Shown: positions 1 to 64,000 of the stretch, piece after piece | Numbering within the stretch: position 1 is the first letter of the stretch | How the letters are laid out: each line of letters begins with the position of its first letter | Virus record (IMG/VR): IMGVR_UViG_3300017971_004103 | Coordinates: 12,764 to 76,763 of that record | Source: a virus | Strand: one strand, 5' to 3' | DNA length: 64,000 nucleotides | Notes under the pieces: model-generated | Seen by the model: the letters and a program-made list of their open reading frames with translations, nothing else | Databases searched by the model: none | Told to the model about the DNA's origin: nothing | Program-made: the position numbers and the translations under genes

Positions 1-186
1 AGGGATAGAGATGGATTTCCTGCTTCATGCAAAAAATGGAAAGCACTTGGCTCTCCCCCGGGCCGATGGCAGACATGGAAATATTCAAAGCAGTTCTTAA
101 AAAAAGTAACAGGTGATTATTCAAAAGAAACTCTAGCCTACGTAGCGGCAATAGAAAAGTTTTATCGTAAGTATCGGGCAATATAA
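1..186 (+). CDS. C-terminal end of a lytic transglycosylase (SLT/MltF-like endolysin), 5'-truncated
   Basis: Own translation of frame 1: ...WKYSKQFLKKVTGDYSKETLAYVAAIEKFYRKYRAI*. Contains the ETxxYV motif typical of SLT C-termini. Confidence 0.55.
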   Translation, partial: RDRDGFPASCKKWKALGSPPGRWQTWKYSKQFLKKVTGDYSKETLAYVAAIEKFYRKYRAI

Positions 187-259
187 GTTAATATGTAATT
201 TTATATTATCACTTATTTGGCAAATTAAATAATAAATACCAACAAGGACAACGATTATC

Positions 260-712
260 ATGGCTAGACCAAGAAAGAAATTTACAGAAAATGAAAAGAA
301 ATTAATAGTAGCCCTATACGGTGAGGGAAAAACGGATGCCGAAATAGCTAAGTTATTGGATATACCGAGAAAAACATTTACGGACAGGCTAAAATATAAT
401 GATTTAACCGCCACTATAAAAAAAGCAAAAAAAACACCCAATGAAATGGTTGAAGCATCTTTATTTAAGGTAGCAAATGGGTTTTTTTATGAAGAGGTGA
501 AGGCATCACAACTTAAGGACGGAACCACTAGACAGACCATAACCAGAAAGTATGTCTCTCCCAACGAAAGAGCATGTATGAACTGGCTATGTAATAGAGA
601 CCCCGATAGATGGAAACACATAATGAGCCTACAAATAGGTGGCGATACCGAGGGGGCACCGATAGATTTTAGAATAATCGATGCCACTAAAGGCAATGCC
701 CTCAAGGATTAA
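260..712 (+). CDS. terS: Terminase small subunit
   Basis: MARPRK start, N-terminal HTH (TDAEIAKLLDI), VEASLFKVANG and WLCNRDPDRW motifs; directly upstream of terL. Confidence 0.85.
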   Translation: MARPRKKFTENEKKLIVALYGEGKTDAEIAKLLDIPRKTFTDRLKYNDLTATIKKAKKTPNEMVEASLFKVANGFFYEEVKASQLKDGTTRQTITRKYVSPNERACMNWLCNRDPDRWKHIMSLQIGGDTEGAPIDFRIIDATKGNALKD

Positions 713-2021
713 AAAAGATGTTCCACTTCTACCGACACAGAAAAAATATTATCAGGCGCCGGAGAAATATACGGCATTTTTGGGTGGGTTTGGAAGTGGG
801 AAAACATGGGGATTTTGTGAAAAGGGACTGAGGTGTGCATTGGAAAACCCTGGTGCGCCAGGGATGCTTGCAGCTCCTACATTTGCTATGCTGCAGGAAC
901 CACTTCTAAGGACATTTTTTGAAATCCTAGATGAAAGACAAATTAAATATGTATATCGCGGTTCTCCCCATCCTCTAGTAAGGCTTTATAATGGAAGGCA
1001 TTTATCTAATGAAATCTTTTTCCGGTCTACAGATAACCCCAATTCTTTGAGGGGGCCAAGCTTATCGTTTTTCGGAATTGATGAAGCGGCAATGGCAGAT
1101 CTGCGTGCCTGGCAAATTGGTATTGCCCGGTTACGGCACAAAAAAGCAAAGTATTTGAAGGGCTTTTTATCAACCACACCAGAGGGAACGCTACATTGGA
1201 TTACAGATGAATTTGTAGACAAGTGTGAGGATGGTAAACGAGATGGTAAGTACAAGCTTTTTACGGCAAGTAGCAGGGAAAACATATTCCTTCCCGATGA
1301 TTATGTACATGATTTAGAAGAGTCGTATGACGACATAATGGCACGGGCGTATATTGATGGTTTAATTATCAATATGACCAGTGGCCGTGCATACCATGAG
1401 TTTGGCAATCATAACATAGCAGAATTAAAGTTTGATTCCCACCTAAATCTCGGTCTTACCTGTGATTTTAATGTTCGGCCAATGGTGTGGGAAATATTTC
1501 AATATGGACACAATTATATAGAATTTATTGATGAAATAGTCATTCCCGATAATGCGAAAACCGAGATGGCTATTAATAAGTTCTGTGACTGGTATTATGA
1601 AAAGATGAAGCCACTCGGGCTAAAGCTGCAGGTGAATGTGTTTGGGGATGCTAGTGGTGGGCATAGGTCAACTGTTGGCGAATCAGACTATCTAATAATG
1701 AGAGATGTTTTGATTGAACGTCGCGTTCCTTATATGGGACATATACCAGGGGGAAATCCGCCAATAAAAGATAGGCTAAATTCTGTTAATGGCGCATTAA
1801 AGAACCGGGACAAAGCAACAAGAATAAAAATTGATCCGAAATGTGGAAAACTCATTAAGGATTTTCAGATAGTTGTACTTGATAAAAATGGACAAATAGA
1901 TAAAAGACGACAAGAACTAACCCATGCGAGTGATGGAGCGGGTTATGCAATACACGCATTAATGCCGATAAGAAAGCCAATCATTTCTTCTCGTGGTTGG
2001 GCTTCTAGTTCGTATTGGTGA
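681..2021 (+). CDS. terL: Terminase large subunit
   Basis: Walker A GGFGSGKT, Walker B FFGIDEA, STTPEG motif, RNase-H-like C-terminus (DFNVRPM, HASDGAGY). Confidence 0.95.
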   Translation: MPLKAMPSRIKKDVPLLPTQKKYYQAPEKYTAFLGGFGSGKTWGFCEKGLRCALENPGAPGMLAAPTFAMLQEPLLRTFFEILDERQIKYVYRGSPHPLVRLYNGRHLSNEIFFRSTDNPNSLRGPSLSFFGIDEAAMADLRAWQIGIARLRHKKAKYLKGFLSTTPEGTLHWITDEFVDKCEDGKRDGKYKLFTASSRENIFLPDDYVHDLEESYDDIMARAYIDGLIINMTSGRAYHEFGNHNIAELKFDSHLNLGLTCDFNVRPMVWEIFQYGHNYIEFIDEIVIPDNAKTEMAINKFCDWYYEKMKPLGLKLQVNVFGDASGGHRSTVGESDYLIMRDVLIERRVPYMGHIPGGNPPIKDRLNSVNGALKNRDKATRIKIDPKCGKLIKDFQIVVLDKNGQIDKRRQELTHASDGAGYAIHALMPIRKPIISSRGWASSSYW

Positions 2022-2059
2022 AAACAGAACGATTGTACGAAACAATATGTAAGGAGTGA

Positions 2060-3532
2060 GTGGAATTGGATTTTGAAGATAAGAATCTTAGTAATATAGA
2101 TCGAGCTAGGATTATTGCTGACATTTATAGTTCTAGGCAATATATGGACAATATTATAATGTGCAATGATTTTTATTTAGGTGAACAAGAATCTTATCTC
2201 CCTCCCATCGGTGAGGAACCCGATGATGTATACAATAGCAGACCCAAGCTCTGGATTAATTTTACTCAACCGATTGCAGATAAAAGGGCGAGTGTTTATG
2301 AAGGACAGGCATCAAGAAAAATCGATAGTGCAGATGATTATCAAAAGATTATGGAAGAAAAGGTGTGGGAAGGAAAACACCACGTTTTTCAGGAAATTGA
2401 TTTGACGTGCGAGCTGTCCCCGTTTTGTTGTGTAAGGGTATTTTATAATAAAGAAAAAGACACAATTGAATATATTCCCTATCCCGCACAATATGTTTTC
2501 CCCTACATATCAGAAGAAACCGGAGAGATGGAATCCCTATGCCTGAGATGGGATAAGGAGATTAGAAAAAATGATGAAACGATAAAAACCGTTACATTTG
2601 AACAATGCTGGGATAAAGATGGTTGGCGCGAATATGAAGATAATGAATTAATTTCTGAACGCATCGGTGAGCATGTTTACGATACGCTACCATTTGTATT
2701 TTTCTTTAGTGATCAGCGAACCAAGTCTTATTTTATGAATCCCCCTATTTTTGATGTAGTTGAGCAAAATTTCAATATAAATTCAGTCTTGTCTGATTTG
2801 CGGTATGTCTGCCAATATCAAAGTTTTGGACAGATGGTTCTTACTGTTGATAAACTTGATGATAAAGGCAACCCCCTCAATTCGCAGGGGCAGATAGTAA
2901 ATACAAGACAAATAAAGGCCGGTATCGGCAGAATTGTCTTGGCGCCCGAAGGTGGCGATGTAAAATTTATTCACCCCGATGCTGCAATAGCAGAATTAAA
3001 AGAGGTTATAGATTTTTTAATCAACAATCTTTATACAACATCTCATGTGCCCAAGGTAACGCTTGCCCCTTCTGAGACAACCGCCTCCGGTATATCATTA
3101 ATCGTTCAATGGTATCCACTGATTGGACTTCTAAATAAAAAGAGATCGAGTTTCAAGGTAAGTGAGGAGGAGCTCACAAGAATGTCTCTTTTAGTTTATG
3201 AGCGAAATCATGGGCGAACAGATAAATTAAAAGATTATTCCTTTACTATTAATTTTGATGAAGGTTCAGTACCCAAGTCATCCGAGGAACAAATAGCTAC
3301 CGATAAGTTTGAATTAGAATTAGGTGTAGTATCGGCAGTTGATATTTTAACGAGGAAAGACCCGGACTTAACGGAACAAGAGGCGGTTGCAAAGCTGAAA
3401 GAGAACGAAAAAATTAACAGGGAAATATTAAGTGTTAGATCGTCCTTATCAGAAAATGAGGAAGAGGCATTTGACAAAAGTATTGAGAAAATAAAAAACA
3501 ACCGTGACATTAAAAAGAAGAGCCGAAAGTAG
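2060..3532 (+). CDS. Portal protein (SPP1 gp6-like)
   Basis: 490 aa directly after terL; LPFVFF and ASGISL motifs; helical C-terminus. Confidence 0.85.
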   Translation: MELDFEDKNLSNIDRARIIADIYSSRQYMDNIIMCNDFYLGEQESYLPPIGEEPDDVYNSRPKLWINFTQPIADKRASVYEGQASRKIDSADDYQKIMEEKVWEGKHHVFQEIDLTCELSPFCCVRVFYNKEKDTIEYIPYPAQYVFPYISEETGEMESLCLRWDKEIRKNDETIKTVTFEQCWDKDGWREYEDNELISERIGEHVYDTLPFVFFFSDQRTKSYFMNPPIFDVVEQNFNINSVLSDLRYVCQYQSFGQMVLTVDKLDDKGNPLNSQGQIVNTRQIKAGIGRIVLAPEGGDVKFIHPDAAIAELKEVIDFLINNLYTTSHVPKVTLAPSETTASGISLIVQWYPLIGLLNKKRSSFKVSEEELTRMSLLVYERNHGRTDKLKDYSFTINFDEGSVPKSSEEQIATDKFELELGVVSAVDILTRKDPDLTEQEAVAKLKENEKINREILSVRSSLSENEEEAFDKSIEKIKNNRDIKKKSRK

Positions 3533-3543
3533 ATGGTGGCAAG

Positions 3544-3783
3544 ATGGATGTATGCAATGAACATTTAAAATTATCCGAGAGAATAACTAAGACTGAAACA
3601 AAGGTGGGTGTGCTTTGCGTGGATCAGACTACTATATTTAGCAAGATCGATACGCTCACTACGAAAGTAGATGAAGCGATTCAAGCAAGACTAACAAAGG
3701 GCATTACGGCACTTATAGCGATATTATCGAGTTCGCTTGCCGGGCTTATATCATCGATAATAACAGCAATGTATGTGAGGTAA
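3544..3783 (+). CDS. Small coiled-coil protein with C-terminal TM helix (XhlA/holin-like)
   Basis: ERITKTE coiled coil followed by hydrophobic ITALIAILSSSLAGLISSIITAM. Confidence 0.5.
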   Translation: MDVCNEHLKLSERITKTETKVGVLCVDQTTIFSKIDTLTTKVDEAIQARLTKGITALIAILSSSLAGLISSIITAMYVR

Positions 3784-3882
3784 TGTGGGTAATGCAGAGC
3801 TGCCACTAGAATGGGTACGTTGTTTTAAAGCTGGGCAGTCTCGGTTGAGTGCGCCCATTCACCCACGAAAAAAGGGGGATCA

Positions 3883-4254
3883 ATGACCAAAGGATATAGT
3901 CCCAAACAAAAAATATTCTTATGCTCCCTACTTAAACAGTTGCGGGAAGGATTGAATGATTCAGAAAATCTTCGGTGGGAGCCAAGTGATCACTATAGCT
4001 ACCTAGAGGTTTTTATTATCAAACCACAGCTTTTTCGAAAATATGGGCTAATGGCTATCCCCATTCTGTTTGATACTGATTTCAATATTATTTATTCTAC
4101 GGGTAAATCCCCCAAATGTGTGGGTATATACATAAAAGATTATTGCAAGACAAGAAAGGCATATGATTGTCATGGAATAGGGATAGAAGAATTTTTGAAG
4201 AACGTGCTACCTCAAATCATAGCTGGATGGGAAAAGCAACTATTAAGAAAGTAA
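3883..4254 (+). CDS. Hypothetical protein
   Basis: ORF with GGGGGA RBS; no recognised motif. Confidence 0.5.
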   Translation: MTKGYSPKQKIFLCSLLKQLREGLNDSENLRWEPSDHYSYLEVFIIKPQLFRKYGLMAIPILFDTDFNIIYSTGKSPKCVGIYIKDYCKTRKAYDCHGIGIEEFLKNVLPQIIAGWEKQLLRK

Positions 4255-4344
4255 TTAATTCTTATCATAGAAAAAACATTGGAAGATAAAAAAACCCTTA
4301 GACCCAATTGATAGAAAATATGCTGTCAATCCTTAAAAATTCTA

Positions 4345-4590
4345 ATGATTTGTAGCACTACATGCCTTAGAAAACTAGAAGATTGTAATCCCATATCAAA
4401 TGCCATATGTGGAGAGAATACATTTATTTGTTGTGGGGAATTGGGTAAAACATCACGCACAATAAAAGAAGACAAATATCGGCTGTGTTTTGTTTCTGAA
4501 ACAACAGATACAACATATGATCATAGTGAAATAGAATTGAAATTATTATTAGCTATTATAGCAGATGCATTAGCATTGAGTTGTGATTAG
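4345..4590 (+). CDS. Hypothetical Cys-rich protein
   Basis: Co-oriented ORF; no recognised family. Confidence 0.4.
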   Translation: MICSTTCLRKLEDCNPISNAICGENTFICCGELGKTSRTIKEDKYRLCFVSETTDTTYDHSEIELKLLLAIIADALALSCD

Positions 4591-4601
4591 GAACTTAGAT
4601 A

Positions 4602-5522
4602 ATGCCCTCAATTCTTAAGATAATGGAACAAATGGCCGGTGCCCATGATGAAGCGCTGGAAAAGATTGTTGCACCCGCAGAGAGGGACTTCCTCAAAATA
4701 TGCAGCAATGCAGAACGCAGAATAGCATCTGAACTGAGAAGGCTTACCAAGAATTTGTCAATGTCTTCCGGGGAGCTTGATATTCAGCTAGATATTGCCA
4801 GAACAGAGGCAACCCTGTCAAATGTGATGCGACTCCATAATGAGCACATAGTCAATGCTGGAGTAGACTGGGCGACTGAGTATTATCCCGAAATAGTTAA
4901 TCAATCCATTGAATTAATGAATGAGTTCAAATCTATAACCGGCATATCACTGGATACATTCACCGACATTGACAAGATGCAGATCAGAACGTCTTTGGAA
5001 AGCTGGAAGGGTTCCTTAATCCAGGCTGGTGATAGTTACAAGCAATTTGCAAGCAAAACTATTACCGAACATATTATGGCCGGTGTTGGTACCAAGGCCG
5101 ATCTTATTAATAAGTTAATGGATAGTGACGGGCTCCTGCCGACGTCGAGAATGACTCGCAAGACAAGGGCGGGTTGGCAGGCACGAAACGAATTAATAAG
5201 AATCAGCCGTGAGACCAATGCCATTAAAGATAGAGATGAGAAGTTTTTTAGGATGGCAGGGCCAGTTGACTCACGGGCAAGCAAGTTGTGTTTGCGCCAT
5301 GTTGGTAGGATTTTATCTAGGAAGGAATGGTTGAAAATTAATCCCCGTACATTTAACGAGGGGTTGCATTTTTCGTGTAGACATAAATGGTATGCAATTA
5401 GAAAAGAGTGGCTTGATGAAGATGAACAACAATCCATGAATGGGAATAAGAGAATTCTATATAGTAAAAAAGACAGGAAATTCATTCAAGATTCAGATGT
5501 GCCAAATAATTTTCTTAAATGA
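4602..5522 (+). CDS. Minor head/head morphogenesis protein (Mu gpF/SPP1 gp7-like)
   Basis: C-terminal GPVDSR...C..H.G...LHFSCRH motif; located after portal. Confidence 0.75.
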   Translation: MPSILKIMEQMAGAHDEALEKIVAPAERDFLKICSNAERRIASELRRLTKNLSMSSGELDIQLDIARTEATLSNVMRLHNEHIVNAGVDWATEYYPEIVNQSIELMNEFKSITGISLDTFTDIDKMQIRTSLESWKGSLIQAGDSYKQFASKTITEHIMAGVGTKADLINKLMDSDGLLPTSRMTRKTRAGWQARNELIRISRETNAIKDRDEKFFRMAGPVDSRASKLCLRHVGRILSRKEWLKINPRTFNEGLHFSCRHKWYAIRKEWLDEDEQQSMNGNKRILYSKKDRKFIQDSDVPNNFLK

Positions 5523-5600
5523 TTTTCCCGAAAATAATGAGTTTTTTTCAGGAACACCTACTTAACAAAACTGTTAATTAGATGTTTTTCATGGAAGGCT

Positions 5601-5750
5601 ATGGGCAGGAAAAGTAGACTGAAAAAAGAGCAAAGAGAATCACCGAAAGAAAAGGGCATCCTAGAAACATGGAAAGATGATGTCGATGCCTTAATGGTGG
5701 GAGCCGTATTTTATGTAGCACTAATTTTATTAACATCAATCTTTAGATAG
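5601..5750 (+). CDS. 49-aa membrane protein
   Basis: Own translation: MGRKSRLKKEQRESPKEKGILETWKDDVDALMVGAVFYVALILLTSIFR; one TM helix. Confidence 0.4.
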   Translation: MGRKSRLKKEQRESPKEKGILETWKDDVDALMVGAVFYVALILLTSIFR

Positions 5751-5763
5751 AAGGAGAAAAACA

Positions 5764-6123
5764 ATGAAGAAAATTAAATCGTTAATTTTGGCAGTGGTAG
5801 GGATATTTTTGATGGTGTCCCTATGTGTTGCACTTCCTGGAATAAAGCAGTGGAAGGCCATATGGAATGCGAATACAGAATCAGATTTAGCAGGGTATAA
5901 ACTTTACTATAGTTCTACAAGTGGAAGTTATACCGATGCTAACAGCATAGACTGTGGCAACGTCACTGAATATAACTTAGATACCATTCCAAATGGTTCT
6001 TACCTGGTGCTTACTGCATATGATACCAGTGAGAATGAGGGGAATTTTTCGGGTGAAGTTTTTTTCGACAAGGACACGGTTGCTCCTGCAAGTCCTGGTG
6101 GACTGGCAATCGTGGAACAGTAA
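5764..6123 (+). CDS. Secreted fibronectin type III domain protein
   Basis: AAGGAG RBS, Sec signal peptide, WNANTESDLAGYKLYY...TAYDTSENE FN3 pattern. Confidence 0.75.
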   Translation: MKKIKSLILAVVGIFLMVSLCVALPGIKQWKAIWNANTESDLAGYKLYYSSTSGSYTDANSIDCGNVTEYNLDTIPNGSYLVLTAYDTSENEGNFSGEVFFDKDTVAPASPGGLAIVEQ

Positions 6124-6149
6124 AATTTGAGTGGAAGAAAAGAAATTAA

Positions 6150-6185
6150 AAGAGCGGCATCTTAATGGGTGCCGCTCTTAATTTA
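6150..6185. terminator. Stem-loop, possible terminator or processing site
   Basis: AAGAGCGGCATC pairs with GGTGCCGCTCTT; only a weak U-tract follows. Confidence 0.5.
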
Positions 6186-6197
6186 TGGGGACAAGGT

Positions 6198-7049
6198 ATG
6201 TTGTCGGTCATAATTCCGTCACGCACAGAAAGATTTTTAGATAATACAATAAGAGATGTTTTGGAAAAAGCCACTGGGAAAATAGAAGTGATACCAGTGC
6301 TTGATGGATATGAACCACCAGAACTCATTGAAGACGAAAGAGTAAAGTATTTAAGCCTTCCAAAATCCCGCAATACCCAAAAGAGACACGGCATTAATAA
6401 GGCAGTTTCTATTTGTAAGGGTGATTATGTGATGAGTCTTGATGCTCATTGCATGATGGATAAAGGATTTGATGAAAAACTAGCTGAGGCTCACCATCCC
6501 AATTGGGTACAAATCCCTCGCCGGAATAGATTGGATGCTGAAAACTGGTGTCTTCAGGATCAATGTGATGATCGTCCCCCGATTGATTATGAATATATTA
6601 TGTTTGCTCCCCTAATTAAAGATCGCTCCATACACGGATTCAAATGGGACAAAAGAACTTTAGATAGATGGGATATTCCCATTGATGATACCGTTGAATT
6701 TCAGGGTTCGTGCTGGTTTATGACCAAAGACTGGTATCACAAAATGGGGTTTATGCAGGTCGAGGGTTATACTGGATGGGGGCAGGAGGCCGAGGAAATA
6801 AGTTTAACTACTTGGAAAAACGGCGGTGAAGTCAAGACAAACAAAACCACTTGGTACGCACATTTGCATAAGGGTAAAAAGTACGGGCGCATGTATTGGA
6901 TGAGTCGGGAAGAGTGCCGTCGCAGTTATGCTTATTCATTTCAGAAATGGCTGATAGAAGAAAAGGAATTTTTTATTAATTTAATTGAGAGATTTTCCCC
7001 CCTCCCACAATGGCCGGAAAACTGGAAAGAAAAGCTGTGGAAACTTTAA
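6198..7049 (+). CDS. GT-A glycosyltransferase with ppGalNAc-transferase-like motifs
   Basis: LSVIIP, LDAHC (DxH), WGQEAEEISLTTWKNGG...WYAHLHK. Start moved to ATG 6198 because the upstream ATG lies inside the hairpin. Confidence 0.85.
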   Translation: MLSVIIPSRTERFLDNTIRDVLEKATGKIEVIPVLDGYEPPELIEDERVKYLSLPKSRNTQKRHGINKAVSICKGDYVMSLDAHCMMDKGFDEKLAEAHHPNWVQIPRRNRLDAENWCLQDQCDDRPPIDYEYIMFAPLIKDRSIHGFKWDKRTLDRWDIPIDDTVEFQGSCWFMTKDWYHKMGFMQVEGYTGWGQEAEEISLTTWKNGGEVKTNKTTWYAHLHKGKKYGRMYWMSREECRRSYAYSFQKWLIEEKEFFINLIERFSPLPQWPENWKEKLWKL

Positions 7050-7648
7050 AATATATTGTTGACAAATATAAAATAGATCTTTCACAACCATCGCCCTTTC
7101 ATCTTCCCATTGGACGATTTAAGGATGTTCCAAGGCTATTTAAAGAGCTTGGCTTTAAGGTTGGGGCTGAGGTGGGAACTTATCAGGGTGAATATGCAAG
7201 GTATCTTTTAAGGTATTGTCCTGGGTTGAAACTTTACGGCATTGATATGTGGAAATCATATAAGGGATATAAGGATTTCGGCGCGAATGATCTAATTGAT
7301 TCCCATCAAATAGCAAAAGAAAGGGTTAAGGGGTATGACTGCGAACTAATCCAGGGATGGAGCAATGAAGTTGTCAAACGAGTTTTAGATGAGAGCTTAG
7401 ACTTTGTTTTTATAGACGGCAATCACGCATATGAATATGTAGTTGAAGATATTGCTAATTGGTCAAAAAAGGTTAGAAGTGGCGGGATTGTCTACGGTCA
7501 TGACTTTGATGATTATACAAATAGAAGAAGATGGAAGCAGATGCACGTTATCCAGGCAGTTGAAGGGTGGGTGAAGTCGTACAAAATCCATCCGTGGTTT
7601 GTGCTGACCAATAACAAAAATAAAACATGGATGTATGTCAAGCCATAG
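7010..7648 (+). CDS. Class I SAM methyltransferase (Methyltransf_24-like)
   Basis: GAEVGTYQG, LDFVFIDGNH.YE.V..DI..W..KV..GG...GHD. True start may be GTG 7037. Confidence 0.85.
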   Translation: MAGKLERKAVETLKYIVDKYKIDLSQPSPFHLPIGRFKDVPRLFKELGFKVGAEVGTYQGEYARYLLRYCPGLKLYGIDMWKSYKGYKDFGANDLIDSHQIAKERVKGYDCELIQGWSNEVVKRVLDESLDFVFIDGNHAYEYVVEDIANWSKKVRSGGIVYGHDFDDYTNRRRWKQMHVIQAVEGWVKSYKIHPWFVLTNNKNKTWMYVKP

Positions 7649-8291
7649 CCTTACCATACTGTACTACACGGCAAATAGAGAAGATGAAAATTTTGCGAGT
7701 AGGATTCGAGAAAACATCCTTAGTGTTTCTGGTGGTTTACCAATTGTAAGTGTCTCACAAAAACCCCTGTGTTTTGGTAAAAATATTTGTGTGGGGATGC
7801 ATGATAATTGTTATCACAATGCTGCCCGCCAGGTGCAAATCGGACTAAGGGCTATAGATACTCCCTATGTAATTGCGGCAAATTCAGACACTCTTTATCC
7901 ACCGGAATATTTTCAATTCAAAATATCTGGAAGGGGGTGGGTTTATAGATACAACAATGTCTGGGTTCACTATACTCAATTTAAGGGACAGCCGAAATTT
8001 TGGTTTAAGGGCGTTAGTCATTGTGCTCAAGTAGTAGATAGAGAATTATGGCTGAAGCGAATTGATAGGGTTATGGATAAACTCCCTAAATGGAGAATTG
8101 ATAAAATCGATAGAATTTCCAGCATACACTTTAAACACTATGAACATATGGCCGCAGACAATCCAGTAATAACATTTAAAACAAGAACTGGGGTCAAATC
8201 TACAACTGCCGTGAAAAGAGGTCACTTACCGAAATATAGTTTGCCCTATTGGGGATCGGCAAAAGCATTGAGAGAAAAAATGTTTCAATGA
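7635..8291 (+). CDS. Divergent GT-A-like protein, paralogue of the C-terminal domain of 8967..10565
   Basis: Shares YYT.NR, LPI.SV, FG.NI.V, Q...GL and D.LY.P..F.F with that domain. Confidence 0.55.
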   Translation: MSSHSLTILYYTANREDENFASRIRENILSVSGGLPIVSVSQKPLCFGKNICVGMHDNCYHNAARQVQIGLRAIDTPYVIAANSDTLYPPEYFQFKISGRGWVYRYNNVWVHYTQFKGQPKFWFKGVSHCAQVVDRELWLKRIDRVMDKLPKWRIDKIDRISSIHFKHYEHMAADNPVITFKTRTGVKSTTAVKRGHLPKYSLPYWGSAKALREKMFQ

Positions 8292-8980
8292 AATTATCAA
8301 TCATAATCTCCGTATATCAAAGCCATGAAATTGTCCGAAGGCAGCTATTACATTTTAAAAAGATAAAATTACCATTTGAATTAATCATCGTTGATGATGG
8401 AAGCAGCCCCCCAATTGAGGGGGCTTTTTGTTGCACAAATAATAAGCTGGCATGGACACAGGGATTGGGCAGGAACCTCGGGGCATCTAAGGCAAGCGGT
8501 GAATATCTTTTTATGACAGATATTGACCACATCATATCGAGAGAAGCTATAGAAGATGCCCTCAATTTTACCGGCAACAAGATGATTTTCAGAAGGCAGA
8601 TTAGGGTTTTAGATGAAGATGGGAATATTAGGCAAGACAAAGAAACCCTAAAAGACTGGGGTTATGAAAAAGATAATTTAGATGCGAGCGTTCACGGCAA
8701 TACTTTTGTAATCAAAAAAGAAGTTTTTGAAAAGCTCGGTGGTTATGCAAGAAGCACTTGTACAATTGGTTATCACCCAGCCCGTCGCAAGGGAGATGAT
8801 TGTTACTTTAACTCTAAGTGGAATCGTACTTATCGAGGAATTAAGCCAGTAGTTGGTTCTGATATCTATATGTTTCCCATAGGTAGATTTCATAAGAATG
8901 GTGATTTAAACCCCAAAGGACTCTTTCACAATTTAAGTCAAACTAAGCAGGAGAAATTTTATAAGAATGCCACAGCTTAG
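8288..8980 (+). CDS. GT2 family glycosyltransferase
   Basis: KLSIIISVY, ELIIVDDGS, RNLGA, TDID (DxD), FEKLGGY; ATGA overlap with the previous gene. Confidence 0.85.
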   Translation: MKLSIIISVYQSHEIVRRQLLHFKKIKLPFELIIVDDGSSPPIEGAFCCTNNKLAWTQGLGRNLGASKASGEYLFMTDIDHIISREAIEDALNFTGNKMIFRRQIRVLDEDGNIRQDKETLKDWGYEKDNLDASVHGNTFVIKKEVFEKLGGYARSTCTIGYHPARRKGDDCYFNSKWNRTYRGIKPVVGSDIYMFPIGRFHKNGDLNPKGLFHNLSQTKQEKFYKNATA

Positions 8981-10565
8981 TGTCATCATCCCATCGAGAA
9001 ATGAGATGTTTCTCAATAACACCATTGAAGACATCTTAAAAAACAGTGAAGCAGATACTGAGATTATTGTGTGTTTAGATGGTCAATGGCCGATTGATCC
9101 GATTAAACAACATCCAAAAGTAAAGATAATATTCTTCCCTGAAAGTATCGGTCAGAGAGCCGCGACAAACAGGGGCGCTCGGATATCAGATGCAAAATAT
9201 CTCATGAAACTAGATGCCCACTGTTCTTTTGCTAAAGGATTTGATCGAGTTCTTTTAGAAGATATTCAAGATGATTGGACTATAGTCCCTCTCATGCGAA
9301 ACCTCCATGCCTTTGATTGGGTATGTAAAAATGGACACCGTAAATATCAAGGGCCGACTCCGGGGAAATGTGGAGAATGTGGCGAGCCCATGAAGCGGGA
9401 AATATTGTGGCGAGCAAAACCAAGTCCCAAAAGTACCTCCTATCGTTTTGACCGTACCCTGCATTTTCAATACTGGGGAGAATACAAAAAGCATCAAAAG
9501 GGTGATCTTGTAGAGACAATGTCATTACAGGGGTCATGCTTTATGATGCGACGTGATCGTTATTTTGATTTAAATATCTGTGATGAGACTTGGGGATCAT
9601 GGGGCAATCAAGGAACGGAAGTTGCGGTAAAATCATGGTTATCGGGTGGTAGAGTAATAGTTGATAAGCGTACTTGGTATGCTCATATGTTTAGGACGCA
9701 GGGTGGGGACTTCGGATTTCCATATCCACAATCAGGCAAAGCAGTTGAACGTGCAAGACAATGTTCCAGGGATTTATTTTTAAATGATAAATGGGATAAA
9801 GCCGTTCATCCCTTTAGCTGGCTGATTAATAAATTTAAGCCACCAGATTGGGAAGATGTGTGGCAAAAAGAACCCGACAAAAAGCCGACATCCCCCACCA
9901 AAGGAATTGTCTACTATACGGATAATCGGCTTAACATGAAGTTGGCCAAATTATGCCGGAACTACATCAAGAAATCTAATCTTCCCATCACATCGGTAAC
10001 CTTAAAGTCAACAGGCTTCGGACATAATATTGTTGTTAAGTCTGAGCCTAGCTATAAGACCATGTTCAAACAGATATTGACCGGTCTTAAAGAAGCCAAA
10101 GAGGACATTATATTTTTATGCGAGCACGATGTCTTATATCATCCGTCTCATTTTGAGTTTACACCAGAGGAAGAAAACACATTTTATTATAACGGATATT
10201 ATTGGATGGTTCGGCTAAAAGACGGCTTTGCTATTAACTATGATGTCAGCCCGCTATCTGGATTAGTCGCCTACAGAGAACCACTCATTACTCATTTCGA
10301 AGAGCGTGTAGCACTAATTGAAAAACAGGGATTCGGTTATTATATGGGATTTGAACCGATGACTCATAAGCGTATCAAGTGGGAGAATTGGTATGACTTT
10401 AAAATATTTAAACCCCAATATCCTAATGTTGATTTAGCACACGAAGGAAATTTAACTAACAAAAGATGGACGCAAAAGAAGTTTATACGAAAACCAAAGT
10501 TTTGGAATGAAGGAAGTATTAATAATATAGAAGGCTGGCCTAATTTGCCAAAATTATTAAGCTAA
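8967..10565 (+). CDS. Two-domain glycosyltransferase (ppGalNAc-T-like domain plus divergent GT-A-like domain)
   Basis: LSVIIPSRNE, LDAHC, WGNQGTEVAVKSWLSGG...WYAHMFR; inserted CxxxH...CxxC Zn-ribbon; second domain with EHD motif. Confidence 0.85.
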   Translation: MPQLSVIIPSRNEMFLNNTIEDILKNSEADTEIIVCLDGQWPIDPIKQHPKVKIIFFPESIGQRAATNRGARISDAKYLMKLDAHCSFAKGFDRVLLEDIQDDWTIVPLMRNLHAFDWVCKNGHRKYQGPTPGKCGECGEPMKREILWRAKPSPKSTSYRFDRTLHFQYWGEYKKHQKGDLVETMSLQGSCFMMRRDRYFDLNICDETWGSWGNQGTEVAVKSWLSGGRVIVDKRTWYAHMFRTQGGDFGFPYPQSGKAVERARQCSRDLFLNDKWDKAVHPFSWLINKFKPPDWEDVWQKEPDKKPTSPTKGIVYYTDNRLNMKLAKLCRNYIKKSNLPITSVTLKSTGFGHNIVVKSEPSYKTMFKQILTGLKEAKEDIIFLCEHDVLYHPSHFEFTPEEENTFYYNGYYWMVRLKDGFAINYDVSPLSGLVAYREPLITHFEERVALIEKQGFGYYMGFEPMTHKRIKWENWYDFKIFKPQYPNVDLAHEGNLTNKRWTQKKFIRKPKFWNEGSINNIEGWPNLPKLLS

Positions 10566-10595
10566 CCCCCTTACGACTATAAGGGGGTTTTTATT
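10564..10595 (+). terminator. Rho-independent terminator
   Basis: AACCCCCTTA / TAAGGGGGTT stem followed by a T-tract. Confidence 0.7.
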
Positions 10596-10605
10596 AGGAA
10601 TAAAG

Positions 10606-13600
10606 ATGACTCGATATACCAATATAGTAATTATGATTTTCTTTTTTTTGTTGATTAGCTGTAGTAATGGCTGGTGTCTTATCAGTAAGACATTAAAATC
10701 ATCTGGGGGAGATTATGCCTCTTGGGAAGAAATGATAACCGATCTTACGACGACCTATAATGCTTTATCAGACGATCTTACCGTTACCGTATCCCCCGCA
10801 AAATATGTAGAAGATACATATGCACCCACCTGTACGATTGATCTAAACGGACATACTGTAATTATAAAGGCCATTGATGGATATGGGCCCCATTCGTCTG
10901 ATGGAAAAACAGGGCCGCAATTTGATTTACAACTCCCAGACTCTGCTCATCATTTTTTATTTCTTGATGCAAAAGATACCGGACAATTTATCGTTGAGGG
11001 ACTTACATTTGATGTAGATGAATCTTCTTCTAGTCCAGCCAATGTTTTTTATTTAGCCAATGATGCTGCATCTGTAGTAACGATTAGAAATTGTGTATTT
11101 AAGGGGCAACAAGATGAGGATGCGATCTATTCCTCTAATATAAACACTACTATCCGCATATACAACAATTTTTTCTATAATTTCTATACCGCCATTACTA
11201 CCCTGTTTCAAGCAACTGATAGTTTTATTGGGAATAATACTATTTATGGATGTGCTCAATATGGAATCAGCCTTTCCAGCAAAGACATTTTAGCCATGAA
11301 TAATCTGGTTTACAATAATGGAACGGATTTTTTATTACCTGGAAGTGCTACTGGATATAATAATCTGTGTAGTGACACTACCTGTGAAGATGGTGATTTT
11401 AGTACTGGCAACGGTAATCAACCATCTAAAACAGTATCTTTTACCTCTACATCTGATGATGAGTATTTCCTTGCATCTGATGAGGTGATAGCAATTGATG
11501 GTGGGACTGTAACTGCGTACGATGATCTAGTCGCTCATTATAGATTTGAAAGAGGATATCTAACAGAAGATAGTAGTGATAATAGTAACACTATAACGGC
11601 AGTAAGTGATCCGGCATCAATTATGTCTGATTACAGGGAAGGTAACGGAGCAATAGATTATGATAGTGATGATTATCATGTAAGGCCTGATGGGGATTTA
11701 AGCGATGATTTTCCTGGCAAACAAGATTCAGCCAATACAGACCTAACAGTATCGCTCTGGATAAGACCCACTGGAAGTGGTAGTAATAATCGAGACCTTA
11801 TTTCGATTGCTGCTGCCGGTACTGAGAACGGTAAAATATGGGCTGTGCGTATTGATGCAAGTGATAAAATATCATTTTTAAAAGGTTACGACAATGGTGC
11901 ATCATGGGAAACAACAACTTATAGTACTGCCCTAACAGAAGGAAGTTCTGCCCCCTGGTATAGAATAGATGTTACCTACGATGAATCAGGGGCAATAGGA
12001 GCAGCAAAGGGCGTTAGAATTAGGGTGTGGGATGATACGGCTAAAGCATGGTTAAGTAGTGATACAACAGCTACTCATGGCAATGCTATGGATACCAGCA
12101 CAACGTATACACCTGACTTTGTAATTAATGCCCTTAAATATAATGGAACTTATTATCCATATGATTGTGAAATGGATGGCATTAGAATTTACAATAGAGC
12201 ATTAACTCCTGACGAATTAGATGAAGCATGGACATTAAATCACGATGCCTTTAATAGACCAAGGGATACATCTCCAGACATCGGTGCTTATGAATATATT
12301 GCGCCAGTTGATTACTATGTTAGTGCAGACAATGGAGATAACAGTAATAATGGAACAAGCACCTCTACTGAATGGGAAGATTTTACTAATGTCGATAGTA
12401 TGATATTCAATCCAGGTGATACGCTTAATCTAGCAATGGATGATGAATGGAATGATACTTTATGGATTACTGCCGTTGGTTCTACTGTAAATGGAAATGG
12501 GGTTACAGTAACAAAATATATTGATGATACAAGCACCACAAATCCTATAATACATGGTACATCCGGTAGTTATGGTATCAATTATAAAACCTCATCTCAT
12601 GTAATAACTGAAAATATAATAGCAGAAAGTTGTAGTTCTCATGGTATTTATGCTGCGAGTGCAAATGATTTAACTTTTACAAATGTAGAATCAAATCGCA
12701 ATGGTGGAGAAGGTGTAGATACAAGTATTTACAGTGGATTTACTTTTTATGCTATCGATAATCTTAATCTTACAAACTGTACTGGTAATTGGAATCATGG
12801 ACATGGCTTTTATCTAGGATATACAAATGATGGAACTTGTAATATTGCTGGATCAACATTTAATTATAATGGTCTTATACATGGAAATAAACAAGGATTT
12901 GGCATTCTAACGAGTTGTTACGCAGATAGTGGATATGATGATATCTTAAATGTAACTAACACAATTGCTAATTATAATGGATATATTGGTATCGGGCCTG
13001 GTACAAACAGTATTATAGATAATTGTACGGCTAATTATAATGGAGATGGTTGGGGAACACAGGGAGTAAAGATATTCTCTGGTACATTAACTGGGAATTT
13101 AGGTGATCTCGATACTGTTACACAAGAAAATACTAATGCTGCAGGAATAGTTCATCACTGCAATTCATCTTATTTTATAAAAGATGGACATAGTATTTGG
13201 TTATCACTATGGGAAGAATCTGGCACTTTTAATGGTACAGATAAAATTGTAAAAGATGTAAGTAATTATTGGGAACCTACTACTGTAATTGATTATGAGC
13301 CTGATTCTGACTGGTCTGGGGGGGGGATGGATTTAAGAAATAGTGATAATACAATAGTTAGGTATTGTTTAGCAATTGGCAATCTTACAGTTTATCATGT
13401 CGGAATAGATGGCTATGGCATTAATATAGATGATGAAACTGATGGGGCAAAGGTTTATTATAGTATAAGTACGTTTAATCGTGGCGCCGGTTTCAAGATA
13501 CATAATTCCGGTAAAGTAGCAATGAATTATTTATATCACTGTCTTTCATATGGAAATAGTGTATCTGTAGCTACTGCTGCTGGTATACATATTGCAGATT

Positions 13601-14388
13601 TAGAGGGCGGGGATGTTACTATTAAAAATTGCATATCTCTATTAGATACAAATTGGGCTTTCAGGGTAGCTGCTGCTAGTTTAGACACAGAAACACTGGT
13701 ACTAGATTATAATAATTATTACATGGGGGCAGGAGAGCAAGATTTGGTTAGGTGGGGAACAACTGAATATACCTCATTAGAATTTGAAGATTATCAAACC
13801 GATACTGGGCAGGATGTGAATTCAATAGCTACTGATCCCTCATTGGTTGATCCCGCCAATGGTGATTATAGACTAGCATTTGATTCACCTTGCATTGATA
13901 CTGGAGTTGACTTAACGGGAAGTACAGAAGCCACAGACTATCATGGAAACTCTGTTCCCGTTGATGGTGATCAGGCTGGTGGAGGGCAATCTGATATAGG
14001 TCATTATGAATATTCAATTGGATGGAAATGGGGAGCTGCATCAGAGGAGGCGGGATATCATGATGATGGATTAACCGAAAGGGGATGGACCGAGGGAACT
14101 GGTGCTATATCTGGTGATAGCCAAACAGGAATACTTGAATTAGATGATGATGAATATTTATTGGGGCCAGTGATAAATACCGGAAGTACAGCTACAAAGC
14201 ATTTGTCTATTTCCAAGGGCAGCGAATCTGGAACCGGCACTTTATGCTGGCGTGGTCAATCAACTAAATTTGAACAAACTGATACCGATCCTAGTTGGGA
14301 AGTATATAGCAAAAGTGAGAATAAGGATTGGCAATATGTCCAAATAGCTGTTGACAACGACGATGACAACTGTGCGTCTCTACCATAG
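10606..14388 (+). CDS. Large signal-peptide protein with right-handed beta-helix repeats, LamG-like domain and choice-of-anchor-Q-like motifs
   Basis: Hydrophobic N-terminus; NN-rich helix repeats; LVAHYRFE...IRIYNRALT (LamG); DPSLVDPANGDYRL...SPCIDTG and DIGAYEY. Confidence 0.75.
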   Translation: MTRYTNIVIMIFFFLLISCSNGWCLISKTLKSSGGDYASWEEMITDLTTTYNALSDDLTVTVSPAKYVEDTYAPTCTIDLNGHTVIIKAIDGYGPHSSDGKTGPQFDLQLPDSAHHFLFLDAKDTGQFIVEGLTFDVDESSSSPANVFYLANDAASVVTIRNCVFKGQQDEDAIYSSNINTTIRIYNNFFYNFYTAITTLFQATDSFIGNNTIYGCAQYGISLSSKDILAMNNLVYNNGTDFLLPGSATGYNNLCSDTTCEDGDFSTGNGNQPSKTVSFTSTSDDEYFLASDEVIAIDGGTVTAYDDLVAHYRFERGYLTEDSSDNSNTITAVSDPASIMSDYREGNGAIDYDSDDYHVRPDGDLSDDFPGKQDSANTDLTVSLWIRPTGSGSNNRDLISIAAAGTENGKIWAVRIDASDKISFLKGYDNGASWETTTYSTALTEGSSAPWYRIDVTYDESGAIGAAKGVRIRVWDDTAKAWLSSDTTATHGNAMDTSTTYTPDFVINALKYNGTYYPYDCEMDGIRIYNRALTPDELDEAWTLNHDAFNRPRDTSPDIGAYEYIAPVDYYVSADNGDNSNNGTSTSTEWEDFTNVDSMIFNPGDTLNLAMDDEWNDTLWITAVGSTVNGNGVTVTKYIDDTSTTNPIIHGTSGSYGINYKTSSHVITENIIAESCSSHGIYAASANDLTFTNVESNRNGGEGVDTSIYSGFTFYAIDNLNLTNCTGNWNHGHGFYLGYTNDGTCNIAGSTFNYNGLIHGNKQGFGILTSCYADSGYDDILNVTNTIANYNGYIGIGPGTNSIIDNCTANYNGDGWGTQGVKIFSGTLTGNLGDLDTVTQENTNAAGIVHHCNSSYFIKDGHSIWLSLWEESGTFNGTDKIVKDVSNYWEPTTVIDYEPDSDWSGGGMDLRNSDNTIVRYCLAIGNLTVYHVGIDGYGINIDDETDGAKVYYSISTFNRGAGFKIHNSGKVAMNYLYHCLSYGNSVSVATAAGIHIADLEGGDVTIKNCISLLDTNWAFRVAAASLDTETLVLDYNNYYMGAGEQDLVRWGTTEYTSLEFEDYQTDTGQDVNSIATDPSLVDPANGDYRLAFDSPCIDTGVDLTGSTEATDYHGNSVPVDGDQAGGGQSDIGHYEYSIGWKWGAASEEAGYHDDGLTERGWTEGTGAISGDSQTGILELDDDEYLLGPVINTGSTATKHLSISKGSESGTGTLCWRGQSTKFEQTDTDPSWEVYSKSENKDWQYVQIAVDNDDDNCASLP

Positions 14389-14396
14389 GTAAAAAT

Positions 14397-14570
14397 ATGA
14401 ATAAGCTTGAATATCTTAAAAAGAAATTAAGAATAATAAAAATCCTTTTAATAATGATTCCTATAATTGGAGGATTAGTTTATTCATTTATTATTAAAGA
14501 GTATTTTGAAACAAAACGAGAAATATATAAAATACAGGGCATTCGGCTAGTTGTGGCCCCGGCGAAGTAG
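14397..14570 (+). CDS. 57-aa single-TM protein
   Basis: Own translation: MNKLEYLKKKLRIIKILLIMIPIIGGLVYSFIIKEYF... Confidence 0.4.
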   Translation: MNKLEYLKKKLRIIKILLIMIPIIGGLVYSFIIKEYFETKREIYKIQGIRLVVAPAK

Positions 14571-14582
14571 GTGAAACAGTAA

Positions 14583-17500
14583 TTGGTGCAGTGGACAATT
14601 GACGATATAAAATTAGGACAGGGGCCATCTGATAGTCCATCTGTTTCACCATCAGTAAGTCCATCTGCTTCAGTATCACCGTCAGCCAGTGAATCGCCTA
14701 GTGTATCCCCCAGTGCGAGCGTTTCTCCTAGCGCGAGTGAATCGCCGAGCATGAGTCCTTCGGCATCTATTAGCCCATCGGCCAGCGAAAGCCCAAGCAT
14801 ATCACCGTCGGCCAGTGAATCTCCGTCAGAATCACCAAGCGTTTCACCGAGTATTTCTCCTTCGGCCTCTGAATCGCCGAGCGTAAGCCCGTCAGCCTCA
14901 GAAAGCCCATCTGTTTCGCCGTCCGCTTCTGTGAGTCCAAGTGCTTCTGAGTCGCCAAGTATATCTCCGAGTACTTCTGAATCACCATCGGAATCACCTT
15001 CAGTTAGCCCTTCCACCTCCATTAGTCCTAGTGTATCACCCTCTGCATCTGTCAGTCCATCTGAAAATTTATTTGATTACAATCAATCATTTGATGAATT
15101 AAATGATGGCGCCATAGATGGTCAGGATGGTTGGACGGAAGACCCCTTCGATAATGGTGCAATTGTTCAAACCAGTGTGGTATTTCATGGTGCAAAGGCA
15201 CTATCTTTTCCTATTGGCGAAGCAGATGATGAGATTATAGCTTATAGGGATTTTGCCGAGTATTTTACTGCTGGTACATTATATTTTGCCATACGTTTTT
15301 CTGATTTTTCTAATTGGGAAACAACTGAATATAGTACTATAGCACCCCTATATAATGATATCGGAAGCCTTATTTCACTTAGACCCGATGGTAATGACTT
15401 AAAAATAAGGGTTGAAGAAACTGGATATGGAACAAGCCATAGCAACTTAATTGAAACTATTTCTAATATTCAAGATAATACTTGGTATGCAATTGGTATA
15501 GAATGGGATATTTCACGCGGTACTAAAGGACAGGCAAGAGTACAGGTAAATTCGGGAGAATGGAGCGATTGGGTAGATTATTATGCAGAAGATTTACAGG
15601 GATTTAATTGCATATATTTGCATTGTGCTACTGGTGCTGGTAGAGGTTGCACTTTTTATTTTGATGAGATAAATTCTGAGGAAATAGAATCTAGTAGTAT
15701 TTCACCCTCGACCAGTGAATCGCCCAGCGTATCTCCTAGTAGTAGTGAAAGTCCATCGGTATCGCCCAGCACGAGCATATCTCCCAGTGAGAGCCCCTCC
15801 GAGAGTCCGAGTTTGTCGCCGTCTTCATCGGAATCTCCCTCTGTTAGTCCAAGTGCTTCGGTATCACCTTCAAGTTCAGAATCACCATCAGTGAGTCCGT
15901 CTACTTCGACCTCACCATCAGAATCACCTAGTATCAGTCCGAGCAGTTCAGCTAGCCCATCGGTATCGCCCAGTGCATCTGTTAGCCCTTCGGCGAGTGA
16001 ATCTCCTAGCGTTTCGCCCTCGACAAGTGAGAGTCCCTCAATAAGTCCGTCGGCTTCTATCAGTCCGAGTATTTCACCGAGTAGTAGCGAATCACCCAGT
16101 ATTTCACCATCTGCCTCCATTTCGCCATCTACCTCGGAAAGTCCCTCAGTATCGCCGTCGAGTTCGGAGAGCCCCTCAGCTTCTCCTAGTGCTAGTATTA
16201 GTCCTAGCACCTCGGAGTCGCCGAGTTTAAGCCCTAGCACAAGTGAGTCTCCATCGGTATCACCTAGTACATCTGAATCACCTAGTGAGTCACCGAGTAG
16301 TTCAGAGTCACCGTCAGTTAGTCCCTCGGCCAGCGTGAGCCCATCAAGTAGCGAGTCACCATCGACCAGTCCCTCAAGTTCCGAGTCACCCTCAATCAGT
16401 CCTAGCACTAGCGAGTCGCCATCAATATCACCGTCAGCAAGTGTATCACCGAGTGAGAGTTCATCAGAATCTTCTTCTCTTAGCCCCAGCGCTTCGGTTA
16501 GTCCGTCAATATCCCCAAGTAGTTCCGAATCGCCGTCATTGTCACCAAGTGCCAGTGTAAGCCCATCGGTAGGGTCGGCATCATTATCACCAAGTTCCAG
16601 TATATCGCCCTCGGTATCACCGAGTGCCTCTTTATCACCATCATCTTCAATTAGTCCGTCAAGCTCCGAGAGCCCGTCGGTGTCTCCATCGAGTTCAGAG
16701 AGTCCGAGTGTCAGTCCATCTTCAAGCGAGAGCCCCAGCGTCAGTCCCAGTGCATCAATTTCACCGAGTATTTCGCCGTCAGCTTCGGTTTCTCCATCAT
16801 CCTCAGAGTCGCCCTCCGTGAGTTCGTCGAGTTCCGAAAGTCCTAGTTTGAGCCCTTCATCATCGGAATCACCCTCGGTCAGTCCATCAGCGAGTGTCAG
16901 TCCCTCAAGTTCGATCAGTCCGTCAGTCTCTCCCTCGGCGTCAGTTAGTCCATCAACCAGTGAGAGCCCGTCGGTATCGCCAAGCGCAAGTGAGTCACCC
17001 AGTAGTAGTGAGTCACTCTCGGTGAGTCCATCGGCCTCTATTTCTCCGAGCAGCTCAGAGAGCCCCAGTGTCTCTCCCTCAGCATCAGAATCGCCAAGCC
17101 CGTCTGAGGGTTCTTCTTCTGAATCACCGTCTGAAAGTCCAAGCGTATCGCCGAGTGCTAGTATCAGTCCGAGTACATCAGAATCTCCATCTGTCAGTCC
17201 CTCGGCCAGCGTGAGCCCTTCAACCTCAATATCACCCTCGGTATCGCCAAGCGCCTCCGAGAGTCCCTCAGTCTCACCCTCGGTCAGTATGAGTCCCTCA
17301 GTCTCACCGAGCGCAAGTGAGTCGCCTTCAATATCACCGTCAAGTTCGGAAAGTCCATCGTTGAGCCCCAGTGCTTCCCTATCTCCATCGGCTAGTGAAA
17401 GCCCATCAGTCTCTCCGTCGGCATCCGTTAGTCCAAGTGCTTCCGTAAGCCCATCATGTGAGCCAGGGGAATATGAAAACCTGACAATCTACGACAAGGT

Positions 17501-18542
17501 AGATGAAGGAAATGATATAACTGTTGAATGCACTAAATCAACCTTCATTAATCTGGATAATTTAGATGAGGCTCATTTATCAAGGGATTTTGGCATAGAC
17601 TATTTTCAAAATTTTAGTATTGATTTTGAAGCTCAGATCACTTCCGTATCAAATGGTTCCGTTGTCGGGTTAATTGGAGTTACAAATTTACCGGAATCGA
17701 TAATGCCATGTGATCATGGGATTTTTGTTGATGTTAATGATGATCGCAAAGTTTATTTGATTGATCGAGACAGTGGATCGGGCATAACCTCTGGTGCTCT
17801 TACATTAAGCACAACTTATTATTTCACGTTTAGGCGAGATGAAAGTACAGCTTATGTAGATATTTACACGGATTCAGACAGAAACAATCTATTTCAAACC
17901 ATATCGCTTGAATGTGAAGCCATTAACTGGCGATATTTACAGGTAACTACATCACAAGAATGGGGATCAACTCCTGATAGGCTATGTTCTGGATGGGTAG
18001 ATCATGTATTAATTAATTATGCCTATAGTCCCTCATCTTCGGAAAGTCCTTCAGTAAGTCCGAGTGCGAGTTTATCGCCGTCAGCATCAGCCTCTCCCTC
18101 GGTGAGTCCTTCGGCATCTATTAGCCCATCGGTCTCCCCGAGTGCGAGCGTTTCTCCGTCGAGTTCGGAGTCGCTGTCGGTCTCACCTTCAGCCTCAGAA
18201 AGTCCGAGTGAGAGTCCTTCGGCCTCAGAATCACCCAGCGTGAGTCCTAGCGCCTCAGAGAGTCCGAGCCTTTCTCCCTCTGCGAGCATAAGCCCGTCGA
18301 GTTCCGAAAGTCCCTCGATAAGTCCCAGTGCATCAATTTCACCGAGTACCTCTGAGAGCCCGAGCATGTCGCCGAGCGCATCAGAATCACCTAGCGTTAG
18401 TCCATCTTCTAGTTTAAGTCCATCGATTTCACCGTCGGTTAGTCCCTCGGCTTCGGTTAGCCCCAGCGTATCACCGAGTGCATATGGTGAATCAAGATAT
18501 AGCTTCAAAAAACACATCAACAAGAGCTTTGAGGTAAAGTAA
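14583..18542 (+). CDS. Mucin-like Ser/Pro-rich repeat protein with two globular (lectin/jelly-roll-like) inserts; putative glycosylated virion fibre
   Basis: AGGTGA RBS plus TTG start; three SPSxS blocks separated by two ~200-aa aromatic-rich beta domains. Confidence 0.8.
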   Translation: MVQWTIDDIKLGQGPSDSPSVSPSVSPSASVSPSASESPSVSPSASVSPSASESPSMSPSASISPSASESPSISPSASESPSESPSVSPSISPSASESPSVSPSASESPSVSPSASVSPSASESPSISPSTSESPSESPSVSPSTSISPSVSPSASVSPSENLFDYNQSFDELNDGAIDGQDGWTEDPFDNGAIVQTSVVFHGAKALSFPIGEADDEIIAYRDFAEYFTAGTLYFAIRFSDFSNWETTEYSTIAPLYNDIGSLISLRPDGNDLKIRVEETGYGTSHSNLIETISNIQDNTWYAIGIEWDISRGTKGQARVQVNSGEWSDWVDYYAEDLQGFNCIYLHCATGAGRGCTFYFDEINSEEIESSSISPSTSESPSVSPSSSESPSVSPSTSISPSESPSESPSLSPSSSESPSVSPSASVSPSSSESPSVSPSTSTSPSESPSISPSSSASPSVSPSASVSPSASESPSVSPSTSESPSISPSASISPSISPSSSESPSISPSASISPSTSESPSVSPSSSESPSASPSASISPSTSESPSLSPSTSESPSVSPSTSESPSESPSSSESPSVSPSASVSPSSSESPSTSPSSSESPSISPSTSESPSISPSASVSPSESSSESSSLSPSASVSPSISPSSSESPSLSPSASVSPSVGSASLSPSSSISPSVSPSASLSPSSSISPSSSESPSVSPSSSESPSVSPSSSESPSVSPSASISPSISPSASVSPSSSESPSVSSSSSESPSLSPSSSESPSVSPSASVSPSSSISPSVSPSASVSPSTSESPSVSPSASESPSSSESLSVSPSASISPSSSESPSVSPSASESPSPSEGSSSESPSESPSVSPSASISPSTSESPSVSPSASVSPSTSISPSVSPSASESPSVSPSVSMSPSVSPSASESPSISPSSSESPSLSPSASLSPSASESPSVSPSASVSPSASVSPSCEPGEYENLTIYDKVDEGNDITVECTKSTFINLDNLDEAHLSRDFGIDYFQNFSIDFEAQITSVSNGSVVGLIGVTNLPESIMPCDHGIFVDVNDDRKVYLIDRDSGSGITSGALTLSTTYYFTFRRDESTAYVDIYTDSDRNNLFQTISLECEAINWRYLQVTTSQEWGSTPDRLCSGWVDHVLINYAYSPSSSESPSVSPSASLSPSASASPSVSPSASISPSVSPSASVSPSSSESLSVSPSASESPSESPSASESPSVSPSASESPSLSPSASISPSSSESPSISPSASISPSTSESPSMSPSASESPSVSPSSSLSPSISPSVSPSASVSPSVSPSAYGESRYSFKKHINKSFEVK
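14628..15062 (+). repeat. Ser-x coding repeat block 1 (SPS[AVIE]S..., ~145 aa)
   Basis: Ser at alternate codons in the translation. Confidence 0.9.
15690..17456 (+). repeat. Ser-x coding repeat block 2 (~589 aa)
   Basis: Ser at alternate codons in the translation. Confidence 0.9.
18027..18479 (+). repeat. Ser-x coding repeat block 3 (~151 aa)
   Basis: Ser at alternate codons in the translation. Confidence 0.9.
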
Positions 18543-18868
18543 TGGATACAGATTTTGAAAAATATACATACGAACAATTTCCCATTGAGTGTGATTTTGC
18601 CAATGTTTTGGATACTGGAGAAACATTGGTAGTCGCAAATTGTGAAATAAAGATTTATGATGAAGATGGTAAAGACGTAACTACAGCCATGTATGTAGAT
18701 GGTTCAATAAGTGTTGCGGATGGTAGCAAAACAAGTTCAAAATTAAAGGCAAAGATCAAGGCTGGAACTGCAGATGCTAAATATACGGTTAAGTTTAAGG
18801 CTACAAGTAGTGCTTCAAATAAATTTCAATTAGATAAAACTCTTTACGTAAAGTACGAAAATACCTAA
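18542..18868 (+). CDS. Fibre adaptor-like Ig-fold virion protein
   Basis: FEK...E......DF...L..GET...KAGT....Y.V...AT pattern seen in phage fibre adaptors; TAATG coupling to the Ser/Pro gene. Confidence 0.55.
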   Translation: MDTDFEKYTYEQFPIECDFANVLDTGETLVVANCEIKIYDEDGKDVTTAMYVDGSISVADGSKTSSKLKAKIKAGTADAKYTVKFKATSSASNKFQLDKTLYVKYENT

Positions 18869-18891
18869 TTGATAACCGCAAGGTAGATTAA

Positions 18892-19110
18892 ATGGTAGAA
18901 AGAAAAATAACAATAGATGGAATTCTAAATGGTGCAATTGATGTTACGGATGCCGATAACGAAGGACGATTGTTTTATATTACAAAAGAAACGGTAGATA
19001 TATTCATTGAAGGATTAAATAGTATCGAAACTAAAGATAAGCGAAAATTAAATATCATTCGATGGAGTCTCGATTTACTTGAGCAATTTAAAAAAGAATG
19101 GGAGGTGTAG
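18892..19110 (+). CDS. Hypothetical protein
   Basis: ORF with AAGGT RBS. Confidence 0.45.
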   Translation: MVERKITIDGILNGAIDVTDADNEGRLFYITKETVDIFIEGLNSIETKDKRKLNIIRWSLDLLEQFKKEWEV

Positions 19111-19262
19111 TGAAAAAAAGAAGATTACGATTTTGTTGGTCATGCAGTGATTATGTTCATCACGAACACAAATATAAGTGGACAGCGATTTTGTGCGGTA
19201 AGGTGCAATATTGCATACATGTATTAAAAAATTGGATTAAAAATTAATAGGAGGAAATAACA

Positions 19263-20012
19263 ATGACTGATGATAACAAACAAACAGTAACACAAGACGT
19301 AGAACCAGGAATAGTGCAGGCTCCAAATTCAACCCAAGTCCCAGCACCGGCACCATCAATGAGGCCGAATCTTTCACCAGCTGACCCCGGACATCCAGAA
19401 TACGATCCCCTTAAGGACGAAAAGGTAAAAAGCTATAGCAATAAATTGTTTACTCAGATTGCGGAGCGAGACAACGAGCTTAAAAGCCTTAAGGATATCC
19501 TTGAAAACACAAACGAAAAGTTAGCTTTATACGAGAAAGAAAAGAAAGAAAAAGAGGACAAGGATAAGACCGAATTGCAGTTAGCTAGTGAGAGGTTGTC
19601 TGCTCTTGAGAAGGAAAAGGCCGATTTGGCAAATCAATTGGAAAATACAAAAGCGAGTAGTAGTAAGATTAAAGTAAATCTTGAGGCACGCTTGCTGCTC
19701 ATGGAGGAACTTAGCCGGGCGGGCATTAAAACCAATTCGGCAGAACGCAAGGGATTGCAAGCCGAGCTTGAGGACAGGCTCAGCAAAAAGAAAGAGAATG
19801 AAGATTCATCTGATATTGCAAAAGCAATCGTTGTTGATTTTGGCAAAGACAAACAAAGTGCCTTTACACCGCCGGCCGAACCAAAGCCGGCAAAACCACA
19901 GAAAATAGAGCCGACTGATCTTCAAAAGAAGATAGTCGAATTATCAAGGAATTATGAAAAGAACAAGGATGAAATACAGGCAATCCTTAAGCAAATAGAA
20001 GCAAAAAAATAA
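19263..20012 (+). CDS. Capsid scaffolding protein
   Basis: AGGAGG RBS; charged coiled coil (KDKTELQLASERL); directly before the major capsid gene. Confidence 0.75.
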   Translation: MTDDNKQTVTQDVEPGIVQAPNSTQVPAPAPSMRPNLSPADPGHPEYDPLKDEKVKSYSNKLFTQIAERDNELKSLKDILENTNEKLALYEKEKKEKEDKDKTELQLASERLSALEKEKADLANQLENTKASSSKIKVNLEARLLLMEELSRAGIKTNSAERKGLQAELEDRLSKKKENEDSSDIAKAIVVDFGKDKQSAFTPPAEPKPAKPQKIEPTDLQKKIVELSRNYEKNKDEIQAILKQIEAKK

Positions 20013-20079
20013 ACAGCGAAAACAGCCGACAGGTCAATAAGGAATTTCTCGCTATACTTAATAACAGTAGGGATTAACT

Positions 20080-20106
20080 ACCCTGGATATATTCTAGGGT
20101 TTTTTT
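20080..20106 (+). terminator. Stem-loop with T-tract
   Basis: ACCCTGGA / TCTAGGGT followed by TTTTTT. Confidence 0.55.
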
Positions 20107-20147
20107 ATGCCCATATTCTATTTTCATTTGAGAGGAGGTGAAAGAAT

Positions 20148-21191
20148 ATGGCGAATGATGCTGTAATGAATGTTATTCAACCGTCGGATTGGATGAGTGG
20201 AACCATTCCAACTGTATATTCCAGAAGGATATATCAGGAGGCAATGAATTCTATGCTCTGGTCTAAATTTATGGGTGAAGAGGGTGCTCTTATGCCTATA
20301 ATCAAAAAGACCGATCTCGTGGCCGAGGCCGGAGGTACGATCAATATAATCAGAACCCTGAATCTTACCGGGGATGCACAAACCGGGAGATTAAAGGGTA
20401 ATGAGGAAAAGATTAATACCCAGGTATTGACTACCAGCCCTAGCTTAAAACGGCATGGTGTTGCATGGGAAGAGCTCTCGGACAAAAGAGTATCTTTTAG
20501 TACGAGAGAGCGTGCAGCCATGCTGCTCCAGAGACGTTGGGCAGAGCAATTTGACGACGATATCTGGGCTGCAATGGTTGGTACGGGTACTGGTTTTAGC
20601 GGAAATGCCCCGACTGTAGTTTGGGGCGGAGATGCAACTGCCCTATCCGACATTGATTCGACCGATACTTTCGATATAGACGATATCGATAAGATGAGGG
20701 AAAAGCTGGAAGAGAATAAAACTGTTCCCGTTGGTGGAGCAGAGGGACAATATTGTCTTTTTATTCACACCAGGCAAGCCTACTATCTTGGTATCACCGA
20801 TGCATGGAGAACCTATCAAAAGGACGCTGATGTAAGGGGTATCGAGAACTGGCTGTTCTCTGGTGGCAAACCCTACGGTGGAATCAAGGCTTTTGGTTAT
20901 TGGAATGGTGCTGCTATTTTCAAAACCAATCAAGCCCCGACCGTGACCTCTACCAGCTCTCCCTCTTGCACTGTTGCAAAGGGTGTAATGGTAGGTTGTG
21001 AGGCATTAGCTCATGCTATCGAATCTTACACAATTGATGGTGAGATCGTAGAGGGTGTGAAATATGCTGAGCAAATTGATGATTATGGTAATGAAAAGGG
21101 CATTGGAGCTGGCGCAAGTTATGAGGATAAAATCCTAACTTCCGAAAACCTGGTTCAGATTTGGAGCGCTGCAAACAATCCCAATGCTTAA
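20148..21191 (+). CDS. Major capsid protein (N4-gp56/DUF4043-like, HK97 fold)
   Basis: GGAGGTGA RBS; KFMGE...PI....DL....G..I, L.GNEE, Y.LFIH..Q...L and E..DDYGN motifs. Confidence 0.85.
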   Translation: MANDAVMNVIQPSDWMSGTIPTVYSRRIYQEAMNSMLWSKFMGEEGALMPIIKKTDLVAEAGGTINIIRTLNLTGDAQTGRLKGNEEKINTQVLTTSPSLKRHGVAWEELSDKRVSFSTRERAAMLLQRRWAEQFDDDIWAAMVGTGTGFSGNAPTVVWGGDATALSDIDSTDTFDIDDIDKMREKLEENKTVPVGGAEGQYCLFIHTRQAYYLGITDAWRTYQKDADVRGIENWLFSGGKPYGGIKAFGYWNGAAIFKTNQAPTVTSTSSPSCTVAKGVMVGCEALAHAIESYTIDGEIVEGVKYAEQIDDYGNEKGIGAGASYEDKILTSENLVQIWSAANNPNA

Positions 21192-21213
21192 CTATATATA
21201 ACCCATTAACCTG

Positions 21214-21248
21214 ATGGGGGGTGTCTATGGTGCCCCCCATTATTTATT
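21214..21248 (+). terminator. Terminator after the major capsid gene
   Basis: ATGGGGGGTG / TGCCCCCCAT stem followed by TATTTATT. Confidence 0.65.
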
Positions 21249-21259
21249 AACAACCGTAT

Positions 21260-21706
21260 ATGGAGGATTTTAAAATGTCAAATGAACAAGTAATGGTAAA
21301 TCAATATTATGTTATGTGGGTAGGGCAAAAAAACCCTAAAAGATTGACCTTTCATTGGCGAGGGCAACCTGATCCCCTGAAAACGATTACTTTGCCGAAA
21401 GATAAGTGGATGCGTGTAACTGAGCAGGATGCTGCAGAAATCCGAAGGAGAGCCGGGGACGATAGCCCAAATTGGAAGTTCATGATTAAGCAGGTTATGC
21501 CCGCAGAAGATCGCATAGATTATCTCGAAGGGAAACATGATGAGTCGGCAAAAACCCCCAATCCCATTAAAGACAGTCCCAAACAAAGTGATACTCAAAC
21601 TGAAACGATGCCACTAGGTGAGGGCGATGTTTTTAAGGATTCTCAGGCTTCCCCGGAATCAAACAAAAGGGGCAGACCGAAGAAAAAAGCTGAAATATCA
21701 GCATAA
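21260..21706 (+). CDS. Small capsid-adjacent protein with disordered tail
   Basis: Directly after MCP; C-terminal KRGRPKK motif. Confidence 0.6.
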   Translation: MEDFKMSNEQVMVNQYYVMWVGQKNPKRLTFHWRGQPDPLKTITLPKDKWMRVTEQDAAEIRRRAGDDSPNWKFMIKQVMPAEDRIDYLEGKHDESAKTPNPIKDSPKQSDTQTETMPLGEGDVFKDSQASPESNKRGRPKKKAEISA

Positions 21707-21720
21707 TCGAGGAGTAGAAC

Positions 21721-22416
21721 ATGGCAGGAAATTACATAACAAGCACTAGCGTTTTAGTATTTCCCAATGGCAGGAAATTTGAAAAGTATCTTGATCCAGA
21801 CCTAAAGCAGTCTGAGAAAGATACTGCCCTTGATTTAATTATAACCGAGTCAGAAAATTGGGTTGATAATCAGCTCAAGGGAAATACTGCCATCCCCGCT
21901 ACTCACATCATATCAGATTGTAAACAGATTGCCCTTGAATATGCACGGGCACTGATGTTTAGAGATAATCCTATCGTTACAGATGATGATAAAGAAAAGA
22001 GGGCAAAACAGTATTTCGAGCAGGCTGAAAATCTGATTAGAAATCTACGGTATGGAGCTAGTGCCGATATCCCCGTTGCATCTTCTCAGAATACTGGTGA
22101 CGGGACAATGTCTGTTGTGACCGTTGATGATAACGAAACGATTACCGAGTCATGGATTGTTCGGTGCATATCCGAGACTGAGCCCACCTTTGAAGTAATC
22201 GGGAGCATAACGGGTGCTCTTTACAATTACGATCTTACCTACGAAATATATCCCGATCAATACAATTCTGAAAAGTATGGTGATCAAAGAAAGATATGTT
22301 TTGTAATTACAGAGGGTGAATATGCATTCGTCTTAGAGGATGAATTTACATTCAAAACCTATGCCGCCTCATGGAATCAGAAAATGTTCGGAAGCGGTCA
22401 GATAATATTGGGGTAG
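21721..22416 (+). CDS. Head-tail adaptor with C-terminal beta extension
   Basis: I..SE.WVD..L and Y.E.A...I..L helical pattern of Mu gp36/gp6-like connectors; position after MCP. Confidence 0.6.
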   Translation: MAGNYITSTSVLVFPNGRKFEKYLDPDLKQSEKDTALDLIITESENWVDNQLKGNTAIPATHIISDCKQIALEYARALMFRDNPIVTDDDKEKRAKQYFEQAENLIRNLRYGASADIPVASSQNTGDGTMSVVTVDDNETITESWIVRCISETEPTFEVIGSITGALYNYDLTYEIYPDQYNSEKYGDQRKICFVITEGEYAFVLEDEFTFKTYAASWNQKMFGSGQIILG

Positions 22417-22419
22417 ACA

Positions 22420-22770
22420 ATGTCGTGCAATGAATGCAAGAAGCTCAATACTCTATTGAAACAAATCATTAATGCCCTTGCAGACTATGATATTGTGCAT
22501 ACTGAATTTCCCCTGAATCTGTTAAGAGAATATCAGAAAAAAGATATGATCCGAGGTCTTGCCGTTGATGATATGAAAAGGATTTACATTGATAAGAATG
22601 CCTGCAGTAGCGAGAGAAGAGAGGCAGTTATACATGAGCTATTGCATATATTTAATTATCAAAGCGGTGAGTTAGACAATGTCAGTACTGCCGAGGAAGA
22701 AAATCATGTGATAAGAAAGACAAAAGAGGTAAAAGATTTGCTTTATTCGCAAAAGGGGAAAAAGAAATGA
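22420..22770 (+). CDS. HExxH metallopeptidase-like protein (ImmA/IrrE-like)
   Basis: IYID...RREAVIHELLH. Confidence 0.6.
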   Translation: MSCNECKKLNTLLKQIINALADYDIVHTEFPLNLLREYQKKDMIRGLAVDDMKRIYIDKNACSSERREAVIHELLHIFNYQSGELDNVSTAEEENHVIRKTKEVKDLLYSQKGKKK

Positions 22771-23132
22771 AGGATGTATGGAAAGTAGGGTTGTGGCTAA
22801 ATATTTTATTGGTGCTTTCATTGTGTGTGTTGATGATGGGATGTACCCTTAAGATAAATGTTGGGCTTGGTAATACAATTCACAGCGAGCTTGGCACAGC
22901 CGATTTAGATACTGCCCTTGTCAATAAGATGAAAACTGAAATCAAAAATGAAATGGATACTGAAATAAAGGCTAAGGATATCGGCCAGGGCAATGTTAAT
23001 GAAATTGATTCTGAGATCGGGACTGCCAAGCAGACCAAAACCGATCAAAGCGTAAATATTGTCCCACAAAAGAAAAGAGGCCCCGTCACAAGCACAATCA
23101 TCTGGGTATTAGATAATATTAAAAGGTTTTAG
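22767..23132 (+). CDS. Putative lipoprotein
   Basis: Hydrophobic signal peptide ending in LMMGC. Confidence 0.55.
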   Translation: MKDVWKVGLWLNILLVLSLCVLMMGCTLKINVGLGNTIHSELGTADLDTALVNKMKTEIKNEMDTEIKAKDIGQGNVNEIDSEIGTAKQTKTDQSVNIVPQKKRGPVTSTIIWVLDNIKRF

Positions 23133-23142
23133 GTGAAAGCAA

Positions 23143-23277
23143 ATGCCATGTATTTATGATCCCAACACTGGCAAGTGGAAAATAGGCAATGGTAAACCCA
23201 TATATCCCACAAAGGCGAAGTGTGAAAAGGCACTCAAGGGGTATTATTCTAGTAAGCGCAAGAAGGGAAAGAAGTAA
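23143..23277 (+). CDS. 44-aa basic microprotein
   Basis: AGGTGA RBS; MPCIYDPNTGKWKIGNGKPIYPTKAKCEKALKGYYSSKRKKGKK; TAATG overlap with the next gene. Confidence 0.6.
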   Translation: MPCIYDPNTGKWKIGNGKPIYPTKAKCEKALKGYYSSKRKKGKK

Positions 23278-23732
23278 TGGACATAGCACAACTACCCAAA
23301 GATATAAGCAAGCTGGCTAAGCGGATAGGGGATACTCGACCTTTAATGGAAGACCTGGCGGGTCTTTTTATACATAGAACAGAAAAGAAATGGGACAAAA
23401 GGGGTGAGGGTGAAAATTATCAAGGTGTGCAATGGCCGAAACTTGCCGAATCAACCGCCATGAAGATAAAAAGCAAATCAACTGGTGCAAGGCGTGGCTA
23501 TGAACACATGCTAGTTGATGAAGGATTAATGCGCACTGCCCTTACTAAAAGTGTCAGTGAAAAAGAGGCCAAGATATTCTTTATGTCACCAGAAGGCAAG
23601 AAGTATATGCACCATCATTTTGGAATGGGTAATTTACCCAAGCGAGTTGTGTTGGACATCACAAAGGAAGATGATAAGGCACTTGATAAAAGAGCACTAG
23701 AATTTATTGATAAGGCATTGTCTAAGAAATAA
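23277..23732 (+). CDS. Neck/virion morphogenesis protein (Mu gpG/P2 gpS-like)
   Basis: WPKLAEST...K, LVDEGLMR, Y..HHFG..NLP.R motifs. Confidence 0.8.
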   Translation: MDIAQLPKDISKLAKRIGDTRPLMEDLAGLFIHRTEKKWDKRGEGENYQGVQWPKLAESTAMKIKSKSTGARRGYEHMLVDEGLMRTALTKSVSEKEAKIFFMSPEGKKYMHHHFGMGNLPKRVVLDITKEDDKALDKRALEFIDKALSKK

Positions 23733-23757
23733 ATAAGTCACAAAAGATTAATTACAG

Positions 23758-23795
23758 AAGTGACACCTGTAACATTTAGGTGTCACTTTTTTATT
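23758..23795 (+). terminator. Rho-independent terminator
   Basis: AAGTGACACCT / AGGTGTCACTT stem followed by TTTT. Confidence 0.7.
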
Positions 23796-23803
23796 GGTGA
23801 AAA

Positions 23804-24238
23804 ATGAGCTTAAAAACAGTTAGAAAAAATCTGAAAGAACAGCTTGAAGATGATAACAATCTTCAGAGTATGTTTAAGACTTTCTTAATTGAAAGGCGTC
23901 CAGAAGTAAATGAGCTTGACGCGATAACAGTTAGAAAAACTGATTCAGAGGAAGCCAAGGAAGAGTTTGGGTCAAACTATAATGTAGCAGCGACTTATCA
24001 TTTTGAAATTGTTGCTACAATACAAAAAGCTAACCTTGAGGCTGGGGACGAAGCGCAGCTATTATCAGATCAGTATATACGACAGGCATTGAGAACAAGT
24101 CTTGACCTGAGTAATACCATAGGATTTATGAAAATTGGAAAAACTACCTGGGGTTATGATGCTCAGAACCAGAACATATTCTATACTATTGTTGCGGTTC
24201 AGTGCAAATTAGATGAAGACCCGACGGATAGGGATTAA
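23804..24238 (+). CDS. Tail terminator/completion protein
   Basis: Position after the neck gene, size, alpha/beta pattern. Confidence 0.55.
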   Translation: MSLKTVRKNLKEQLEDDNNLQSMFKTFLIERRPEVNELDAITVRKTDSEEAKEEFGSNYNVAATYHFEIVATIQKANLEAGDEAQLLSDQYIRQALRTSLDLSNTIGFMKIGKTTWGYDAQNQNIFYTIVAVQCKLDEDPTDRD

Positions 24239-24241
24239 TCA

Positions 24242-24580
24242 ATGGGAATGAATTATTATTGGTATAAAAATAAGCCATGCCCTGCTTGCGGCAGAAATGA
24301 TGAACCACTACATGTCGGCAAGAGTAGTGCTGGATGGGTATTTTCATTACATATAGTACCCGAAGAAAACATTAATGATTTTGAAGACTGGCTCAAAAAG
24401 TTTGATATTAAGGGTTCTTACATTGAAAATGAAGATGGTGAGAAAAAAACAAGAGAAGAAATGATTGATACTATTACCAAGAGAAAACATCCCGACGGTT
24501 TATTGAGACATGATTTAGGGGGGATTTGTCTTAAGCATGGAAAGGGAACGTGGGATTGTCTTGAGGGTAAATTTAGTTAG
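24242..24580 (+). CDS. Conserved phage hypothetical protein
   Basis: MG.NYY, CxxC, LHVGKSS.GW.F pattern. Confidence 0.55.
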   Translation: MGMNYYWYKNKPCPACGRNDEPLHVGKSSAGWVFSLHIVPEENINDFEDWLKKFDIKGSYIENEDGEKKTREEMIDTITKRKHPDGLLRHDLGGICLKHGKGTWDCLEGKFS

Positions 24581-24592
24581 GGGAGGTGTAAT

Positions 24593-24940
24593 ATGAAGAA
24601 AAAGGTAAGATATTTGGTTGATCAAGTTACTAATCACGGAATAGTTAAAATAGGTGATGAGAAATTGGTTGATGCCGAGATTGCGGAGATTGAAGTAAAG
24701 AGGGGGTTGGCGGAATATATTATAGAACCAACACCAAGCTATAAGAATTGGGGCATACCAAGAGAAGTAGAAAAACCAACACCCGCTAAGACAGAAGAAG
24801 ATAATAAGGACTCTATTGTCAATGAATTGAAATCAGATGAGCTCTCCGATACTCCACCGCCCGAAAGCATGCCCCTGGAATCACCAAGTACCATAATCGA
24901 ATCAAAATCGGCAAGCAGGAGAAGAAAAAGAAGAAAGTAA
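24593..24940 (+). CDS. Small virion-associated-type domain with acidic/basic tail
   Basis: G....V....A......RGLA motif; homologous to the N-terminus of the next gene. Confidence 0.55.
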   Translation: MKKKVRYLVDQVTNHGIVKIGDEKLVDAEIAEIEVKRGLAEYIIEPTPSYKNWGIPREVEKPTPAKTEEDNKDSIVNELKSDELSDTPPPESMPLESPSTIIESKSASRRRKRRK

Positions 24941-24959
24941 AAATTAAATAAGAGATAGA

Positions 24960-26111
24960 ATGAAAAAGACAGTAATAATTGAATGGACTGAAGACCAACT
25001 CACACCATACGGTACAGTTAAAAAGGGTGGGATAAAGGAATTATCAGAAAGTGAAGCAAAACCCTATTTGGATAGGGGTTTATGTATTATCCCAGAATCG
25101 GTAATGGTTGAATATACAGGAATTCATGAATCCAAGAGAATAAAATTCAGAGGAGAAACATATGCCTTTATCAAGGGACATCCTCGCGTAGTTCCCGTAA
25201 TTCTTGCAAGAGAAGTCAGGCATTTCAAAGATTCATTTAAAATCAAACCTACAAAGATACCTTCAATTATATTTTCAAAAAGCAGCAAACCCCAAAAGCA
25301 TTTTATCATTAAATATAATGGAAATTTCGGCGATGTGTTAAGGGCAACCTGTGTGGCAGAATCCTTATACCATGAAGGGTATACCGTAAGTTTCGATATT
25401 AAGAAACATATGGAAGAGCTTTTGTATAATAATCCTTTTATCAGCCCACACAAAGAAAAGGCAGAAATTATTGACCTTGATAAAATCAGGGTTCATGCCC
25501 TTGAATCTGAAAATGTGTTGAGAACCAATACATGGCTAAAGGCAATTGGATTAGAAGACAGCCCCTTTAGAAAGCCCTCATATTTTCCCAGTAAAGAAGA
25601 AATTGAGAAGGCCAGAAGGATTGTAAAAGACGATAAGTTCACAATCGGCTTGGGTACTAGGGCAAGTGTTCCCGGTAAGACATGGCATGGGTTCGATGAT
25701 TTGAAAAAGAGATTAAAACCAAAGAACAGAGTCCTTGTCTTAGATAGAATGGTTAGTGGTGCACATCCGGGATTAATGGAATATCGATATTCACTTAGGC
25801 ACGTAGGGGCAATTATAAGCTTATGCAATCTCATTGTAACTAATGACAGCCTGATCCTACATCTTGCCGGTGCAATGGATGTCCCGTGTATTGGGTTATT
25901 TGGGAATACCAATGGAAAGGTAATGACTCAAAACTATCCATTTTGTGTACCGATTCAGGGGAAGTGTATCAAAAAATCTACCCTATCTAGCAATTCTGTC
26001 AAACCTTGTTGGTACGATGTTTGTCAGGAATACCACGATGGTGAATTACCATGTCTCGGTAACATAGAAGTTGATGAAGTTTTATCTGAAATCCGTAAAA
26101 TGAGGTGTTAA
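24960..26111 (+). CDS. GT9 (heptosyltransferase-like) glycosyltransferase with two extra N-terminal domains
   Basis: GNFGDVL, ELLYNNPFI, K.W, TNDSLILHLAGAMDVPCIGLFG.T and C-terminal C..PC...C...C...I.V.EV. Confidence 0.85.
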   Translation: MKKTVIIEWTEDQLTPYGTVKKGGIKELSESEAKPYLDRGLCIIPESVMVEYTGIHESKRIKFRGETYAFIKGHPRVVPVILAREVRHFKDSFKIKPTKIPSIIFSKSSKPQKHFIIKYNGNFGDVLRATCVAESLYHEGYTVSFDIKKHMEELLYNNPFISPHKEKAEIIDLDKIRVHALESENVLRTNTWLKAIGLEDSPFRKPSYFPSKEEIEKARRIVKDDKFTIGLGTRASVPGKTWHGFDDLKKRLKPKNRVLVLDRMVSGAHPGLMEYRYSLRHVGAIISLCNLIVTNDSLILHLAGAMDVPCIGLFGNTNGKVMTQNYPFCVPIQGKCIKKSTLSSNSVKPCWYDVCQEYHDGELPCLGNIEVDEVLSEIRKMRC

Positions 26112-26118
26112 AAAAGAA

Positions 26119-26334
26119 ATGAATACCCCGATTTTAGTATGGAAGTTTTACGAAGCACCCAAAGAGTTTCAAGCACTTTCCAAACATGGTGGGGATGAGG
26201 ATTATTTGGCATATGTCCCCGATGGGGCAAATTATAATTATATCCCATGGCTAGAAGAAGGATCATTTGGGGTGTGTGACATACATTCCACAAAGGTTGA
26301 AGGAGGGACGGTTTATATAGGTGCACATGCCTGA
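26119..26334 (+). CDS. Hypothetical protein
   Basis: Co-oriented ORF (HGGDED motif). Confidence 0.5.
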   Translation: MNTPILVWKFYEAPKEFQALSKHGGDEDYLAYVPDGANYNYIPWLEEGSFGVCDIHSTKVEGGTVYIGAHA

Positions 26335-26357
26335 AATTTATAAGATGAGGTATTAAG

Positions 26358-26573
26358 ATGCAAGGAGTAAAACAACTTGCCTACCCCCCAATATTTCAGA
26401 AAAAGTATTGCAAGAACTGTAATAGAAACATTTCTCCAGGTGGGGTCTATTGTTATGGTGGCAAAAATCCCTATACTGGTGAAATCATAAAAATCCCCAA
26501 GAGTACTTATAATTCAGATGGAAATTGTAAATACTACAAAAGAAGGTGGTGGAAATTCTGGTGTTATAAGTGA
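26358..26573 (+). CDS. Cys-rich hypothetical protein
   Basis: GAGGT RBS; CxxC...N..G.C.YY. Confidence 0.5.
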   Translation: MQGVKQLAYPPIFQKKYCKNCNRNISPGGVYCYGGKNPYTGEIIKIPKSTYNSDGNCKYYKRRWWKFWCYK

Positions 26574-26615
26574 CACAAAAAATGATCAAATTCAATAATA
26601 GAGGAATAAACAATC

Positions 26616-26702
26616 ATGGCCAAGAAAAAAGGTAAGAAGAAAAAAAAGAAAAAGGCACCTGAGCCCACAAGATCAAGGGCGGGGAGCATAACAAAAAGAT
26701 AA
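26616..26702 (+). CDS. 28-aa Lys-rich microprotein
   Basis: GAGGA RBS; MAKKKGKKKKKKKAPEPTRSRAGSITKR. Confidence 0.5.
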   Translation: MAKKKGKKKKKKKAPEPTRSRAGSITKR

Positions 26703-26727
26703 TTGAATCAAATGGGAGGTGATGTAT

Positions 26728-26811
26728 TTGGCAAAGAAAGCAGGCAAGAAAAAGAAGAGGAAAGAGGCTATGCCAGAAAGAACCAAATCGGGTAGATTCA
26801 AAAAGAAATGA
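26728..26811 (+). CDS. 27-aa Lys-rich microprotein
   Basis: GGAGGTG RBS plus TTG; MAKKAGKKKKRKEAMPERTKSGRFKKK. Confidence 0.55.
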   Translation: MAKKAGKKKKRKEAMPERTKSGRFKKK

Positions 26812-26860
26812 TTATTTTGCGGGGATAGTATTAATGCCTATCCCCTAGGACTTATAAAAT

Positions 26861-27370
26861 ATGGAAATAAAGACAATACCTATTTCTAAATTAAAATTCG
26901 CTGATTATAATCCTCGCCAGCATCCAGACAAAGCCATTGAGCGATTAGTTAAATCTATAGAAAAATACGGGTGGACTAATCCGGTGCTTGTGCAGAAAGG
27001 ATCACATATTATTATAGCGGGTCATGCCAGAGTAAGGGCAGCCCAAAAACTAGGCATTAAAAAAGTACCTGTTATATATCTTGATTTTGACGATGTTACT
27101 ACCAAGGCTTATGCGATAGCCGATAATCGCCTTGCAGAACTTACAGAATGGGACTACCCCCTCCTAAAAAATCTTGTTGTGGATATTGATGATGGGGCAT
27201 TTGATCTTGAATTAACCGGATTTGATGAGCTTGAGCTTAAAGAGGTTTTTGATTATGAGGGGTTGAATGTAGACAACAAGGGCGGCAAGACCGGAAGCTC
27301 TAAGAATAAAACACTTGTATGCCCCGAATGTGGCTATGAGTTCCCCTCTAAAAAAGGCAAAGAAAATTGA
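26861..27370 (+). CDS. ParB/Srx N-terminal domain protein with C-terminal Zn-ribbon
   Basis: YNPR.H, SI..YGW..PV, IIAGH.R..AA, IADNRL.E...WD; CPECGYEF. Confidence 0.85.
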   Translation: MEIKTIPISKLKFADYNPRQHPDKAIERLVKSIEKYGWTNPVLVQKGSHIIIAGHARVRAAQKLGIKKVPVIYLDFDDVTTKAYAIADNRLAELTEWDYPLLKNLVVDIDDGAFDLELTGFDELELKEVFDYEGLNVDNKGGKTGSSKNKTLVCPECGYEFPSKKGKEN

Positions 27371-28335
27371 TTAAAAAAAAGTCGCTTAGAATCTGCGATT
27401 ACATGGTGCAACCGCCACACCAATTCGAGTTAGCTAAATTAGGTCATTCATTCTTTTTTCTCCGCGAAAACCTAATATACGACTGGCGGGTAAACACCAG
27501 ACCACAACCATATAATTGCTATTTTATCAGCACGGCAAACCCCAATGATTTTGATTTGATCATTGCCCACAATGGCAGACAGATTAGGCAGATTGAAGAG
27601 TGGAAAGTATCAGGGGCACTTACAAAAGATATTCCCCTGATTTACATTTTCCATTTTCAACCGAGTGGTGACAGTGTCGAAATAGAGGACATGGCAAAGA
27701 AACTTGGGGGGTATCATCTAGTTTTCAACAGCTATGATTCGCAGAAATCTTGGAATATGCCCAACCCCAGTCAGCGCACTATCATACATGGATTTAATCA
27801 AGATGAGTGGCATGAGTGGCATGGTGGGATTAATGGTGTATTAACCGTAGCGGGCAGAATGGGTGACAGGCCCCATGTAACCGGCTATCAATTTTGGAAA
27901 GATGTAGTTACCGGGCTCGATTGTGAAAAGCTAGTCATGGGTAGTAAGTGGGAAAAGATGAGGCGATGGGAAAAAGAGATAGTAAGACATTCAAGAGATT
28001 GGAGTGATTTAAAAGAAACCCTAGCCTCATACGATGTTTATTTTTCCCCTACTCATGAAAGTCCATTCCCCAGGGCAAGAAGTGAGGCATTTGTAACGGG
28101 GATGCCGATGGTGACGACGCCGGATCATAATGTAAATCTTTATGTAGAACATGGGATAAATGGTTATGTTACCAATGATGCCGATGAAGCCGCTGATTAT
28201 ATTAATATGCTATTGGGTAATAAGAAATTAAGAACTAAATTTAGCAAGAATGCTAGGGAAAAAGCTAGAGAAGTTTTAAACATAGACAGATTTTTAAAGG
28301 AATGGAATGACTTGCTTGATTTTGTGATGGGGTAG
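27367..28335 (+). CDS. GT4-like glycosyltransferase
   Basis: YDVYFSPT.ESPFP....EA...G.P.V...HGING; AR..A...LNIDRF...W. Confidence 0.8.
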   Translation: MIKKKSLRICDYMVQPPHQFELAKLGHSFFFLRENLIYDWRVNTRPQPYNCYFISTANPNDFDLIIAHNGRQIRQIEEWKVSGALTKDIPLIYIFHFQPSGDSVEIEDMAKKLGGYHLVFNSYDSQKSWNMPNPSQRTIIHGFNQDEWHEWHGGINGVLTVAGRMGDRPHVTGYQFWKDVVTGLDCEKLVMGSKWEKMRRWEKEIVRHSRDWSDLKETLASYDVYFSPTHESPFPRARSEAFVTGMPMVTTPDHNVNLYVEHGINGYVTNDADEAADYINMLLGNKKLRTKFSKNAREKAREVLNIDRFLKEWNDLLDFVMG

Positions 28336-28661
28336 TGATGGAAGATGAGAGAAAGGAAGCGATAAAAGCCGCAGAGTCTATTGCGGAGGCGATTGAAAGC
28401 AAGGTCGAGGAAAATCTTAGCGAACTAACAAAGGGCTTTGGGGTATGCAGTAAATGCAAACATCTTAGAGTAGTAGAAACACAGTATGGTAGATATACAA
28501 CGGAATGTAATTGTTTTTATGATGAGTGTAAAATTAAGCCCAATCGCATTGACCCCATAATAAGATGTTCAAGGTTTTGGAATAAGGAATGGGCGGATTT
28601 TAGAGATTTAGAAAAACTAGCAATATTGATTGAACCGGATAAGAAAAGGCCAGGGTTTTAA
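28335..28661 (+). CDS. Cys-rich hypothetical protein
   Basis: CxxC; C-terminal K..GF. Confidence 0.55.
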   Translation: MMEDERKEAIKAAESIAEAIESKVEENLSELTKGFGVCSKCKHLRVVETQYGRYTTECNCFYDECKIKPNRIDPIIRCSRFWNKEWADFRDLEKLAILIEPDKKRPGF

Positions 28662-28666
28662 AAAAC

Positions 28667-29018
28667 GCCCTATGCAACCAACCCCAAGGGATGGGGATTT
28701 GCGACCATAGGGCTTTACAGGGAAGGACGGTAGTAGCTTCCTACTGTCCTTTCGGATGTCGAAAGAAGCGACTATTTTAATGGTTTCGGCATCCAGATAA
28801 TTAAATCCCCGTCATCATACGTGATGGCGGGTTTTATCCGAGGGTCGGTAGGCCGACACAATAGCCCCCGTTATCATTTACAGGATAGCGGGGGTACATT
28901 TTGGGGTTATGGCTAAAAGCTCAGATGTGCCAGTACCGTCCAGACGGGCAAACATCACCTATGAGTGGAAACACTCAGAAGCCAAGCGGGGAGCCAGTCC
29001 GCAATGCCTAACGCCCCA
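28667..29018 (+). ncRNA. Candidate structured RNA (hairpin array plus multibranch domain)
   Basis: At least 7 helices in about 350 nt of intergenic sequence, several with G-U pairs on the + strand. Confidence 0.4.
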
Positions 29019-29044
29019 TTAATTGATTTTACGGAGGATTTAAC

Positions 29045-29818
29045 ATGAGAAAATTTTTCAATGCTTTAGTAATTAGTATGATTTTCATTTTTGCAATAGC
29101 AATTAACACTATGGCCTCGGATAGCATATATACCTGGTCTGAAATGGAGGCAGTAGACACAACCTTTCAAACAGGCGATTGGTTATGGTGGAGACCTGCT
29201 CAATGGATGATTGCTGAGGGTTTTGTGTTCCCGACTGAAATAACAGAGGCAATTTGCACAGACAAAGAGATAGAAGATCGTAATATAGAGATTGCTTATG
29301 CACATGCTGATTACTGTAGGAAGTGTGATGATCCCAATGATTATATTAGAACATCTACCCCTGGGGATGGAATGAGGGCGGATAGTTCTATTAGTAGCAG
29401 AGCATCAAGTGGTACATTTGACAAGTTATTGGTATTGAGACCAACGGATAAGAGCCGGGTATCTACCATGAATGACAAGTGTGATAATGCTACGGGCAAA
29501 TATGATTGGATGGGTTATTATTTATATAATTACGATACCTATATTCCCACATTGAAAAGACCACTTAAGCCTAATTGCCTGGAGAGGAAAGTAGCAAGAC
29601 AAATATATGAACTATTTCCCTTTCTAACAATCGGCGTAGGTCATTGCCATTCTGCATCCTGTGTTTGGGCAACTGCCGGTTTAAAAAATCCACCCGATTG
29701 TCACACCTTCAATATGTTTAAATTACTCAGGGGGATTAGAGCTGGCACTAATGCGGATTTTTATATTGCGGGTGAATATGACATAGTGAATGGTTCATTA
29801 ATTCCTATTGGGGAATAA
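29045..29818 (+). CDS. Secreted protein, probable permuted papain-like (NlpC/P60) fold
   Basis: Signal peptide; Q.GD.L, HA, GKYDW and a later Cys, in His-before-Cys order. Confidence 0.45.
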   Translation: MRKFFNALVISMIFIFAIAINTMASDSIYTWSEMEAVDTTFQTGDWLWWRPAQWMIAEGFVFPTEITEAICTDKEIEDRNIEIAYAHADYCRKCDDPNDYIRTSTPGDGMRADSSISSRASSGTFDKLLVLRPTDKSRVSTMNDKCDNATGKYDWMGYYLYNYDTYIPTLKRPLKPNCLERKVARQIYELFPFLTIGVGHCHSASCVWATAGLKNPPDCHTFNMFKLLRGIRAGTNADFYIAGEYDIVNGSLIPIGE

Positions 29819-29838
29819 ATTAACATGGGGATAGGGGA

Positions 29839-30276
29839 ATGAATTTAGTCATAGCACTCACGGCATTAAAAATGATGCAAGAGTTTATGAAAAACTCACC
29901 CAAACTCCAAAGGCTTGTTGATCGGGAGATTGATAGGGTTGAAGATCACTTTAAGCAGGGCACGATAAGAGATAAGGCCACAGAAATAGCTTGTAAGATT
30001 TTAAGAAACCAATTGAAAACCCCAAATTTACAAACAGAACAGATTGAAAAAACATTAGTTATGGAGGACAAGAAAATGAAAATAGGAATTTTTGAAGCAC
30101 TTAAAATGATTACTCAGTTGATACCCTATTTATTGTTGGCAGCAAGGCTATTCAATGAGCATAAGGCTGACGACGGGAAGGTAGATTTGCTTGAATGGAT
30201 AGATATAGTAAAGCAGATTCTTGATAAGCTGGTAGAGGATTTGGCAGCCAAGGATTTCACCCCGGCAAAGGCATAA
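29839..30276 (+). CDS. Hypothetical helical protein
   Basis: ORF with RBS; internal GGAGG plus ATG near 30076 suggests a second start. Confidence 0.5.
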   Translation: MNLVIALTALKMMQEFMKNSPKLQRLVDREIDRVEDHFKQGTIRDKATEIACKILRNQLKTPNLQTEQIEKTLVMEDKKMKIGIFEALKMITQLIPYLLLAARLFNEHKADDGKVDLLEWIDIVKQILDKLVEDLAAKDFTPAKA

Positions 30277-30298
30277 TATAATAGCCAAGGGATTTGAT

Positions 30299-30662
30299 TT
30301 AAGGCAGAGAGGTAGATAGACAAGGAGGTAGATAGTTATGATATTGAAAATTAAGGGCTATGGATTCGATGGAGAAACACAGGGAAAAACCTGGTGGATA
30401 TATGGAGACCTAAAAAGAATCCGCTATGAGGAAGTAAGTTATTTAGAACACATTGACAATGACTACGATCTACTCAACCTGAGTAATAAAATTGAAGCAT
30501 CCCCCGATAGGGATAGAAGGGTTATAAGTATAGCTATGTTACATTTAAATGGTCAGGAATATACCATATTAACTGATACAATAGCTTATATTTGTAACGA
30601 AAGCGGTGAAACCGTAGAAAAAATAGTGTGTAACTGTTAATTAATTAACCTCTCTGCCTTAA
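30299..30662. repeat. Perfect 15-bp inverted repeat bracketing a single gene
   Basis: TTAAGGCAGAGAGGT (30299-30313) and ACCTCTCTGCCTTAA (30648-30662). Confidence 0.85.
30338..30640 (+). CDS. Small beta-rich phage protein (AYxxNxxGxT family)
   Basis: AAGGAGGT RBS; C-terminal AYICNESGETVEKI. Confidence 0.7.
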   Translation: MILKIKGYGFDGETQGKTWWIYGDLKRIRYEEVSYLEHIDNDYDLLNLSNKIEASPDRDRRVISIAMLHLNGQEYTILTDTIAYICNESGETVEKIVCNC

Positions 30663-30681
30663 TAAATGAAATGGAAACAAA

Positions 30682-30876
30682 ATGACCACCAAGATATTTG
30701 ATCTTAATAGGGAAAAGCTAAAAAGAATACGGCGGGAAAGGGATATCGAACCCTTAACGGGCAAGACATTATTAACCCGCCTTCGTGAGTTTAATGAAGC
30801 TCTAAGACTGTCTAATGAGCGAATGAAAAGGGATAGGGAAAAGCGTGAAGCCGAAAGAAATATTCCAAAAACTTGA
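30682..30876 (+). CDS. Hypothetical charged protein
   Basis: Co-oriented ORF. Confidence 0.4.
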   Translation: MTTKIFDLNREKLKRIRRERDIEPLTGKTLLTRLREFNEALRLSNERMKRDREKREAERNIPKT

Positions 30877-31429
30877 GGCCGATGGATTCAAACGGTTTAT
30901 GAGAGGTGACATAATCCTTACCAATAATCTATCGGGCATATTTGCAAGGTTAATCAGGCTTAAGACTAATGGCAAGTGTAACCATGCCGAGCTCTATGCC
31001 TTTACTGGCCATACCATCGGGGCAACTAGGACGGGAGTAGACATAAACAATCTCAAGCGATTTTTTAACGGCAAAAATGAGGTTTATGTTTTTCGATGTA
31101 AGGAATTGAGTCAAAACGATAGAACAAAAATTCTTTATAATGCCTGCCGATGGTTACATAGACCCTATGACTGGTGGGGTATTGTTTGTCAGGGACTTGA
31201 CTGGGTATCTAGGTCAACTTGGTTTTCAAGAAAACTCAATGGTTCACACTTTCCTTATTGTAGCGAATTAGTCGGGCGTGCATATAGGGGCAAAAGAAAG
31301 ATATCGGGAAGACTAATTGAGGCTACAGCTCCACAGGATATATTTGATTATCTAAATACCTCCCCTAAATGGAAACAAGTTTTTAATATGTTTAAGACAG
31401 GAGATTCATGGTTTTCAAATATTTCCTAA
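30845..31429 (+). CDS. Permuted papain-like amidase (YiiX/YebB-like NlpC/P60)
   Basis: GDIIL, NHAELY, PYDW, YCSELV..AY, PQDI. Confidence 0.85.
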   Translation: MKPKEIFQKLEADGFKRFMRGDIILTNNLSGIFARLIRLKTNGKCNHAELYAFTGHTIGATRTGVDINNLKRFFNGKNEVYVFRCKELSQNDRTKILYNACRWLHRPYDWWGIVCQGLDWVSRSTWFSRKLNGSHFPYCSELVGRAYRGKRKISGRLIEATAPQDIFDYLNTSPKWKQVFNMFKTGDSWFSNIS

Positions 31430-31560
31430 TCACCATTGTTATTATTATGCTTTGTGGTTGTAGCATAAGCCTGAGAAATAGACAAGATGAAGCCATATGT
31501 AATCATAGAATAATGGACAATTGTACGGTATATATAGTATTTGAGGCAAGGCTTAAATAA
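31408..31560 (+). CDS. Small lipoprotein
   Basis: AGGAG RBS; MVFKYFLITIVIIMLCGC lipobox. Confidence 0.5.
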   Translation: MVFKYFLITIVIIMLCGCSISLRNRQDEAICNHRIMDNCTVYIVFEARLK

Positions 31561-31637
31561 TGAATTCAGCTAGTGCACTTTATGCAACAGCTTGTTGCAC
31601 TTTTAGACCGTTCAATTGAGCGGTTTTTGCTTTCAAT

Positions 31638-31714
31638 GGGGACGTAATTCAATTTGGGGGAATACCAGTTTTGCACACTGGAGGTTGAGGGTTCGATTCC
31701 CTCCGTCTCCACCA
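31638..31714 (+). tRNA. tRNA-Ala(UGC)
   Basis: Acceptor GGGGACG/CGTCTCC with G3:U70, anticodon arm CCAGT-TTTGCAC-ACTGG, TTCGA loop, encoded CCA. Confidence 0.92.
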
Positions 31715-31718
31715 TTAT

Positions 31719-31794
31719 TGCGGGGTAGGCAAGTGGTTAAGCCGATGGTCTCATAAGCCATAATTCACGGGTTCGACTCCCGTCCCCGCTACCA
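31719..31794 (+). tRNA. tRNA-Met(CAU), initiator-like
   Basis: TGCGGGG/CCCCGCT with 1:72 mismatch, anticodon loop CTCATAA, GTTCGAC, encoded CCA. Confidence 0.88.
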
Positions 31795-31799
31795 TTTTA

Positions 31800-31873
31800 G
31801 GGGCGTTGGTGTAGCGGGAACATCCCAGACTCCAAACCTGGGGCCGAGGGTTCAAATCCTTCACGCCCTGCCA
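31800..31873 (+). tRNA. tRNA-Trp(CCA)
   Basis: GGGGCGT/ACGCCCT, anticodon loop CTCCAAA, G73, encoded CCA. Confidence 0.88.
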
Positions 31874-31895
31874 TTTTTTGAGGACAAAAGGAGTG

Positions 31896-32291
31896 ATGAA
31901 GAAAAAGAAAAGTAACAAAGCACAGATCAAGGAATTGATTAGGAAAAGTTGGGATGAAATTGTTGATATAGTGCCATTAATTAGAATTTATCTTATTCAC
32001 TGGAACGAAGAAAAAGAAAACCAACATGGTGGACATTTTACCATATGGTATAGTTCGGAGAATTTTCAAGCAGTTTTAACAATATTCGCAGGTGTATATG
32101 ATCATCCTTGTGACAAAACGCATATAGAATGGAGTCTTTGTCACGAAGCGGGGCATATATATTTATGGGAACATGAGGGCAAATTCACAGATACAGAGAA
32201 AGCAGCAACTTTAATAGGGGAATTAATTTATAAATTATTAATGAATAAGCGGGAAAATGCGAAAAAAAAGAGACTACAAAAAAGAATATAA
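31896..32291 (+). CDS. HExxH motif protein
   Basis: CHEAGH; AAGGAG RBS before ATG 31896. Confidence 0.55.
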   Translation: MKKKKSNKAQIKELIRKSWDEIVDIVPLIRIYLIHWNEEKENQHGGHFTIWYSSENFQAVLTIFAGVYDHPCDKTHIEWSLCHEAGHIYLWEHEGKFTDTEKAATLIGELIYKLLMNKRENAKKKRLQKRI

Positions 32292-32484
32292 TGATTATCA
32301 CTCAAAGCCTGACCAAAAGAAAAATCGGGCGCTACGAAATGCAGCTCGTAAAAGGGCGGGTTTAAAAGTTGGCGATCCAAGGGAGGTTGATCATAAAAAA
32401 CCACTGTCAAAGGGCGGCACTAATAGAAAGAATAATTTAAGAATTATATTGCGAAAGACAAACCGGAAAAAGGGAAAGAGGTGA
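32257..32484 (+). CDS. Small HNH endonuclease
   Basis: RDYKKEY...EVDHKKPLSKGGTN...NL......NR.K. Confidence 0.85.
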   Translation: MRKKRDYKKEYNDYHSKPDQKKNRALRNAARKRAGLKVGDPREVDHKKPLSKGGTNRKNNLRIILRKTNRKKGKR

Positions 32485-33026
32485 AACTACACCTTGGCTG
32501 TGGCAGCGACTATCTGGATGGATATACTAACATTGATAAGTTTGATTATGAGAAAGGTGATACGTCCAGGCGTGGCAGTAAGTATGATGTTAAGGCCGAT
32601 ATATTCAAACTCCCCCTTGAAAATAATAGCATTGAATTGATATTAATTGTCCACACCCTTGAGCACTTTTATCGGTGGGATACGATTGATATCTTAAAAG
32701 AGTTTTACCGGGTATTGCAACTAGGCGGAAAGCTAGTTGTAGAAATGCCCGATCTTGATCGATGTATTGAGTGGTATGTTAATGCAAAATATGATCGGCA
32801 TGGCGGGAAGATACTTAATACCCCACTTGGTAAATTGAATAAGGGGTTCATTCAGCTTTATGGAAATCAGTGGTCAAGGCTTGAATATGAAACCCATAAG
32901 TATGTCTGGACAAAACCTGAATTTATAGGGGTATTACAAGAAGCTGATTTCTCGATAGAAGAAGTCACCAATAAAACAGAGTTTCACATGGTCAATAGGG
33001 ACATGAGGGTAATTGCGGTTAAATGA
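32481..33026 (+). CDS. SAM methyltransferase (Methyltransf_11-like)
   Basis: KLHLGCG, GYTNID, HTLEH, E.YRVL..GG.L....PD. Confidence 0.85.
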   Translation: MKLHLGCGSDYLDGYTNIDKFDYEKGDTSRRGSKYDVKADIFKLPLENNSIELILIVHTLEHFYRWDTIDILKEFYRVLQLGGKLVVEMPDLDRCIEWYVNAKYDRHGGKILNTPLGKLNKGFIQLYGNQWSRLEYETHKYVWTKPEFIGVLQEADFSIEEVTNKTEFHMVNRDMRVIAVK

Positions 33027-33493
33027 ATTATCGATGGGAATTCTTAATCAAACAAATCCAAGACAATGACTACAAAATCATAGCAGAGATCGGTGTTTTA
33101 AAGGGTAATACCATGATACCGATTTTAAGGGAATGTACCGTTAAAAGCTATTATGCCATTGATACCGTACCGCAAAAGAAATGCTATATTGATAATAGAA
33201 TTAAATGGATAGGAAAACCCTCAATCGAAGCCGCAAAAGAAATAGCAGATAAAAGCATGGATTTAGTTTTTATTGATGCTAGTCATAAATATCGGCACGT
33301 GAAAGAAGATATTATCGCATGGTTACCAAAAGTAAAAGACGGTGGAATGCTTTGTGGTCATGATTATTGCCCGGCGGAGACGGGAGTATATCGGGCAGTA
33401 AATGAATTATTGCCGAATGTTCAATTCGTAGAACTAAAGGGTGAGCCATGTGGTAATCAATTCAGGGGAATTTGGTTTGTGGAGATAAAATAA
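33023..33493 (+). CDS. SAM methyltransferase (Methyltransf_24-like)
   Basis: AEIGV..G, DLVFIDA.H.Y..V..DI.AW.PKVK.GG.LCGHDY. Confidence 0.85.
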   Translation: MNYRWEFLIKQIQDNDYKIIAEIGVLKGNTMIPILRECTVKSYYAIDTVPQKKCYIDNRIKWIGKPSIEAAKEIADKSMDLVFIDASHKYRHVKEDIIAWLPKVKDGGMLCGHDYCPAETGVYRAVNELLPNVQFVELKGEPCGNQFRGIWFVEIK

Positions 33494-34185
33494 TGGCAAG
33501 AGTAGAACCATTCATATCAATAGTTACCAGGGCACACAATCGGCTTGAATATACAATCAGGTGTGTAAACGCCGTGCGGAATAATACCCTATATCCAAAC
33601 TACGAACACATTATTGTTTCTCAGGGATCAACTGACGGAACGGTTGAATGGTTGAACTGGATTAAAAAAGATATGCCTAATCAATCCCACTTTTCACGGG
33701 TACGGGCATTTCACCCCGGCAAAAACTTGGGTAGTTTGGGGGGAACATTATATGCCTTAGAAAAAATACAGACTGATCTTATAGTAGTTCTCGATAATGA
33801 TATGGAGGTGCCAAGGGATTGGCTTCGTAAAATGGAGCATGTTTGGCACACCCTTTATCCATCAACCAAGGGATTAATTGCGGTAATGGCAAGGCGAATC
33901 GGCGTTACAAAAACAAAGAAATGTAATTTTTATGCACATTATAATTATGGCAAAATGATACTTTCTGTTTGGACAACCTCTGACCCTGGCGCCTGTTTCA
34001 TGTTCAAGAGAAAATCCCTATTAGAACATAGAAATGAAATGACCGAGCACTTACATGTTGGGAGATATGGAAAAACTTTCAAAATACTAGAGGTTGAAGT
34101 TACTCATATGGAGGGTGCCAATTTAGGTGGGGAAGGAAGTTATTTGCAGAATTTAAAATATAAGCCGAATGGTAAAAAGGCATGA
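33472..34185 (+). CDS. GT2 family glycosyltransferase
   Basis: ISIV..A.NR, GSTDGT, LDND. Start probably ATG 33493. Confidence 0.8.
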   Translation: MVCGDKIMARVEPFISIVTRAHNRLEYTIRCVNAVRNNTLYPNYEHIIVSQGSTDGTVEWLNWIKKDMPNQSHFSRVRAFHPGKNLGSLGGTLYALEKIQTDLIVVLDNDMEVPRDWLRKMEHVWHTLYPSTKGLIAVMARRIGVTKTKKCNFYAHYNYGKMILSVWTTSDPGACFMFKRKSLLEHRNEMTEHLHVGRYGKTFKILEVEVTHMEGANLGGEGSYLQNLKYKPNGKKA

Positions 34186-35330
34186 GCGATCCCAGACCAG
34201 ATATGTATCTCTACTACAAACAGTTAATGGATCATTTAAATTGGGATGAAACTAAAATTTTTAATGGTGAATTAATTTATCCCCGTCAATTTGAGATTCA
34301 TTTACCGGCAAACCATAAGAGGCCATGCAATCTGGCATGTCCTGCATGTGCCGGAGCTTTTTTTGATAAATCACTAGGCCGATGGGAAATAGATTGTCTG
34401 GAATTACTCGATAAACTTCAGGGCAAAATTCCCTATCATATCTATGGCGGTGCATATACTGAGCCCCTACTAAATCCCTACTTTATTACCTTTATGGCCA
34501 TGACCAAAAAATGGGGTAATCATTTCGGCATCCACACTAACGGGACACACCTCGATGACCTTGAAACAAAATACGGCTTATTGACAGAGCTCAATAAGTT
34601 ATCTACTGATGATGTAGACTATTTATCAATTAGCATTGATGCTGGACTGCCCTGGAGTTGGGGAAAGACTAAGGGCACGAAAAAGCGGAAAATGTTTGGA
34701 GATATTTTAGAGGGAATAAGGCGGGCTTGTGAAATCAGAAAGAATGCCGGTGGTGGACATGCAATCAGATTGTGCTATTTGATTTCTTCCGCCAGTGGGA
34801 ATATTGAGGATTTTAATGCCATAGTATCAATTGCTAAAAGTTTGGGTGTAGATAGTCTCAGATTTAGCATACCTTTCGGGAGCTACAATCAGAGCTTTGA
34901 TAAAATCCGAGAATATAAGGCCAACACGGAAATCCCCGGCCATACCGTTTACGAGAAATTACTTGAGCCGATTGTATCAAAAAGCAAAGACGAAAGACCA
35001 TATATATTTTATACGGGGCCGGAATATACGGACATTGATAAGTATGACTTTACAGTTTGTGCCTACGGATATTATCAAGTCACTGTTTCCGCCGATGGTT
35101 ATTTTTATAAGTGTAGTACGACTGCAACTCCTACGGGCAAGCAATGCAGAATTGGAAAGATGTCCCCCGACCTAGAGAAATTTAAAAAGGTTATCATGAG
35201 AAACCAGAACCTAAAATGGGATTGCCGGAAAATGTGTTTTGACAAGGGCTTACGAGGAAACCGCATGGCATTAGAAATCAACACCATAGTTAATGAATTG
35301 CTTGAAGGCAAGTCTGAAAGTGCAACATAA
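34182..35330 (+). CDS. Radical SAM protein with SPASM/twitch-like domain
   Basis: CNLACPAC, EPLLNP, TNG, SID, C.......V.ADG..YKC. Confidence 0.85.
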   Translation: MSDPRPDMYLYYKQLMDHLNWDETKIFNGELIYPRQFEIHLPANHKRPCNLACPACAGAFFDKSLGRWEIDCLELLDKLQGKIPYHIYGGAYTEPLLNPYFITFMAMTKKWGNHFGIHTNGTHLDDLETKYGLLTELNKLSTDDVDYLSISIDAGLPWSWGKTKGTKKRKMFGDILEGIRRACEIRKNAGGGHAIRLCYLISSASGNIEDFNAIVSIAKSLGVDSLRFSIPFGSYNQSFDKIREYKANTEIPGHTVYEKLLEPIVSKSKDERPYIFYTGPEYTDIDKYDFTVCAYGYYQVTVSADGYFYKCSTTATPTGKQCRIGKMSPDLEKFKKVIMRNQNLKWDCRKMCFDKGLRGNRMALEINTIVNELLEGKSESAT

Positions 35331-36264
35331 ATATACGGGGACAATATGTGCACCATCCAGATACCGCAAGGAAGCATGCCTAACCGACCGCTATGCTCTT
35401 TTGCTAGAATCTCTTGCCAGGAAATTAAACTGGAAACTTCTGTTTGCAGACAATATCCGACGTCCCAAATTAGAGGGGAATACATTATTCCTATTTAAAA
35501 TCCCAATTAATGAGCGTAGGAGCCCTGTATTACCGGTTAATGAAATCCCTCCCCAAATGAAAGTCATTTGCTATATGACTGACCTACAGATTAATCAAAA
35601 GCAATATGGTTATCGGTATATCAAAAATTGTGATCGCATGTTTAAGCGGGCAGATATTATCCTTTGCCCGAACGTGCGATCCTTTTATCAGCGGTGGCAA
35701 AAGTATTTTTCCAAGCTAATCTTTTTCCCTCATTTTATTGCCCCGACAAGTAGATATAAACGATTGACTCAAATTAGTCACCAGACAAAGAAAGCTCTGC
35801 TTATTGGATTGATAGGTAAGAAAGAATATCCATTTAGGTTATTCTTGCGGCAATTGCAATCGGATTTAATTGAAGAAGTCCCGCACCCTGGCGATAGATT
35901 TGACGTTTATGAACGATTAGAGAGCGGTTATAAGATCAGAGATGCTTATGCCGAAACCATCAACCAATATGTGTGCGCTATTGCATCGAGTAGTCGATAT
36001 CATTATGTATTGGGAAAACATTTTGAAATCCCAGCATCCAATTCTATCTTATTGGCAAACGAGATTCCAGAACTAGCCAAGTGTGGATTTATGGCCAACG
36101 AACACTATATACCCATAAGCAAAAAGAATGCCCGTGAAATAATTGAAGATGTTACCCAAAATTCTTGGAAATATAGCCACATAAGAGAGAATGCAAGAAA
36201 TCTTGTTTTTAGTAGACATACCATTGAACATAGAATTGAACAAATTATTCAAATGGTAAGTTAA
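35293..36264 (+). CDS. CgeB/Glyco_trans_1_2-like glycosyltransferase
   Basis: YP.R, HPG, YA..IN, K.FEIPA...LL, GF....HYI, HT...R. Confidence 0.75.
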   Translation: MNCLKASLKVQHKYTGTICAPSRYRKEACLTDRYALLLESLARKLNWKLLFADNIRRPKLEGNTLFLFKIPINERRSPVLPVNEIPPQMKVICYMTDLQINQKQYGYRYIKNCDRMFKRADIILCPNVRSFYQRWQKYFSKLIFFPHFIAPTSRYKRLTQISHQTKKALLIGLIGKKEYPFRLFLRQLQSDLIEEVPHPGDRFDVYERLESGYKIRDAYAETINQYVCAIASSSRYHYVLGKHFEIPASNSILLANEIPELAKCGFMANEHYIPISKKNAREIIEDVTQNSWKYSHIRENARNLVFSRHTIEHRIEQIIQMVS

Positions 36265-37236
36265 ATGATCAAAGCATTTATTACTGGTGGGGCAGGATTT
36301 ATCGGTAGTCACCTAGTGGATGCCCTAATAGACAAATATGATATTACTGTTTATGACAATCTAAGTTCCGGGAATAAGGAATTTCTAAGACCGCACCTTG
36401 ACAAATCTAAAATCAAATTTATCTGCGGCGACTTGTTGGATAGAAAGAAACTACAGCAAAGCATTGCAGGTCATGACATTGTTTATCACTTAGCCGCCAA
36501 TTCTAATGTTAAGCCCGATATCCCGTCTACTGAACTTGATCTTACACAGGGAACAATAGCTACTTATAGTGTTATTGAATCAATGCGGCTAACCGGAATA
36601 AGGGACATTGTTTTTTCTTCTAGCTCTGTAGTTTATGGAAAGCCGGAAGTTTTCCCCACCCCAGAGAACTACGGGCCACTCTTACCTATTTCCCTGTATG
36701 GTGCAAGCAAGCTGGCATGTGAATCTCTAATAACTGCCTTTTGTCATATGTTTAATATGAGATGTTGGATTTTTAGGTTTGCTAATATTGTAGGTACACG
36801 ACAGACACATGGAATAATATTTGATTTCCTAAACAAGCTATTATCAAATCCCAGTGAACTTGAAATATTGGGAAATGGCAAACAAAAGAAATCATATCTA
36901 TTGGTTAGGGAATGTATTGAGGGAATAATTTTAGGTGTAGAAAAAGCACGGGATAAAATTAATGTATACAATCTTGGTAGTACCAGCCAGGTTGAGGTAG
37001 ACGAAATAGCCAATATTCTTGTCAATGAGAGAGGGTTAAGTACAATAAGATTCAGGCATACGGGCGGCGAAGGTGGCTGGCCCGGAGATGTTCCGGCGAT
37101 GCTACTTGATGTTACTAAAATAAACAGACTAGGGTGGAAGGCTCGATACAATTCTAAAGAGGCAATATGCCAAGCGATAAAAGATACCGTAAAATCCAAG
37201 CAGTCATCCTTGCGGGAGGGTTGGGTACTCGGCTAA
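36265..37236 (+). CDS. NAD-dependent nucleotide-sugar epimerase/dehydratase
   Basis: GGAGFIGSH, HLAA, SSSSVVYG, YGASK, GGWPGD. Confidence 0.92.
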   Translation: MIKAFITGGAGFIGSHLVDALIDKYDITVYDNLSSGNKEFLRPHLDKSKIKFICGDLLDRKKLQQSIAGHDIVYHLAANSNVKPDIPSTELDLTQGTIATYSVIESMRLTGIRDIVFSSSSVVYGKPEVFPTPENYGPLLPISLYGASKLACESLITAFCHMFNMRCWIFRFANIVGTRQTHGIIFDFLNKLLSNPSELEILGNGKQKKSYLLVRECIEGIILGVEKARDKINVYNLGSTSQVEVDEIANILVNERGLSTIRFRHTGGEGGWPGDVPAMLLDVTKINRLGWKARYNSKEAICQAIKDTVKSKQSSLREGWVLG

Positions 37237-37904
37237 GGCCTCTTACTCACGAAGTTCCTAAACCTATGATCATAATAAGAAATAAACCCTTTCTTTATTA
37301 TCAAATCATATATTTAAAACGATCCGGTATAAAAAATATTTTACTTTTAGTGGGTTATTTGGGCGATCAAATTAAAAATTATTTTGGCGATGGAAGTATA
37401 TTTGGATTGTCCATAAAATACTCGGAAGATAAACATTGTCTCGGTACAGGCGGTGCAATAAAACAAGCAGCGCAATTACTTGATGACAGCTTTTTTTTAA
37501 TTTATGGAGATTCATTTTTACCAATTGAATACGATAAAATATTTGAACGATTTATTGAAAATGGCAAAAGGGGTCTTTTAGTGATTTCCCATAATAGTGA
37601 CCCTTTTGCAAGGGGCAATATTACCATAGACAAAGATTCAAATATTATAAGATATGAAAAAGATGGTAGCAATAGTCGCTTGAAATACATTGATGCTGGT
37701 GTTGGTGTTCTTAGTAAGGATATTTTAACCTTTTTAGGACAACATGAGATTACTTCATTGGAAAAAGAAGGATTCCCCGAATTAATCAAACATAAAGAAT
37801 TGGCAGGGTTTATTACAGATGAGAGATTTTATGATATTGGGACAGTGGCGGGATTGAATAAGTTCAGGAGGCGGTTAAATGATTATTTCCCGTACACCAT
37901 GTAG
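37167..37904 (+). CDS. hddC: Heptose-1-phosphate nucleotidyltransferase (HddC-like)
   Basis: AVILAGGLGTRL.P....PKPM, LGTGGA, YDIGT; adjacent to hddA and gmhA. Confidence 0.75.
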   Translation: MPSDKRYRKIQAVILAGGLGTRLRPLTHEVPKPMIIIRNKPFLYYQIIYLKRSGIKNILLLVGYLGDQIKNYFGDGSIFGLSIKYSEDKHCLGTGGAIKQAAQLLDDSFFLIYGDSFLPIEYDKIFERFIENGKRGLLVISHNSDPFARGNITIDKDSNIIRYEKDGSNSRLKYIDAGVGVLSKDILTFLGQHEITSLEKEGFPELIKHKELAGFITDERFYDIGTVAGLNKFRRRLNDYFPYTM

Positions 37905-38847
37905 GGTTAGTTTTGCTGGGGGGGGTACAGATTTACGGGCATTTTATCAACATGAGCCTGGTGCAGTAGTGGGAACGGCAATTGATAAGTACATATACAT
38001 TACCATCAATAAACGATTTGATGAAACTATTCGGGCGGGTTATTCTAAAACAGAAATTGTGGATGATGTAGCACAGATTCAGCATCCCATCATTAGAGAA
38101 GCCATGAAGATTACCGGGGTTACTAGCGGGATAGAAATAACATCCATTGCAGACCTGCCCGCAGGAACGGGCATGGGAACATCGAGCAGCTTTGCTGTTG
38201 GACTTCTCAATGCGTTATATGCGTATAAAAATGAACACAAAACCGCAGAAGAACTTGCAAGGGATGCCGTTAAGATCGAAGTCAATATTTTAAAAGAGCC
38301 CATAGGAAAGCAGGATCAGTATTTTGCTGCGTATGGTGGGCTGAAGCATTTTGTGTTTAACTCAGATGAAACGGTATATGTGGAACCCATTATTTGTTAT
38401 GAAAAAACCAGGAAGACCCTCGGTGAAAATCTTTTGCTTTTTTATACTGGGATTACCAGAAATGCTAATTCTGTTCTAAAAAAACAAAAGGAGTCTACCG
38501 AGAAAAAAATGATATATCTGGGGCACATGAAAGAGATGGCACAAAACATTTCAAATGCCTTAGTTGAAAATGATTTAAGTTGTCTGGGAACATTTTTAAA
38601 TGATGGATGGCAAAGTAAAAAGCAGCTTGTAGATACTATTAGCAATCCGGTTATTGATTTCTATTATGAGAGAGGGATTGCGGCAGGTGCAAGCGGCGGT
38701 AAGCTACTCGGTGCAGGTAATGGTGGGTTTCTACTCTTTTATTGTACTCCACAGAATCAAGCAAAATTAAGGAATGTACTGGGATTGAGAGAGATTTCAT
38801 TTTCCCTTGAGCCGCAGGGAAGCAAGATTATTTATGTAGGTAATTAA
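37879..38847 (+). CDS. hddA: D-glycero-alpha-D-manno-heptose-7-phosphate kinase (GHMP family)
   Basis: TP.RVSFAGGGTD, PAGTGMGTSS, GKQDQY, GGKLLGAG.GG. Confidence 0.9.
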   Translation: MIISRTPCRVSFAGGGTDLRAFYQHEPGAVVGTAIDKYIYITINKRFDETIRAGYSKTEIVDDVAQIQHPIIREAMKITGVTSGIEITSIADLPAGTGMGTSSSFAVGLLNALYAYKNEHKTAEELARDAVKIEVNILKEPIGKQDQYFAAYGGLKHFVFNSDETVYVEPIICYEKTRKTLGENLLLFYTGITRNANSVLKKQKESTEKKMIYLGHMKEMAQNISNALVENDLSCLGTFLNDGWQSKKQLVDTISNPVIDFYYERGIAAGASGGKLLGAGNGGFLLFYCTPQNQAKLRNVLGLREISFSLEPQGSKIIYVGN

Positions 38848-38850
38848 AAA

Positions 38851-39423
38851 ATGGAAAAAAGCATTACAGCATATTTAGATAATCTCAAAAATTGCATCAA
38901 TGATATTTCAATAGAGAAGATTGAGAAGATCATCAATCTTATCTACCGGGCTTATAAAAACAACAGACAGATATTTATTATTGGAAATGGTGGAAGCGCT
39001 GCCACTGCAAGTCATTTTGCCTGTGATTTGGGTAAGGGAACAGCCTTCAGGGGTAGGCCAAGAATGAGGGTGATTTGTCTTAATGATAATATCCCACTCA
39101 TTACGGCCATATCAAATGATTGGGACTATGATCAAATCTTTAAAGAACAATTAATGAATCTTGTTAATTCGGGAGATATATTAATCAGCATTAGCTGTTC
39201 GGGCAACTCTAAAAACATATTGAATGCTGTTAATTATGTAAAATCAAAGGGGATAACTAATATCGGGTTTACGGGGTTCGGTGATGAGGGTGCATTAAAA
39301 CATATTGTTGATGAATACATATCTATCAATAGCACGAATTATGGCATTGTTGAAGATGCTCACCTTACACTGGTTCATGCAATTTCTCAGGCCATAAGAA
39401 AGAAAATTATTGATGAATGGTAA
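38851..39423 (+). CDS. gmhA: Sedoheptulose-7-phosphate isomerase (SIS domain)
   Basis: GNGGSAATASHF..DL, TAI.ND, IS.SGNS.N, VEDAH. Confidence 0.88.
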   Translation: MEKSITAYLDNLKNCINDISIEKIEKIINLIYRAYKNNRQIFIIGNGGSAATASHFACDLGKGTAFRGRPRMRVICLNDNIPLITAISNDWDYDQIFKEQLMNLVNSGDILISISCSGNSKNILNAVNYVKSKGITNIGFTGFGDEGALKHIVDEYISINSTNYGIVEDAHLTLVHAISQAIRKKIIDEW

Positions 39424-40957
39424 TTTACATTTCTTATTTATATATCCAGACATGGGAACGGACACTGCAAGTTTTTCACCGGCCATACAATTATTATCTG
39501 CAATTTTAAAGGATCGGGGAATAGATGTTAGCCTGGTTCATTTAAATAATCCCCACATGATACCAGATGACAAATCTTTCATATTGGCGGAAATTAAAAA
39601 ACACAATCCAAATGTCATAGGTTTTACAGCGACAAGTTTTCAATTCACAAGGGCAAATAAAATCGCAGGATATATCAAAAAAGAGTATCCCCGTAAAACC
39701 ATAATATTAGGGGGAACTCACGCCACTATTAAACCAGAAGATTTACGGGAATCTAATTTTGATGCTTTTTGTATTGGGGAGGGAGATGAGGCACTACCAG
39801 AATTCTTAGAAAAAATCGCTAGCAAACAGGATCATTCTAGTGTAAATAATTTCCATGTTAAATTAAAAGATGGAACTATTAAAAAAAATCCAATAAGGCC
39901 ATTCATTAAGGATTTAAATTTTTTACCCCATTGGGATATGAACATAATGGATATGCCAAAACTCATTAAAATTAGAAAGGGATGGCTCAGCATATCTTTT
40001 TCCAGGGGGTGTCCATATAGATGTGCATTTTGTATAAACCCACTACTTCTGAAATTGAACGTTCCCGAAGGGGAATGCATAGAAGGATATTGCAGAAAAA
40101 GAAGTGTTGATAACGTTATTAATGAATTAGTAATTATTATTGAAAAATTCAAGGGCAGTATTTCAGTAATCAACTTTGACGATGATTTGTTAATGCTGGA
40201 TAGGGCATGGATACTTGCATTTACCGAAAAATACATGACCAGGATTTTTCATCCCCATAACATTCAATATGTTTTTAATTGTAGGGCTAATACCATTGAC
40301 CATGAAATAGCCCAGGCGCTTTCACGAAGTGGATGTCTGGAGCTGAGAATTGGATTAGAGACGGGCGATGAAACATTACGGAATACGATATTAAACAAAC
40401 GGGTTTCCAACGATGAATTGAGGCGGGCATTTTCAATTGCCGACCAGCATGGAATTCATACCAATGCATTTGTAATGCTTGGTTTGCCGGGTGAATCACA
40501 ACCAACCATCAATGCAACACTTAAATTGATTGCCGACATTAGGCCGTTTCTTATTCGCATGACATTTCTTTATCCATACTACCGAACCCAAATTTATGAT
40601 TATTGTGTTAAGCACAATCTTATTAAACCGGAATACTATACATTATCGAATTCATTTACGGAGTCACCACTCCGATTTCATTTGCTGGACGACAATAATC
40701 TGCTTTCTAATCGATTATTCTTTCCTTGGTATGCTAATCTATTAATATGTGATGATCCATCAATTTATTTAGATAGAATCTGGCATTATGGAGCAATGAA
40801 ATTAAAACAACTACGACAAAAACAAACCTTTAAAAACATATTGAATGATGATAAAGCCTTGAGCCAGACCATGACTAAGAGGGAGATCCCCCACTACAAA
40901 TATTTCAGTGACAATAGAAACTATTTTCATCTCAAGGGTAAATATGGGTTCAACTAG
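39410..40957 (+). CDS. Cobalamin-dependent radical SAM protein (class B methyltransferase-like)
   Basis: GGTHAT, GEGD, SRGCPYRCAFC, DDD, G.ETG, MLGLPGE. Confidence 0.9.
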   Translation: MMNGNLHFLFIYPDMGTDTASFSPAIQLLSAILKDRGIDVSLVHLNNPHMIPDDKSFILAEIKKHNPNVIGFTATSFQFTRANKIAGYIKKEYPRKTIILGGTHATIKPEDLRESNFDAFCIGEGDEALPEFLEKIASKQDHSSVNNFHVKLKDGTIKKNPIRPFIKDLNFLPHWDMNIMDMPKLIKIRKGWLSISFSRGCPYRCAFCINPLLLKLNVPEGECIEGYCRKRSVDNVINELVIIIEKFKGSISVINFDDDLLMLDRAWILAFTEKYMTRIFHPHNIQYVFNCRANTIDHEIAQALSRSGCLELRIGLETGDETLRNTILNKRVSNDELRRAFSIADQHGIHTNAFVMLGLPGESQPTINATLKLIADIRPFLIRMTFLYPYYRTQIYDYCVKHNLIKPEYYTLSNSFTESPLRFHLLDDNNLLSNRLFFPWYANLLICDDPSIYLDRIWHYGAMKLKQLRQKQTFKNILNDDKALSQTMTKREIPHYKYFSDNRNYFHLKGKYGFN

Positions 40958-41936
40958 GGTATATGATGGAACGGTTTTTCTACCGGCAAGAATTTCCAAA
41001 GAACAACATCCATCTGATTGGTCAAGCCTTTTTGCCGAAACACTTGCCAAGACCTTTAGCTGGAAAATAGTTTGTTCTAACAAATTATTGCCAAGTGATA
41101 TAGAGGGAGAAATATTATTTACAATCAAAGCCCCCCAATTGGGTTATCCCAATGTACTGACTACAATCGACAAGATAAGCAAAGATATAAAAATAGTGAA
41201 TTACCTACAGGATATTAGGGGTGACGATCAAAATTATTTGCGGTATATGCATCAAATGCTAGAAAGGTCTGATCTTATTCTCTATTCCTATAAAGAATCT
41301 TTTGAAAATGGTTGGCCTGAATATATCAAAAAAGGAGTTTACTTTCCCGTATTTATTATTCCATCAGAACGATTTTTATCGTTAGAACAAGACATAAATG
41401 CCCAGGAGAAGAAATGCCTTGTTATAGGCTGCACTGACAGAAAATGGTATCCCCTTAGACATAAGGCAACTATGCTATCGCGGGATTTATTCAATGTCAT
41501 TCCCCACCCAGGCTATGATATTTCCTTTAATCAATTGGCCGAAAGAAAGAATAGGAAATTTGTAGATGCCATTGAGTATGCTGAAATGATGAATAAGCAT
41601 ATTTGTTGCGTGACCTCTACGCTCAATAATGAATGTTCTAATCGTACCAATCATTGGGTAGTTCTTAAATTGTTTGAAATCATGGCTGCCGGATCAATTT
41701 TGATAAGTGATTGGTGTGAGGAAATGAATGGGCTGGGATTCATTGATGGAATTAATTTCATAGATGCTGATGCCAATAACTTAGAGGAAAAGGTTGGGGA
41801 TATTGTAGGAAACCCAGCGAAATATGAGAAAATCAGTAAAGAGGGAAGGGCCTTCGTTAAAAACAATCATACAATAGAAAGGCGAATAGAATCTCTCAAA
41901 AAAATATTGAGGAATATTGGATATAGAAACTCATAA
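40908..41936 (+). CDS. CgeB/Glyco_trans_1_2-like glycosyltransferase, paralogue of 35293..36264
   Basis: WYPLR, PHPGY, KLFEIMAAGS, GF.DG..F, NHT...R. Confidence 0.75.
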   Translation: MTIETIFISRVNMGSTRVYDGTVFLPARISKEQHPSDWSSLFAETLAKTFSWKIVCSNKLLPSDIEGEILFTIKAPQLGYPNVLTTIDKISKDIKIVNYLQDIRGDDQNYLRYMHQMLERSDLILYSYKESFENGWPEYIKKGVYFPVFIIPSERFLSLEQDINAQEKKCLVIGCTDRKWYPLRHKATMLSRDLFNVIPHPGYDISFNQLAERKNRKFVDAIEYAEMMNKHICCVTSTLNNECSNRTNHWVVLKLFEIMAAGSILISDWCEEMNGLGFIDGINFIDADANNLEEKVGDIVGNPAKYEKISKEGRAFVKNNHTIERRIESLKKILRNIGYRNS

Positions 41937-43212
41937 TTGCATTCTCGGTGGGGGCCTGGCAGGATTAAGCACAGGTCTTTTCCTGGAAGGCAAGACTACA
42001 ATAATAGAAAGGGAGGCAGCACTCGGCGGTTTATGCAAAAGCATCCAGAAAGATGGTTTTACATTTGATTGTGTGGGTGGCCATATTCTCTTTTCGCGAA
42101 ATAAAGATATTTTAAAATTAATCATAGACATACTTGAGCCCAATTATGAAACGAAATATAGAAATGTTAAGATATATTATAGGGGTAAATACCTTAAATA
42201 CCCCTTTGAAAATGGACTGTCGGGCTTACCATTAAAAGAAAACATAGAATGTCTATACCATTATCTATTTAATGATTCAAAAACCCCCACCAACTTCAAA
42301 GAATGGCTTTATCATATATTCGGCAGGGGAATTGCTGAAAAATATTTGGTTCCCTACAATGAGAAAATATGGAAAACAGATTTGTCGAAAATGGATTTAC
42401 AGTGGGTTAGTAGAATTCCCAAGCCCCCCACCCTAGACATAATTAAATCATCCATTGGCATTTCTACTGAAGGATATAAACATCAATTATATTTTGTTTA
42501 TCCCAAAACCGGGGGCATTCAATCATTAATTGATTCTATGAAAAAGAAACTTCCAGCAAATGTAGATACTATTAAAAACTTCCCGGTCACAAAAATTTAT
42601 CGGCAGAATAATCAATGGGTTGTTTCCGATGGAAAGCGCAAGGTCAAGTGTAATGTTTTGATTTCTACAATTCCCATATTTGATCTTATTGGAGCGCTTG
42701 ATAATGTACCAGGTAAAATCAAAAATGCCTTGAATGGGCTAAGATATAATTCCTTAATTACCGTACTACTTGGTTTGAACTGTAAGAATCAATCTAATTT
42801 CTTAAGTGTATATTTCCCGAATAAGCATGATATTTATCATAGAATTTGTTTCATGGAAAACTTTAGCAAGCATAATGTTCCACCCCGCAAATCGTCACTT
42901 ATGGCAGAAATAACGATAAGACCCGAAGGTGGGAATAAGAGTGACGATAAAATCATTAATGATGTTATTAATGACTTAGATGCTAAAAAAATTATAAACA
43001 AAAAAGATGTTTGTTATGGTAGGGTTATTCGCACGAAATATGCCTATGTAGTATATGATGAGGGTTATCAAAAAAACATTACCATGCTGAGGGATTACAT
43101 TAATAAACTTGGTATATATCTTTGTGGCAGATTTGCCGAGTTCAAATATCTGAATATGGATGGTTGCATTGAGCACGGATTAAAACTTGCAAATAAGTTA
43201 AATCGAATATGA
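41917..43212 (+). CDS. FAD-dependent oxidoreductase (UDP-galactopyranose mutase/HemY-like)
   Basis: ILGGGLAGLS, GGLC.S...DGF.FD..GGH, PYNEKIW, GRFAEFKYLNMD. Confidence 0.8.
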   Translation: MDIETHNCILGGGLAGLSTGLFLEGKTTIIEREAALGGLCKSIQKDGFTFDCVGGHILFSRNKDILKLIIDILEPNYETKYRNVKIYYRGKYLKYPFENGLSGLPLKENIECLYHYLFNDSKTPTNFKEWLYHIFGRGIAEKYLVPYNEKIWKTDLSKMDLQWVSRIPKPPTLDIIKSSIGISTEGYKHQLYFVYPKTGGIQSLIDSMKKKLPANVDTIKNFPVTKIYRQNNQWVVSDGKRKVKCNVLISTIPIFDLIGALDNVPGKIKNALNGLRYNSLITVLLGLNCKNQSNFLSVYFPNKHDIYHRICFMENFSKHNVPPRKSSLMAEITIRPEGGNKSDDKIINDVINDLDAKKIINKKDVCYGRVIRTKYAYVVYDEGYQKNITMLRDYINKLGIYLCGRFAEFKYLNMDGCIEHGLKLANKLNRI

Positions 43213-44066
43213 CAAATATAGTATTAATAGGACATGGCTACTGGGGCAAAAAGCTGGAGAATTACATTCCGGCTTTTTTTAATTTAAGGCATGTCTGTAA
43301 TTTAAAAACAGATATGTCAAAAGTATGGGACGATGTTGAGGCTGTGATAATAGCCACGCCGATTGAAACACATTATAGTATTGCGATGGGTGCGCTCTTA
43401 CGCGGGAAGCATGTCTTTTGCGAAAAACCCATAACCCTGAAAATAGGTGAGGCTTTAAGATTACGACATACTGCGAATGAAAGAAACCTAAAAATAGGGG
43501 TTGAGTATACATTTCAGTTTTCCCAGGGCATCCAGCACATGATCCGCGAACTTCCCAGGATCGGGAAAATACAGCACATCGAAATGGTATCAAGGCACCT
43601 TGGCCGGTTCATGAATCATAATGTCTATTGGTTACTGGCCTCTCACTATATGGCGGTGCTTGATCGGATAGTTGATTTGGATTTGTTGAATTGGGAAGAT
43701 ATTGACTGCGTTAAAAATGAAAAAATTGTTACCACGGGGTTATTGGATTTTTGGAATAATGATCTAACCGGAACGATAAATGTAAGTATCAACTATCCGG
43801 GTAAGGATAATAATATCACCATTTATGGTGAAGTGGGTACTATTAAATTCAATTCGATTTCTGGGAAACTTGAGATTGCCGAATATGATAAAATCCCAAT
43901 GGCGTTACCCCCCGAACTTACTCAATGCCATGATGAATATTATACCGATGAGAAACACAACTTGAGATATGCCATGCAGTATTTCAAAGATTTGATTGAC
44001 GGGAAAGTCGAATCGAATATTGATACGGCAATTAAGATTACTCGGATACTAGGAGAAATTGATTGA
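43209..44066 (+). CDS. Gfo/Idh/MocA oxidoreductase
   Basis: IG.GYWG, IATP..TH, GKHVFCEKP. Confidence 0.88.
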   Translation: MTNIVLIGHGYWGKKLENYIPAFFNLRHVCNLKTDMSKVWDDVEAVIIATPIETHYSIAMGALLRGKHVFCEKPITLKIGEALRLRHTANERNLKIGVEYTFQFSQGIQHMIRELPRIGKIQHIEMVSRHLGRFMNHNVYWLLASHYMAVLDRIVDLDLLNWEDIDCVKNEKIVTTGLLDFWNNDLTGTINVSINYPGKDNNITIYGEVGTIKFNSISGKLEIAEYDKIPMALPPELTQCHDEYYTDEKHNLRYAMQYFKDLIDGKVESNIDTAIKITRILGEID

Positions 44067-44989
44067 AAATAGCGGTAATGAAGGACAGAAAGTCCTGGAT
44101 TGTTGATAAGCTCTCAGACACCATTAAAAAATATGCCCCTGCCGACGTCGGCTTCACGGATTTTGAGGTAGATATCGATATTAAGGGATTATTAAAACTA
44201 GCCAAAACCCATGACATCATCTATTCAGCATTTTGGCAGCCATTCATGAGAAACGATCTGGTTTTAGATGAGCGATTTCCGGGTGATAAAACGATTATTC
44301 AGGTATGGCACTTAATTGATGGACACGACAAAAATCAGCTTAAACTCTGCCATCCCAATGTGAAACATATTGTGTATCCCTGTAGAACTACCCAAGCATC
44401 ATTAAGTTTGTTGGGCGTTAAAGCATCTCTCCACAAGTGCAATATGTCGGTAGATATCGATATCTACAAACAAGTTGTACCACATAAACGCTGTGAAAAA
44501 CTTAAGATCGGGAGTTTTGGTCAAAATCTACCACGAAAATGCTTTGATGTATTATGTAGCACACTTGATCAGATGGAAAATGTGGAGCTCATCACAACTT
44601 TAGGCCCTGAGCATAAAAAAGTAAGAAGATATGGGAGGGTATCAGATGAAGAAATGGTCGAACTATTCTCAGAAATTGATTGCTATGTATCGACTTCAGA
44701 CTGCGAGGGTGGGCCGGTGGGTGTGCTTGAGGCTATGGGATGCGGAGTGCCTGTTGTTATTACTCCTACTGGTTTTGCTGGTGATATTGTCAGGAATGGA
44801 ATAAACGGATTCATTATTCCATTTAATGATATTAGTGCATTAATAAAAAGGCTGGAATGGATACGGGAAAATCCGGGGATGTCGGGGATTATCGGGGAAA
44901 GCGGTCGAATGACTGTTGAGAAATACACACCCCAGGCAATGAGCGAACAGTACATAAATATGTTCGGGAGGATTTTCGATTCACAATAA
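44063..44989 (+). CDS. GT4 glycosyltransferase
   Basis: D.YV.TS..EGGPV.VLEAM.CG.PVV.T..G...D.V..G.NG. Confidence 0.88.
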   Translation: MKIAVMKDRKSWIVDKLSDTIKKYAPADVGFTDFEVDIDIKGLLKLAKTHDIIYSAFWQPFMRNDLVLDERFPGDKTIIQVWHLIDGHDKNQLKLCHPNVKHIVYPCRTTQASLSLLGVKASLHKCNMSVDIDIYKQVVPHKRCEKLKIGSFGQNLPRKCFDVLCSTLDQMENVELITTLGPEHKKVRRYGRVSDEEMVELFSEIDCYVSTSDCEGGPVGVLEAMGCGVPVVITPTGFAGDIVRNGINGFIIPFNDISALIKRLEWIRENPGMSGIIGESGRMTVEKYTPQAMSEQYINMFGRIFDSQ

Positions 44990-45104
44990 CTGAAACACGA
45001 CCAGAAGTTTCACCGTTTCTGATACATTTAATAGAAGATAAATTTAAGGAGGTATTCATGTTTATTAAGGGAGGTGGTCACATGGCATGAGGAGGTGATG
45101 TTGT

Positions 45105-45278
45105 GTGGCTACCAAAAAGAGTACTGGTAAGAAGGGCAATAAAAAACATGGTCGTATGAAGAAAAAGCCCTCGCATATCCGTTATAATGCCGAGAATCGC
45201 AGAGAGAAAAACAAACTGCGAAGAATGGCGAGAATAAAAAGAAAGATGGAGAGAAAAGCGAGAAGGCGAAATGCTTAA
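45105..45278 (+). CDS. 57-aa Arg/Lys-rich microprotein
   Basis: GGAGGTGA RBS plus GTG; MATKKSTGKKGNKKHGRMKKKPSHIRYNAENRREKNKLRRMARIKRKMERKARRRNA. Confidence 0.6.
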   Translation: MATKKSTGKKGNKKHGRMKKKPSHIRYNAENRREKNKLRRMARIKRKMERKARRRNA

Positions 45279-45344
45279 TAAGCAGTAGTGGGTGGGGGAA
45301 TTTCTCCTCACCTTATTTATGCAGATAAGACCCTTAAAATTCTG

Positions 45345-45378
45345 AAAAAACCCCTCGATTCAATCGGGGGGTTTTTCT
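45345..45378. terminator. Bidirectional terminator-like hairpin
   Basis: AAAAAACCCCTCGATT / AATCGGGGGGTTTTT. Confidence 0.65.
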
Positions 45379-45421
45379 GTAGGATCAACGATAACTCCTT
45401 TATTGGATAGATAGGTCAAAT

Positions 45422-46411
45422 ATGAGAAAAAAAGCCCTTATAACGGGAATTACGGGAATGGACGGATCAAACCTCGCCGATTTGCTTTTAGGCAAAAATT
45501 ATGAGGTACACGGAATAATTAGGCGATCATCGACCTCAAATACATGGCGGATTGATCATATCCTGGACAGAATAACATTACATGAGGGTGATGTAATGGA
45601 TGGGGCTTCCCTGGTTAAGATAATGGAAAAATGTATGCCTGATGAAATATACCACCTTGCAGCCATGAGTTATGTCGGGGCATCATGGAAAACCCCGATA
45701 TACACATCTGAGTGTACTGGATTAGGCACACTTAAAGTGCTTGAGGCAATGAGACAGGTGTGTGAGGGGGCTAGGTTTTATCATGCAGGATCGTCCGAGC
45801 AATTTGGGAAAGCACAAGAAACCCCACAAAAAGAAACCACCCCATTTTATCCCCGTAGCCCCTATGGGGTGGCTAAATGTTTTGGCTTTGATATGACCCG
45901 GAACTACAGAGAGTCATACGATATGTTTTGTTGTAGCGGTATACTTTTTAACCACGAAGACCAAAGGCGCGGCATTGAATTCGTTACCCGAAAGATCACC
46001 GATGGGGTAGCACAGATAAAATTGGGGTTGCTGGATAAGCTAAAACTCGGCAATCTTGATGCAAAAAGGGATTGGGGTAGTTCGATTGATTATGTAGTTG
46101 CTATGTGGATGATGCTACAAAACGAAAACCCAATTGATTATGTAGTGGCAACTGGCGAGACACATTCTGTCCGTGAATGGTGTGAGGCTGCTTTTTCTCA
46201 TGTAAATTTGGACTACAAAGAATTTGTTGAGCTTGACCCCAGATTTATAAGGCCAGCCGAAGTCGATATTTTAATCGGCGATGCAAGCAAAATTAAAAGG
46301 GAACTAGGCTGGAAGCCAAAAATAGGATTTAAGGAATTGATTCAGCAAATGGTAGATGCCGACATGAAAAGAGTTTGGGATAAGGGGAAATATGATGTTA
46401 AGACTATATGA
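45422..46411 (+). CDS. gmd: GDP-mannose (or GDP-heptose) 4,6-dehydratase
   Basis: [60 protein letters not shown]. Confidence 0.92.
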
Positions 46412-46607
46412 TTTTTCCTGTGTAACGTGCGGTTATACATTCGAGGATATCGTCAGGGCGGAAAACGGGGTTATCGAAGAAATGCCATTATGCCCTAAGT
46501 GCAAAAAAGAAACGGTAAGGGTGCCAAGCGTATGTAATTTTAGGTTTCAGCGAATCAGATTTGATTCAGTCGCTAATCGCTGGGATTATTCGGGCGTGGA
46601 GCAATAA
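46392..46607 (+). CDS. FmdB-like zinc-ribbon protein
   Basis: YDF.C..CG..FE...CPKC. Confidence 0.75.
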
Positions 46608-46632
46608 AAAACCCCGCCTTGTGAGCGGGGCT
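46606..46632 (-). terminator. Terminator of the minus-strand operon
   Basis: CCCCGC / GCGGGG stem with an A-tract on the left (U-tract on the minus strand). Confidence 0.7.
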
Positions 46633-46655
46633 AGCTTGACTTATTTGCTTGTCCT

Positions 46656-47021
46656 TCAGTTTCTTTGACAATTAAAATATTTTTGGCCAGCACGTCCCAT
46701 ATCATCTATATAGATGTGCATAGCCTTGCCGTCGTACTCAGCTATGATTTTGGTGGTGTCGTGGTCATCCATTGCATCTTTCGCAGTTAATTCCCGGCCA
46801 TCAATCTGGTCGCCCTGACTATTGCCTCCAGAGTCGTACCATTGTGAGGCATCTCTATACTCCCAAGTGCCATCAACAATGCCACGTAGATCATCTACGC
46901 CATTAGCATTGTCGGCATATTCTATGCCCGAGATTACGGCTACAATATTATCAAGTGCATCATAACACTCGATTTGCAGTCCTCCACCATTGTTTTCTTT
47001 AACCTGCGCACTTGTTATCAT
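46656..47021 (-). CDS. Acidic hypothetical protein
   Basis: AAGGAG RBS; ENNGGGL motif; Asp/Glu-rich. Confidence 0.7.
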   Translation of the reverse strand: MITSAQVKENNGGGLQIECYDALDNIVAVISGIEYADNANGVDDLRGIVDGTWEYRDASQWYDSGGNSQGDQIDGRELTAKDAMDDHDTTKIIAEYDGKAMHIYIDDMGRAGQKYFNCQRN

Positions 47022-47053
47022 AATTTCTCCTTTCCCTCTAGTGAGGGGTTAGG

Positions 47054-47218
47054 TTATTTATCCTTGTAAAATATTCCAAAGTCTGGGTCGGTTGTGACTG
47101 TAAAAATATCACCATGCTCATCTACTATATCGTCAATAATTGTTGCAAGGTCGGCATCATCGTCAACATCTTCAGTCCACGCATACCCACTATGGGCTGT
47201 AACGGTTATTGTAATCAT
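47054..47218 (-). CDS. 54-aa highly acidic microprotein
   Basis: Own translation: MITITVTAHSGYAWTEDVDDDADLATIIDDIVDEHGDIFTVTTDPDFGIFYKDK; AAGGAG RBS. Confidence 0.6.
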   Translation of the reverse strand: MITITVTAHSGYAWTEDVDDDADLATIIDDIVDEHGDIFTVTTDPDFGIFYKDK

Positions 47219-47245
47219 AATTCATTTCTCCTTTCCCTCTGGGGG

Positions 47246-47437
47246 TTAAAGTTTTTTAAGTTCTTTTTTGGGTCTACCAGTTTTTCTAATTCTAACCATT
47301 TTTAGAAATTTGACATTGATTGCCCAATCCCTACCGAATTTTATTGCGGGCAAGCGGCCAGACAAAATTAATTGTCTGACCCTTGACTGATTTATCTTTA
47401 GGATTTTGGCTGCTTGAGTGGTGTTTATGATTTTCAT
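47246..47437 (-). CDS. Excisionase-type HTH (HTH_17) DNA-binding protein
   Basis: T.QAA..L......VRQLI..GRLPA.K.GR.W.I; GRPKK tail; GAGGA RBS. Confidence 0.85.
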   Translation of the reverse strand: MKIINTTQAAKILKINQSRVRQLILSGRLPAIKFGRDWAINVKFLKMVRIRKTGRPKKELKKL

Positions 47438-47757
47438 GATGTCCTCCTCAAAATTCCGATTTCGCAATTTTTCAAGACAAAATCGGGGGTGAGCTTGCCC
47501 TTGAGGGTGGGGTCAGACATTCGGCAAGTGAGGCGGAAAATTAGAGCTTCATCACCGGATGCCATTTTCACCATTCTTCGATTAGTGGGGATGAGGATTC
47601 CGGTTATTGCCGAGATGGCAGAAGCCGTCTCAGCATAACCGATTGTGCTGTCGAATGTACCAGCACTCAACCATTTTTTGGCCGTCTCAACATCCACTAG
47701 AAAATAATCGTATTTTCCCGGAGATGTGATAACGGCACTATTTAATATATATCTCAT
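47434..47757 (-). CDS. DUF1874/STIV-B116 family protein (AcrIII-1 ring-nuclease-like)
   Basis: YILNS, S.IG[Y]..TA, NR......GDEAL.F.L..R match the family, but the GH histidine is Tyr. Confidence 0.75.
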   Translation of the reverse strand: MRYILNSAVITSPGKYDYFLVDVETAKKWLSAGTFDSTIGYAETASAISAITGILIPTNRRMVKMASGDEALIFRLTCRMSDPTLKGKLTPDFVLKNCEIGILRRTS

Positions 47758-48221
47758 ACTTCGACGGCCTCCTCGCCGTCTAGGAGTACATCATTACCCA
47801 AAGGGATAAATCCATCGGGAGTAAATTTATCATAACGCACCCCATGTCTGCCCTTATAGGTATCATGAGCCAGAATAGATTCACAAGTGACAATCCCGAT
47901 ATTGGATTCAGAATTGCCATAACCCCCACAACTAGAGGCCATGAAAATGGGTTCGGGGGATACGTTTACACCATAACCACCGCCCATGAAAACACCCACC
48001 ACTCCCTCCTTTTTGGGTGGGTTGATGAAAATATAGGAGTGATTGCCCTTTTCGTAATAGGCAACCTCTCCCTCAGTTTGTGTCCACCCCTTATCATTGT
48101 AAGGGATGAACTCACCTTGAAAATCTTTTCCTGATACGATTACCAGGTTGCGCCTCGTGGCGCCATTACTCTTTTCTATTTTTCCCCCTTCATAGGGGAA
48201 ATTAAAATATATTTTACTCAT
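47754..48221 (-). CDS. Hypothetical protein
   Basis: AAGGAG RBS before ATG 48221; ATGA overlap with the next gene. Confidence 0.6.
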   Translation of the reverse strand: MSKIYFNFPYEGGKIEKSNGATRRNLVIVSGKDFQGEFIPYNDKGWTQTEGEVAYYEKGNHSYIFINPPKKEGVVGVFMGGGYGVNVSPEPIFMASSCGGYGNSESNIGIVTCESILAHDTYKGRHGVRYDKFTPDGFIPLGNDVLLDGEEAVEV

Positions 48222-48225
48222 ACAT

Positions 48226-48489
48226 TTACTCCTTTCTCCCGTGCTCATTTTGAGCGCAGGAATGATTCTCAGAAAACAGCCCGCTTGTTTCCCGAGATAA
48301 AATTTCGGCTCTGTGCTCGTACACCCAGCGGGCGTGTTTGCAAACTCTCCCATTACGGGCAGAAGGACACGAACACTTTAGGGACTTAAGTCCCACAAAA
48401 TAAAATTGTCCTGGAAGGGACTCAGACTCAATTGAGACTGTAACCCCATTTTCCAATAGTTCCCAAGATGATGGTACGAATGGTCTCAT
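48226..48489 (-). CDS. SWIM zinc-finger protein
   Basis: CSCP.......CKH; GGAGG RBS. Confidence 0.75.
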   Translation of the reverse strand: MRPFVPSSWELLENGVTVSIESESLPGQFYFVGLKSLKCSCPSARNGRVCKHARWVYEHRAEILSRETSGLFSENHSCAQNEHGRKE

Positions 48490-48743
48490 TTTCCCTCCTT
48501 TTCTAAAAAGGTTAATCTTGCCCGTTTCTCCCACCTACCCAGGCGGGGAAAAGGAACATCTATATCCAATATGGCAGCCCTTCGCACATGCTGTACTTGC
48601 TGCCAAATTCTTAGAAATGTTTCTTCTTCCTTAACCGAGAGAGAAGAAACGATTTTCCCCTTACAACGTATTGCTCCGTCTTTAAGAGAGAAAGTTAAAT
48701 ATCGCCCATCAGGGCAGAAAATTTTTCTGGTGAAAGGTCTCAT
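48486..48743 (-). CDS. Hypothetical protein
   Basis: GGAGG RBS; translationally coupled to its neighbours. Confidence 0.55.
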   Translation of the reverse strand: MRPFTRKIFCPDGRYLTFSLKDGAIRCKGKIVSSLSVKEEETFLRIWQQVQHVRRAAILDIDVPFPRLGRWEKRARLTFLEKEGK

Positions 48744-49093
48744 TAGTCTCCCTCCCTCACCCATTGCCTCATTTCAAAGCGATGGGTACAAGAGTCTACC
48801 AAAGTAGATTCAAAACTAGTTTCTCGCAAGAGTTTTTTCAATCTCTTGCGGGCACGGCTTGGAGTCCGGCCAGCAGCGAGTAAAATACGACGCTCCGGCC
48901 AAATTTCCGACTCATGAAAAGAGCCGTTCCAACCGTTGTCAAACTCTGCCCATTCCGGCAGGTCTCGGTTATCGACTGGTGCAGGAGTATCAATACCCCT
49001 GATAAATGCTACCCACCTATGACTGCGGGTAGCGAAGGAACAATCAAGAAAAAAATGATGCTCCCTAAATTTTTTCAATCTCAATATTTTCAT
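48743..49093 (-). CDS. Hypothetical protein, first gene of the minus-strand operon
   Basis: AAGGGAG RBS before ATG 49093. Confidence 0.6.
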   Translation of the reverse strand: MKILRLKKFREHHFFLDCSFATRSHRWVAFIRGIDTPAPVDNRDLPEWAEFDNGWNGSFHESEIWPERRILLAAGRTPSRARKRLKKLLRETSFESTLVDSCTHRFEMRQWVREGD

Positions 49094-49123
49094 TGGGTCT
49101 CCCTTATAATTAATCTTGATTAT

Positions 49124-49152
49124 AATATAACCCATACGTTATAGTTTGTCAA
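49124..49152 (-). promoter_or_regulatory. Strong sigma70 promoter with overlapping palindromic operator
   Basis: TTGACA-17 nt-TATATT on the minus strand, A/T tract upstream; TATAAC-N6-GTTATA at 49126-49143. Confidence 0.8.
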
Positions 49153-49233
49153 GTCTTTTTTTCAAAAAAAGCACAAAAAAATGAAGAAAAAAGGCTATAA
49201 AAATCAATTATATAGACATTTTAGGTAAAAATA

Positions 49234-50199
49234 ATGAAAAAAGATGTGAAAAAAAAGCTGCTTTATGTTCCGATTGACCAGTTTTCTCATGGGGGAGGCA
49301 GTACATTTTTAATGTCATTGTTACCCTCTGTAGGGCGTAACATCACTCAAGATATAGCTGATGAATGGGATGTTGCCTTAATGATGGGAGCAGAAACCGA
49401 TATTGATACTATTAATAGTATTGTTACAGAAAGAAAAGAACGGGGTGCAAAAATCCTGTTCAGGCTCGACGGAATAAAATATACGAGAATGCCCGAAGGT
49501 ATCGAGCGAATGAAAGCCATGTTTGATATCGCTGATACTGTGGTTTATCAAAGTAATTTTGTAAAATCTGAAGCAGAAAAACTTTGGGGTGAACACAAAA
49601 ATAGCAAAGTAATTTATAACGGTGTTGATTTAGAAAAATTTAAACCCCGAAGACCGGATGATTTTTACAATAGACAACATAGTTTTTTGTACTGTGAATT
49701 TTCCCACAAACTCCACAAGCGAGCACAGGAGGCATTCGGGTTATTTAAAAAGATTATTGGGAAATATCCCAATGCCAAATTAACTATCATTGGTAAATTT
49801 CCCCAGGATTGGGTTAATCAATGTTTCGGATTGCCCCAGGAGAACGTAAAATATTTGTGTCGTATTCCCCATGATGTTATGCCTGGCATTTTGAACAGTC
49901 ACAAGGTTTTATTGTTCCCTTCCGTTGATGAACCTTGCAGTAATTTAGTTTTAGAAGCTATGGCATCGGAAGTTTTGATTATTCACAAAGACAGTGGTTG
50001 TATGCCCGAGCTTTGTGGTGATACTCAGATACTATGGACTGGTGATTTAAATTGCATCGATTCCCTGTATTGCAAATCCCATGATTACCACGCCGGCAGA
50101 TTGCGTGTGCATAAATATTTTTCTAAGTACGAAATGATAAAAAACTATCTGGAGGCATTAGGGGAATATGGAATATCAGGAGTTGTTGAAGAAGGTTGA
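49234..50199 (+). CDS. GT4 glycosyltransferase
   Basis: VYQS.F, VIYNGVDL..F.P, LLFPS..EPC.N.VLEAMA. Confidence 0.88.
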   Translation: MKKDVKKKLLYVPIDQFSHGGGSTFLMSLLPSVGRNITQDIADEWDVALMMGAETDIDTINSIVTERKERGAKILFRLDGIKYTRMPEGIERMKAMFDIADTVVYQSNFVKSEAEKLWGEHKNSKVIYNGVDLEKFKPRRPDDFYNRQHSFLYCEFSHKLHKRAQEAFGLFKKIIGKYPNAKLTIIGKFPQDWVNQCFGLPQENVKYLCRIPHDVMPGILNSHKVLLFPSVDEPCSNLVLEAMASEVLIIHKDSGCMPELCGDTQILWTGDLNCIDSLYCKSHDYHAGRLRVHKYFSKYEMIKNYLEALGEYGISGVVEEG

Positions 50200-50542
50200 G
50201 AAATTAGAACATGATAACCAGGTATTATTTAACCGGATAGACAGGCAGCAAAGAATTCTTAATGAGCTTGTAGCATTGCTTGAGATTAATTGTCTTGAGG
50301 ATATAACCTGGGTGAAAATTTCCAATCACGACATACTTCTAAAAAGTAAAAATCATTTTATTGTCGGAAGATATGGGGAATGGGATACCCTTGGTAATGT
50401 TGTAAGGGAAATGAATGAAAAGGGTAGCGGATTTCGCCTAACCATAAAAGAAAGATATAAACATCTACCCACAAGTATTTTGCCAAGCATTGATCGCAAA
50501 AATTTATATACGAACAACTGTTTAATTGTAGTTAAATTATAA
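50168..50542 (+). CDS. Hypothetical protein
   Basis: Co-oriented ORF with N-terminal coiled coil. Confidence 0.45.
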   Translation: MEYQELLKKVEKLEHDNQVLFNRIDRQQRILNELVALLEINCLEDITWVKISNHDILLKSKNHFIVGRYGEWDTLGNVVREMNEKGSGFRLTIKERYKHLPTSILPSIDRKNLYTNNCLIVVKL

Positions 50543-50564
50543 TCCATAATAGGAGATAAAAAAA

Positions 50565-50843
50565 ATGACAGTAAATGAACTCATGGTTTTCATGAAGGCC
50601 GTAAGACAAAGAATCTATGAGCTTAGCGCTCTAAGATCACAAACATCAACCAGAGAAAGTATTTATAGTGGTGACATAACAAAAGTTATCGAACCGCAGT
50701 ATGATGTTAAGGTGGTCGATAAGAAAATCACAGAGCTCCAGAATTTTCTTTTTAAAGCTGATTCCAAGATCAAACAGAGTAACGCAGTAACAACCATTGA
50801 CATTGATGTTGATGTGGATAGCCTGCTTGAACCGTTACAGTAG
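50565..50843 (+). CDS. Helical-hairpin coiled-coil protein (DIP1984-like)
   Basis: AGGAG RBS; P.YD......I..L.......D..I...NA.T.I pattern. Confidence 0.6.
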   Translation: MTVNELMVFMKAVRQRIYELSALRSQTSTRESIYSGDITKVIEPQYDVKVVDKKITELQNFLFKADSKIKQSNAVTTIDIDVDVDSLLEPLQ

Positions 50844-50848
50844 GTGAT

Positions 50849-50975
50849 AAGGGTTTTATGGAGACAGATATTCCAACATTGTTGATGGGGGAAATTACAC
50901 TATAGTATTGTTATTAATTGTTAAGACCCCCAATGAGGACAATGTTTTTAGTTGCTGTCATTCTATAAAACCTTT
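50849..50975 (+). ncRNA. Candidate long nested-stem RNA with U-rich apical loop
   Basis: Four nested helices; the outer helix has two G-U pairs. Confidence 0.5.
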
Positions 50976-51013
50976 CCACATTAACATCTAATAATCTCAA
51001 ACCTATGAAGGCC

Positions 51014-51116
51014 AAAGCCTCACGAATGTGGGGCTTTTTTATTTTAACATTTAACCTTTTGCAAATTCGTTTGATTGGTCAATGAGGCCCTGCACTCCGT
51101 AGGGCTTTTCGTTTTT
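51014..51116 (+). terminator. Two tandem terminator hairpins before the tail tube gene
   Basis: AAAGCCTCAC/GTGGGGCTTT plus T-tract; AGGCCCTGC/GTAGGGCTT plus T-tract. Confidence 0.65.
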
Positions 51117-51147
51117 GTAAATAAACAATGAAGGGAGGTTTTTAAAA

Positions 51148-52230
51148 ATGTATGGAGGAGACAAATATCTCACAATTCAAGAAGAAACTACTCGCGGCGA
51201 GCTTGTAACCGATGCTCCTATTTTTCTTCCGATTGAATCAGATTCACTTAAAGCTGCATTTGTCGAAGAGAAAAATACTGAGTTTCGGGGTGATGTGAGT
51301 ATCAGAACGCAGAAGGAGATTACGAGGATGGCCCAATCCTGGACTGGCAATATCAGTGGTAATTTTTACCCTGAAGGCGGTTCGTCCAAGATTGGAATAG
51401 GGCTATTTTTAAAATACCTTATGGGTTCTGTGAGTACGCTTCAAGTTGGTTCTAGCCCTACGTATCTGCATAACTTTTTAGCTGTGCGTGATCCGTGGTT
51501 AGTATCGGAACTTGGAGACAAGGGTATTTCAATCCATGTCAACAGGCCCACGGTTGGAAGTACGGTTGAGGCATTTCCATTTAGCGGTGGTCGAGTATCG
51601 GGTTTTCATTTGGTACAGGCACCGTCTGCTAACCTGAAATACACGGTTGACTTATTTGGTCAGCGTGCTCATGTCAGGGATACGGCGATCGCCAATCCGA
51701 CCTATAGTACCATAGGAAAGTTTAAGGGTGCTCATTGTGTAGCCTGGGATGGCGTGACGCCGACTGGAACCGGCCCGAACTATACCGGCTTTGCCCAGGG
51801 TGCTGCCAATGCAATTAGTCTGAGAAGTCTAAACATTGATATTACCAATGGTCTTACAGATCAGGTGGTAATCGGAAGCGGTGTTGACTATCCGACTGAA
51901 ACCGACATCGGCATGATTCAGTCAACTATAAGTTTGACTGCGAAGGCTCATGATCCCGCAACTGGATGGAGTTCGATAGACACTTTTGATAAGTGGATTC
52001 AGGACACCGATATCGAACTATTTTTCAAATGGGATAACACCGAAGCCATAGTAGGCAGTCAGAATTACAGTCTGTTTGTTCATTTTCCGGTTCTGCATAT
52101 TACCGATAGCAATATCGATGATGTGCTAGAGGGAGAAAACCTTTTTAGTATGACTGCCGAGGCCCTAGTCAGCACAACCGACGTCTACAGTGTAGGAATA
52201 TTCCTACAGAACAGTTGTGTAACGATCTAA
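51148..52230 (+). CDS. Tail tube (major tail) protein
   Basis: GGAGGT RBS; L...EETT.G, LP..S.SL, Y.H.F, F.G..V; precedes chaperones and tape measure. Confidence 0.8.
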   Translation: MYGGDKYLTIQEETTRGELVTDAPIFLPIESDSLKAAFVEEKNTEFRGDVSIRTQKEITRMAQSWTGNISGNFYPEGGSSKIGIGLFLKYLMGSVSTLQVGSSPTYLHNFLAVRDPWLVSELGDKGISIHVNRPTVGSTVEAFPFSGGRVSGFHLVQAPSANLKYTVDLFGQRAHVRDTAIANPTYSTIGKFKGAHCVAWDGVTPTGTGPNYTGFAQGAANAISLRSLNIDITNGLTDQVVIGSGVDYPTETDIGMIQSTISLTAKAHDPATGWSSIDTFDKWIQDTDIELFFKWDNTEAIVGSQNYSLFVHFPVLHITDSNIDDVLEGENLFSMTAEALVSTTDVYSVGIFLQNSCVTI

Positions 52231-52258
52231 TCGGAACACAATATTAATTAACACTAAC

Positions 52259-52295
52259 AGGGCGGTAGCAAATTTGTTGCCGCCCTTTATTTTTT
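52259..52295 (+). terminator. Rho-independent terminator
   Basis: AGGGCGGTAGCA / TGTTGCCGCCCT plus T-tract. Confidence 0.7.
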
Positions 52296-52319
52296 AACCC
52301 CTTCATAGGAGAAAAGAAA

Positions 52320-52712
52320 ATGGAAGTAGGAATCAAATTAGATTGGACATGGTATGTACCGGACTACAAAAACAATCGAGAGCTCAAAGAAGAAGAACAG
52401 TTAATGATTGAGATAATGCCACTTGACCACAATGAAAAGGTGAAAGTGGGAAAACGGGTAAAAACCTTTATTCCCGGTGGAACAAGGCCAGGCAAAAAAT
52501 ATGCCGAGGAAACAAACGCTACTACAATCGCAAAAGAAACCTTCATTGAAAAGACAAGGGAAGTTAAGAACTGCGTGGTGAATGGCATAGAGGTTATCAC
52601 CGGAAAGGAATTGTATGAGGCCGACGGTGTAGACAGTGACCTCATTATTGACATTACCAATGCTATTTATGAGCGATCTATCCTGGAAGCCGGTTTAATA
52701 AAAAACTCATAA
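52320..52712 (+). CDS. Tail assembly chaperone (gpG-like)
   Basis: Between tube and tape measure; ends at a slippery A AAA AAC. Confidence 0.75.
   Translation: MEVGIKLDWTWYVPDYKNNRELKEEEQLMIEIMPLDHNEKVKVGKRVKTFIPGGTRPGKKYAEETNATTIAKETFIEKTREVKNCVVNGIEVITGKELYEADGVDSDLIIDITNAIYERSILEAGLIKNS
52700..52706 (+). other. Programmed -1 ribosomal frameshift site
   Basis: X XXY YYZ heptamer AAAAAAC; the -1 frame reads K-L-I-M into the next ORF. Confidence 0.75.
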
Positions 52713-53161
52713 TGGCACTCCGCTTTTTTGATTCCCCCGAAAGCAAGGAATTGCTTTGCAGTGAATGTGAGGAAGAAGACCAGGAGCAAAGAGGCTGTGT
52801 GTCACAAGAGTTTATCAAAGAATGGGAAAATGAGGACACCGGATTCTATATCTATAATTCTGATTTTGTAGATATGGAAAAAGTTTTCTATCAGTATAAA
52901 CCTGACATTGCCTGTTATGTCTGTCCCAGGGCAGTAATATATGATGATACCTATGAGTTAATTACTTTGTATTCACTATGTAAAGACCTTAATTGTCTGC
53001 CCTATCCAGGTAGCTTATATGAGCAACCCGCTACTATTGTAGAGGCATTTAGTATCATTTCAAGCGAAATTAGCAGGCTAGAAAGAAAACACATGAAAAC
53101 AGAAACAACGGAAACATTTGGGAACCCGGCTAAACTATCAACAAGAAAAACTAAGAGATAG
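52712..53161 (+). CDS. Tail assembly chaperone gpT-like part
   Basis: -1 frame relative to the upstream gene; CP, LP.PG..YEQPA..VEA motif. Confidence 0.75.
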   Translation: MALRFFDSPESKELLCSECEEEDQEQRGCVSQEFIKEWENEDTGFYIYNSDFVDMEKVFYQYKPDIACYVCPRAVIYDDTYELITLYSLCKDLNCLPYPGSLYEQPATIVEAFSIISSEISRLERKHMKTETTETFGNPAKLSTRKTKR

Positions 53162-53189
53162 AATGTTTGATTTAAGGGAAGTGTAGGAA

Positions 53190-56100
53190 TTGACTGACCG
53201 AGAGTATGAAATTATTTTGAAGCTGAAGGACATAGCGTCGGGCGGATTATCAAAATTTGGCAAACACGCACAGACGATATCTCAGAAAACAACGGGATAT
53301 TTTAAGAGTATTACTAGGGGTGTGTTTAGTTTAAAGACCGCCATTGTGAGTTTGGCTGGTGCTGCGGGTATAGGTTTATTGTCGAAAAGTTTTGTTAGCG
53401 CCGCATCTACGGCAGAGGGTTTACGTGTTCGATTGCAGCATTTATTGGGAAGTGTTTTTGAGGGAAATAAACTTTTCAAGGCCATGAGTGAATATGCTGC
53501 CAAAGTTCCCTTTGAGTATGAAAATATCATGAGTTCGGCCACTGCTCTAGCAGGTGTAATGAAGGGCGGGATAGAAGAAATTAAAAAGTGGATGCCGATG
53601 ATTGGTGATTTGGCTTCGGTTACAGGCTTGAGCATTGAGGAAACAACGTCACAGGTAATTAGAATGTATTCTGCGGGTGCGGCGGCGGCAGATATGTTTA
53701 GAGAGCGTGGTGTGCTTGCCATGATGGGATTTAAGGCGGGCGTTTCTTACACGACTGAAGAAACAAGAAAGATGATGTTTGATGCGTGGAATAAGGTTGG
53801 CAGCCAATTCAAGGATGCAACCCTAGACCTTGGTAAAACTTGGGATGGTATGCTTTCCATGTTTTCAGATAGATGGTTCCAGTTTCGAAATAAGGTAATG
53901 GATAGCAATGTTTTTGCTGTACTAAAGGAAGGTGCAAGTAAATTACTGGATACACTTGGAAGGCTTGATAAAGAAGGCAAGCTCGATGAATGGGCGGAGA
54001 AAGTTTCTAATGCCATTATTGATCTTACACTGGCACTATTAGAGCTTGCAAAATCTGCCGCCTACATACCAGAGATTTTTCTTAATATAAAAGCTGTCTG
54101 GTTAGGGATCATTGATATTGGGAATCTTGTACTAGAAATAATGATTAAGTTGGGAAAAGCAAGTTTGTGGGTACAGAGAGCATTTAATCCAACTCTTTGG
54201 TTTGGTGCCGGTGCTGAGGCATGGAGAACGATATACAATGAACTTAGCTTATTAGACGATGCCATTGATGAAACCCAACTCAACCTAGAAGCACAGATGG
54301 CTGCAACTAATAATAATATCGAAGCAATGGGAAAATATCGTGAGGAGATAGTTAGTACCATTGATAAAATGAAAGAATGGATCGAAATCAACAGGCAGGG
54401 ATTAGAAGCAGAAGACCAATGGGCATTATCTTTTATTAACTCACTAAATGCCTTTCAAGAAACAAAAAGCAAAATCATTGAGGAAACCCAGGAACTTACC
54501 AAAGAGCAAATTAAGGCCGCAAATGAAAAAGAGAAAATCGAACTTGACCTCCACAATAAAATTTACGAATTAACCCACACCGAACTTGAATTTAAATTAG
54601 AAATGCTTAAGCAGGAAGTCATGGCGATGGCAAATGCCGGGGCCGAAGGATTGAAGGTTATTGAATACTATGAATTAGAAAAGGCAAGAATAATAAAGGA
54701 ATCGAATGATGAATTACTAGAGAAACAAAAAAAAGCCTATAACAAAATGGCTAATGAGTGGAACTCAAAAGTTGAGAGCATGGCTGCTACCTTTAAGGAC
54801 TTAATAGTAGAGGGCTTAGACGGCGAGTTTGAAGATATGGCCGATAGAATTGGAAAAACCTTTAAGAGCATGGTTGCTACTATGGTCACGGATTGGATTG
54901 CGGGCATGCTCAAAATGCAGGAAAACGCCAATCTTAATGTGAACGTATCTGGTTCTGGTGGTGGTGGTGGAATAGGCGGATTAGTGCAAGGTCTTTTTGG
55001 TGGCAAGAATATTCTTAGTTCTGTATTTCAAGGGCTTGGGGGTGATTTAGGAAAAGGATTTATTACAAACTTAAAAAATGCAGGAATGGGTAATTTATTG
55101 AAATACGGTGGAGCTGCTTATAATTGGTCTGCTCAGACTGGAGGACAACAATACACCGCAATAGCAAATATGGAAAGTGGTGCCGTAATGCTTGCAAACG
55201 GTGAAGAAATAGCTGAAAGCACTACTAAGGCAGCAGCAGCGCAGACATCAGCAGCTAATATGACCAGTATGGCAATGAACAAAGTAATGGAATATATCCC
55301 ATACGTGGCTGCGGCTTATAGTGTTTATTCCACGGTTAATAGTGCTATGCATGATCCTAAAAAAGGTGGAAGCGGCAGAGGATATGGTCAAGCTGTCTTA
55401 ACTGGGTTCGCCGCAGGTGGTATAATCGGGGCAGTTGTTATGGCTGCGATCTATGGAATTACTTCAGCTATAACTAAGAGTGGAAAAGTAAGAAGGGAAA
55501 GGCAGCATAGAGCTGCCATGCTTACTGAAGGCTATGAAGGGATATATGAACATAGAGATGAATTTGCAAGCATCCAACAAATGGCAGGAGCGCAAACAAG
55601 TGCTATGCGTGCTACTTCCTATATGAAATATGCTCAAAATTTTAAAAACATGCCTGGCGGTGAGACCGCCTTTGCCGTTCAACAGCAAGCAACAATTTTA
55701 CATAGTATAACAGAGGCAATCGGTAGAGATGCCCCCATAGTATCTTCCCAGGTAAACATGCTTACTAAATCTATGGACTTGATGTTTAACGCATGTAAGA
55801 AGGGCGCTCCTGAAAGCGCCAAGAAATTAGCCGAGCTAAAGGAGTCCATGAAAAAAACTATGGCTCAGGATATTCTTGAGGCATTTGATCATGGCACAAA
55901 GTCTCTTAGAAATGTACGCAAAGAATTACAGAACCTGGGAATGGAAGACGCTGAAATGCAGGCGCAATTATATTCATCGGCACTTGCACAGCTTTTTAAT
56001 GGGACAATGCCAAAAGGAAGTGTACAACTGGAGCGGCTTTATGAAGATATAAAAGAATTAAAAAAAGATATGGAAGAGGCTGAGGCTACAACAAAAGGAA

Positions 56101-58814
56101 TGACCATTTTAATGACTGCCCTTGAAAAAGGACTTGAGCTCACAGGTGAACAATTAAAATTATTCAGAGAGAATGCCGAAAATATTGCAAAGCTGGAATG
56201 GTTAGACGTATATGAAGCATTAGGCATTGAACAACTCGAATTAATCCCCGAAACATTCGATTCGGTAGAGGATAGCATTGAAGGAATGCGGAACTCATTA
56301 GAACAGCTAGAGGCACAGACCGAGAGTTTCACTTATTGGGTTGAGGGATTGCCGGATTGCCTGGGGGAATTGAAAGATGCCCTGATCATAACCGGTTATG
56401 CAATGGAGGCGATGAACAGCATCATAAAAGAAATGATCGATGTTGTAGAAGATTTGACTTTGCTTCCTGAGCTTATCGAAGATTTTAACGATGCGATCGA
56501 GGAAAATGATTTAGGTGCTTATGTTGATTCTTTGGGAACGCTGCAATTATACATCAATGATTTAGCCGAAGCAATAACGATGTTAAGTACGGTTGCGCCA
56601 GGATTGCAGAAAGTGTCTTTTGCTTTAATGGGGGTATCTGTTGCACTGCAAAGCATAGTATTATTTTTTCAGGGATTTCAGATAATCACAATAGGATTAA
56701 AAGCATTGCTTACGATGGGTGATAAGGCAGCCGAGGTAGCAGGGAAAGTTAAGGAATGGGAAATATTAAAGGATATAATTTTGCAGGCCCTATTTGGCCC
56801 ATTATTGCTAGTACTTGGAGTTATTGCAAAACTAACCGAAAAAATCCCGATATTGGGTGGTATTTTTGAGCTATTATTTAAGGGGCTACAAGAATATCTT
56901 CATGGTGTATTCGATGAAACGGAAGAATCCTATCTCGACATGGAAGATTTCTATAAAAAGATGAAGGCCCTGAACAAGCAGACGTGGAAGGCAATGACTG
57001 TTGATATGCTGGAATTTTGGAATAACTTCGGCAAAAGTGGTTTTGAACTTGGCCTTGAAGACATGAAAGAAGAATGGGAGCGATATGCCGATTGGCTAAA
57101 AGAAAACTGGCAGGATTTGATTGATAGGGGTGAATTTGATGAAACCACATTAGAAGATTTCAGAAATATGGCGATGGATTACTATGAAAAAATGATTAAT
57201 GATTTTTACGAGGGATTCATTAAGCCATTTGAAGACTTTCATACTCAAATAAATCGTAGTTTACAGGGAATGACCGATGAAGGCAGAACGGCTGAAGACA
57301 TAATGGCCGAAGAAGCAAAGATAGCAAGGAAAATGTGGGGTTCATATGTAGAGGGCGATTATGAGGAGTGGTTAGATCACGCCCAGGAAATGAAGGGGCT
57401 ATTAGAGGAAAGATATGCCCTAGAAAAAAAGAGACTTGAGGAAATCAAGGCACAGATAAAACAGATTGAAAATATTCAGAAATCGATCAAGTTCGATTTT
57501 CAAGAGATCGCTGGTGGTAGGACTGGAGCAGATGTACTGACAGACATACAAGAAGCTATGGGGAAAATGTTTGAAGCCTTTCATGATGATGATATGACCG
57601 AAGCCTTAAATCTGGCCGAGACATTACGTGGATTGATAATGGAGCGATACCAGTTAGAAAAAGAAAAAATCCTTGATCTGAAAGATTCAATTCTTGATTT
57701 AGCGGATCAGATTGATTCATTAAAAGACAAACAAAAAGACTGGTCAAATAGTATCCAGGATATGATTGATGAAATGAACGGTAGTACGGGTGAGGGCGCA
57801 GAACAGATCGGATACTGGCAGGACAAAATCGCTGATCTGAAAGGACAGTTAGGACAGGCGCTTGATCTTGAGGAGCGAGAAGAAATACTGGGTCAGTTAC
57901 AGGGAAGCTACAAATCACTCATGGATGTTGTACTAGGTCTTAGGGGTGAAATCGGCGAGAAAAGCTATCAAATGTTAGTTGATTCTGTAACGGGCGGACT
58001 TGAAGAATTGAAGGGTGAGGGAGAAAATATTTATCAGAGTGAAATCGATGTTTTACAGGCTCAGTTAGATCAACAAATAGCAGAGCTTGAGGTACTGACC
58101 GGCATCCAAGGGCTTACCATTGATATGCTTAGAGCTGATAATGCCAATGAAACATTACTTGCCAATCTGAATGCTGAAGTTACCGCACAACTCACCTGGT
58201 TAAATACCATACTTGGTGATGTAAAAACTGATCTTGAAATTGCAATGCAAGCTCAACTGGATAAGATGGAAGAAATACGGGGACATATAGAATGGCTTGG
58301 TTGGCGGACACTAGATATTATTAAAAGATTAAAGGAACAAAGGGATAATGCTATTACAGATATGGAAAAATATTTTGACGAAAATTCTCCAAGTGTGCAA
58401 AGAGAGAAGAATATTGAGTTATCAAATCTGGCTATATTTGAAATACTTCGCCTGAATATATTCCCAAAACTTAATGAAATTGCAGGAAATACAAGCAGGT
58501 GGTGGCAGCCAAAAGGAAGCCGTCAATTTGGTGGGCCTGTACGAGAAGAAGGAATGTATCATCTGCATGGTAATGAAGATGTGGCAACGCCTAATTTTCA
58601 GAGCAATGTAATGAATAGGCTTGAAAGGATAGAAGCGAAACAGGCCGCGAATAGTGGCGGTGGAGACGTGTATCTGATTAATGCAAGTCCGGTTAAGATA
58701 TCAGATGCGGAATGGAAGAAGGTTGCCGAAAAGGTACTGCCACAGGCAAAAAATATGCCTCGCAAAAAACTATTTTACGATGCACAGGTTATGTCCTGGA
58801 ATAAAGGAAAGTAA
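53190..58814 (+). CDS. Tail tape measure protein
   Basis: 1874 aa, helical; IILKLKD.AS start; LLGS...G..LF..M..YA..VPF tape-measure motif; Gly-rich and hydrophobic segments. Confidence 0.92.
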   Translation: MTDREYEIILKLKDIASGGLSKFGKHAQTISQKTTGYFKSITRGVFSLKTAIVSLAGAAGIGLLSKSFVSAASTAEGLRVRLQHLLGSVFEGNKLFKAMSEYAAKVPFEYENIMSSATALAGVMKGGIEEIKKWMPMIGDLASVTGLSIEETTSQVIRMYSAGAAAADMFRERGVLAMMGFKAGVSYTTEETRKMMFDAWNKVGSQFKDATLDLGKTWDGMLSMFSDRWFQFRNKVMDSNVFAVLKEGASKLLDTLGRLDKEGKLDEWAEKVSNAIIDLTLALLELAKSAAYIPEIFLNIKAVWLGIIDIGNLVLEIMIKLGKASLWVQRAFNPTLWFGAGAEAWRTIYNELSLLDDAIDETQLNLEAQMAATNNNIEAMGKYREEIVSTIDKMKEWIEINRQGLEAEDQWALSFINSLNAFQETKSKIIEETQELTKEQIKAANEKEKIELDLHNKIYELTHTELEFKLEMLKQEVMAMANAGAEGLKVIEYYELEKARIIKESNDELLEKQKKAYNKMANEWNSKVESMAATFKDLIVEGLDGEFEDMADRIGKTFKSMVATMVTDWIAGMLKMQENANLNVNVSGSGGGGGIGGLVQGLFGGKNILSSVFQGLGGDLGKGFITNLKNAGMGNLLKYGGAAYNWSAQTGGQQYTAIANMESGAVMLANGEEIAESTTKAAAAQTSAANMTSMAMNKVMEYIPYVAAAYSVYSTVNSAMHDPKKGGSGRGYGQAVLTGFAAGGIIGAVVMAAIYGITSAITKSGKVRRERQHRAAMLTEGYEGIYEHRDEFASIQQMAGAQTSAMRATSYMKYAQNFKNMPGGETAFAVQQQATILHSITEAIGRDAPIVSSQVNMLTKSMDLMFNACKKGAPESAKKLAELKESMKKTMAQDILEAFDHGTKSLRNVRKELQNLGMEDAEMQAQLYSSALAQLFNGTMPKGSVQLERLYEDIKELKKDMEEAEATTKGMTILMTALEKGLELTGEQLKLFRENAENIAKLEWLDVYEALGIEQLELIPETFDSVEDSIEGMRNSLEQLEAQTESFTYWVEGLPDCLGELKDALIITGYAMEAMNSIIKEMIDVVEDLTLLPELIEDFNDAIEENDLGAYVDSLGTLQLYINDLAEAITMLSTVAPGLQKVSFALMGVSVALQSIVLFFQGFQIITIGLKALLTMGDKAAEVAGKVKEWEILKDIILQALFGPLLLVLGVIAKLTEKIPILGGIFELLFKGLQEYLHGVFDETEESYLDMEDFYKKMKALNKQTWKAMTVDMLEFWNNFGKSGFELGLEDMKEEWERYADWLKENWQDLIDRGEFDETTLEDFRNMAMDYYEKMINDFYEGFIKPFEDFHTQINRSLQGMTDEGRTAEDIMAEEAKIARKMWGSYVEGDYEEWLDHAQEMKGLLEERYALEKKRLEEIKAQIKQIENIQKSIKFDFQEIAGGRTGADVLTDIQEAMGKMFEAFHDDDMTEALNLAETLRGLIMERYQLEKEKILDLKDSILDLADQIDSLKDKQKDWSNSIQDMIDEMNGSTGEGAEQIGYWQDKIADLKGQLGQALDLEEREEILGQLQGSYKSLMDVVLGLRGEIGEKSYQMLVDSVTGGLEELKGEGENIYQSEIDVLQAQLDQQIAELEVLTGIQGLTIDMLRADNANETLLANLNAEVTAQLTWLNTILGDVKTDLEIAMQAQLDKMEEIRGHIEWLGWRTLDIIKRLKEQRDNAITDMEKYFDENSPSVQREKNIELSNLAIFEILRLNIFPKLNEIAGNTSRWWQPKGSRQFGGPVREEGMYHLHGNEDVATPNFQSNVMNRLERIEAKQAANSGGGDVYLINASPVKISDAEWKKVAEKVLPQAKNMPRKKLFYDAQVMSWNKGK

Positions 58815-58819
58815 ATTAC

Positions 58820-58845
58820 AAGCCCACTTCGGTGGGCTTTTTATT
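58820..58845 (+). terminator. Rho-independent terminator with cUUCGg loop
   Basis: AAGCCCAC-TTCG-GTGGGCTT-TTT. Confidence 0.8.
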
Positions 58846-58856
58846 GGAGGTTTTAC

Positions 58857-60782
58857 ATGAAACACATACTCATATTATTATCAATTCTGTTAATGTGTGG
58901 TGTGGCGAATGCTGCAACCGAAACTCATTATGTATGTCCTGCTGGTAGCGGCGCAGGCGATACGGATGGTAGTTCATGGGCGAATTGTTGGGATGGGTTT
59001 TCTGATATTACTTGGGGTGACTTAAAAGCCGATGATGGTTTATTAGGGCCTGATGATGATTTACTGTTGAGAGATGATGATGGAGTCTACAGAGAACGAT
59101 TTAGTTTTAGCAAAAGTGGCTCGGATGGAGAACCAATTACAGTCAAAGCAGACACGGGGGAAAGTCCGATTTTGTTAGGTTCCCTCAGTGCCGACCAAGC
59201 TGCCTCGTGGACTCAGGAAGATGCTACTTGCTGGTCAAGTCCAGTTGGTCAATATGACCCAGGGCAAGTGTATTTTGAGACTGATACAGATACGGTAGTT
59301 CCTGGTGATAAAAAGTCAACCGTTACCTGTGCATGTGGTGTTTTGGTAGATAAATATGACTGGTGCTATGACAACACAAATGACCAGATATTAGTTTATG
59401 ATGTTGGTGAGCCGAGTACAGAGTTTAGCGGAATAGAAGTGCCATGCCCTATTAATGGAGCTGGTAATGAAGGAATAGTAGTTATTGATGGGAAAAGCAA
59501 TTTGCTTATTAAAGACTTGGCATTTAAATATGGTGCAGCACACGCCATTAAAGGTAAGGGAGGAACAAATCAGAATATTGAATTTGATAATATTTATATA
59601 GACTATATGGGTGGCCAGGATGTTAATCTTAATGGAGGAGGATATGGAGGAGGAATACAAATCAGTGGTGATATGGTAGATTCCATAAATATACATGATT
59701 GCAATATAAATGAGGTCTATGATAGGTGTATTGGATTTGAAATATCAACTGGATTGTCTGGAAAAACTCGTACCAATTTAATAGCAAAAAGCAATTATTG
59801 CATCAATTCAGGCGGGGGGATAAAAATACATGATTTTGGGAATGGAGCAAATACTATAGATAATATACAGTTTATCAATAATAGGCTTATTGATATAGGA
59901 AGGGGCGGGTCTGGCGTTGCGAGCGAGAGCGGAAATGGAATATTAATTGCTAGTGCCAATGCCGATGCTGGAGTAACAGAACTATCTGCAACTGTGCTAT
60001 GCTCTGGTAATTACGTTAGTGGTTGTGTTGGAAGTGGGATTTACCTAACTGGTTGTGGTTCAAATGTTACTGTTAATAATAATGAGGTTAAAGATGGCGA
60101 GGATGCTGGAATATATGTTTATAACACAGATGCCCGAACCAGCGCACCGTTAATATCGGGAAATCTCATCTATAATAACGATGGAAATGGATTTAAAGAA
60201 AGTACAAATGATGGTGTAGTAAAGTACTATAATAACACACAATATAACAACGGTGTTGGGGATAGCACCCAGGAAATTAGATTTGCGGGAAGTGCTACCA
60301 ATTCAATCCTGAAAAATAATATTATTCTAAACTCTACAAGGGAAGCCTTGTATGTAGATGCTGCCGCTAGTGTTACTATAGATTATAACTGTTTCTCTAG
60401 TGGACATGCTACACCGTGGAATTATCAAGGCTCAACCTATGCCACCCTCGCACTCTACCAAGCAGCGTCTAGTCAGGATGCTCATTCAATAGATGCCAAC
60501 CCCCTCTTTGTAGACCCTGCAAATGGGGATTTTAGGTTGAAATGGGGGAGTCCTTGTATCAATACCGGAGTAAATTTAGGAAGTGATTATGACGATGCTC
60601 TTGACCCACGTGATTATAGTTTTCCCTATGACACGTTAGATCAAGACAATTACGGCCCCTGGGAGATCGGGGCTTTTGTCTATCGCAGAAGATACCATAT
60701 AGGACAAAGGATCAAAGACACCTACATGAAAATGGGATTAGGGCTCCAAGCACAAGAGCCTTTATTTTGTATTATTCCTTAA
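58857..60782 (+). CDS. Secreted right-handed beta-helix protein with choice-of-anchor-Q-like C-terminus
   Basis: Signal peptide ending ANA-A; DGSSWAN, beta-helix repeats, NPLFVDPANGDFRL..GSPCINTG, EIGAF. Confidence 0.8.
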   Translation: MKHILILLSILLMCGVANAATETHYVCPAGSGAGDTDGSSWANCWDGFSDITWGDLKADDGLLGPDDDLLLRDDDGVYRERFSFSKSGSDGEPITVKADTGESPILLGSLSADQAASWTQEDATCWSSPVGQYDPGQVYFETDTDTVVPGDKKSTVTCACGVLVDKYDWCYDNTNDQILVYDVGEPSTEFSGIEVPCPINGAGNEGIVVIDGKSNLLIKDLAFKYGAAHAIKGKGGTNQNIEFDNIYIDYMGGQDVNLNGGGYGGGIQISGDMVDSINIHDCNINEVYDRCIGFEISTGLSGKTRTNLIAKSNYCINSGGGIKIHDFGNGANTIDNIQFINNRLIDIGRGGSGVASESGNGILIASANADAGVTELSATVLCSGNYVSGCVGSGIYLTGCGSNVTVNNNEVKDGEDAGIYVYNTDARTSAPLISGNLIYNNDGNGFKESTNDGVVKYYNNTQYNNGVGDSTQEIRFAGSATNSILKNNIILNSTREALYVDAAASVTIDYNCFSSGHATPWNYQGSTYATLALYQAASSQDAHSIDANPLFVDPANGDFRLKWGSPCINTGVNLGSDYDDALDPRDYSFPYDTLDQDNYGPWEIGAFVYRRRYHIGQRIKDTYMKMGLGLQAQEPLFCIIP

Positions 60783-60794
60783 AGGAGGAAGCCA

Positions 60795-61175
60795 ATGAAA
60801 AGAATGATATTTGAATTGATTTTGTTTTTAGCTTTTGTACCATGTGCGTTCGGTGCAAATCTCACTGACCAGAACCCATTGATACTCGACACTGCCGGAG
60901 AGATTACTACATCCATGAAATATATTACTCAGGCAATATGGCATGGATGTAGCACAGATGGGCAGGAGTTAGTTATAAAGGATACGAGCAGCGGTGATGT
61001 CATCGGCTATGGCGTGTGTGTATCGGGAACATCGGTAAAAATATGGGACGGGCATGTATGCCCTCAAAAAATATATTTAAATCAAATTGACTCAGGTGAA
61101 CTACATATAATGATTAGCGAAAAACGTTCAAATCGCGCTAATTGTGAGCATCACGGAGCGCCAATACTACCGTAA
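60795..61175 (+). CDS. Small beta-sandwich protein with signal peptide
   Basis: AGGAGG RBS; MKRMIFELILFLAFVPCAFG-A. Confidence 0.6.
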   Translation: MKRMIFELILFLAFVPCAFGANLTDQNPLILDTAGEITTSMKYITQAIWHGCSTDGQELVIKDTSSGDVIGYGVCVSGTSVKIWDGHVCPQKIYLNQIDSGELHIMISEKRSNRANCEHHGAPILP

Positions 61176-61199
61176 GACAATCACTAGATTTTTTTAATT

Positions 61200-61234
61200 A
61201 ACCGCTCGACTTTAATGATGAGCGGTTTTTTATT
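61200..61234 (+). terminator. Rho-independent terminator
   Basis: AACCGCTC / GAGCGGTT plus T-tract. Confidence 0.65.
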
Positions 61235-61244
61235 GGGGTGAATC

Positions 61245-61784
61245 ATGAGAAAAAGAATTGTTTTTGCTTTCATCGTGGCATGGATTGTTAGCATTGGGAT
61301 CATGGCTGCTAATGCTGACGTCGATACCGGCTCACTTACTACAAATGAATATTTCTGGAAGCTGGGGCAGGAAGATAAGGGGGCAATCCCCCACGCTAAA
61401 TTCACAGGGGCCTTAAATAAGGCAGATCGGGCAATCCACCAGGGTTTAATACTTTCAAATCGCTTAGAATATCCAGGCACAAATGACAGTGTTACCCTGG
61501 GTAGGGCTACGAGTTCAATGAAAATTAATAGTGTTGATGCGGTACTTCAAGCAGATGCAAATGAGAATGTTACTATAAATATTGCACACGGTACAGATAG
61601 AAGCGGAGCGGGTACAGATTTATTTTCCTCTGATGAAACCGTTACCGACACTACTACCGGACAGACAATCACGTGCGATGGAGATAGTACAATAGATACA
61701 AATGAATGGGTATGGGCAAAAATAACTGGTGGCTGTGGAAATGTTGAAGAACTGTTTTTCATAATTGATCCATCGGTGAGCTAG
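61245..61784 (+). CDS. Signal-peptide protein with fibre-like N-terminus and jelly-roll-like C-terminus
   Basis: Signal peptide ending ANA-D; TTN..F.K...ALNKAD.AI; beta-rich C-terminus. Confidence 0.6.
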   Translation: MRKRIVFAFIVAWIVSIGIMAANADVDTGSLTTNEYFWKLGQEDKGAIPHAKFTGALNKADRAIHQGLILSNRLEYPGTNDSVTLGRATSSMKINSVDAVLQADANENVTINIAHGTDRSGAGTDLFSSDETVTDTTTGQTITCDGDSTIDTNEWVWAKITGGCGNVEELFFIIDPSVS

Positions 61785-61793
61785 GGGCGAAAA

Positions 61794-62630
61794 ATGGCTG
61801 ATCCCACAAATCTTACATTCCTATATAACAACCTCATTACCAGTGCAAGTATGATAACTGTTAGCTCAGAAGCTACAACTTTTGAGAAAGCATATTTTAT
61901 TGATGAACATTTAACAACTTGCTGGAGAAGTTCAGGGGTTTCTGGTAGTGAAGGTTTTCTTGCCGATGCAGGTGAAGGTTTTCTTGCCGATGCCGGAGAC
62001 GGCTTTTTGGCAGACGACTCCTGTACTATTTTAATCGACCTGGGAACTGCTCAATCAATTAATTGTATCGCACTGGGCAATCACAATCTTTATGGGGAAA
62101 TTACAGGTCTTGATCTGAAATATGGCGATACAGATTCCTGCCTTGACGGAACAATCAACTTATTGACTGATTTAACAGAAACAAATTTCATGGATTTTTT
62201 TGATTCAATTAGCAAGCGTTACTTGAAACTAGAGATATCCGGCGCTGATACAATTACCTTTTATCAAATCGGGGTTTTGTTTTTGGGGGCATATGTAGAG
62301 TTAGGCAAAAACTTCCAGCCAGATATAGAAAACTATAATCCAGAGTACAGTATATTTGAAAAAGTCACCCCTGGTGGACAAGTGCAGAGTTATAACTTAG
62401 ATGCATTATTAAAATGGAAGTTAAGTTGGGGAAGTAATAACGGGACAAGCAATCATACTCAATTAAATTCATTGTGGGATATTGTGAAAAGAAATAAACA
62501 TTTTTGGTTGATGCTCGATCCCTCTGATAGCGATACTTTAAAATATGTGAAGGTTAAAGATTTTAATTTCCCACAAATTTATAACGATCATTATCCTGGA
62601 TATATGGTTGTAGAGGCAAGACATGTCTAA
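61794..62630 (+). CDS. Distal tail-type protein with discoidin/CBM-like insert, copy 1
   Basis: T.SSEA, WRS.G, IDLG.AQ.....LGNHNL, RY.KL.I; downstream of tape measure. Confidence 0.6.
   Translation: MADPTNLTFLYNNLITSASMITVSSEATTFEKAYFIDEHLTTCWRSSGVSGSEGFLADAGEGFLADAGDGFLADDSCTILIDLGTAQSINCIALGNHNLYGEITGLDLKYGDTDSCLDGTINLLTDLTETNFMDFFDSISKRYLKLEISGADTITFYQIGVLFLGAYVELGKNFQPDIENYNPEYSIFEKVTPGGQVQSYNLDALLKWKLSWGSNNGTSNHTQLNSLWDIVKRNKHFWLMLDPSDSDTLKYVKVKDFNFPQIYNDHYPGYMVVEARHV
61950..62018 (+). repeat. 24-bp tandem repeat x3 encoding (E/D)GFLAD(AG)
   Basis: gaaggttttcttgccgatgc occurs twice, followed by a degenerate third unit. Confidence 0.85.
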
Positions 62631-63366
62631 TCCCACAAAAACAACAATACTCTACAATAATTTGATTACCTCAAGCACCATGATCACAGCTAGCTCTGAG
62701 GCCACAAATTATGGGAAAGAAAATCTTATAGATTCAGTACACTCTACGCATTGGCGAAGTACAGGCGTTTCAAGCGAATCCCTGCTTATCGATCTAGGTT
62801 CTGCTCAATCAGTTGATGCTATCGTATTAGGAAATCATAATCTCTATGATGAACTTACTACATTAGAATTACAGTATGGCACTACCGATGCATGTGCAGA
62901 TGGAACAATTGACTTACTGAGTGCCTTAACTGAAACAGATTTTATTAAATTCTTTGATTCTGTAAATAAGCGATACTGGAAACTGGTTATAGAGGGTGCA
63001 ACGGATATCACCTATTATGCGATTGCTGAATTGTGGTTAGGAGCTTATGTAGAGCTTGATAAAAATCCCCTTGCTGAGATTGATCCATACGATAAGGAGC
63101 ATGTTGTTCAAGAGCAGGGAGTAAGTACCTATGATTTGTATAGCTATGTTAATTGGCCATTGAAGTGGGGAAATTATAATAACGCCGATAATCATGATAA
63201 GTTATTGGCATTGTATAGCGCGGTCAAACTGGCGAAACCTTTCTGGATTATGCTTGACCCACAAAATGATATAGTTCCACAGCATGTAGTAATCAGGGAA
63301 TTTAAGTTTAATCAGCATTTGGGTGTTGGATATCCCGGCACTATGAGGGTAGTTAGTAGTTTGTAA
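62623..63366 (+). CDS. Distal tail-type protein, copy 2 (tandem paralogue)
   Basis: Collinear with 61794..62630 (LYNNLITS..MIT.SSEAT, GAYVEL.KN, FW.MLDP, YPG.M.V). Confidence 0.6.
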   Translation: MSNPTKTTILYNNLITSSTMITASSEATNYGKENLIDSVHSTHWRSTGVSSESLLIDLGSAQSVDAIVLGNHNLYDELTTLELQYGTTDACADGTIDLLSALTETDFIKFFDSVNKRYWKLVIEGATDITYYAIAELWLGAYVELDKNPLAEIDPYDKEHVVQEQGVSTYDLYSYVNWPLKWGNYNNADNHDKLLALYSAVKLAKPFWIMLDPQNDIVPQHVVIREFKFNQHLGVGYPGTMRVVSSL

Positions 63367-63394
63367 TATTATAATCTATTTTATTATAATCAGT

Positions 63395-63424
63395 GGCGGC
63401 ATTTTTTAAAGTGCCGTCTTTTTT
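63395..63424 (+). terminator. Rho-independent terminator
   Basis: GGCGGCATTT / AAAGTGCCGTC plus T-tract. Confidence 0.65.
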
Positions 63425-63434
63425 GTGGAGAATT

Positions 63435-64000
63435 ATGACTGAATGGGAAAAGTACGGCGATGAAGCAAAAATATTATTGCTTAAACTGGGATATGGGGAT
63501 AGCGGTGCCTATAAATATATATGCTCTGTACCTTTTGGCAAAGGCCCCATTGTGTATGATGATAAACAGTATATACCGGACTTACTTTCTGTTAGTTCTA
63601 TCTCCCATAGCGTAGAGGCCATTGAGGGTGGGGGACAAGTTGCAACCTGCAATATAACAATAAACAACGTCATGGGTGATTATTATTCTTTCCGCGATAC
63701 CTACAAAACCAAAAATAGACCAGCAACGCTTTATATAGCATTTGAAAGCAATATAAGCGGAACTATTCAAGAAGTTTTTAGTGGTAAGGTTCAGGGAGAT
63801 TCAATTGATAATGAAAAATGGGAAATCACCCTTGAATCATCTCTTGGCAAATATGAACAGACCCTCCCCTTAAATCTTTATAAGACTGCTACCTATCCAT
63901 ATTTAGAGGAGGGTGCAGCTGGGACTCCCATCCCTTATCCATTTGGAAAAATCGATGATGCCATTGCCACTGAAATAGATACCTCAACTCATAAATTCAA
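63435..64000 (+). CDS. Tail tip/hub protein, 3'-truncated
   Basis: GGAG RBS; open to the window end: MTEWEKYGDEAKILLL...VFSGKV...YP.L..GAAG.PIPYPFG. Confidence 0.7.
   Translation, partial: MTEWEKYGDEAKILLLKLGYGDSGAYKYICSVPFGKGPIVYDDKQYIPDLLSVSSISHSVEAIEGGGQVATCNITINNVMGDYYSFRDTYKTKNRPATLYIAFESNISGTIQEVFSGKVQGDSIDNEKWEITLESSLGKYEQTLPLNLYKTATYPYLEEGAAGTPIPYPFGKIDDAIATEIDTSTHKF

Follow-up and report, generated by a model that had tools for sequence, protein, structure and literature searches.

A Candidate Cytoplasmic O-Glycosylation Module Pairing GT27-like Glycosyltransferases with Ser-Rich SPS-Repeat Proteins in Phages and Patescibacteria

Results

We analyzed a window of 64,000 nucleotides (positions 12,764 to 76,763 of IMG/VR record IMGVR_UViG_3300017971_004103) from a phage genome of ~77 kb, the host of which is probably an ultra-small bacterium (CPR/Patescibacteria). 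Family matches identify a terminase (681–2021), an SPP1-type portal (2060–3532), a scaffold-like gene (19263–20012), and the major capsid protein (20148–21191). The genes considered here lie inside this late head-gene block and on the structural strand, with the portal upstream and the scaffold and capsid genes downstream. A sequence-only reading of this DNA had set them between portal/minor head and scaffold/capsid genes; an ORF check found every gene it claimed in place, and the portal, scaffold-like, and capsid flanks hold, but its "minor head" gene, the ORF at 4602–5522, matches no family. An independent reassembly (Logan contigs) reproduces 5700–19300 without one difference, with the same reads probably underlying both. 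The phage also encodes nucleotide-sugar genes of the GDP-heptose and GDP-6-deoxyhexose types, which may supply sugars to the module, and at least six further glycosyltransferases (GTs); no lipid-carrier, flippase, or polymerase genes are among the families found in the scanned parts of the genome.

Positions 6198–10565 encode five soluble enzymes on the + strand; a hydropathy scan revealed no hydrophobic segment in any of them or in the SPS-repeat protein described below. The first, GT_A (6198..7049), is a GT-A glycosyltransferase with a catalytic domain resembling that of the eukaryotic polypeptide GalNAc-transferases (ppGalNAc-Ts, family GT27), which initiate mucin glycosylation in animals. 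Its ORF spans 6165–7049, and the family alignment favors the Met at 6198, the start already given in the sequence-only reading. GT_A contains the motifs LDAHC (DxH = D93-A-H95), WGQEAEEISLTTWKNGG, WGQEAEE, and WYAHLHK, is assigned to GT2 by Pfam (E = 1.2e-12), and has 1581 relatives at 64–85% identity. It is the candidate peptide O-glycosyltransferase. The adjoining SAM-dependent methyltransferase (7010..7648; Pfam Methyltransf_24, E = 5.5e-18), correctly noted before, is probably a sugar O-methyltransferase, and its gene is kept within the cassette in most loci. In mycobacteriophage Che8 gp108, Methyltransf_24 is fused to a GT2.

Two further GT-like genes had been predicted in the block, and both predictions are borne out. 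GT_B (8249..8980, +) is a family-2 GT (Pfam Glyco_tranf_2_2, E = 1.2e-9; Glycos_transf_2, E = 2.6e-9) that is found in only part of the related cassettes. The protein o7635 (7635..8291, +) has no Pfam family, and its AF2 model (pLDDT 81.6) adopts a GT-A fold, with VIA Z scores of 12–13 to WrtF, SpsA, B4GALNT1, TarS, and others, Foldseek matches to SpsA and the PBCV-1 A64R GT, and an x-x-D motif following β4 whose Asp85 is invariant. We regard o7635 as the candidate elongating glycosyltransferase. The last enzyme, GT_C (8967..10565, +; AF2 model, pLDDT 82), has two domains. Residues 1–300 form a GT27-like catalytic domain with the motifs LDAHC (DAH), WGNQGTEVAVKSWLSGG, WGNQGTE, and WYAHMFR, a Cys/His insertion at ~118–141, and a conserved low-confidence loop at 241–254; residues 312–532 make up a GT-A domain similar to o7635 that contains the motif EHDVLYHP. 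Alignment identifies o7635 as a paralogue of this C-terminal half, and the two represent a new domain present in two copies. In two other loci (L010 and L011), GT_A and an o7635-like domain form a single fusion protein, the same domain pairing as in GT_C, which constitutes Rosetta stone support for the module.

On its upstream side, GT_A adjoins the gene of a 119-aa protein (5764..6123, +) with an N-terminal hydrophobic signal (maximum KD19 2.82 at residues 6–24) and no family assignment in Pfam or PHROG. Its membership in the module is uncertain. In other phages, its slot is taken by a small SPS-tailed protein.

The sequence-only reading had likened GT_A and GT_C to ppGalNAc-Ts, and both sequence and structure comparisons bear this out. 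PDB searches with either sequence return solely ppGalNAc-Ts as top matches (E = 1e-5 to 1.6e-6), and searches with the family profiles again rank them first and cover the entire catalytic domain, the GT_A profile alignment spanning residues 3–262. With the GT_C model, the top ~49 Foldseek matches are all ppGalNAc-Ts (E = 2.6e-15 to 4e-11). VIA aligns ~260 residues of this model to 29 GT27 entries at Z scores of 20.7–24.6 and rmsd values of 2.6–3.0 Å, whereas ordinary GT2 enzymes reach Z ≤ 18.6 (range ~16–19) and all rank behind GT27. The DxH, WGxxxxE, and H-x-F-R motifs are invariant across the family, as is a FRTQGGDFGFPY stretch that aligns with the HVFRK..PYTFP segment of GT27. This stretch is the sole low-pLDDT loop of the GT_C model, and its position is that of the flexible loop of GalNAc-T2 that closes over donor and peptide.

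This likeness lies at the level of fold and motif, with ~20% identity between GT27 and the phage enzymes. Unlike the GT27 family, GT_A and GT_C have neither a ricin-type lectin domain nor a membrane anchor, and we rejected their membership by family definition on this ground. GT7 and the chondroitin and heparosan synthases are also GT-A enzymes with similar motifs, yet they use sugars as acceptors. The two-domain synthases K4CP and PmHS2 align to both GT_C domains, but poorly (Z 16–17, rmsd 10–19 Å).

The proposed glycosylation substrate, a 1319-aa SPS-repeat protein, is encoded at 14583..18542 (+). As the sequence-only reading had stated, it is rich in Ser (509 Ser, 177 Pro) and without a signal peptide, its N-terminus not being hydrophobic in the hydropathy scan. 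Three repeat blocks (~15–160, 370–960, and 1150–1300) comprise 888 residues, of which 883 follow a strict (S-x)n alternation with Ser at every second position. SPS units recur at 4- or 6-residue intervals, and Pro stands at −1, +1, or +3 for 91% of the 473 repeat Ser. Between the blocks lie two orphan globular domains (~160–370 and ~955–1150), and the protein ends in a basic tail of 19 aa. The earlier description of these domains as lectin-like is not retained: neither has a match in Pfam or the PDB, and they do not match each other.

The ORF itself could in principle have arisen through faulty assembly or as a chance frame in low-complexity DNA, given that the GC content of the region is 0.49 versus ~0.39 and that its opposite strand also holds ORFs of 180–250 aa. 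We find this scarcely credible. No other frame stays open over the 1319 codons; this one has a TTG start with a Shine–Dalgarno-like AGGTG 9 nt upstream, and its stop overlaps the next start. More than 100 comparable ORFs occupy the same genomic position elsewhere, and Logan contigs contain an exact match. All six Ser codons are used and the DNA is nearly free of tandem repeats (TRF), indicating that the periodicity is maintained by selection on the protein. A chance origin is excluded.

The interval separating the GTs from the SPS gene holds the gene of a 1260-aa protein (10606..14388, +) with right-handed β-helix regions (Pfam Beta_helix, E = 5e-16), a LamG-like domain (Laminin_G_3, E = 1.6e-8), a choice-of-anchor Q domain (NCBIfam choice_anch_Q, 31 bits versus a 25-bit cutoff), and a lipoprotein-like N-terminus (…LISC; KD19 2.24 at residues 8–26). 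Other cassettes generally lack it, with a homologue in only 1 of 100 loci (L031), and its role is uncertain. A 57-aa ORF with one hydrophobic helix immediately upstream of the SPS gene (14397..14570, +) may not be a gene. Downstream, a 108-aa protein (18542..18868, +) begins at an ATG that overlaps the SPS stop as TAATG (18540–18544). The coupling proposed by the sequence-only reading thus stands, but the fibre-adaptor identity of the partner is unsupported: its weak similarity to gp77, the fibre-tail adaptor of podophage GP4, falls below the cutoff (Pfam PF23148, E = 1.5e-5, 25.9 versus 27 bits), and the PDB yields nothing significant (8jou_D, E = 0.89).

The sequence-only reading had suggested a test for co-occurrence, and its outcome is favorable: cassette and SPS-repeat genes co-occur far beyond chance in phage contigs and Patescibacteria genomes. 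A GT_C relative is encoded in 228 IMG/VR contigs. We examined 81 distinct viral contigs with such a relative, and 68 have an SPS-repeat ORF within 10 kb; most of the other 13 are cut by a contig end. All 106 SPS-repeat ORFs near GT_C relatives lie on the GT strand, and SPS 8-mers match just 446 stretches in the whole collection (stated size, 2.9 million contigs). Both loci confirmed starting from the SPS side contain GT_A/GT_C relatives. Giant SPS ORFs are present in 5/5 cassette-bearing MAGs, on the same contig and strand in four. Among 201 evenly sampled Patescibacteria genomes, three are GT_A-positive, four are SPS-positive, and three are both (hypergeometric P = 3e-6, or 1.5e-4 with the seed genome dropped), in a table whose genomes are phylogenetically non-independent and whose MAG bins may include phage contigs. 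The repeats are a portable tag, joined to globular domains that are unrelated to one another (LamG_3, Gly_rich_2, propeller-like, and orphan).

The association with head genes recurs in other phages. In another lineage, a 210–400-aa SPS-tailed protein is encoded directly after the phrog_267 major head protein in 13/13 testable loci, and its gene stands before GT_A. Two viral loci (L002 and L009) have terminase and capsid families unlike those of this phage, and the cassette is again in the head module. The cassette and SPS giants also occur in cellular Patescibacteria contigs, beside TatC and histidine kinases, and the phrog_2 terminase was not found in the genomes that carry them. The module is therefore not phage-specific. 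Phage and MAG sequences interleave in the GT_A tree, and the cellular SPS giants likewise lack signal peptides.

Discussion

With moderate confidence, we propose that these genes form a phage-borne copy of a cytoplasmic O-glycosylation module common to CPR/Patescibacteria and their phages, with the SPS protein as a substrate that is most likely virion-borne. We infer the acceptor, sugar, order of steps, and location as follows. The five soluble enzymes would work in the cytoplasm, independent of lipid. GT_A and/or the N-terminal domain of GT_C would add the first sugar to the hydroxyl groups of Ser in the (S-P-S-x / S-x)n repeats, from a Mn2+-bound nucleotide sugar held by the DxH and the distal His. 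The glycan would then be extended by o7635, the GT_C C-terminal domain, and GT_B, and the Methyltransf_24 enzyme would methylate a sugar. The substrate here would be the 1319-aa protein encoded 4 kb downstream, whose glycosylated repeat blocks may become stiff, protease-resistant, hydrophilic bottle-brush stalks spacing the two globular domains. The absence of a signal peptide and the position of the gene in the late head block, from portal to scaffold/capsid, suggest that the product is most likely a virion component, forming a glycosylated fibre of the head or neck.

The same chemistry could instead serve the host surface, the phage carrying, as auxiliary and moron-like DNA, the module by which its host glycosylates surface fibres, with products that are not virion-borne. 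The SPS protein, the β-helix lipoprotein, and the 119-aa protein would then remodel the surface of the infected cell, for example, in superinfection exclusion or in attachment of an episymbiont to its own host. That genomes in which no terminase was found carry the module suggests that the phage copy could act there, and the interleaved GT_A tree, the export signals of the β-helix and 119-aa proteins, and the placement of the signal-bearing β-helix gene downstream of the GTs and ahead of the SPS gene fit this explanation. Lectin-like and O-antigen sugar auxiliary metabolic genes of Patescibacteriota phages have likewise been read as promoting symbiotic attachment (PMC12911398). We nevertheless consider it rather unlikely: the block lies within late head genes on the structural strand, and the other lineage encodes an SPS-tailed protein right after its major capsid gene. 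The SPS protein also lacks a signal peptide, a feature that separates the two explanations poorly because the cellular giants lack one too.

Still less probable, in our judgment, is that the acceptor of the GTs is something other than protein, for example a cell-wall polymer, a small molecule, or a free oligo- or polysaccharide, and that the SPS repeats are unglycosylated flexible spacers accompanying the cassette. Pfam places GT_A, GT_B, and GT_C all in GT2, NCBIfam gives no more than weak matches to polysaccharide synthases, and two such synthases with paired GT-A domains align with both halves of GT_C. However, the top structural matches are peptide-acceptor enzymes, clearly above sugar-acceptor GT2s; the cassette enzymes have no membrane segment, and the scanned genome parts yielded no family for a lipid carrier, flippase, or polymerase. 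A non-protein acceptor would also leave unexplained why a rare repeat and a rare GT family stand side by side on one strand in most of the viral contigs examined, and why they co-occur genome-wide.

Overall, the picture of a phage-encoded, mucin-like glycosylation system retains its GT27 likeness and its pairing with SPS repeats, but neither a lectin-like character of the globular domains nor a fibre-adaptor neighbour is supported. We found no published description of this module in the literature. The pairing of the cassette with SPS-repeat genes in most related phages and bacteria points to an undescribed means of sugar-coating virion or cell-surface proteins.

Genomic Setting of the Cassette

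Nearly all genes of the window lie on the + strand of the virus record, a single record of 76,763 bp of which the window takes up bases 12764-76763. Structural genes surround the five-enzyme glycosyltransferase cassette (6198-10565, +) and the gene for the Ser-repeat protein (SPS protein; 14583-18542, +): a large terminase (681-2021; phrog_2, E 3.7e-32), an SPP1-type portal (2060-3532), a scaffold-like protein (19263-20012), the major capsid protein (20148-21191; phrog_334, PF13252), and a tail tube protein (51148-52230). The module is therefore located among the late head genes of a tailed phage. Two further names given to genes here by the sequence-only reading were not borne out. The product of 4602-5522, called a "minor head" protein, matches no family, and the "fibre-adaptor-like" gene that follows the SPS gene scores 25.9 bits against a Pfam cut-off of 27 bits, with a PDB match that is not significant.

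N-terminal hydrophobic signals occur in or beside the block, on a 119-residue ORF (5764-6123) and on a 1260-residue beta-helix/LamG protein (10606-14388) that also carries a lipobox-like LISC motif and a choice-of-anchor Q domain; genes with export signals are unusual within a phage head-gene block. A 57-codon candidate gene (14397-14570) with one transmembrane-like helix separates the beta-helix gene from the SPS gene.

This uncultured phage was detected only in sediment and seawater metagenomes among public runs, and none of the public runs listed is an RNA run. A Logan re-assembly is identical to window positions 5700-19300, with zero differences, and probably derives from the same reads. 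Because the two phage-holding runs resemble one data set filed twice, the identical contigs provide no independent confirmation. The Logan contigs of the two runs, of 76,755 and 76,756 bases, share their ends with the 76,763-bp record, and no terminal repeat of at least 11 exactly matching bases occurs in the whole record; its ends may be real termini.

GT_A and GT_C Resemble Polypeptide GalNAc-Transferases in Sequence and Predicted Fold

The sequence-only reading had proposed mucin-type O-glycosylation by a phage, with enzymes akin to eukaryotic polypeptide GalNAc-transferases (ppGalNAc-Ts; CAZy family GT27) acting on a Ser/Pro-rich, mucin-like fibre, and all genes and motifs that it listed are found in the window. 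Pfam places GT_A (6198-7049), GT_B (8249-8980), and GT_C (8967-10565) among family-2 glycosyltransferases, with PF00535 (Glycos_transf_2) scores of 48.5, 37.7, and 61.4 bits, respectively, against a cut-off of 23.3 bits. In GT_A and GT_C this match spans only the N-terminal ~110 residues, the nucleotide-binding half. The GT_A ORF opens at 6165, and an alignment of 21 family members identifies the Met at 6198 as the conserved start.

We compared both proteins with known structures. ppGalNAc-Ts top all PDB chains in phmmer searches with GT_A (E 5e-6) and GT_C (E 1.6e-6), and the GT_A family profile aligns residues 3-262 with the entire catalytic domain of GalNAc-T1. For an AlphaFold2 model of GT_C (mean pLDDT 82, from a 16-sequence alignment), the first ~49 Foldseek matches are all ppGalNAc-Ts (E 2.6e-15 to 4e-11). 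By VIA-align, 29 GT27 entries fit the model at Z 20.7-24.6 and rmsd 2.6-3.0 Å over ~260 residues, compared with Z 16-18.6 for the best non-GT27 enzymes (a Leptospira glycosyltransferase, WrtF, and RmlT); model residues 1-300 superpose on residues 135-441 of GalNAc-T2. With ppGalNAc-Ts closest in PDB phmmer, Foldseek, and VIA-align, the proposed likeness stands: within what sequence and predicted fold can show, GT_A and GT_C are ppGalNAc-T-like.

The motifs DxH, W-G-x-x-x-x-E, and H-x-F-R are invariant in the GT_A and GT_C alignments, as are DAH and the His of AH(L/M)(H/F)(K/R) among aligned relatives. The second motif is altered, reading WGQEAEE in GT_A and WGNQGTE in GT_C where GT27 has WGGENLE. 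The stretch FRTQGGDFGFPY is likewise invariant; it is aligned with HVFRK..PYTFP of GT27 and forms the sole low-confidence loop of the GT_C model (residues 241-254). Its position is that of the flexible loop of GalNAc-T2 that closes over UDP-GalNAc and peptide.

Eukaryotic GT27 enzymes such as human GalNAc-T2 (PDB 2FFU/4D0T) are the best matches of the phage proteins in both sequence and fold. Like them, the phage proteins combine a GT-A domain with DxH, a "Gal/GalNAc-T" motif of the form WGxxxxE, the distal His in H-x-F-R, and, at the equivalent place, a conserved flexible loop. Identity to GT27 is ~20%, however, the second motif departs from WGGENxE, GT_C has a Cys/His insertion as well as a further GT-A domain, and the enzymes, from a prokaryotic and phage setting, are cytoplasmic rather than anchored in a Golgi lumen. 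Pfam finds no ricin-type (beta-trefoil) lectin domain, GT_A (283 residues) stops after the catalytic domain, and neither protein has a type II membrane anchor (maximum KD19 of 0.72 for GT_A and 0.81 for GT_C). Strict GT27 membership was considered and rejected on the missing lectin domain, the missing anchor, and the altered second motif.

The Cys/His insertion lies within the GT27-like domain of GT_C (residues ~118-141; window 9318-9389) and is zinc-ribbon-like, with the pattern WVCxxGHxxYxGP…CxxCG. It is kept in all 16 aligned relatives, in some of which it is longer, and is absent from GT_A.

The Remaining Cassette Enzymes

MT (7010-7648) belongs to the Pfam family Methyltransf_24. The fourth "GT-like" gene, o7635 (7635-8291), has no family in Pfam or NCBIfam, and its product is a paralogue of the C-terminal half of GT_C (residues 312-532), an alpha/beta domain with an EHD motif. 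Its model (pLDDT 81.6) adopts a generic GT-A fold, at Z 12-13 against WrtF, SpsA, B4GALNT1, and TarS, and a capsid glycosyltransferase of PBCV-1 is among its Foldseek matches. Domains of the o7635 type have an invariant Asp at the position of the GT-A DxD motif. Two loci with cassette relatives (L010 and L011) encode GT_A and an o7635-like domain as one fusion protein. This fusion, together with the paralogy, indicates that the cassette contains the same two-domain machine twice, once as separate proteins and once as a fusion, along with a GT2 enzyme and a methyltransferase. Hydropathy analysis finds no membrane segment in any cassette protein.

A Ser-Alternating Protein as the Proposed Substrate

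The SPS protein has 1319 residues, including 509 Ser and 177 Pro. Three repeat blocks account for 888 residues, 883 of which follow strict (S-x)n alternation; SPS units recur at a spacing of 4 or 6 residues, and 91% of the 473 repeat Ser have Pro at -1, +1, or +3. The presumed acceptors, to judge by the repeats, would resemble those of GT27 in being Ser beside Pro in long disordered repeats. Unlike GT27 substrates, the blocks are nearly all Ser (17 Thr vs 473 Ser); GT27 enzymes generally favour Thr.

We considered whether this open frame could be an artefact and rejected that possibility. The gene starts at a TTG codon 9 nt past a ribosome-site-like AGGTG, its stop codon overlaps the following ATG (TAATG), and it has a Logan match. 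All six Ser codons are used and the DNA is nearly free of tandem repeats, so the periodicity is kept at the protein level. The protein lacks a hydrophobic N-terminus. Its two globular domains had been called lectin-like, a description that found no support: they match nothing in Pfam, the PDB, each other, or a search of 5.8 billion proteins.

Across loci, the repeats behave as a portable tag to which varying globular parts are attached. The partners include LamG_3 (L009), Gly_rich_2 (L013 and L019), a propeller-like domain (L003), and the orphan domains of the window protein.

SPS Genes Accompany the Cassette in Phages and Patescibacteria

GT_A has 1581 relatives, of which the best 120 were listed at 64-85% identity, one of them annotated as a Patescibacteria glycosyltransferase. 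The gene order GT_A-MT-(o7635)-(GT_B)-GT_C is kept in the first 21 loci, 9 on viral contigs and 12 on contigs of metagenome-assembled genomes (MAGs), and in these the usual place of an SPS-repeat ORF is after GT_C or ahead of GT_A. A GT_C relative occurs on 228 IMG/VR contigs. Defining SPS-repeat ORFs by at least 8 SPS triplets and S+P of at least 55% in a 60-residue window, we found at least one within 10 kb in 68 of 81 distinct viral contigs examined; the 106 ORFs of these contigs lie on the strand of the glycosyltransferases in every case. Most of the 13 SPS-less contigs terminate within a few kb of the cassette.

The converse search began from the repeats. SPS-type 8-mers matched 446 stretches in the entire viral contig collection, 2 of which passed tblastn owing to low-complexity filtering, and both loci recovered hold GT_A/GT_C relatives. 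An exact DNA pattern was dropped because Ser uses six codons: a TCN-only pattern catches 20 of 116 known SPS ORFs, and a WSN pattern would yield thousands of matches by chance. Relatives of the window capsid protein were meant to serve as matched controls; the viral contig collection has none, which leaves no cassette-free sister phages for comparison.

Five MAGs with seemingly partly SPS-free 10-kb flanks all contain giant SPS genes, with open frames of 1034-3985 residues (2620-3985 in three). In four of the five, the giant lies just past the flank, on the same contig and strand as the cassette. The frames of 3985, 2620, and 2662 residues lie just downstream of the cassette (G003:C45:104828-115414, G002:C15:49859-56926, and G001:C3:4-7347, respectively) in Patescibacteria MAGs of 1.0-1.4 Mb, in which one SPS gene occupies up to ~1% of the genome.

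Among 201 evenly sampled Patescibacteria (CPR) genomes, 3 are GT_A-positive (match at E 1e-40 or better) and 4 are SPS-positive, and all 3 GT-positive genomes are also SPS-positive. The hypergeometric P is 3e-6, or 1.5e-4 without the seed genome, for genomes that are related and may contain binning errors. The test for co-occurrence of the glycosyltransferases with SPS genes, the key check proposed in the sequence-only reading, is clearly positive.

Small SPS-Tailed Proteins Next to a Major Head Gene

One phage lineage encodes 15 proteins of 210-400 residues (A4) in which a conserved N-domain of ~110 residues (…ILEAEGNTLPTGYxGFKxGAxF…) precedes an SPS tail; they occur at L009 (9093-9950) and 14 other viral loci. 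Wherever the gene upstream is visible (13 of 13 loci), it encodes a major head protein of phrog_267, and the GT cassette, beginning with GT_A, is directly next downstream. The N-domain has no PHROG or PDB relative. We regard this new family, A4, as candidate head-decoration proteins that would be glycosylated.

The terminase and capsid genes at viral loci L002 and L009 belong to other families than those of the window phage, and the cassette has therefore settled in the head modules of unrelated phages. Although purely positional, this placement makes the strongest case at hand that the product goes into virions.

The Module Belongs to Both Phages and Cells

Neighbors of cellular type accompany the cassette at MAG loci, among them histidine kinases (L011) and a SpaA-like protein (L013). 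Pfam identifies TatC near the cassette in L011 (6906-7664) and L013 (7024-7782), and L014 has an ORF of the same size at the same position (7022-7780). TatC and an ORF of 77-78 residues lie 2-3 kb upstream of the cassette in cellular Patescibacteria contigs, and the SPS giants of such contigs lack a signal peptide. A phrog_2 query did not find this terminase in the five cassette MAGs.

In a GT_A tree with 3 of 23 branches well supported, phage and MAG sequences interleave, and the window protein pairs, within this weak resolution, with viral locus L001. The cellular loci and the interleaving together argue that the host of the window phage is most likely a Patescibacteria bacterium and that the module, which belongs to both phages and cells, moves between hosts and phages. 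Five of the MAG loci (L010, L012, L014, L015, and L020) are labelled "uncultured Pseudomonadales" or "Methanosarcinales", while their cassettes group with Collierbacteria/Patescibacteria; these bins are probably mislabelled or contaminated.

Nucleotide-Sugar Supply and a Second Glycan Block

A second, bigger glycan block lies between the neck and tail genes (32481-46411), with further genes at 24960-26111 and 27367-28335. The block encodes a GT2, two CgeB-like glycosyltransferases, a GT4, and two methyltransferases, one of them Methyltransf_24. Its sugar genes comprise an NTP-transferase, a GHMP kinase, and a SIS isomerase (GDP-heptose type), an epimerase, and a GDP-mannose 4,6-dehydratase, and its redox genes a radical SAM enzyme, a B12-radical SAM enzyme, an FAD amine-oxidase-like protein, and a Gfo/Idh/MocA oxidoreductase. 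A GT9 heptosyltransferase-like gene and another GT4 stand among the head and neck genes. Together with the cassette, all these genes bring at least 11 GT domains into one 77-kb phage. Given its nucleotide-sugar genes, the phage can make unusual donors itself. Nothing here argues for GalNAc in particular as the first sugar.

Proposed Mechanism and Comparison with Known Systems

Soluble enzymes, an SPS protein without an export signal, and no lipid-carrier machinery in the parts scanned point to direct cytoplasmic glycosylation. Sugars would be attached straight to protein in the cytoplasm, as they are by the systems of serine-rich repeat proteins (SRRPs), SdgA/B, mycobacteriophages, and chloroviruses. 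For the first, peptide-directed transfer the GT27-like domains are natural candidates, o7635-type domains and GT_B could elongate the glycan, and the methyltransferase might cap it. The support for a peptide acceptor comes from gene neighborhood only. What stands of the original proposal is the likeness of the enzymes and their linkage to a substrate gene; glycosylation, the sugar, and the capsid location we infer, and two side claims fail.

SRRPs offer one precedent. In them, initiation is carried out by the GtfA/B pair, which is GT4 with a GT-B fold. The SPS locus, with its long Ser-rich repeats flanking non-repeat regions and its own glycosyltransferase genes nearby, shows one set of the features by which SRRPs are recognized; it shares their very long Ser-rich stalks with globular regions, dedicated GT genes adjoining the substrate gene, and presumptive cytoplasmic glycosylation. 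It differs in that the candidate initiators are GT-A and GT27-like, the repeat is S-P-S-x rather than S-A/V/T-S, and the hosts are CPR bacteria and phages. Whereas Gram-positive SRRPs use GtfA/GtfB and an accessory Sec system (PMC6973325, PMC7661464), we noticed neither GtfA/GtfB nor SecA2/SecY2 among the scanned neighbor genes, and TatC adjoins the cellular cassettes instead.

Staphylococcal Ser-Asp repeat proteins are described as glycosylated by SdgA/SdgB, with effects on immunogenicity and protection of the proteins (PMC3794999). Both systems alternate strictly, every second residue being Ser, and both have two dedicated glycosyltransferases encoded close by that act, or here would act, on this Ser. 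The partner residue here is Pro, Val, Glu, or Ala rather than Asp, and the GT family is another; the staphylococcal proteins are cell-wall-anchored adhesins with signal peptides and involve no phage, whereas the SPS protein has no signal.

Virion glycosylation is described for the mycobacteriophages Che8, Corndog, and Myrna (Freeman et al. 2023, via PMC12363180 and PMC11256854). By analogy, the window phage would likewise modify structural proteins of its own with cytoplasmic glycosyltransferases that it encodes. In the Che8 operon, too, GT2 domains stand alongside Methyltransf_24 (gp108 is GT2+Methyltransf_24, gp109 GT2, and gp110 GT25), a likeness shared at the Pfam level only. GT_A is unrelated to the Che8 enzymes by hhalign (probability 0.3% for gp110 and 0.2% for gp109), MT and GT_B give no significant BLASTP match to gp108, and tblastn of GT_A against 50,697 phage records gave no match at E 1e-3. 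In the mycobacteriophages the capsid and tail-tube proteins themselves are modified and the genome carries its GT genes close to the 3' end; here a dedicated repeat protein would be the substrate, and the GT genes lie inside the head-gene block. PBCV-1, whose A64R is the capsid glycosyltransferase matched by o7635, similarly combines virus-encoded GT-A enzymes and nucleotide-sugar pathways for its own surface proteins in the cytoplasm, but it is a eukaryotic virus with no Ser-alternating substrate described, and the likeness is that of a generic GT-A fold.

A full-text literature search returned nothing relevant on GT27-like phage enzymes or on the glycosylation of Ser repeats by CPR bacteria; among phages of Patescibacteriota, one paper has lectin-like and O-antigen sugar auxiliary genes (AMGs) only (PMC12911398). 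Dedicated Ser-repeat O-glycosylation and phage self-glycosylation are already known, whereas this enzyme family, the repeat tag, and their wide spread in CPR phages are undescribed.

Implications

We tentatively propose, as a reading with somewhat less than an even chance of being right, that CPR bacteria and many of their phages share a prokaryotic "mucin-type" system in which cytoplasmic, lectin-less relatives of ppGalNAc-Ts start O-glycans on a portable (S-P-S-x)n tag, giving phage capsids and fibres a glycan brush made partly from heptose and deoxy-sugar nucleotides of phage origin. Such a tag would be fusable to any globular domain, and the GT_A/GT_C family could be the long-sought prokaryotic kin of eukaryotic GT27. 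The core claim is within reach of ordinary co-expression and mass spectrometry.

If true, this would add to the mycobacteriophages a second, far more intricate example of virion glycosylation by a phage, pairing a dedicated repeat "tag" with a kind of enzyme hitherto tied to eukaryotic mucin biosynthesis. It would raise the question of the origin of GT27 enzymes, offer compact soluble enzymes and a sequence tag for bacterial glyco-engineering, and assign a testable function to a highly conserved, unnamed enzyme family. It would also hint at the way in which surfaces are built by CPR cells and by their phages, with possible roles in attachment, resistance to proteases and desiccation, and the masking of receptors.

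Follow-up and report, generated by a model that had tools for sequence, protein, structure and literature searches.

The window analysed comprises 64,000 nucleotides of the IMG/VR record IMGVR_UViG_3300017971_004103, which stems from an uncultured and apparently lytic siphovirus-like phage of marine sediment. Within it, a cassette of eight minus-strand genes (g1–g8, delineated by ORF listing and start refinement) encodes proteins of 54–155 amino acids and is located between GDP-mannose dehydratase and glycosyltransferase genes (Table 1). The cassette is the sole real minus-strand block of the 76.7-kb genome, and the GC and AT skews flip sign only there, as expected for coding on the opposite strand. 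All eight frames are open, a Shine–Dalgarno site of the GGAG/GAGG type is found upstream of every start (8/8), and the intergenic gaps range from 0 to 32 nt. The start of the downstream gene overlaps the stop of the preceding one at g1/g2 (TAATG) and at g2/g3, g4/g5 and g5/g6 (ATGA), so that g1 to g6 read as translationally coupled, while g7 and g8 are each preceded by their own copy of an identical 17-nt ribosome-binding unit, AGAGGGAAAGGAGAAAT. No paralogy was detected within the cassette or between the cassette and the remaining genome.

Table 1. Features of the minus-strand cassette and of its flanks, in the order of the window
Feature	Position	Strand	Description
GDP-mannose 4,6-dehydratase	45422-46411		Cassette flank
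Zn-ribbon gene	46392-46607	+	Flank, convergent with the cassette
Intrinsic terminator	46610..46632	-	9-bp stem, 6 GC pairs, U6 tail
g8	46656..47021	-	121 aa, acidic, pI 4.2; founds a small family of phage and metagenome proteins
g7	47054..47218	-	54 aa, very acidic, pI 4.05, 14 D/E; apparent orphan
g6	47246..47437	-	63 aa, pI 12; HTH_17/excisionase-type DNA-binding protein (PF12728, E 3.2e-8)
g5	47434..47757	-	107 aa; DUF1874/STIV_B116-like (AcrIII-1/Crn2 family, PF08960), Tyr-type clade
g4	47754..48221	-	155 aa, mildly acidic, pI 5.0; apparent orphan
g3	48226..48489	-	87 aa; SWIM zinc finger, CSCPSARNGRVCKH
g2	48486..48743	-	85 aa, basic, pI 10.3
g1	48743..49093	-	116 aa, basic, pI 9.8; no family match
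Sigma70-like promoter	49124..49152	-	TTGACA-17-TATATT, 11/12 consensus matches
GT1-family transferase	49234-50199		Cassette flank
Tail tube	51148-52230		Flank

Transcription signals and genomic setting

The promoter was scored against the sigma70 consensus, and an UP-like A/T tract lies immediately upstream of it. Sites with at least 11 of 12 matches number two in the genome, against about four expected from Markov-1 simulations, so that such a match is not rare in itself. Its significance rests on its position, since the chance of finding one on the correct strand in the gap of ~100 nt directly upstream of g1 is roughly 0.003. At the other end, the terminator hairpin has a folding energy of -18.7 kcal/mol and is followed by a U6 tail only when read on the minus strand; it lies 24 nt past the stop of g8 and 3 nt past that of the convergent Zn-ribbon gene; the only Rfam match over the cassette, a sub-threshold Trp_leader, covers this terminator. 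The operators of Aca proteins, as studied for Aca1 and Aca2, are inverted repeats that overlap the acr promoter. Inverted repeats near the cassette promoter are weak and A/T-rich (I16: 16 nt, 81% complementary, arms 76 nt apart), and the repeat search found no convincing operator there.

These features bear out the observation of the earlier note, which had described eight small minus-strand genes running from a near-consensus sigma70 promoter to their own terminator and splitting the glycosylation genes: the reading frames, Shine–Dalgarno sites and coupled junctions agree with it, as do the promoter score and the two flanking enzymes. The SWIM-finger, DUF1874 and HTH proteins that it named are likewise recovered by Pfam (PF04434, PF08960 and HTH_17), and g7 and g8 are acidic. 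The immediate-early timing that it proposed is only a prediction drawn from the promoter.

The phage belongs to a sparsely sampled lineage, its TerL being at most ~31% identical to that of any deposited phage. Its relatives G001 and G002 (TerL 81% and 59% identical) are fragments ending before the cassette region. The cassette DNA has no megablast match in INPHARED, and the tail tube has neither a tblastn match nor an IMG/VR relative. Apart from one SNP (48944, E50D in g1), the cassette is letter-identical in assemblies of two studies, and no cassette-less variant was seen in three DNA runs, one of which gave only a few 151-nt pieces. The GC content of the cassette is 43.5% versus 39.3% (z 1.7) and its tetranucleotide usage is unexceptional, which makes composition weak evidence for a foreign origin; in addition, no flanking direct repeats suggestive of site-specific insertion were found around it.

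Proteins encoded around g5

Five of the products, g1, g2, g3, g4 and g7, appear from database comparison to be orphans or nearly so. For g1, no match was obtained in Pfam, PHROGs, NCBIfam, PADLOC or PDB, and a single homologue (39% identical) was found among 5.8 billion proteins, a set in which g4 matched only itself. PHROGs, NCBIfam, PADLOC and PDB sequence searches returned nothing for g2, g4 or g7; in addition, g2 has no IMG/VR relative, and g4 drew blanks in Pfam and in the protein Atlas. A single-sequence AF2 model of g4 was discarded (pLDDT 31). The small g3 matches the SWIM family PF04434 at E 4.3e-5 (23.4 bits, cut-off 19.6 bits) and carries the SWIM CxCxnCxH signature in the form C-S-C-x9-C-K-H, with no relatives in INPHARED (tblastn) or IMG/VR.

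The acidic g8 belongs to a family with 17 representatives (E<=1e-3) and the motifs VKENNGGGL..IE.Y and MG.AG..YFG. Its AF2 model, built with an alignment of 16 sequences, reaches a pLDDT of 96. Foldseek found no PDB match for this fold at E <= 0.001, the best score of a wide VIA-align search (Z 4.6) lies within the noise range, and two uncharacterised phage look-alikes were found in BFVD (TM about 0.6). Sequence searches were equally unproductive: nothing in PHROGs, NCBIfam or PADLOC, nothing in PDB with the g8 profile, nothing usable in the protein Atlas and no IMG/VR relative of the family.

Besides its HTH_17 match, g6 scores 30 bits against the NCBIfam model TIGR01764, just above the cut-off of 28.8. 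Since no integrase or resolvase gene (PF00589 or PF00239) was found in a record estimated to be 91% complete, g6 is predicted not to be a working excisionase. A tblastn search retrieved no relatives, and the two present in IMG/VR lie elsewhere, beside unrelated genes and without Acr context. In IMG/VR, HTH_17 proteins have been reported next to homologues of AcrVA1. For g6 itself, no tie to Aca proteins can be shown.

The autonomy of the cassette also brings to mind phage morons. These units, of which lambda bor is an example, have their own promoter and terminator and are inserted between late genes; the classical ones consist of one or two genes, belong to temperate phages and are active in the prophage. 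The cassette might then be expressed from a prophage or carrier state to the advantage of the host, superinfection exclusion being one example, and its cargo would serve defence and not counter-defence. An independently transcribed unit running opposite to the late operon is the classical moron layout, to which a GC content slightly above that of the genome and the excisionase-type HTH domain of g6 may be added. However, the cassette holds eight genes and no membrane proteins, the genome yielded neither a tyrosine integrase nor a serine recombinase, the phage is assembled as a free contig of ~76.76 kb, and PADLOC over the cassette gives only a DUF1874-like 'Csx16' model and weak HTH matches. 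We regard this reading as very improbable.

The Tyr-type DUF1874 protein

The one recognisable effector of the cassette is g5, which matches PF08960 (formerly DUF1874) at E 7.6e-15 (55.3 bits, cut-off 26 bits). The AcrIII-1/Crn2 ring nucleases of this family are defined by cleavage of cA4 to A2>P and by relief of type III CRISPR immunity. It has the same length as AcrIII-1 (SIRV1 gp29, 2X4I/6SCF) and Crn2 (Csx1-Crn2 fusion, 8Y6Z/8Y7F), members of a family that also includes AFV3-109 (2J6B) and STIV B116 (2J85). Its matches in phmmer and profile searches were 2j6b, 2j85, 8y7f, 2x4i and 6scf, and it aligns over its full length with AFV3-109 and the Csx1-Crn2 fusion. The PADLOC 'Csx16' model also matches g5 (E 2.3e-13), but it gives a hit in B. 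subtilis too, which carries the GH-type YddF; as the model does not discriminate, a placement of g5 in the assayed Csx16 family on this basis was rejected. The Pfam and NCBIfam scans gave no Csx16-type family for g5.

What sets g5 apart is its putative active site. In every alignment Tyr41, within the motif STIGYAETA, falls on the catalytic His47 (SIRV1 gp29 numbering). The conserved part of the cA4 site comprises N8, in the N-terminal LNSA motif, T50, R66, in the NR motif, and R85; the features shared with AcrIII-1 and Crn2 are the LNSA motif, T50, the NR motif and a lid-loop Arg. Unlike those proteins, the Tyr clade has Tyr for His47 and, at the contact positions, Glu for Ser49 (S49E), Val for Ser11 (S11V), Thr for Asn13 (N13T) and Arg for Gln81 (Q81R). 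A diverse set of 43 relatives keeps Tyr41 and Glu43 without exception, K86, E99 and G101 are further invariant residues of the clade, and the residues that replace the contacts do not vary within it either, which implies a pocket that has been conserved and remodelled and has not decayed.

The literature provides a benchmark for this substitution: His47 has been called "absolutely conserved", the H47A change lowers activity >2500-fold, and His-less sequences were taken out of the AcrIII-1 tree (bioRxiv 10.1101/778746). No biochemical work on the Tyr clade was found in the literature. The change from His to Tyr requires one base (TAT versus CAT), and together with the orphan or near-orphan status of g1, g2, g3, g4 and g7 this could suggest that the cassette is a remnant or a hitch-hiking selfish insert, with fast-evolving or non-functional ORFs and an inactivated ring nuclease. 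Such a history is highly improbable in our estimation. The invariance of Tyr41 and Glu43 argues for a site under selection and not for a recent lesion; the open frames with their Shine–Dalgarno sites and coupled junctions, the confident model obtained for the g8 family, the single, conservative SNP between the assemblies of two studies and the failure to find flanking repeats are all at odds with decay.

In the family tree, the Tyr clade occupies one side of a branch, apart from SIRV1 gp29 and from the bacterial YddF-like proteins of GH type; 70 clusters were found, and the closest homologues of g5 are 79% identical to it. Like AcrIII-1 and Crn2, the clade is represented in viruses and, now and then, in accessory loci of CRISPR systems. 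One member, 53% identical to g5 and encoded in a Nitrospira MAG, has Cas1 on one side and a CARF-sigma54 regulator plus Card1 on the other; genes for Cas2, Cas6 and a Csx1-like CARF protein are close by. This is the only CRISPR-linked case among the 16 genomic loci of g5 homologues, a set made up mostly of non-viral records. Most other clade members lie in viral or prophage-like contigs, which mirrors the published distribution of AcrIII-1/Crn2 (bioRxiv 10.1101/2024.09.24.614671).

Counter-defence and other readings of the cassette

The earlier note had considered the cassette an immediate-early counter-defence island on the model of anti-CRISPR loci. An operational definition of Acr-Aca-like loci (Yi et al. 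2019, PMC6739104) uses a single strand, proteins all <200 aa, gaps <150 bp and the presence of an HTH protein homologous to a known Aca. The cassette conforms in strand, size and gaps, and one HTH protein is present. As in Acr-Aca operons, a strong promoter heads a short same-strand run of small genes separated by tiny gaps, among them small acidic ORFs and a member of an anti-CRISPR family. Unlike in such operons, the run is long for a locus of this type (eight genes), the HTH gene is not the last one and encodes a protein of the HTH_17/excisionase type, the promoter showed no convincing operator repeat, and the Acr-family member lacks the catalytic residue of its family.

Recurrence of the genes in other genomes does not strengthen the case. 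The guilt-by-association search for which the earlier note had asked was negative: the other seven cassette genes were never encountered beside g5 homologues (13 viral and 16 genomic loci), and no other cassette gene was found beside g8 homologues (8 metagenome loci) or beside the two IMG/VR relatives of g6. Comparison of the cassette proteins with PHROG anti-defence families and, by sequence, with solved structures gave nothing beyond g5's own family. Of the eight genes, g5 alone is linked to known anti-defence proteins. The proposal of a counter-defence island thus stands as regards the Acr-Aca-like architecture and the affiliation of g5 with the AcrIII-1/Crn2 family, but finds no backing in the missing catalytic His, the HTH_17 protein without demonstrable Aca tie, the lack of a convincing operator and the lack of recurrence beside the homologues examined.

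Taken together, an early accessory or counter-defence operon is plausible, as a lead and not as a demonstration. The reading that we prefer, tentatively and at slightly under an even chance, is a self-contained accessory operon of the phage in which g5 counters type III CRISPR signalling. Soon after DNA entry, host sigma70 RNA polymerase would start at 49152-49124 and produce one message of ~2.5 kb ending at the terminator (46632-46610). Judging from homology and from the relative in a CRISPR locus, g5 would be a dimeric Tyr-type DUF1874 protein that binds cA4, a second messenger of type III CRISPR, or a related cyclic oligoadenylate, and it may either cleave its ligand by a different chemistry, with Tyr41/Glu43 standing in for His47/Ser49, or sequester it. 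By either route, CARF effectors such as Csx1, Can2 and Card1 would be kept inactive. More speculatively, g6 might be a small DNA-binding regulator, possibly of its own operon, and the acidic g4, g7 and g8 together with the basic g1 and g2 might act as additional host-directed factors.

Sequestration has precedents in the phage cyclic-nucleotide sponges Tad1, Tad2 and Acb2. Like them, g5 would withdraw an immune second messenger if it binds cyclic oligoadenylate without cleaving it; however, neither its sequence nor its fold is related to theirs, and the sponge idea is prompted solely by the missing general acid. A bolder proposal, which we consider distinctly unlikely, makes the cassette an early island of several inhibitors, in which g5 would represent a new ring-nuclease class and at least one acidic protein a new defence inhibitor. 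Under that proposal, g5 could be a cyclic-oligoadenylate sponge, a Tyr/Glu enzyme or a protein with a different ligand range, and the inhibitor would most likely be g8, given its confident fold with no solved match, or else g7.

A general early operon for host takeover or regulation, in which g1, g2, g3, g5 and g6 would target host enzymes or the nucleic acids of host or phage, is somewhat unlikely but has several arguments in its favour. Half of the proteins (4/8) are basic or of nucleic-acid type, namely g1, g2, the HTH protein g6 and the SWIM protein g3; g5 is devoid of the catalytic His, and its phage homologues mostly have genes for replication and recombination as neighbours (primase, SNF2, RusA, HNH). 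Furthermore, the initial description of DUF1874 was that of a fold for DNA binding, and the other activities reported for the family are DNA binding and, for SIRV2 gp37, inhibition of a host lysine methyltransferase. The preprint of Martinez-Alvarez argues for DUF1874 roles beyond Acr, and raises a timing objection (bioRxiv 10.1101/2023.01.10.523387), in that SIRV2 gp37 belongs to the middle/late genes and shows no native Acr activity. On the other side, the pocket of the Tyr clade, in its remodelled form, retains the residues that contact phosphate and ribose in the cA4 site, one clade member adjoins cA4-responsive effectors in a CRISPR accessory locus, and an opposite-strand unit with a strong promoter and a terminator of its own is typical of optional cargo and not of core regulators. 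The position of g5 behind a strong host-type promoter would also answer the timing objection: a Tyr-type DUF1874 gene here has just the expression context that SIRV2 gp37 is said to lack.

By itself, the cassette is unremarkable as phage cargo. If it is a counter-defence island, it would offer a compact set of candidate inhibitors from an unexplored phage lineage. Whether proteins of the Tyr clade cleave, sequester or ignore cA4 bears on how far annotations equating DUF1874 with AcrIII-1 may be trusted.

Anatomy and setting of the cassette

By its anatomy, the minus-strand cassette g1–g8 is a single tightly coupled transcription unit. The earlier note had described eight small coupled genes running from a promoter to their own terminator, and the ORF listing, start refinement and gene junctions bear this out. 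A ribosome-binding site of the GGAG/GAGG type precedes each of the eight starts; g1 and g2 overlap in TAATG, g2/g3, g4/g5 and g5/g6 in ATGA, and g3 and g4 are separated by 4 nt. The genes g7 and g8 are set slightly apart from the others, each behind an identical 17-nt unit, and ahead of the g8 copy of this unit lies a small hairpin with a 5-bp stem, CCCTC/GAGGG (−10.2 kcal/mol, z −2.35). Both genes seem to have been added along with the same translation-initiation module.

Promoter-like matches of at least 11/12 occur twice in the genome versus about four times in Markov-1 simulated genomes, while the chance of such a match in a given 100-nt gap and strand is about 0.003; the cassette promoter is thus convincing because of its position and not because such matches are rare. 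A weak promoter-like sequence on the plus strand, at chance level, overlaps its core and faces the downstream glycosyltransferase. Overlapping divergent promoters, if real, would make the cassette and glycosyltransferase units mutually exclusive.

The cassette is the sole genuine minus-strand block of the whole genome, and GC and AT skew flip sign together over this stretch only. It is flanked upstream by genes for a GDP-mannose 4,6-dehydratase and a Zn-ribbon protein and downstream by a GT1-family glycosyltransferase and then the tail tube; the identity of these neighbours confirms that it splits the glycosylation genes within the late region. Its GC content (43.5% versus 39.3%, z 1.7) weakly indicates a foreign origin.

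The IMG/VR record comprises 76,763 bases (estimated completeness 91%), of which the window covers 12764-76763; its large terminase shares no more than about 31% identity with that of any deposited phage. Near-identical contigs of ~76.76 kb come from two data sets, a 2018 sediment metagenome and a 2021 study of seawater/marine sediment, either of which is possibly the source of the window DNA; over the 12 kb compared, the two full-length assemblies differ at one base only, within g1. Also observed were three neighbouring phage tRNA genes and, inside a 1319-aa ORF, a local peak where GC rises to 53% and the GC skew is reversed. The phage looks lytic, since no integrase or resolvase was found in this 91%-complete genome. 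That the cassette is a lysogeny-type moron is accordingly unlikely, although its own promoter and terminator are those of a moron.

Features of the cassette, the genome and a related locus (window positions unless a contig is named)
Feature	Position	Strand	Details
g1 to g8, in order		minus	116, 85, 87, 155, 107, 63, 54, 121 aa (ORF listing and start refinement)
g5	47757-47434	minus	DUF1874 (PF08960)
g8	46656-47021	minus	
Promoter	49152-49124	minus	TTGACA-17-TATATT; A/T tract upstream
Weak promoter-like sequence	49116-49145	plus	TTGATT-18-TATAGT, 9/12
Exact 17-nt repeat	47023-47039 and 47224-47240	minus	AGAGGGAAAGGAGAAAT; ribosome-binding region of acidic genes g8, g7
Terminator	46632-46610	minus	9-bp GC-rich hairpin, U6 tail
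Difference between assemblies	48944	plus	C>A; GAG to GAT, g1 E50D
tRNA genes	31638-31873		Ala-TGC, Met-CAT, Trp-CCA
GC peak	16001-17000		within ORF 14583-18542 (plus)
Nitrospira japonica MAG, CRISPR accessory locus L038	DYFC01000059.1, 3332-11751		Csx1-like CARF, Cas6, Cas2, Cas1, Tyr-type DUF1874 (7764-8087), CARF (Cas_NE0113)-sigma54 AAA+ regulator, Card1, CARF/Csa3-like

The Tyr-type DUF1874 protein g5

AcrIII-1 (SIRV1 gp29) and Crn2 belong to the DUF1874 family and degrade the type III CRISPR second messenger cA4; their general acid His47 is said to be absolutely conserved, and H47A entails an activity loss of >2500-fold (bioRxiv 10.1101/778746). In every alignment (AFV3-109, STIV B116, the Csx1-Crn2 fusion, SIRV1 gp29), g5 carries Tyr41 at this position, and because this defining catalytic residue is replaced, g5 is not filed as AcrIII-1. 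The replacement is not a private lesion, since Tyr41 and Glu43 are invariant in 43/43 aligned homologues (70 clusters found). The gp29 ligand contacts N8, T50, R66 and R85 are kept in g5, and at S11, N13, S49 and Q81 it has different residues, each of them invariant across the clade. In the tree, a branch (UFboot 80, SH-aLRT 100) has all the Tyr-type (GY) sequences on one side, apart from SIRV1 gp29, the L058 sequence and a YddF-like bacterial group, the last two being of the GH type (His at the catalytic position); the row for L061 is also of GH type despite its GY label. DUF1874 genes were present in 10/401 sampled genomes of one phylum (eight GH, two GY). Within the DUF1874 family, g5 may act in the way AcrIII-1 does.

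PADLOC model PDLC01147 (‘Csx16’, an assayed ring nuclease) matches GY-type proteins at E 1e-11 to 1e-14. It matches B. subtilis as well, a species with the GH-type YddF; a call from this model therefore fails to tell Csx16 apart from AcrIII-1/Crn2-like proteins and is not taken to place g5 in Csx16.

A GY protein 53% identical to g5 lies in the Nitrospira MAG between Cas1 and a CARF-sigma54 regulator (then Card1 and another CARF protein), with Cas2, Cas6 and a Csx1-like CARF protein upstream. By its neighbours, it occupies the spot expected of a cellular ring nuclease. At the remaining genomic GY loci and at all 13 from IMG/VR, the surroundings look viral or prophage-like and vary from locus to locus; primase, SNF2, RusA, HNH, terminase and integrases occur among the adjacent genes.

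The other cassette genes and their relatives

The SWIM, DUF1874 and HTH proteins proposed at first reading are recovered by Pfam (SWIM in g3, PF08960 in g5, HTH_17 in g6), as are the two acidic proteins by their pI (g7, 4.05; g8, 4.2); g4 is mildly acidic besides, and g1, g2 and g6 are basic. For g6, NCBIfam adds an excisionase-type DNA-binding domain, but a working excisionase is ruled out because the genome yielded no integrase or resolvase. Among 5.8 billion proteins g4 matched only itself, g1 has a single relative (39% identical), and no relatives of g2 or g3 were found in IMG/VR.

In a library of 1.84 billion proteins, g8 has 17 representatives, forming a small family of phage/metagenome proteins, acidic and ~120 aa long (P0073-P0088, L025-L032), with conserved motifs (VKENNGGGL..IE.Y, MG.AG..YFG); in one library protein of 568 aa, P0083, six stretches match the query. 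The AlphaFold (AF2) model built with the family alignment reaches pLDDT 96. It has no clear counterpart in the PDB (Foldseek, none at E <= 0.001; best VIA Z 4.6) and two full-length look-alikes in BFVD, both uncharacterised phage proteins (TM about 0.6). Decay of an inserted segment is a very improbable account of the cassette, being contradicted by this well-folded predicted model, the intact coupling of the genes and the invariant Tyr/Glu of the g5 clade. A sequence search of solved structures, a set that includes many anti-defence proteins, gave no cassette match save g5's own family.

Guilt by association, the check proposed in the earlier note, proved negative: no other cassette gene was found near g5 homologues, near g8 homologues at eight metagenome loci or near two g6 relatives. 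Of these last two, one faces terminase-like genes. Nor was a recurrent HTH gene found beside GY genes, or a convincing operator repeat at the cassette promoter.

Proposed action and significance

The reading as an immediate-early counter-defence island is partly supported. In its favour, the cassette has the make-up by which an Acr-Aca-like locus is operationally defined, and g5 falls in the AcrIII-1/Crn2 family; against it stand the missing catalytic His, the negative guilt by association and the lack of a convincing operator repeat. Alternatively, though this is rather doubtful, the cassette could be an early operon for host takeover in general or for regulation. As a counter-defence island, the cassette would be transcribed early by the host sigma70 polymerase, and g5 would neutralise cyclic oligoadenylate signalling by Tyr/Glu-based cleavage or by sequestration. 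More speculatively, g6 could be an autoregulator of the cassette and the acidic proteins further inhibitors, and late plus-strand read-through might silence the cassette via antisense transcription; read on the plus strand, the hairpin of the terminator lacks a U tract.

As phage cargo, the cassette is of a known kind. The strong host-type promoter matters here, since the native Acr role of SIRV2 gp37 is disputed for its middle/late expression.

Follow-up and report, generated by a model that had tools for sequence, protein, structure and literature searches.

The 64 kb of DNA analysed here (the window, out of a 76.8-kb IMG/VR record with an estimated completeness of 91%) carries a gene for a DUF1874 protein in which tyrosine takes the place of the catalytic histidine of the AcrIII-1 ring nucleases. 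Judged from aligned relatives, this tyrosine is the hallmark of a large, conserved branch of the DUF1874 family and not a one-off mutation. It is likely that proteins of this Tyr type act on cyclic tetra-adenylate (cA4) signalling, and that the gene in the window phage is an anti-type-III-CRISPR gene, because the conserved ligand pocket, the viral and mobile distribution and the recruitment beside CARF proteins all mirror the His-type family. Chances are about even that the protein, as an AcrIII-1/Crn2 family member of the Tyr/Lys type, neutralises cA4 signalling and that it would do so still by cleavage of the ring.

The Gene and Its Surroundings in the Phage

The window belongs to a tailed phage and encodes a large terminase (TerL), an SPP1-type portal, a capsid protein and beta-helix fibre proteins. 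The same DNA is contained in sediment and marine metagenome runs from two studies, and among the listed runs no RNA dataset was found to carry the stretch. The DUF1874 gene is one of eight small minus-strand genes that form a block (46656-49135) in the otherwise plus-strand phage (Table 1). Its stop codon overlaps the ATG of a downstream HTH gene (TCATGA; overlap 47434-47437), and the two genes are predicted to be translationally coupled within this separate minus-strand cassette. The HTH protein matches excisionase and DNA-binding families in PHROG. The ORFan upstream has no Pfam, NCBIfam or PHROG match, and its sole match among 5.8 billion proteins is itself.

Table 1. Positions of the features discussed; coordinates are those of the window, except in the last two lines, which refer to locus L109.
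Feature	Position	Strand	Remarks
Sigma-70-like promoter, TTGACA-17-TATATT (11/12)	49124..49152	(-)	Head of cassette; consensus match only
155-aa ORFan, upstream	47754..48221	(-)	Its stop overlaps the DUF1874 ATG (ATGA)
DUF1874 gene, Tyr type	47434..47757	(-)	107 aa; from ORF, Pfam and fold
Codons Tyr41-Ala42-Glu43 (TAT GCT GAG)	47629..47637	(-)	From sequence and alignments; Tyr41 codon TAT at 47637-47635
Codon Lys86, lid loop DPTLKGK	47500..47502	(-)	Aligned to Glu88 of SIRV1 gp29 (hhalign)
HTH gene, downstream	47246..47437	(-)	63 aa from Met11 of the listed ORF; PF12728 HTH_17, E 4.6e-8
Intrinsic-terminator-like hairpin and T run	46610..46632	(-)	End of cassette; consensus match only
CRISPR arrays of L109	3-201 and 3999-4645
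cas6 of L109	5070-5870

The cassette (46610-49152, minus strand) interrupts plus-strand late and glycosylation genes. Other genes of the cassette encode a SWIM zinc-finger protein (48226-48534) and two small, very acidic proteins (at 47054-47218 and at 46656-47021); these last two could be further anti-defence genes. Elsewhere the phage has a large sugar-modification cluster (8967-10565, 24960-26111 and 34182-46411) with GT2 and GT9 glycosyltransferases, an amine-oxidase/FAD protein, two radical-SAM proteins, one of them with a B12-binding domain, and a GDP-mannose 4,6-dehydratase-like gene with 72% DNA identity to a gene of Synechococcus phage S-SCSM1. Three tRNA genes (Ala-TGC, Met-CAT and Trp-CCA) are clustered at 31638-31873.

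Family Membership and Fold

The 107-aa protein matches PF08960 (STIV_B116-like, i.e., DUF1874) with an E-value of 7.6e-15 and 55.3 bits against a Pfam cut-off of 26. It also matches PHROG 5063, a family without assigned function, and no NCBIfam model matches it. By sequence the best solved relatives found with phmmer are AFV3-109 (2j6b, E 6e-10) and STIV B116 (2j85), and the profile of the clade also matches Csx1-Crn2 (8y7f, 8y6z and 8y7g) and SIRV1 gp29 (2x4i and 6scf). An AlphaFold2 model built from 66 homologues has a mean pLDDT of 89.7 and predicts the AcrIII-1 fold, a five-stranded sheet with three helices, over the whole protein. When Foldseek was run with this model the top 17 matches were all AcrIII-1/Crn2 entries (TM 0.74-0.85). 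Similarly, VIA-align gave Z-scores of 14.2-14.9 over 96-106 residues to 8y7f, 8y7g, 2j6b, 2j85, 2x4i and 6scf, with Crn2 as the best structural match (Z 14.9), whereas the next unrelated chain reached only Z 2.9. On the predicted structure the protein is thus a member of the DUF1874/PF08960 structural family, as the first-pass annotation had proposed. It is not classed as a standard AcrIII-1, since it lacks two published defining features, the catalytic His and its Glu partner. Csx16 was considered as an identity for the protein and rejected, as the PF08960 match is strong, the Z-scores are 14-15 and Csx16 resembles DUF1874 only distantly.

Changed and Retained Residues of the Active Site

Residues were mapped with hhalign to SIRV1 gp29 and by HMMER profile alignment to Csx1-Crn2 (Table 2). 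The motif STIGYAETA, noticed at first pass, occupies residues 37-45, and its Tyr falls on the His of IGH in both phmmer alignments. Altogether four alignments (to AFV3-109, STIV B116, Csx1-Crn2 and SIRV1 gp29) put Tyr41 on the catalytic His, in line with the earlier reading that the His had been replaced. That reading had also held that an NR pair and a downstream Arg were kept; the pair is N59-R60, and two residues, R75 and R79, answer to the latter. The retained residues are those that contact cA4 or are required for activity in gp29 and Crn2 (10.1101/778746; PMC11317161).

Table 2. Active-site residues of the window protein and their counterparts in SIRV1 gp29 and Csx1-Crn2.
Window protein	SIRV1 gp29	Crn2	State
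N6	N8 (via the Crn2 alignment; the hhalign match begins at gp29 residue 21)	N451	Retained
S7		S452	Retained
Y41	H47	H495	Changed
E43	S49		Changed
T44	T50		Retained
N59-R60	N65-R66	R514	Retained
V63	I69	I517	Retained
R75	Q81	K529	Retained
L76		L530	Retained
R79	R85		Retained
K86-G87-K88	E88-G89-K90	E536 (hhalign-based)	Changed, after a four-residue insertion

In the known enzymes Glu88/E536 stabilises the imidazole of the catalytic His (PMC11317161). The PEG loop motif of the His-type enzymes is absent from the window protein, and the lid here reads DPxLKG and is four residues longer. The hhalign alignment puts Lys86 at E88, whereas the ungapped HMMER alignment puts Asp82, not Lys86, at E536; the equivalence of Lys86 and Glu88 crosses the 4-residue indel and concerns a stretch (residues 81-90) modelled at a pLDDT of about 65, the lowest confidence in the protein.

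In SIRV1 gp29 the His47Ala change lowers activity more than 2500-fold (10.1101/778746), and in Crn2 His495Ala abolishes cleavage with nanomolar cA4 binding kept, the KD of the His-to-Ala mutants being 32-62 nM (PMC11317161). As such changes cripple the activity of gp29 and Crn2, the loss of His could mean that the protein binds cA4 without cleaving it.

Conservation and Co-variation in the Tyr-Type Branch

Seventy close homologues (44-79% identity) were retrieved from a collection of 5.8 billion proteins, and all 70 have Tyr in a GYxET motif. When 1.84 billion cluster representatives were searched exhaustively, 635 matches were obtained at E <= 1e-3, of which the best 150 were pooled with the 70 close homologues to give 216 distinct proteins. 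The catalytic column of this pool (best 150 of the 635 matches plus the 70) holds Tyr in 195, His in 11, Phe in 7 and other residues in 3, and among the best 150 of the 635 matches His-types appear solely from about E 1e-16 downward. JGI metagenome contigs were also scanned and yielded 210 relatives; 77 of these had a callable gene, with GY.(E/Q)T in 72/77 and GF.ST in 5/77. The residues N6, S7, A8, V9, G14, Y18, Y41, E43, A71, R75, K86, E99, G101 and L103 are invariant in the 66-sequence alignment of the clade. A sequencing error and a recent inactivating mutation were both considered as sources of the Tyr and rejected, as it is conserved across the clade.

Among 50,697 deposited phage genomes no Tyr-type relative was found. 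The 11 records that matched belong to archaeal viruses and to Hydrogenobaculum phage 1, with 28-35% identity; ARV1 and HP1, which were inspected, both have the His. Plasmids searched with tblastn gave a single relative, which is also His-type. Scanning viral sequences with the single protein sequence gave nothing, and a scan with the profile gave 13 viral loci. The Tyr-type proteins found all come from metagenome-derived sources (contigs, uncultured-virus records and MAGs). This may be why the catalytic His is called "absolutely conserved" (10.1101/778746) or "highly conserved" (PMC8284326) in the literature. A full-text literature search on DUF1874, AcrIII-1 or Crn2 together with tyrosine or sponge returned no description of such a clade, and within the literature searched the Tyr-type branch is apparently undescribed.

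The Tyr does not vary alone. In the pool of 216 (best 150 of the 635 matches plus the 70), the 195 Tyr-types have Lys86 in 178, Gly87 in 159 and Glu43 in 147. The 11 His-types of the same pool read RLPEG at the loop, and only one has Lys at position 86. Lys86 is found in 3/7 and Glu43 in 2/7 of its Phe-variants; such a relaxation is expected if both residues work with the Tyr hydroxyl. Fisher tests gave raw values of 1.8e-7 for Tyr vs Lys86 and 3e-4 for Tyr vs Glu43 with shared ancestry ignored, and an independent-pairs test for Tyr/Lys found just one independent pair on supported branches. The family tree is poorly resolved (3/139 branches well supported), so that neither monophyly of the Tyr-types nor the direction of the change between His and Tyr can be read from it. 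In this tree the classic His-types, including HP1 and ARV1, cluster, and two other His-types, P0166 and P0179, nest among the Tyr-types. P0166 has a hybrid lid loop, RLPDDPSLK, and the two proteins may be intermediates of a switch between His and Tyr. The codons for His (CAY) and Tyr (TAY) are one transition apart. Estimates of dN/dS were saturated in 4/5 comparisons, and the sole estimate obtained was 0.14. Taken from sequence comparison, the coordinated changes at Tyr41, Glu43 and Lys86 are more in keeping with an active site that has been rebuilt than with one that is dead.

Genomic Context of the Tyr-Type Genes

In total 63 loci were inspected. The window shares no neighbour of the gene with the 13 viral or the 9 genomic loci, which argues that the gene moves on its own. 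The usual neighbours are genes of phages and conjugative elements, i.e., terminase, integrase, DNA methylases, SSB, ERF, RusA, TraU, ArdC and reverse transcriptase. An AAA ATPase of about 480-520 aa (PF00004) adjoins the Tyr-type gene in seven distinct mobile-element loci, directly upstream in most. Loci with this ATPase are L016, L046-L048, L005, L036, L039, L067, L085 and L051/L052; some of them also have RusA, TraU and conserved proteins of 118 and 192 aa without assigned function. It is conceivable that the AAA ATPase and the Tyr-type DUF1874 protein make up a recurring module. The ESM Atlas clusters nearest to the window protein are 52-67% viral. Cellular carriers are found among Gammaproteobacteria, Planctomycetota, Desulfobacterales, Bacteroidota, Nitrospira, Latescibacterota, Methanoperedens and Nitrososphaeria. 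Among the cellular genomes that were sampled, members of the clade are rare: a Tyr-type gene was present in 1/401 genomes from the phylum of one carrier, a Desulfobacterales MAG (G002), and the one was G002 itself.

Approximately 3 of the 63 loci inspected are CRISPR-associated (L019, L109 and L098). The CRISPR-linked genes represent at least two independent lineages. Both have the complete Tyr-Glu-Lys set, and both lie directly upstream of CARF proteins. In the first, L019 (identical with L070), which comes from a Nitrospira japonica MAG, the Tyr-type gene is divergent from cas1-cas2 and is followed after 5 bases by a CARF(NE0113)-sigma54 ATPase, then by a Card1-type CARF nuclease and then by another CARF protein. 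Card1, here identified by its Pfam domains, is a family of cA4-activated nucleases. In the second (L109, with L098), the Tyr-type gene and a CARF(NE0113)-sigma54-HTH protein are bracketed by two CRISPR arrays whose repeat is 37 nt long; the CARF-fused sigma54 activator next to a putative ring nuclease suggests that cA4 controls a transcriptional response. Six MAGs with a Tyr-type gene were searched for Cas10, which was present above the model cut-off in three (Csm1 in two and Cmr2 in one). The first-pass annotation had taken the protein for a cyclic-oligonucleotide sponge or an altered enzyme and had seen in it a sign of type III CRISPR or related signalling in the host. Its link to cyclic oligoadenylates is supported by relatives in CRISPR/CARF operons, while the Tyr that it treated as a peculiarity of a single protein is instead clade-wide.

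A His-type Crn2 occupies a type III-B locus of Vibrio aerogenes pLMG19650, where it comes first, ahead of RAMP, cas10 and cmr3 and in divergent orientation to cas1-cas2. This gene (L116, 72658-72975 of the record, annotated as "YddF family protein") is on a plasmid of a cultured strain and would offer a tractable experimental comparator. Its neighbours include a 604-aa protein without Pfam match and a Cas1 of 1003 aa that may carry an RT fusion.

Among ten longer representatives there was one fusion only, P0136 (226 aa), in which a ribbon-helix-helix (CopG) domain is joined to a Tyr-type DUF1874 domain in a manner that resembles an Acr-Aca fusion. A search for longer, fused forms gave 3 proteins, none with an extra domain. 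No Tyr-type domain fused to Csx1 or another effector was found, which is weak evidence.

Possible Modes of Action

The following course of events would fit the phage gene. The window protein would form the same homodimer as the known enzymes, and be expressed with the HTH regulator from its own minus-strand cassette. The homodimer would bind cA4 made by the type III CRISPR system of the host, and the signal would be neutralised early in infection, with the result that CARF-domain effectors are not activated. The most likely action is ring cleavage through in-line attack by the 2'-OH, in which the leaving group would take its proton from Tyr41 instead of His, Lys86 having lowered the pKa of the Tyr.

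There are several reasons to favour cleavage. First, the replacement by Tyr/Lys is coordinated and is conserved as strictly as the original His/Glu pair. Second, Lys and Glu relax once Tyr is replaced by Phe. Third, Tyr and Lys have roles in other metal-independent RNA transesterifications, as in the tRNA-splicing endonuclease and some Cas6 proteins, where they serve cleavage to a 2',3'-cyclic phosphate. Fourth, given the amount of cyclic oligoadenylate (cOA) that type III systems make, sponging is not considered an effective strategy for viruses (PMC13148439), and in a mostly viral clade turnover would be expected to beat sequestration of such an output. On the other hand, Phe-variants exist, so the hydroxyl is not indispensable everywhere, and with a single independent pair the co-variation of Tyr and Lys is not independent of phylogeny. 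A free Tyr is moreover a poor general acid, which counts against cleavage.

Alternatively, the protein may be a cA4 sponge that has kept the dimeric pocket and the lid and sequesters one cA4 per dimer without cleavage; it would blunt type III signalling in phages and buffer the signal in CRISPR loci. The catalytic His and its Glu partner are both missing while the cA4-binding residues are conserved, a combination reminiscent of the His-to-Ala mutants of Crn2 with their nanomolar affinity, and Phe occurs at the Tyr position in 7 of the 216 proteins (best 150 of the 635 matches plus the 70). Phages commonly carry sponges for other cyclic-nucleotide signals, and Csx15, which is CRISPR-associated, acts largely as a cA4 sponge (PMC13148439). 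However, the sponge-like Csx15 is not found in phages (PMC13148439), whereas the Tyr-type clade is mainly viral, and the argument from the large amounts of cOA made by type III systems applies here as well. Nor does a pure binder have an obvious need for an invariant Tyr-Glu-Lys set that relaxes jointly when Tyr gives way to Phe. A sponge of this kind is therefore considered doubtful. It is tempting to speculate, if only tentatively, that the Tyr-types, which dominate the metagenomic sequence neighbourhood of the protein, never cleave cA4 and form a sponge family derived from ring nucleases that serves as anti-CRISPRs in phages and as borrowed buffers in hosts, or that they are directed at another cyclic nucleotide.

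A change of specificity, in which the rebuilt site and the longer lid fit cA3, cA6 or CBASS-type cyclic oligonucleotides that are then degraded or bound, appears unlikely. The lid does differ from that of the His-types in both length and sequence (DPxLKG vs PEG), Ser49 has become Glu, and most members are found in mobile elements without CRISPR context. Yet the residues that contact the phosphates and bases of cA4 in gp29 and Crn2 are retained, and in one CRISPR-linked case the gene shares its operon with Card1. A role that has nothing to do with cyclic nucleotides, either DNA binding and regulation or a part in mobile-element replication together with the AAA ATPase, is very improbable: homologues in phage records are annotated as "DNA binding protein", as are homologues of B116 and AFV3-109 in older annotations, an ATPase of about 490 aa adjoins the gene in 7 distinct element loci and most loci have no conserved CRISPR link, but the residues of the ligand pocket are conserved, CARF operons inside CRISPR loci repeatedly begin with the gene and the DNA-binding annotations are older than the discovery of ring-nuclease activity (10.1101/778746).

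Cleavage by a Tyr/Lys site and sequestration would both be informative about cOA turnover, the former as a second catalytic solution on the same fold and the latter as a transition from enzyme to sponge. AcrIII-1 is the model of an anti-CRISPR that destroys a second messenger, and its mechanism is taught as relying on an absolutely conserved His. Here a large and diverse branch, present in phages and in CRISPR-CARF operons, lacks this His and has a Tyr/Lys(/Glu) set that is just as conserved. A census of ring nucleases or anti-CRISPRs in which the His motif is demanded, whether based on HMMs or on motifs, would miss the Tyr-types.

Comparison with Known Systems

The sponges Acb2, Tad1, Tad2 and sponge-like Csx15 have no sequence or fold relationship to the Tyr-type protein with its AcrIII-1 fold. 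They would be analogous to it if the Tyr-types bind without cleaving, and the window protein, too, is small and phage-borne. The arrangement of the cassette is similar to that of acr-aca operons, as a small gene of anti-defence type is followed by a coupled HTH gene, with promoter-like and terminator-like sites of its own. The HTH protein, a candidate Aca-like regulator, is however of the HTH_17/excisionase type, and other Tyr-type loci have no such neighbour.

The closest likeness is to the ring nucleases themselves. AcrIII-1 (SIRV1 gp29, PDB 6SCF/2X4I; STIV B116; AFV3-109) is, like the window protein, a small stand-alone protein carried by viruses, with the same PF08960 domain and the same predicted fold (Z 14.2-14.7). 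The Asn-Ser motif at the N-terminus, Thr50, Asn65-Arg66 and the strand and loop Arg residues that hold cA4 are all kept. The differences are His47 to Tyr, Glu88 to Lys, Ser49 to Glu, a lid extended by four residues and an identity of 14-29%. In comparison with Crn2 (Marinitoga Csx1-Crn2, PDB 8Y6Z/8Y7F/8Y7G; Vibrio aerogenes) H495 is replaced by Tyr, and E536 by Lys86 (hhalign) or Asp82 (HMMER), while N451, S452, R514, K529 and L530 correspond to N6, S7, R60, R75 and L76. Tyr-type relatives of the window protein fill the same slot as Crn2 does, first in a CARF/effector operon that is divergent from cas1-cas2.
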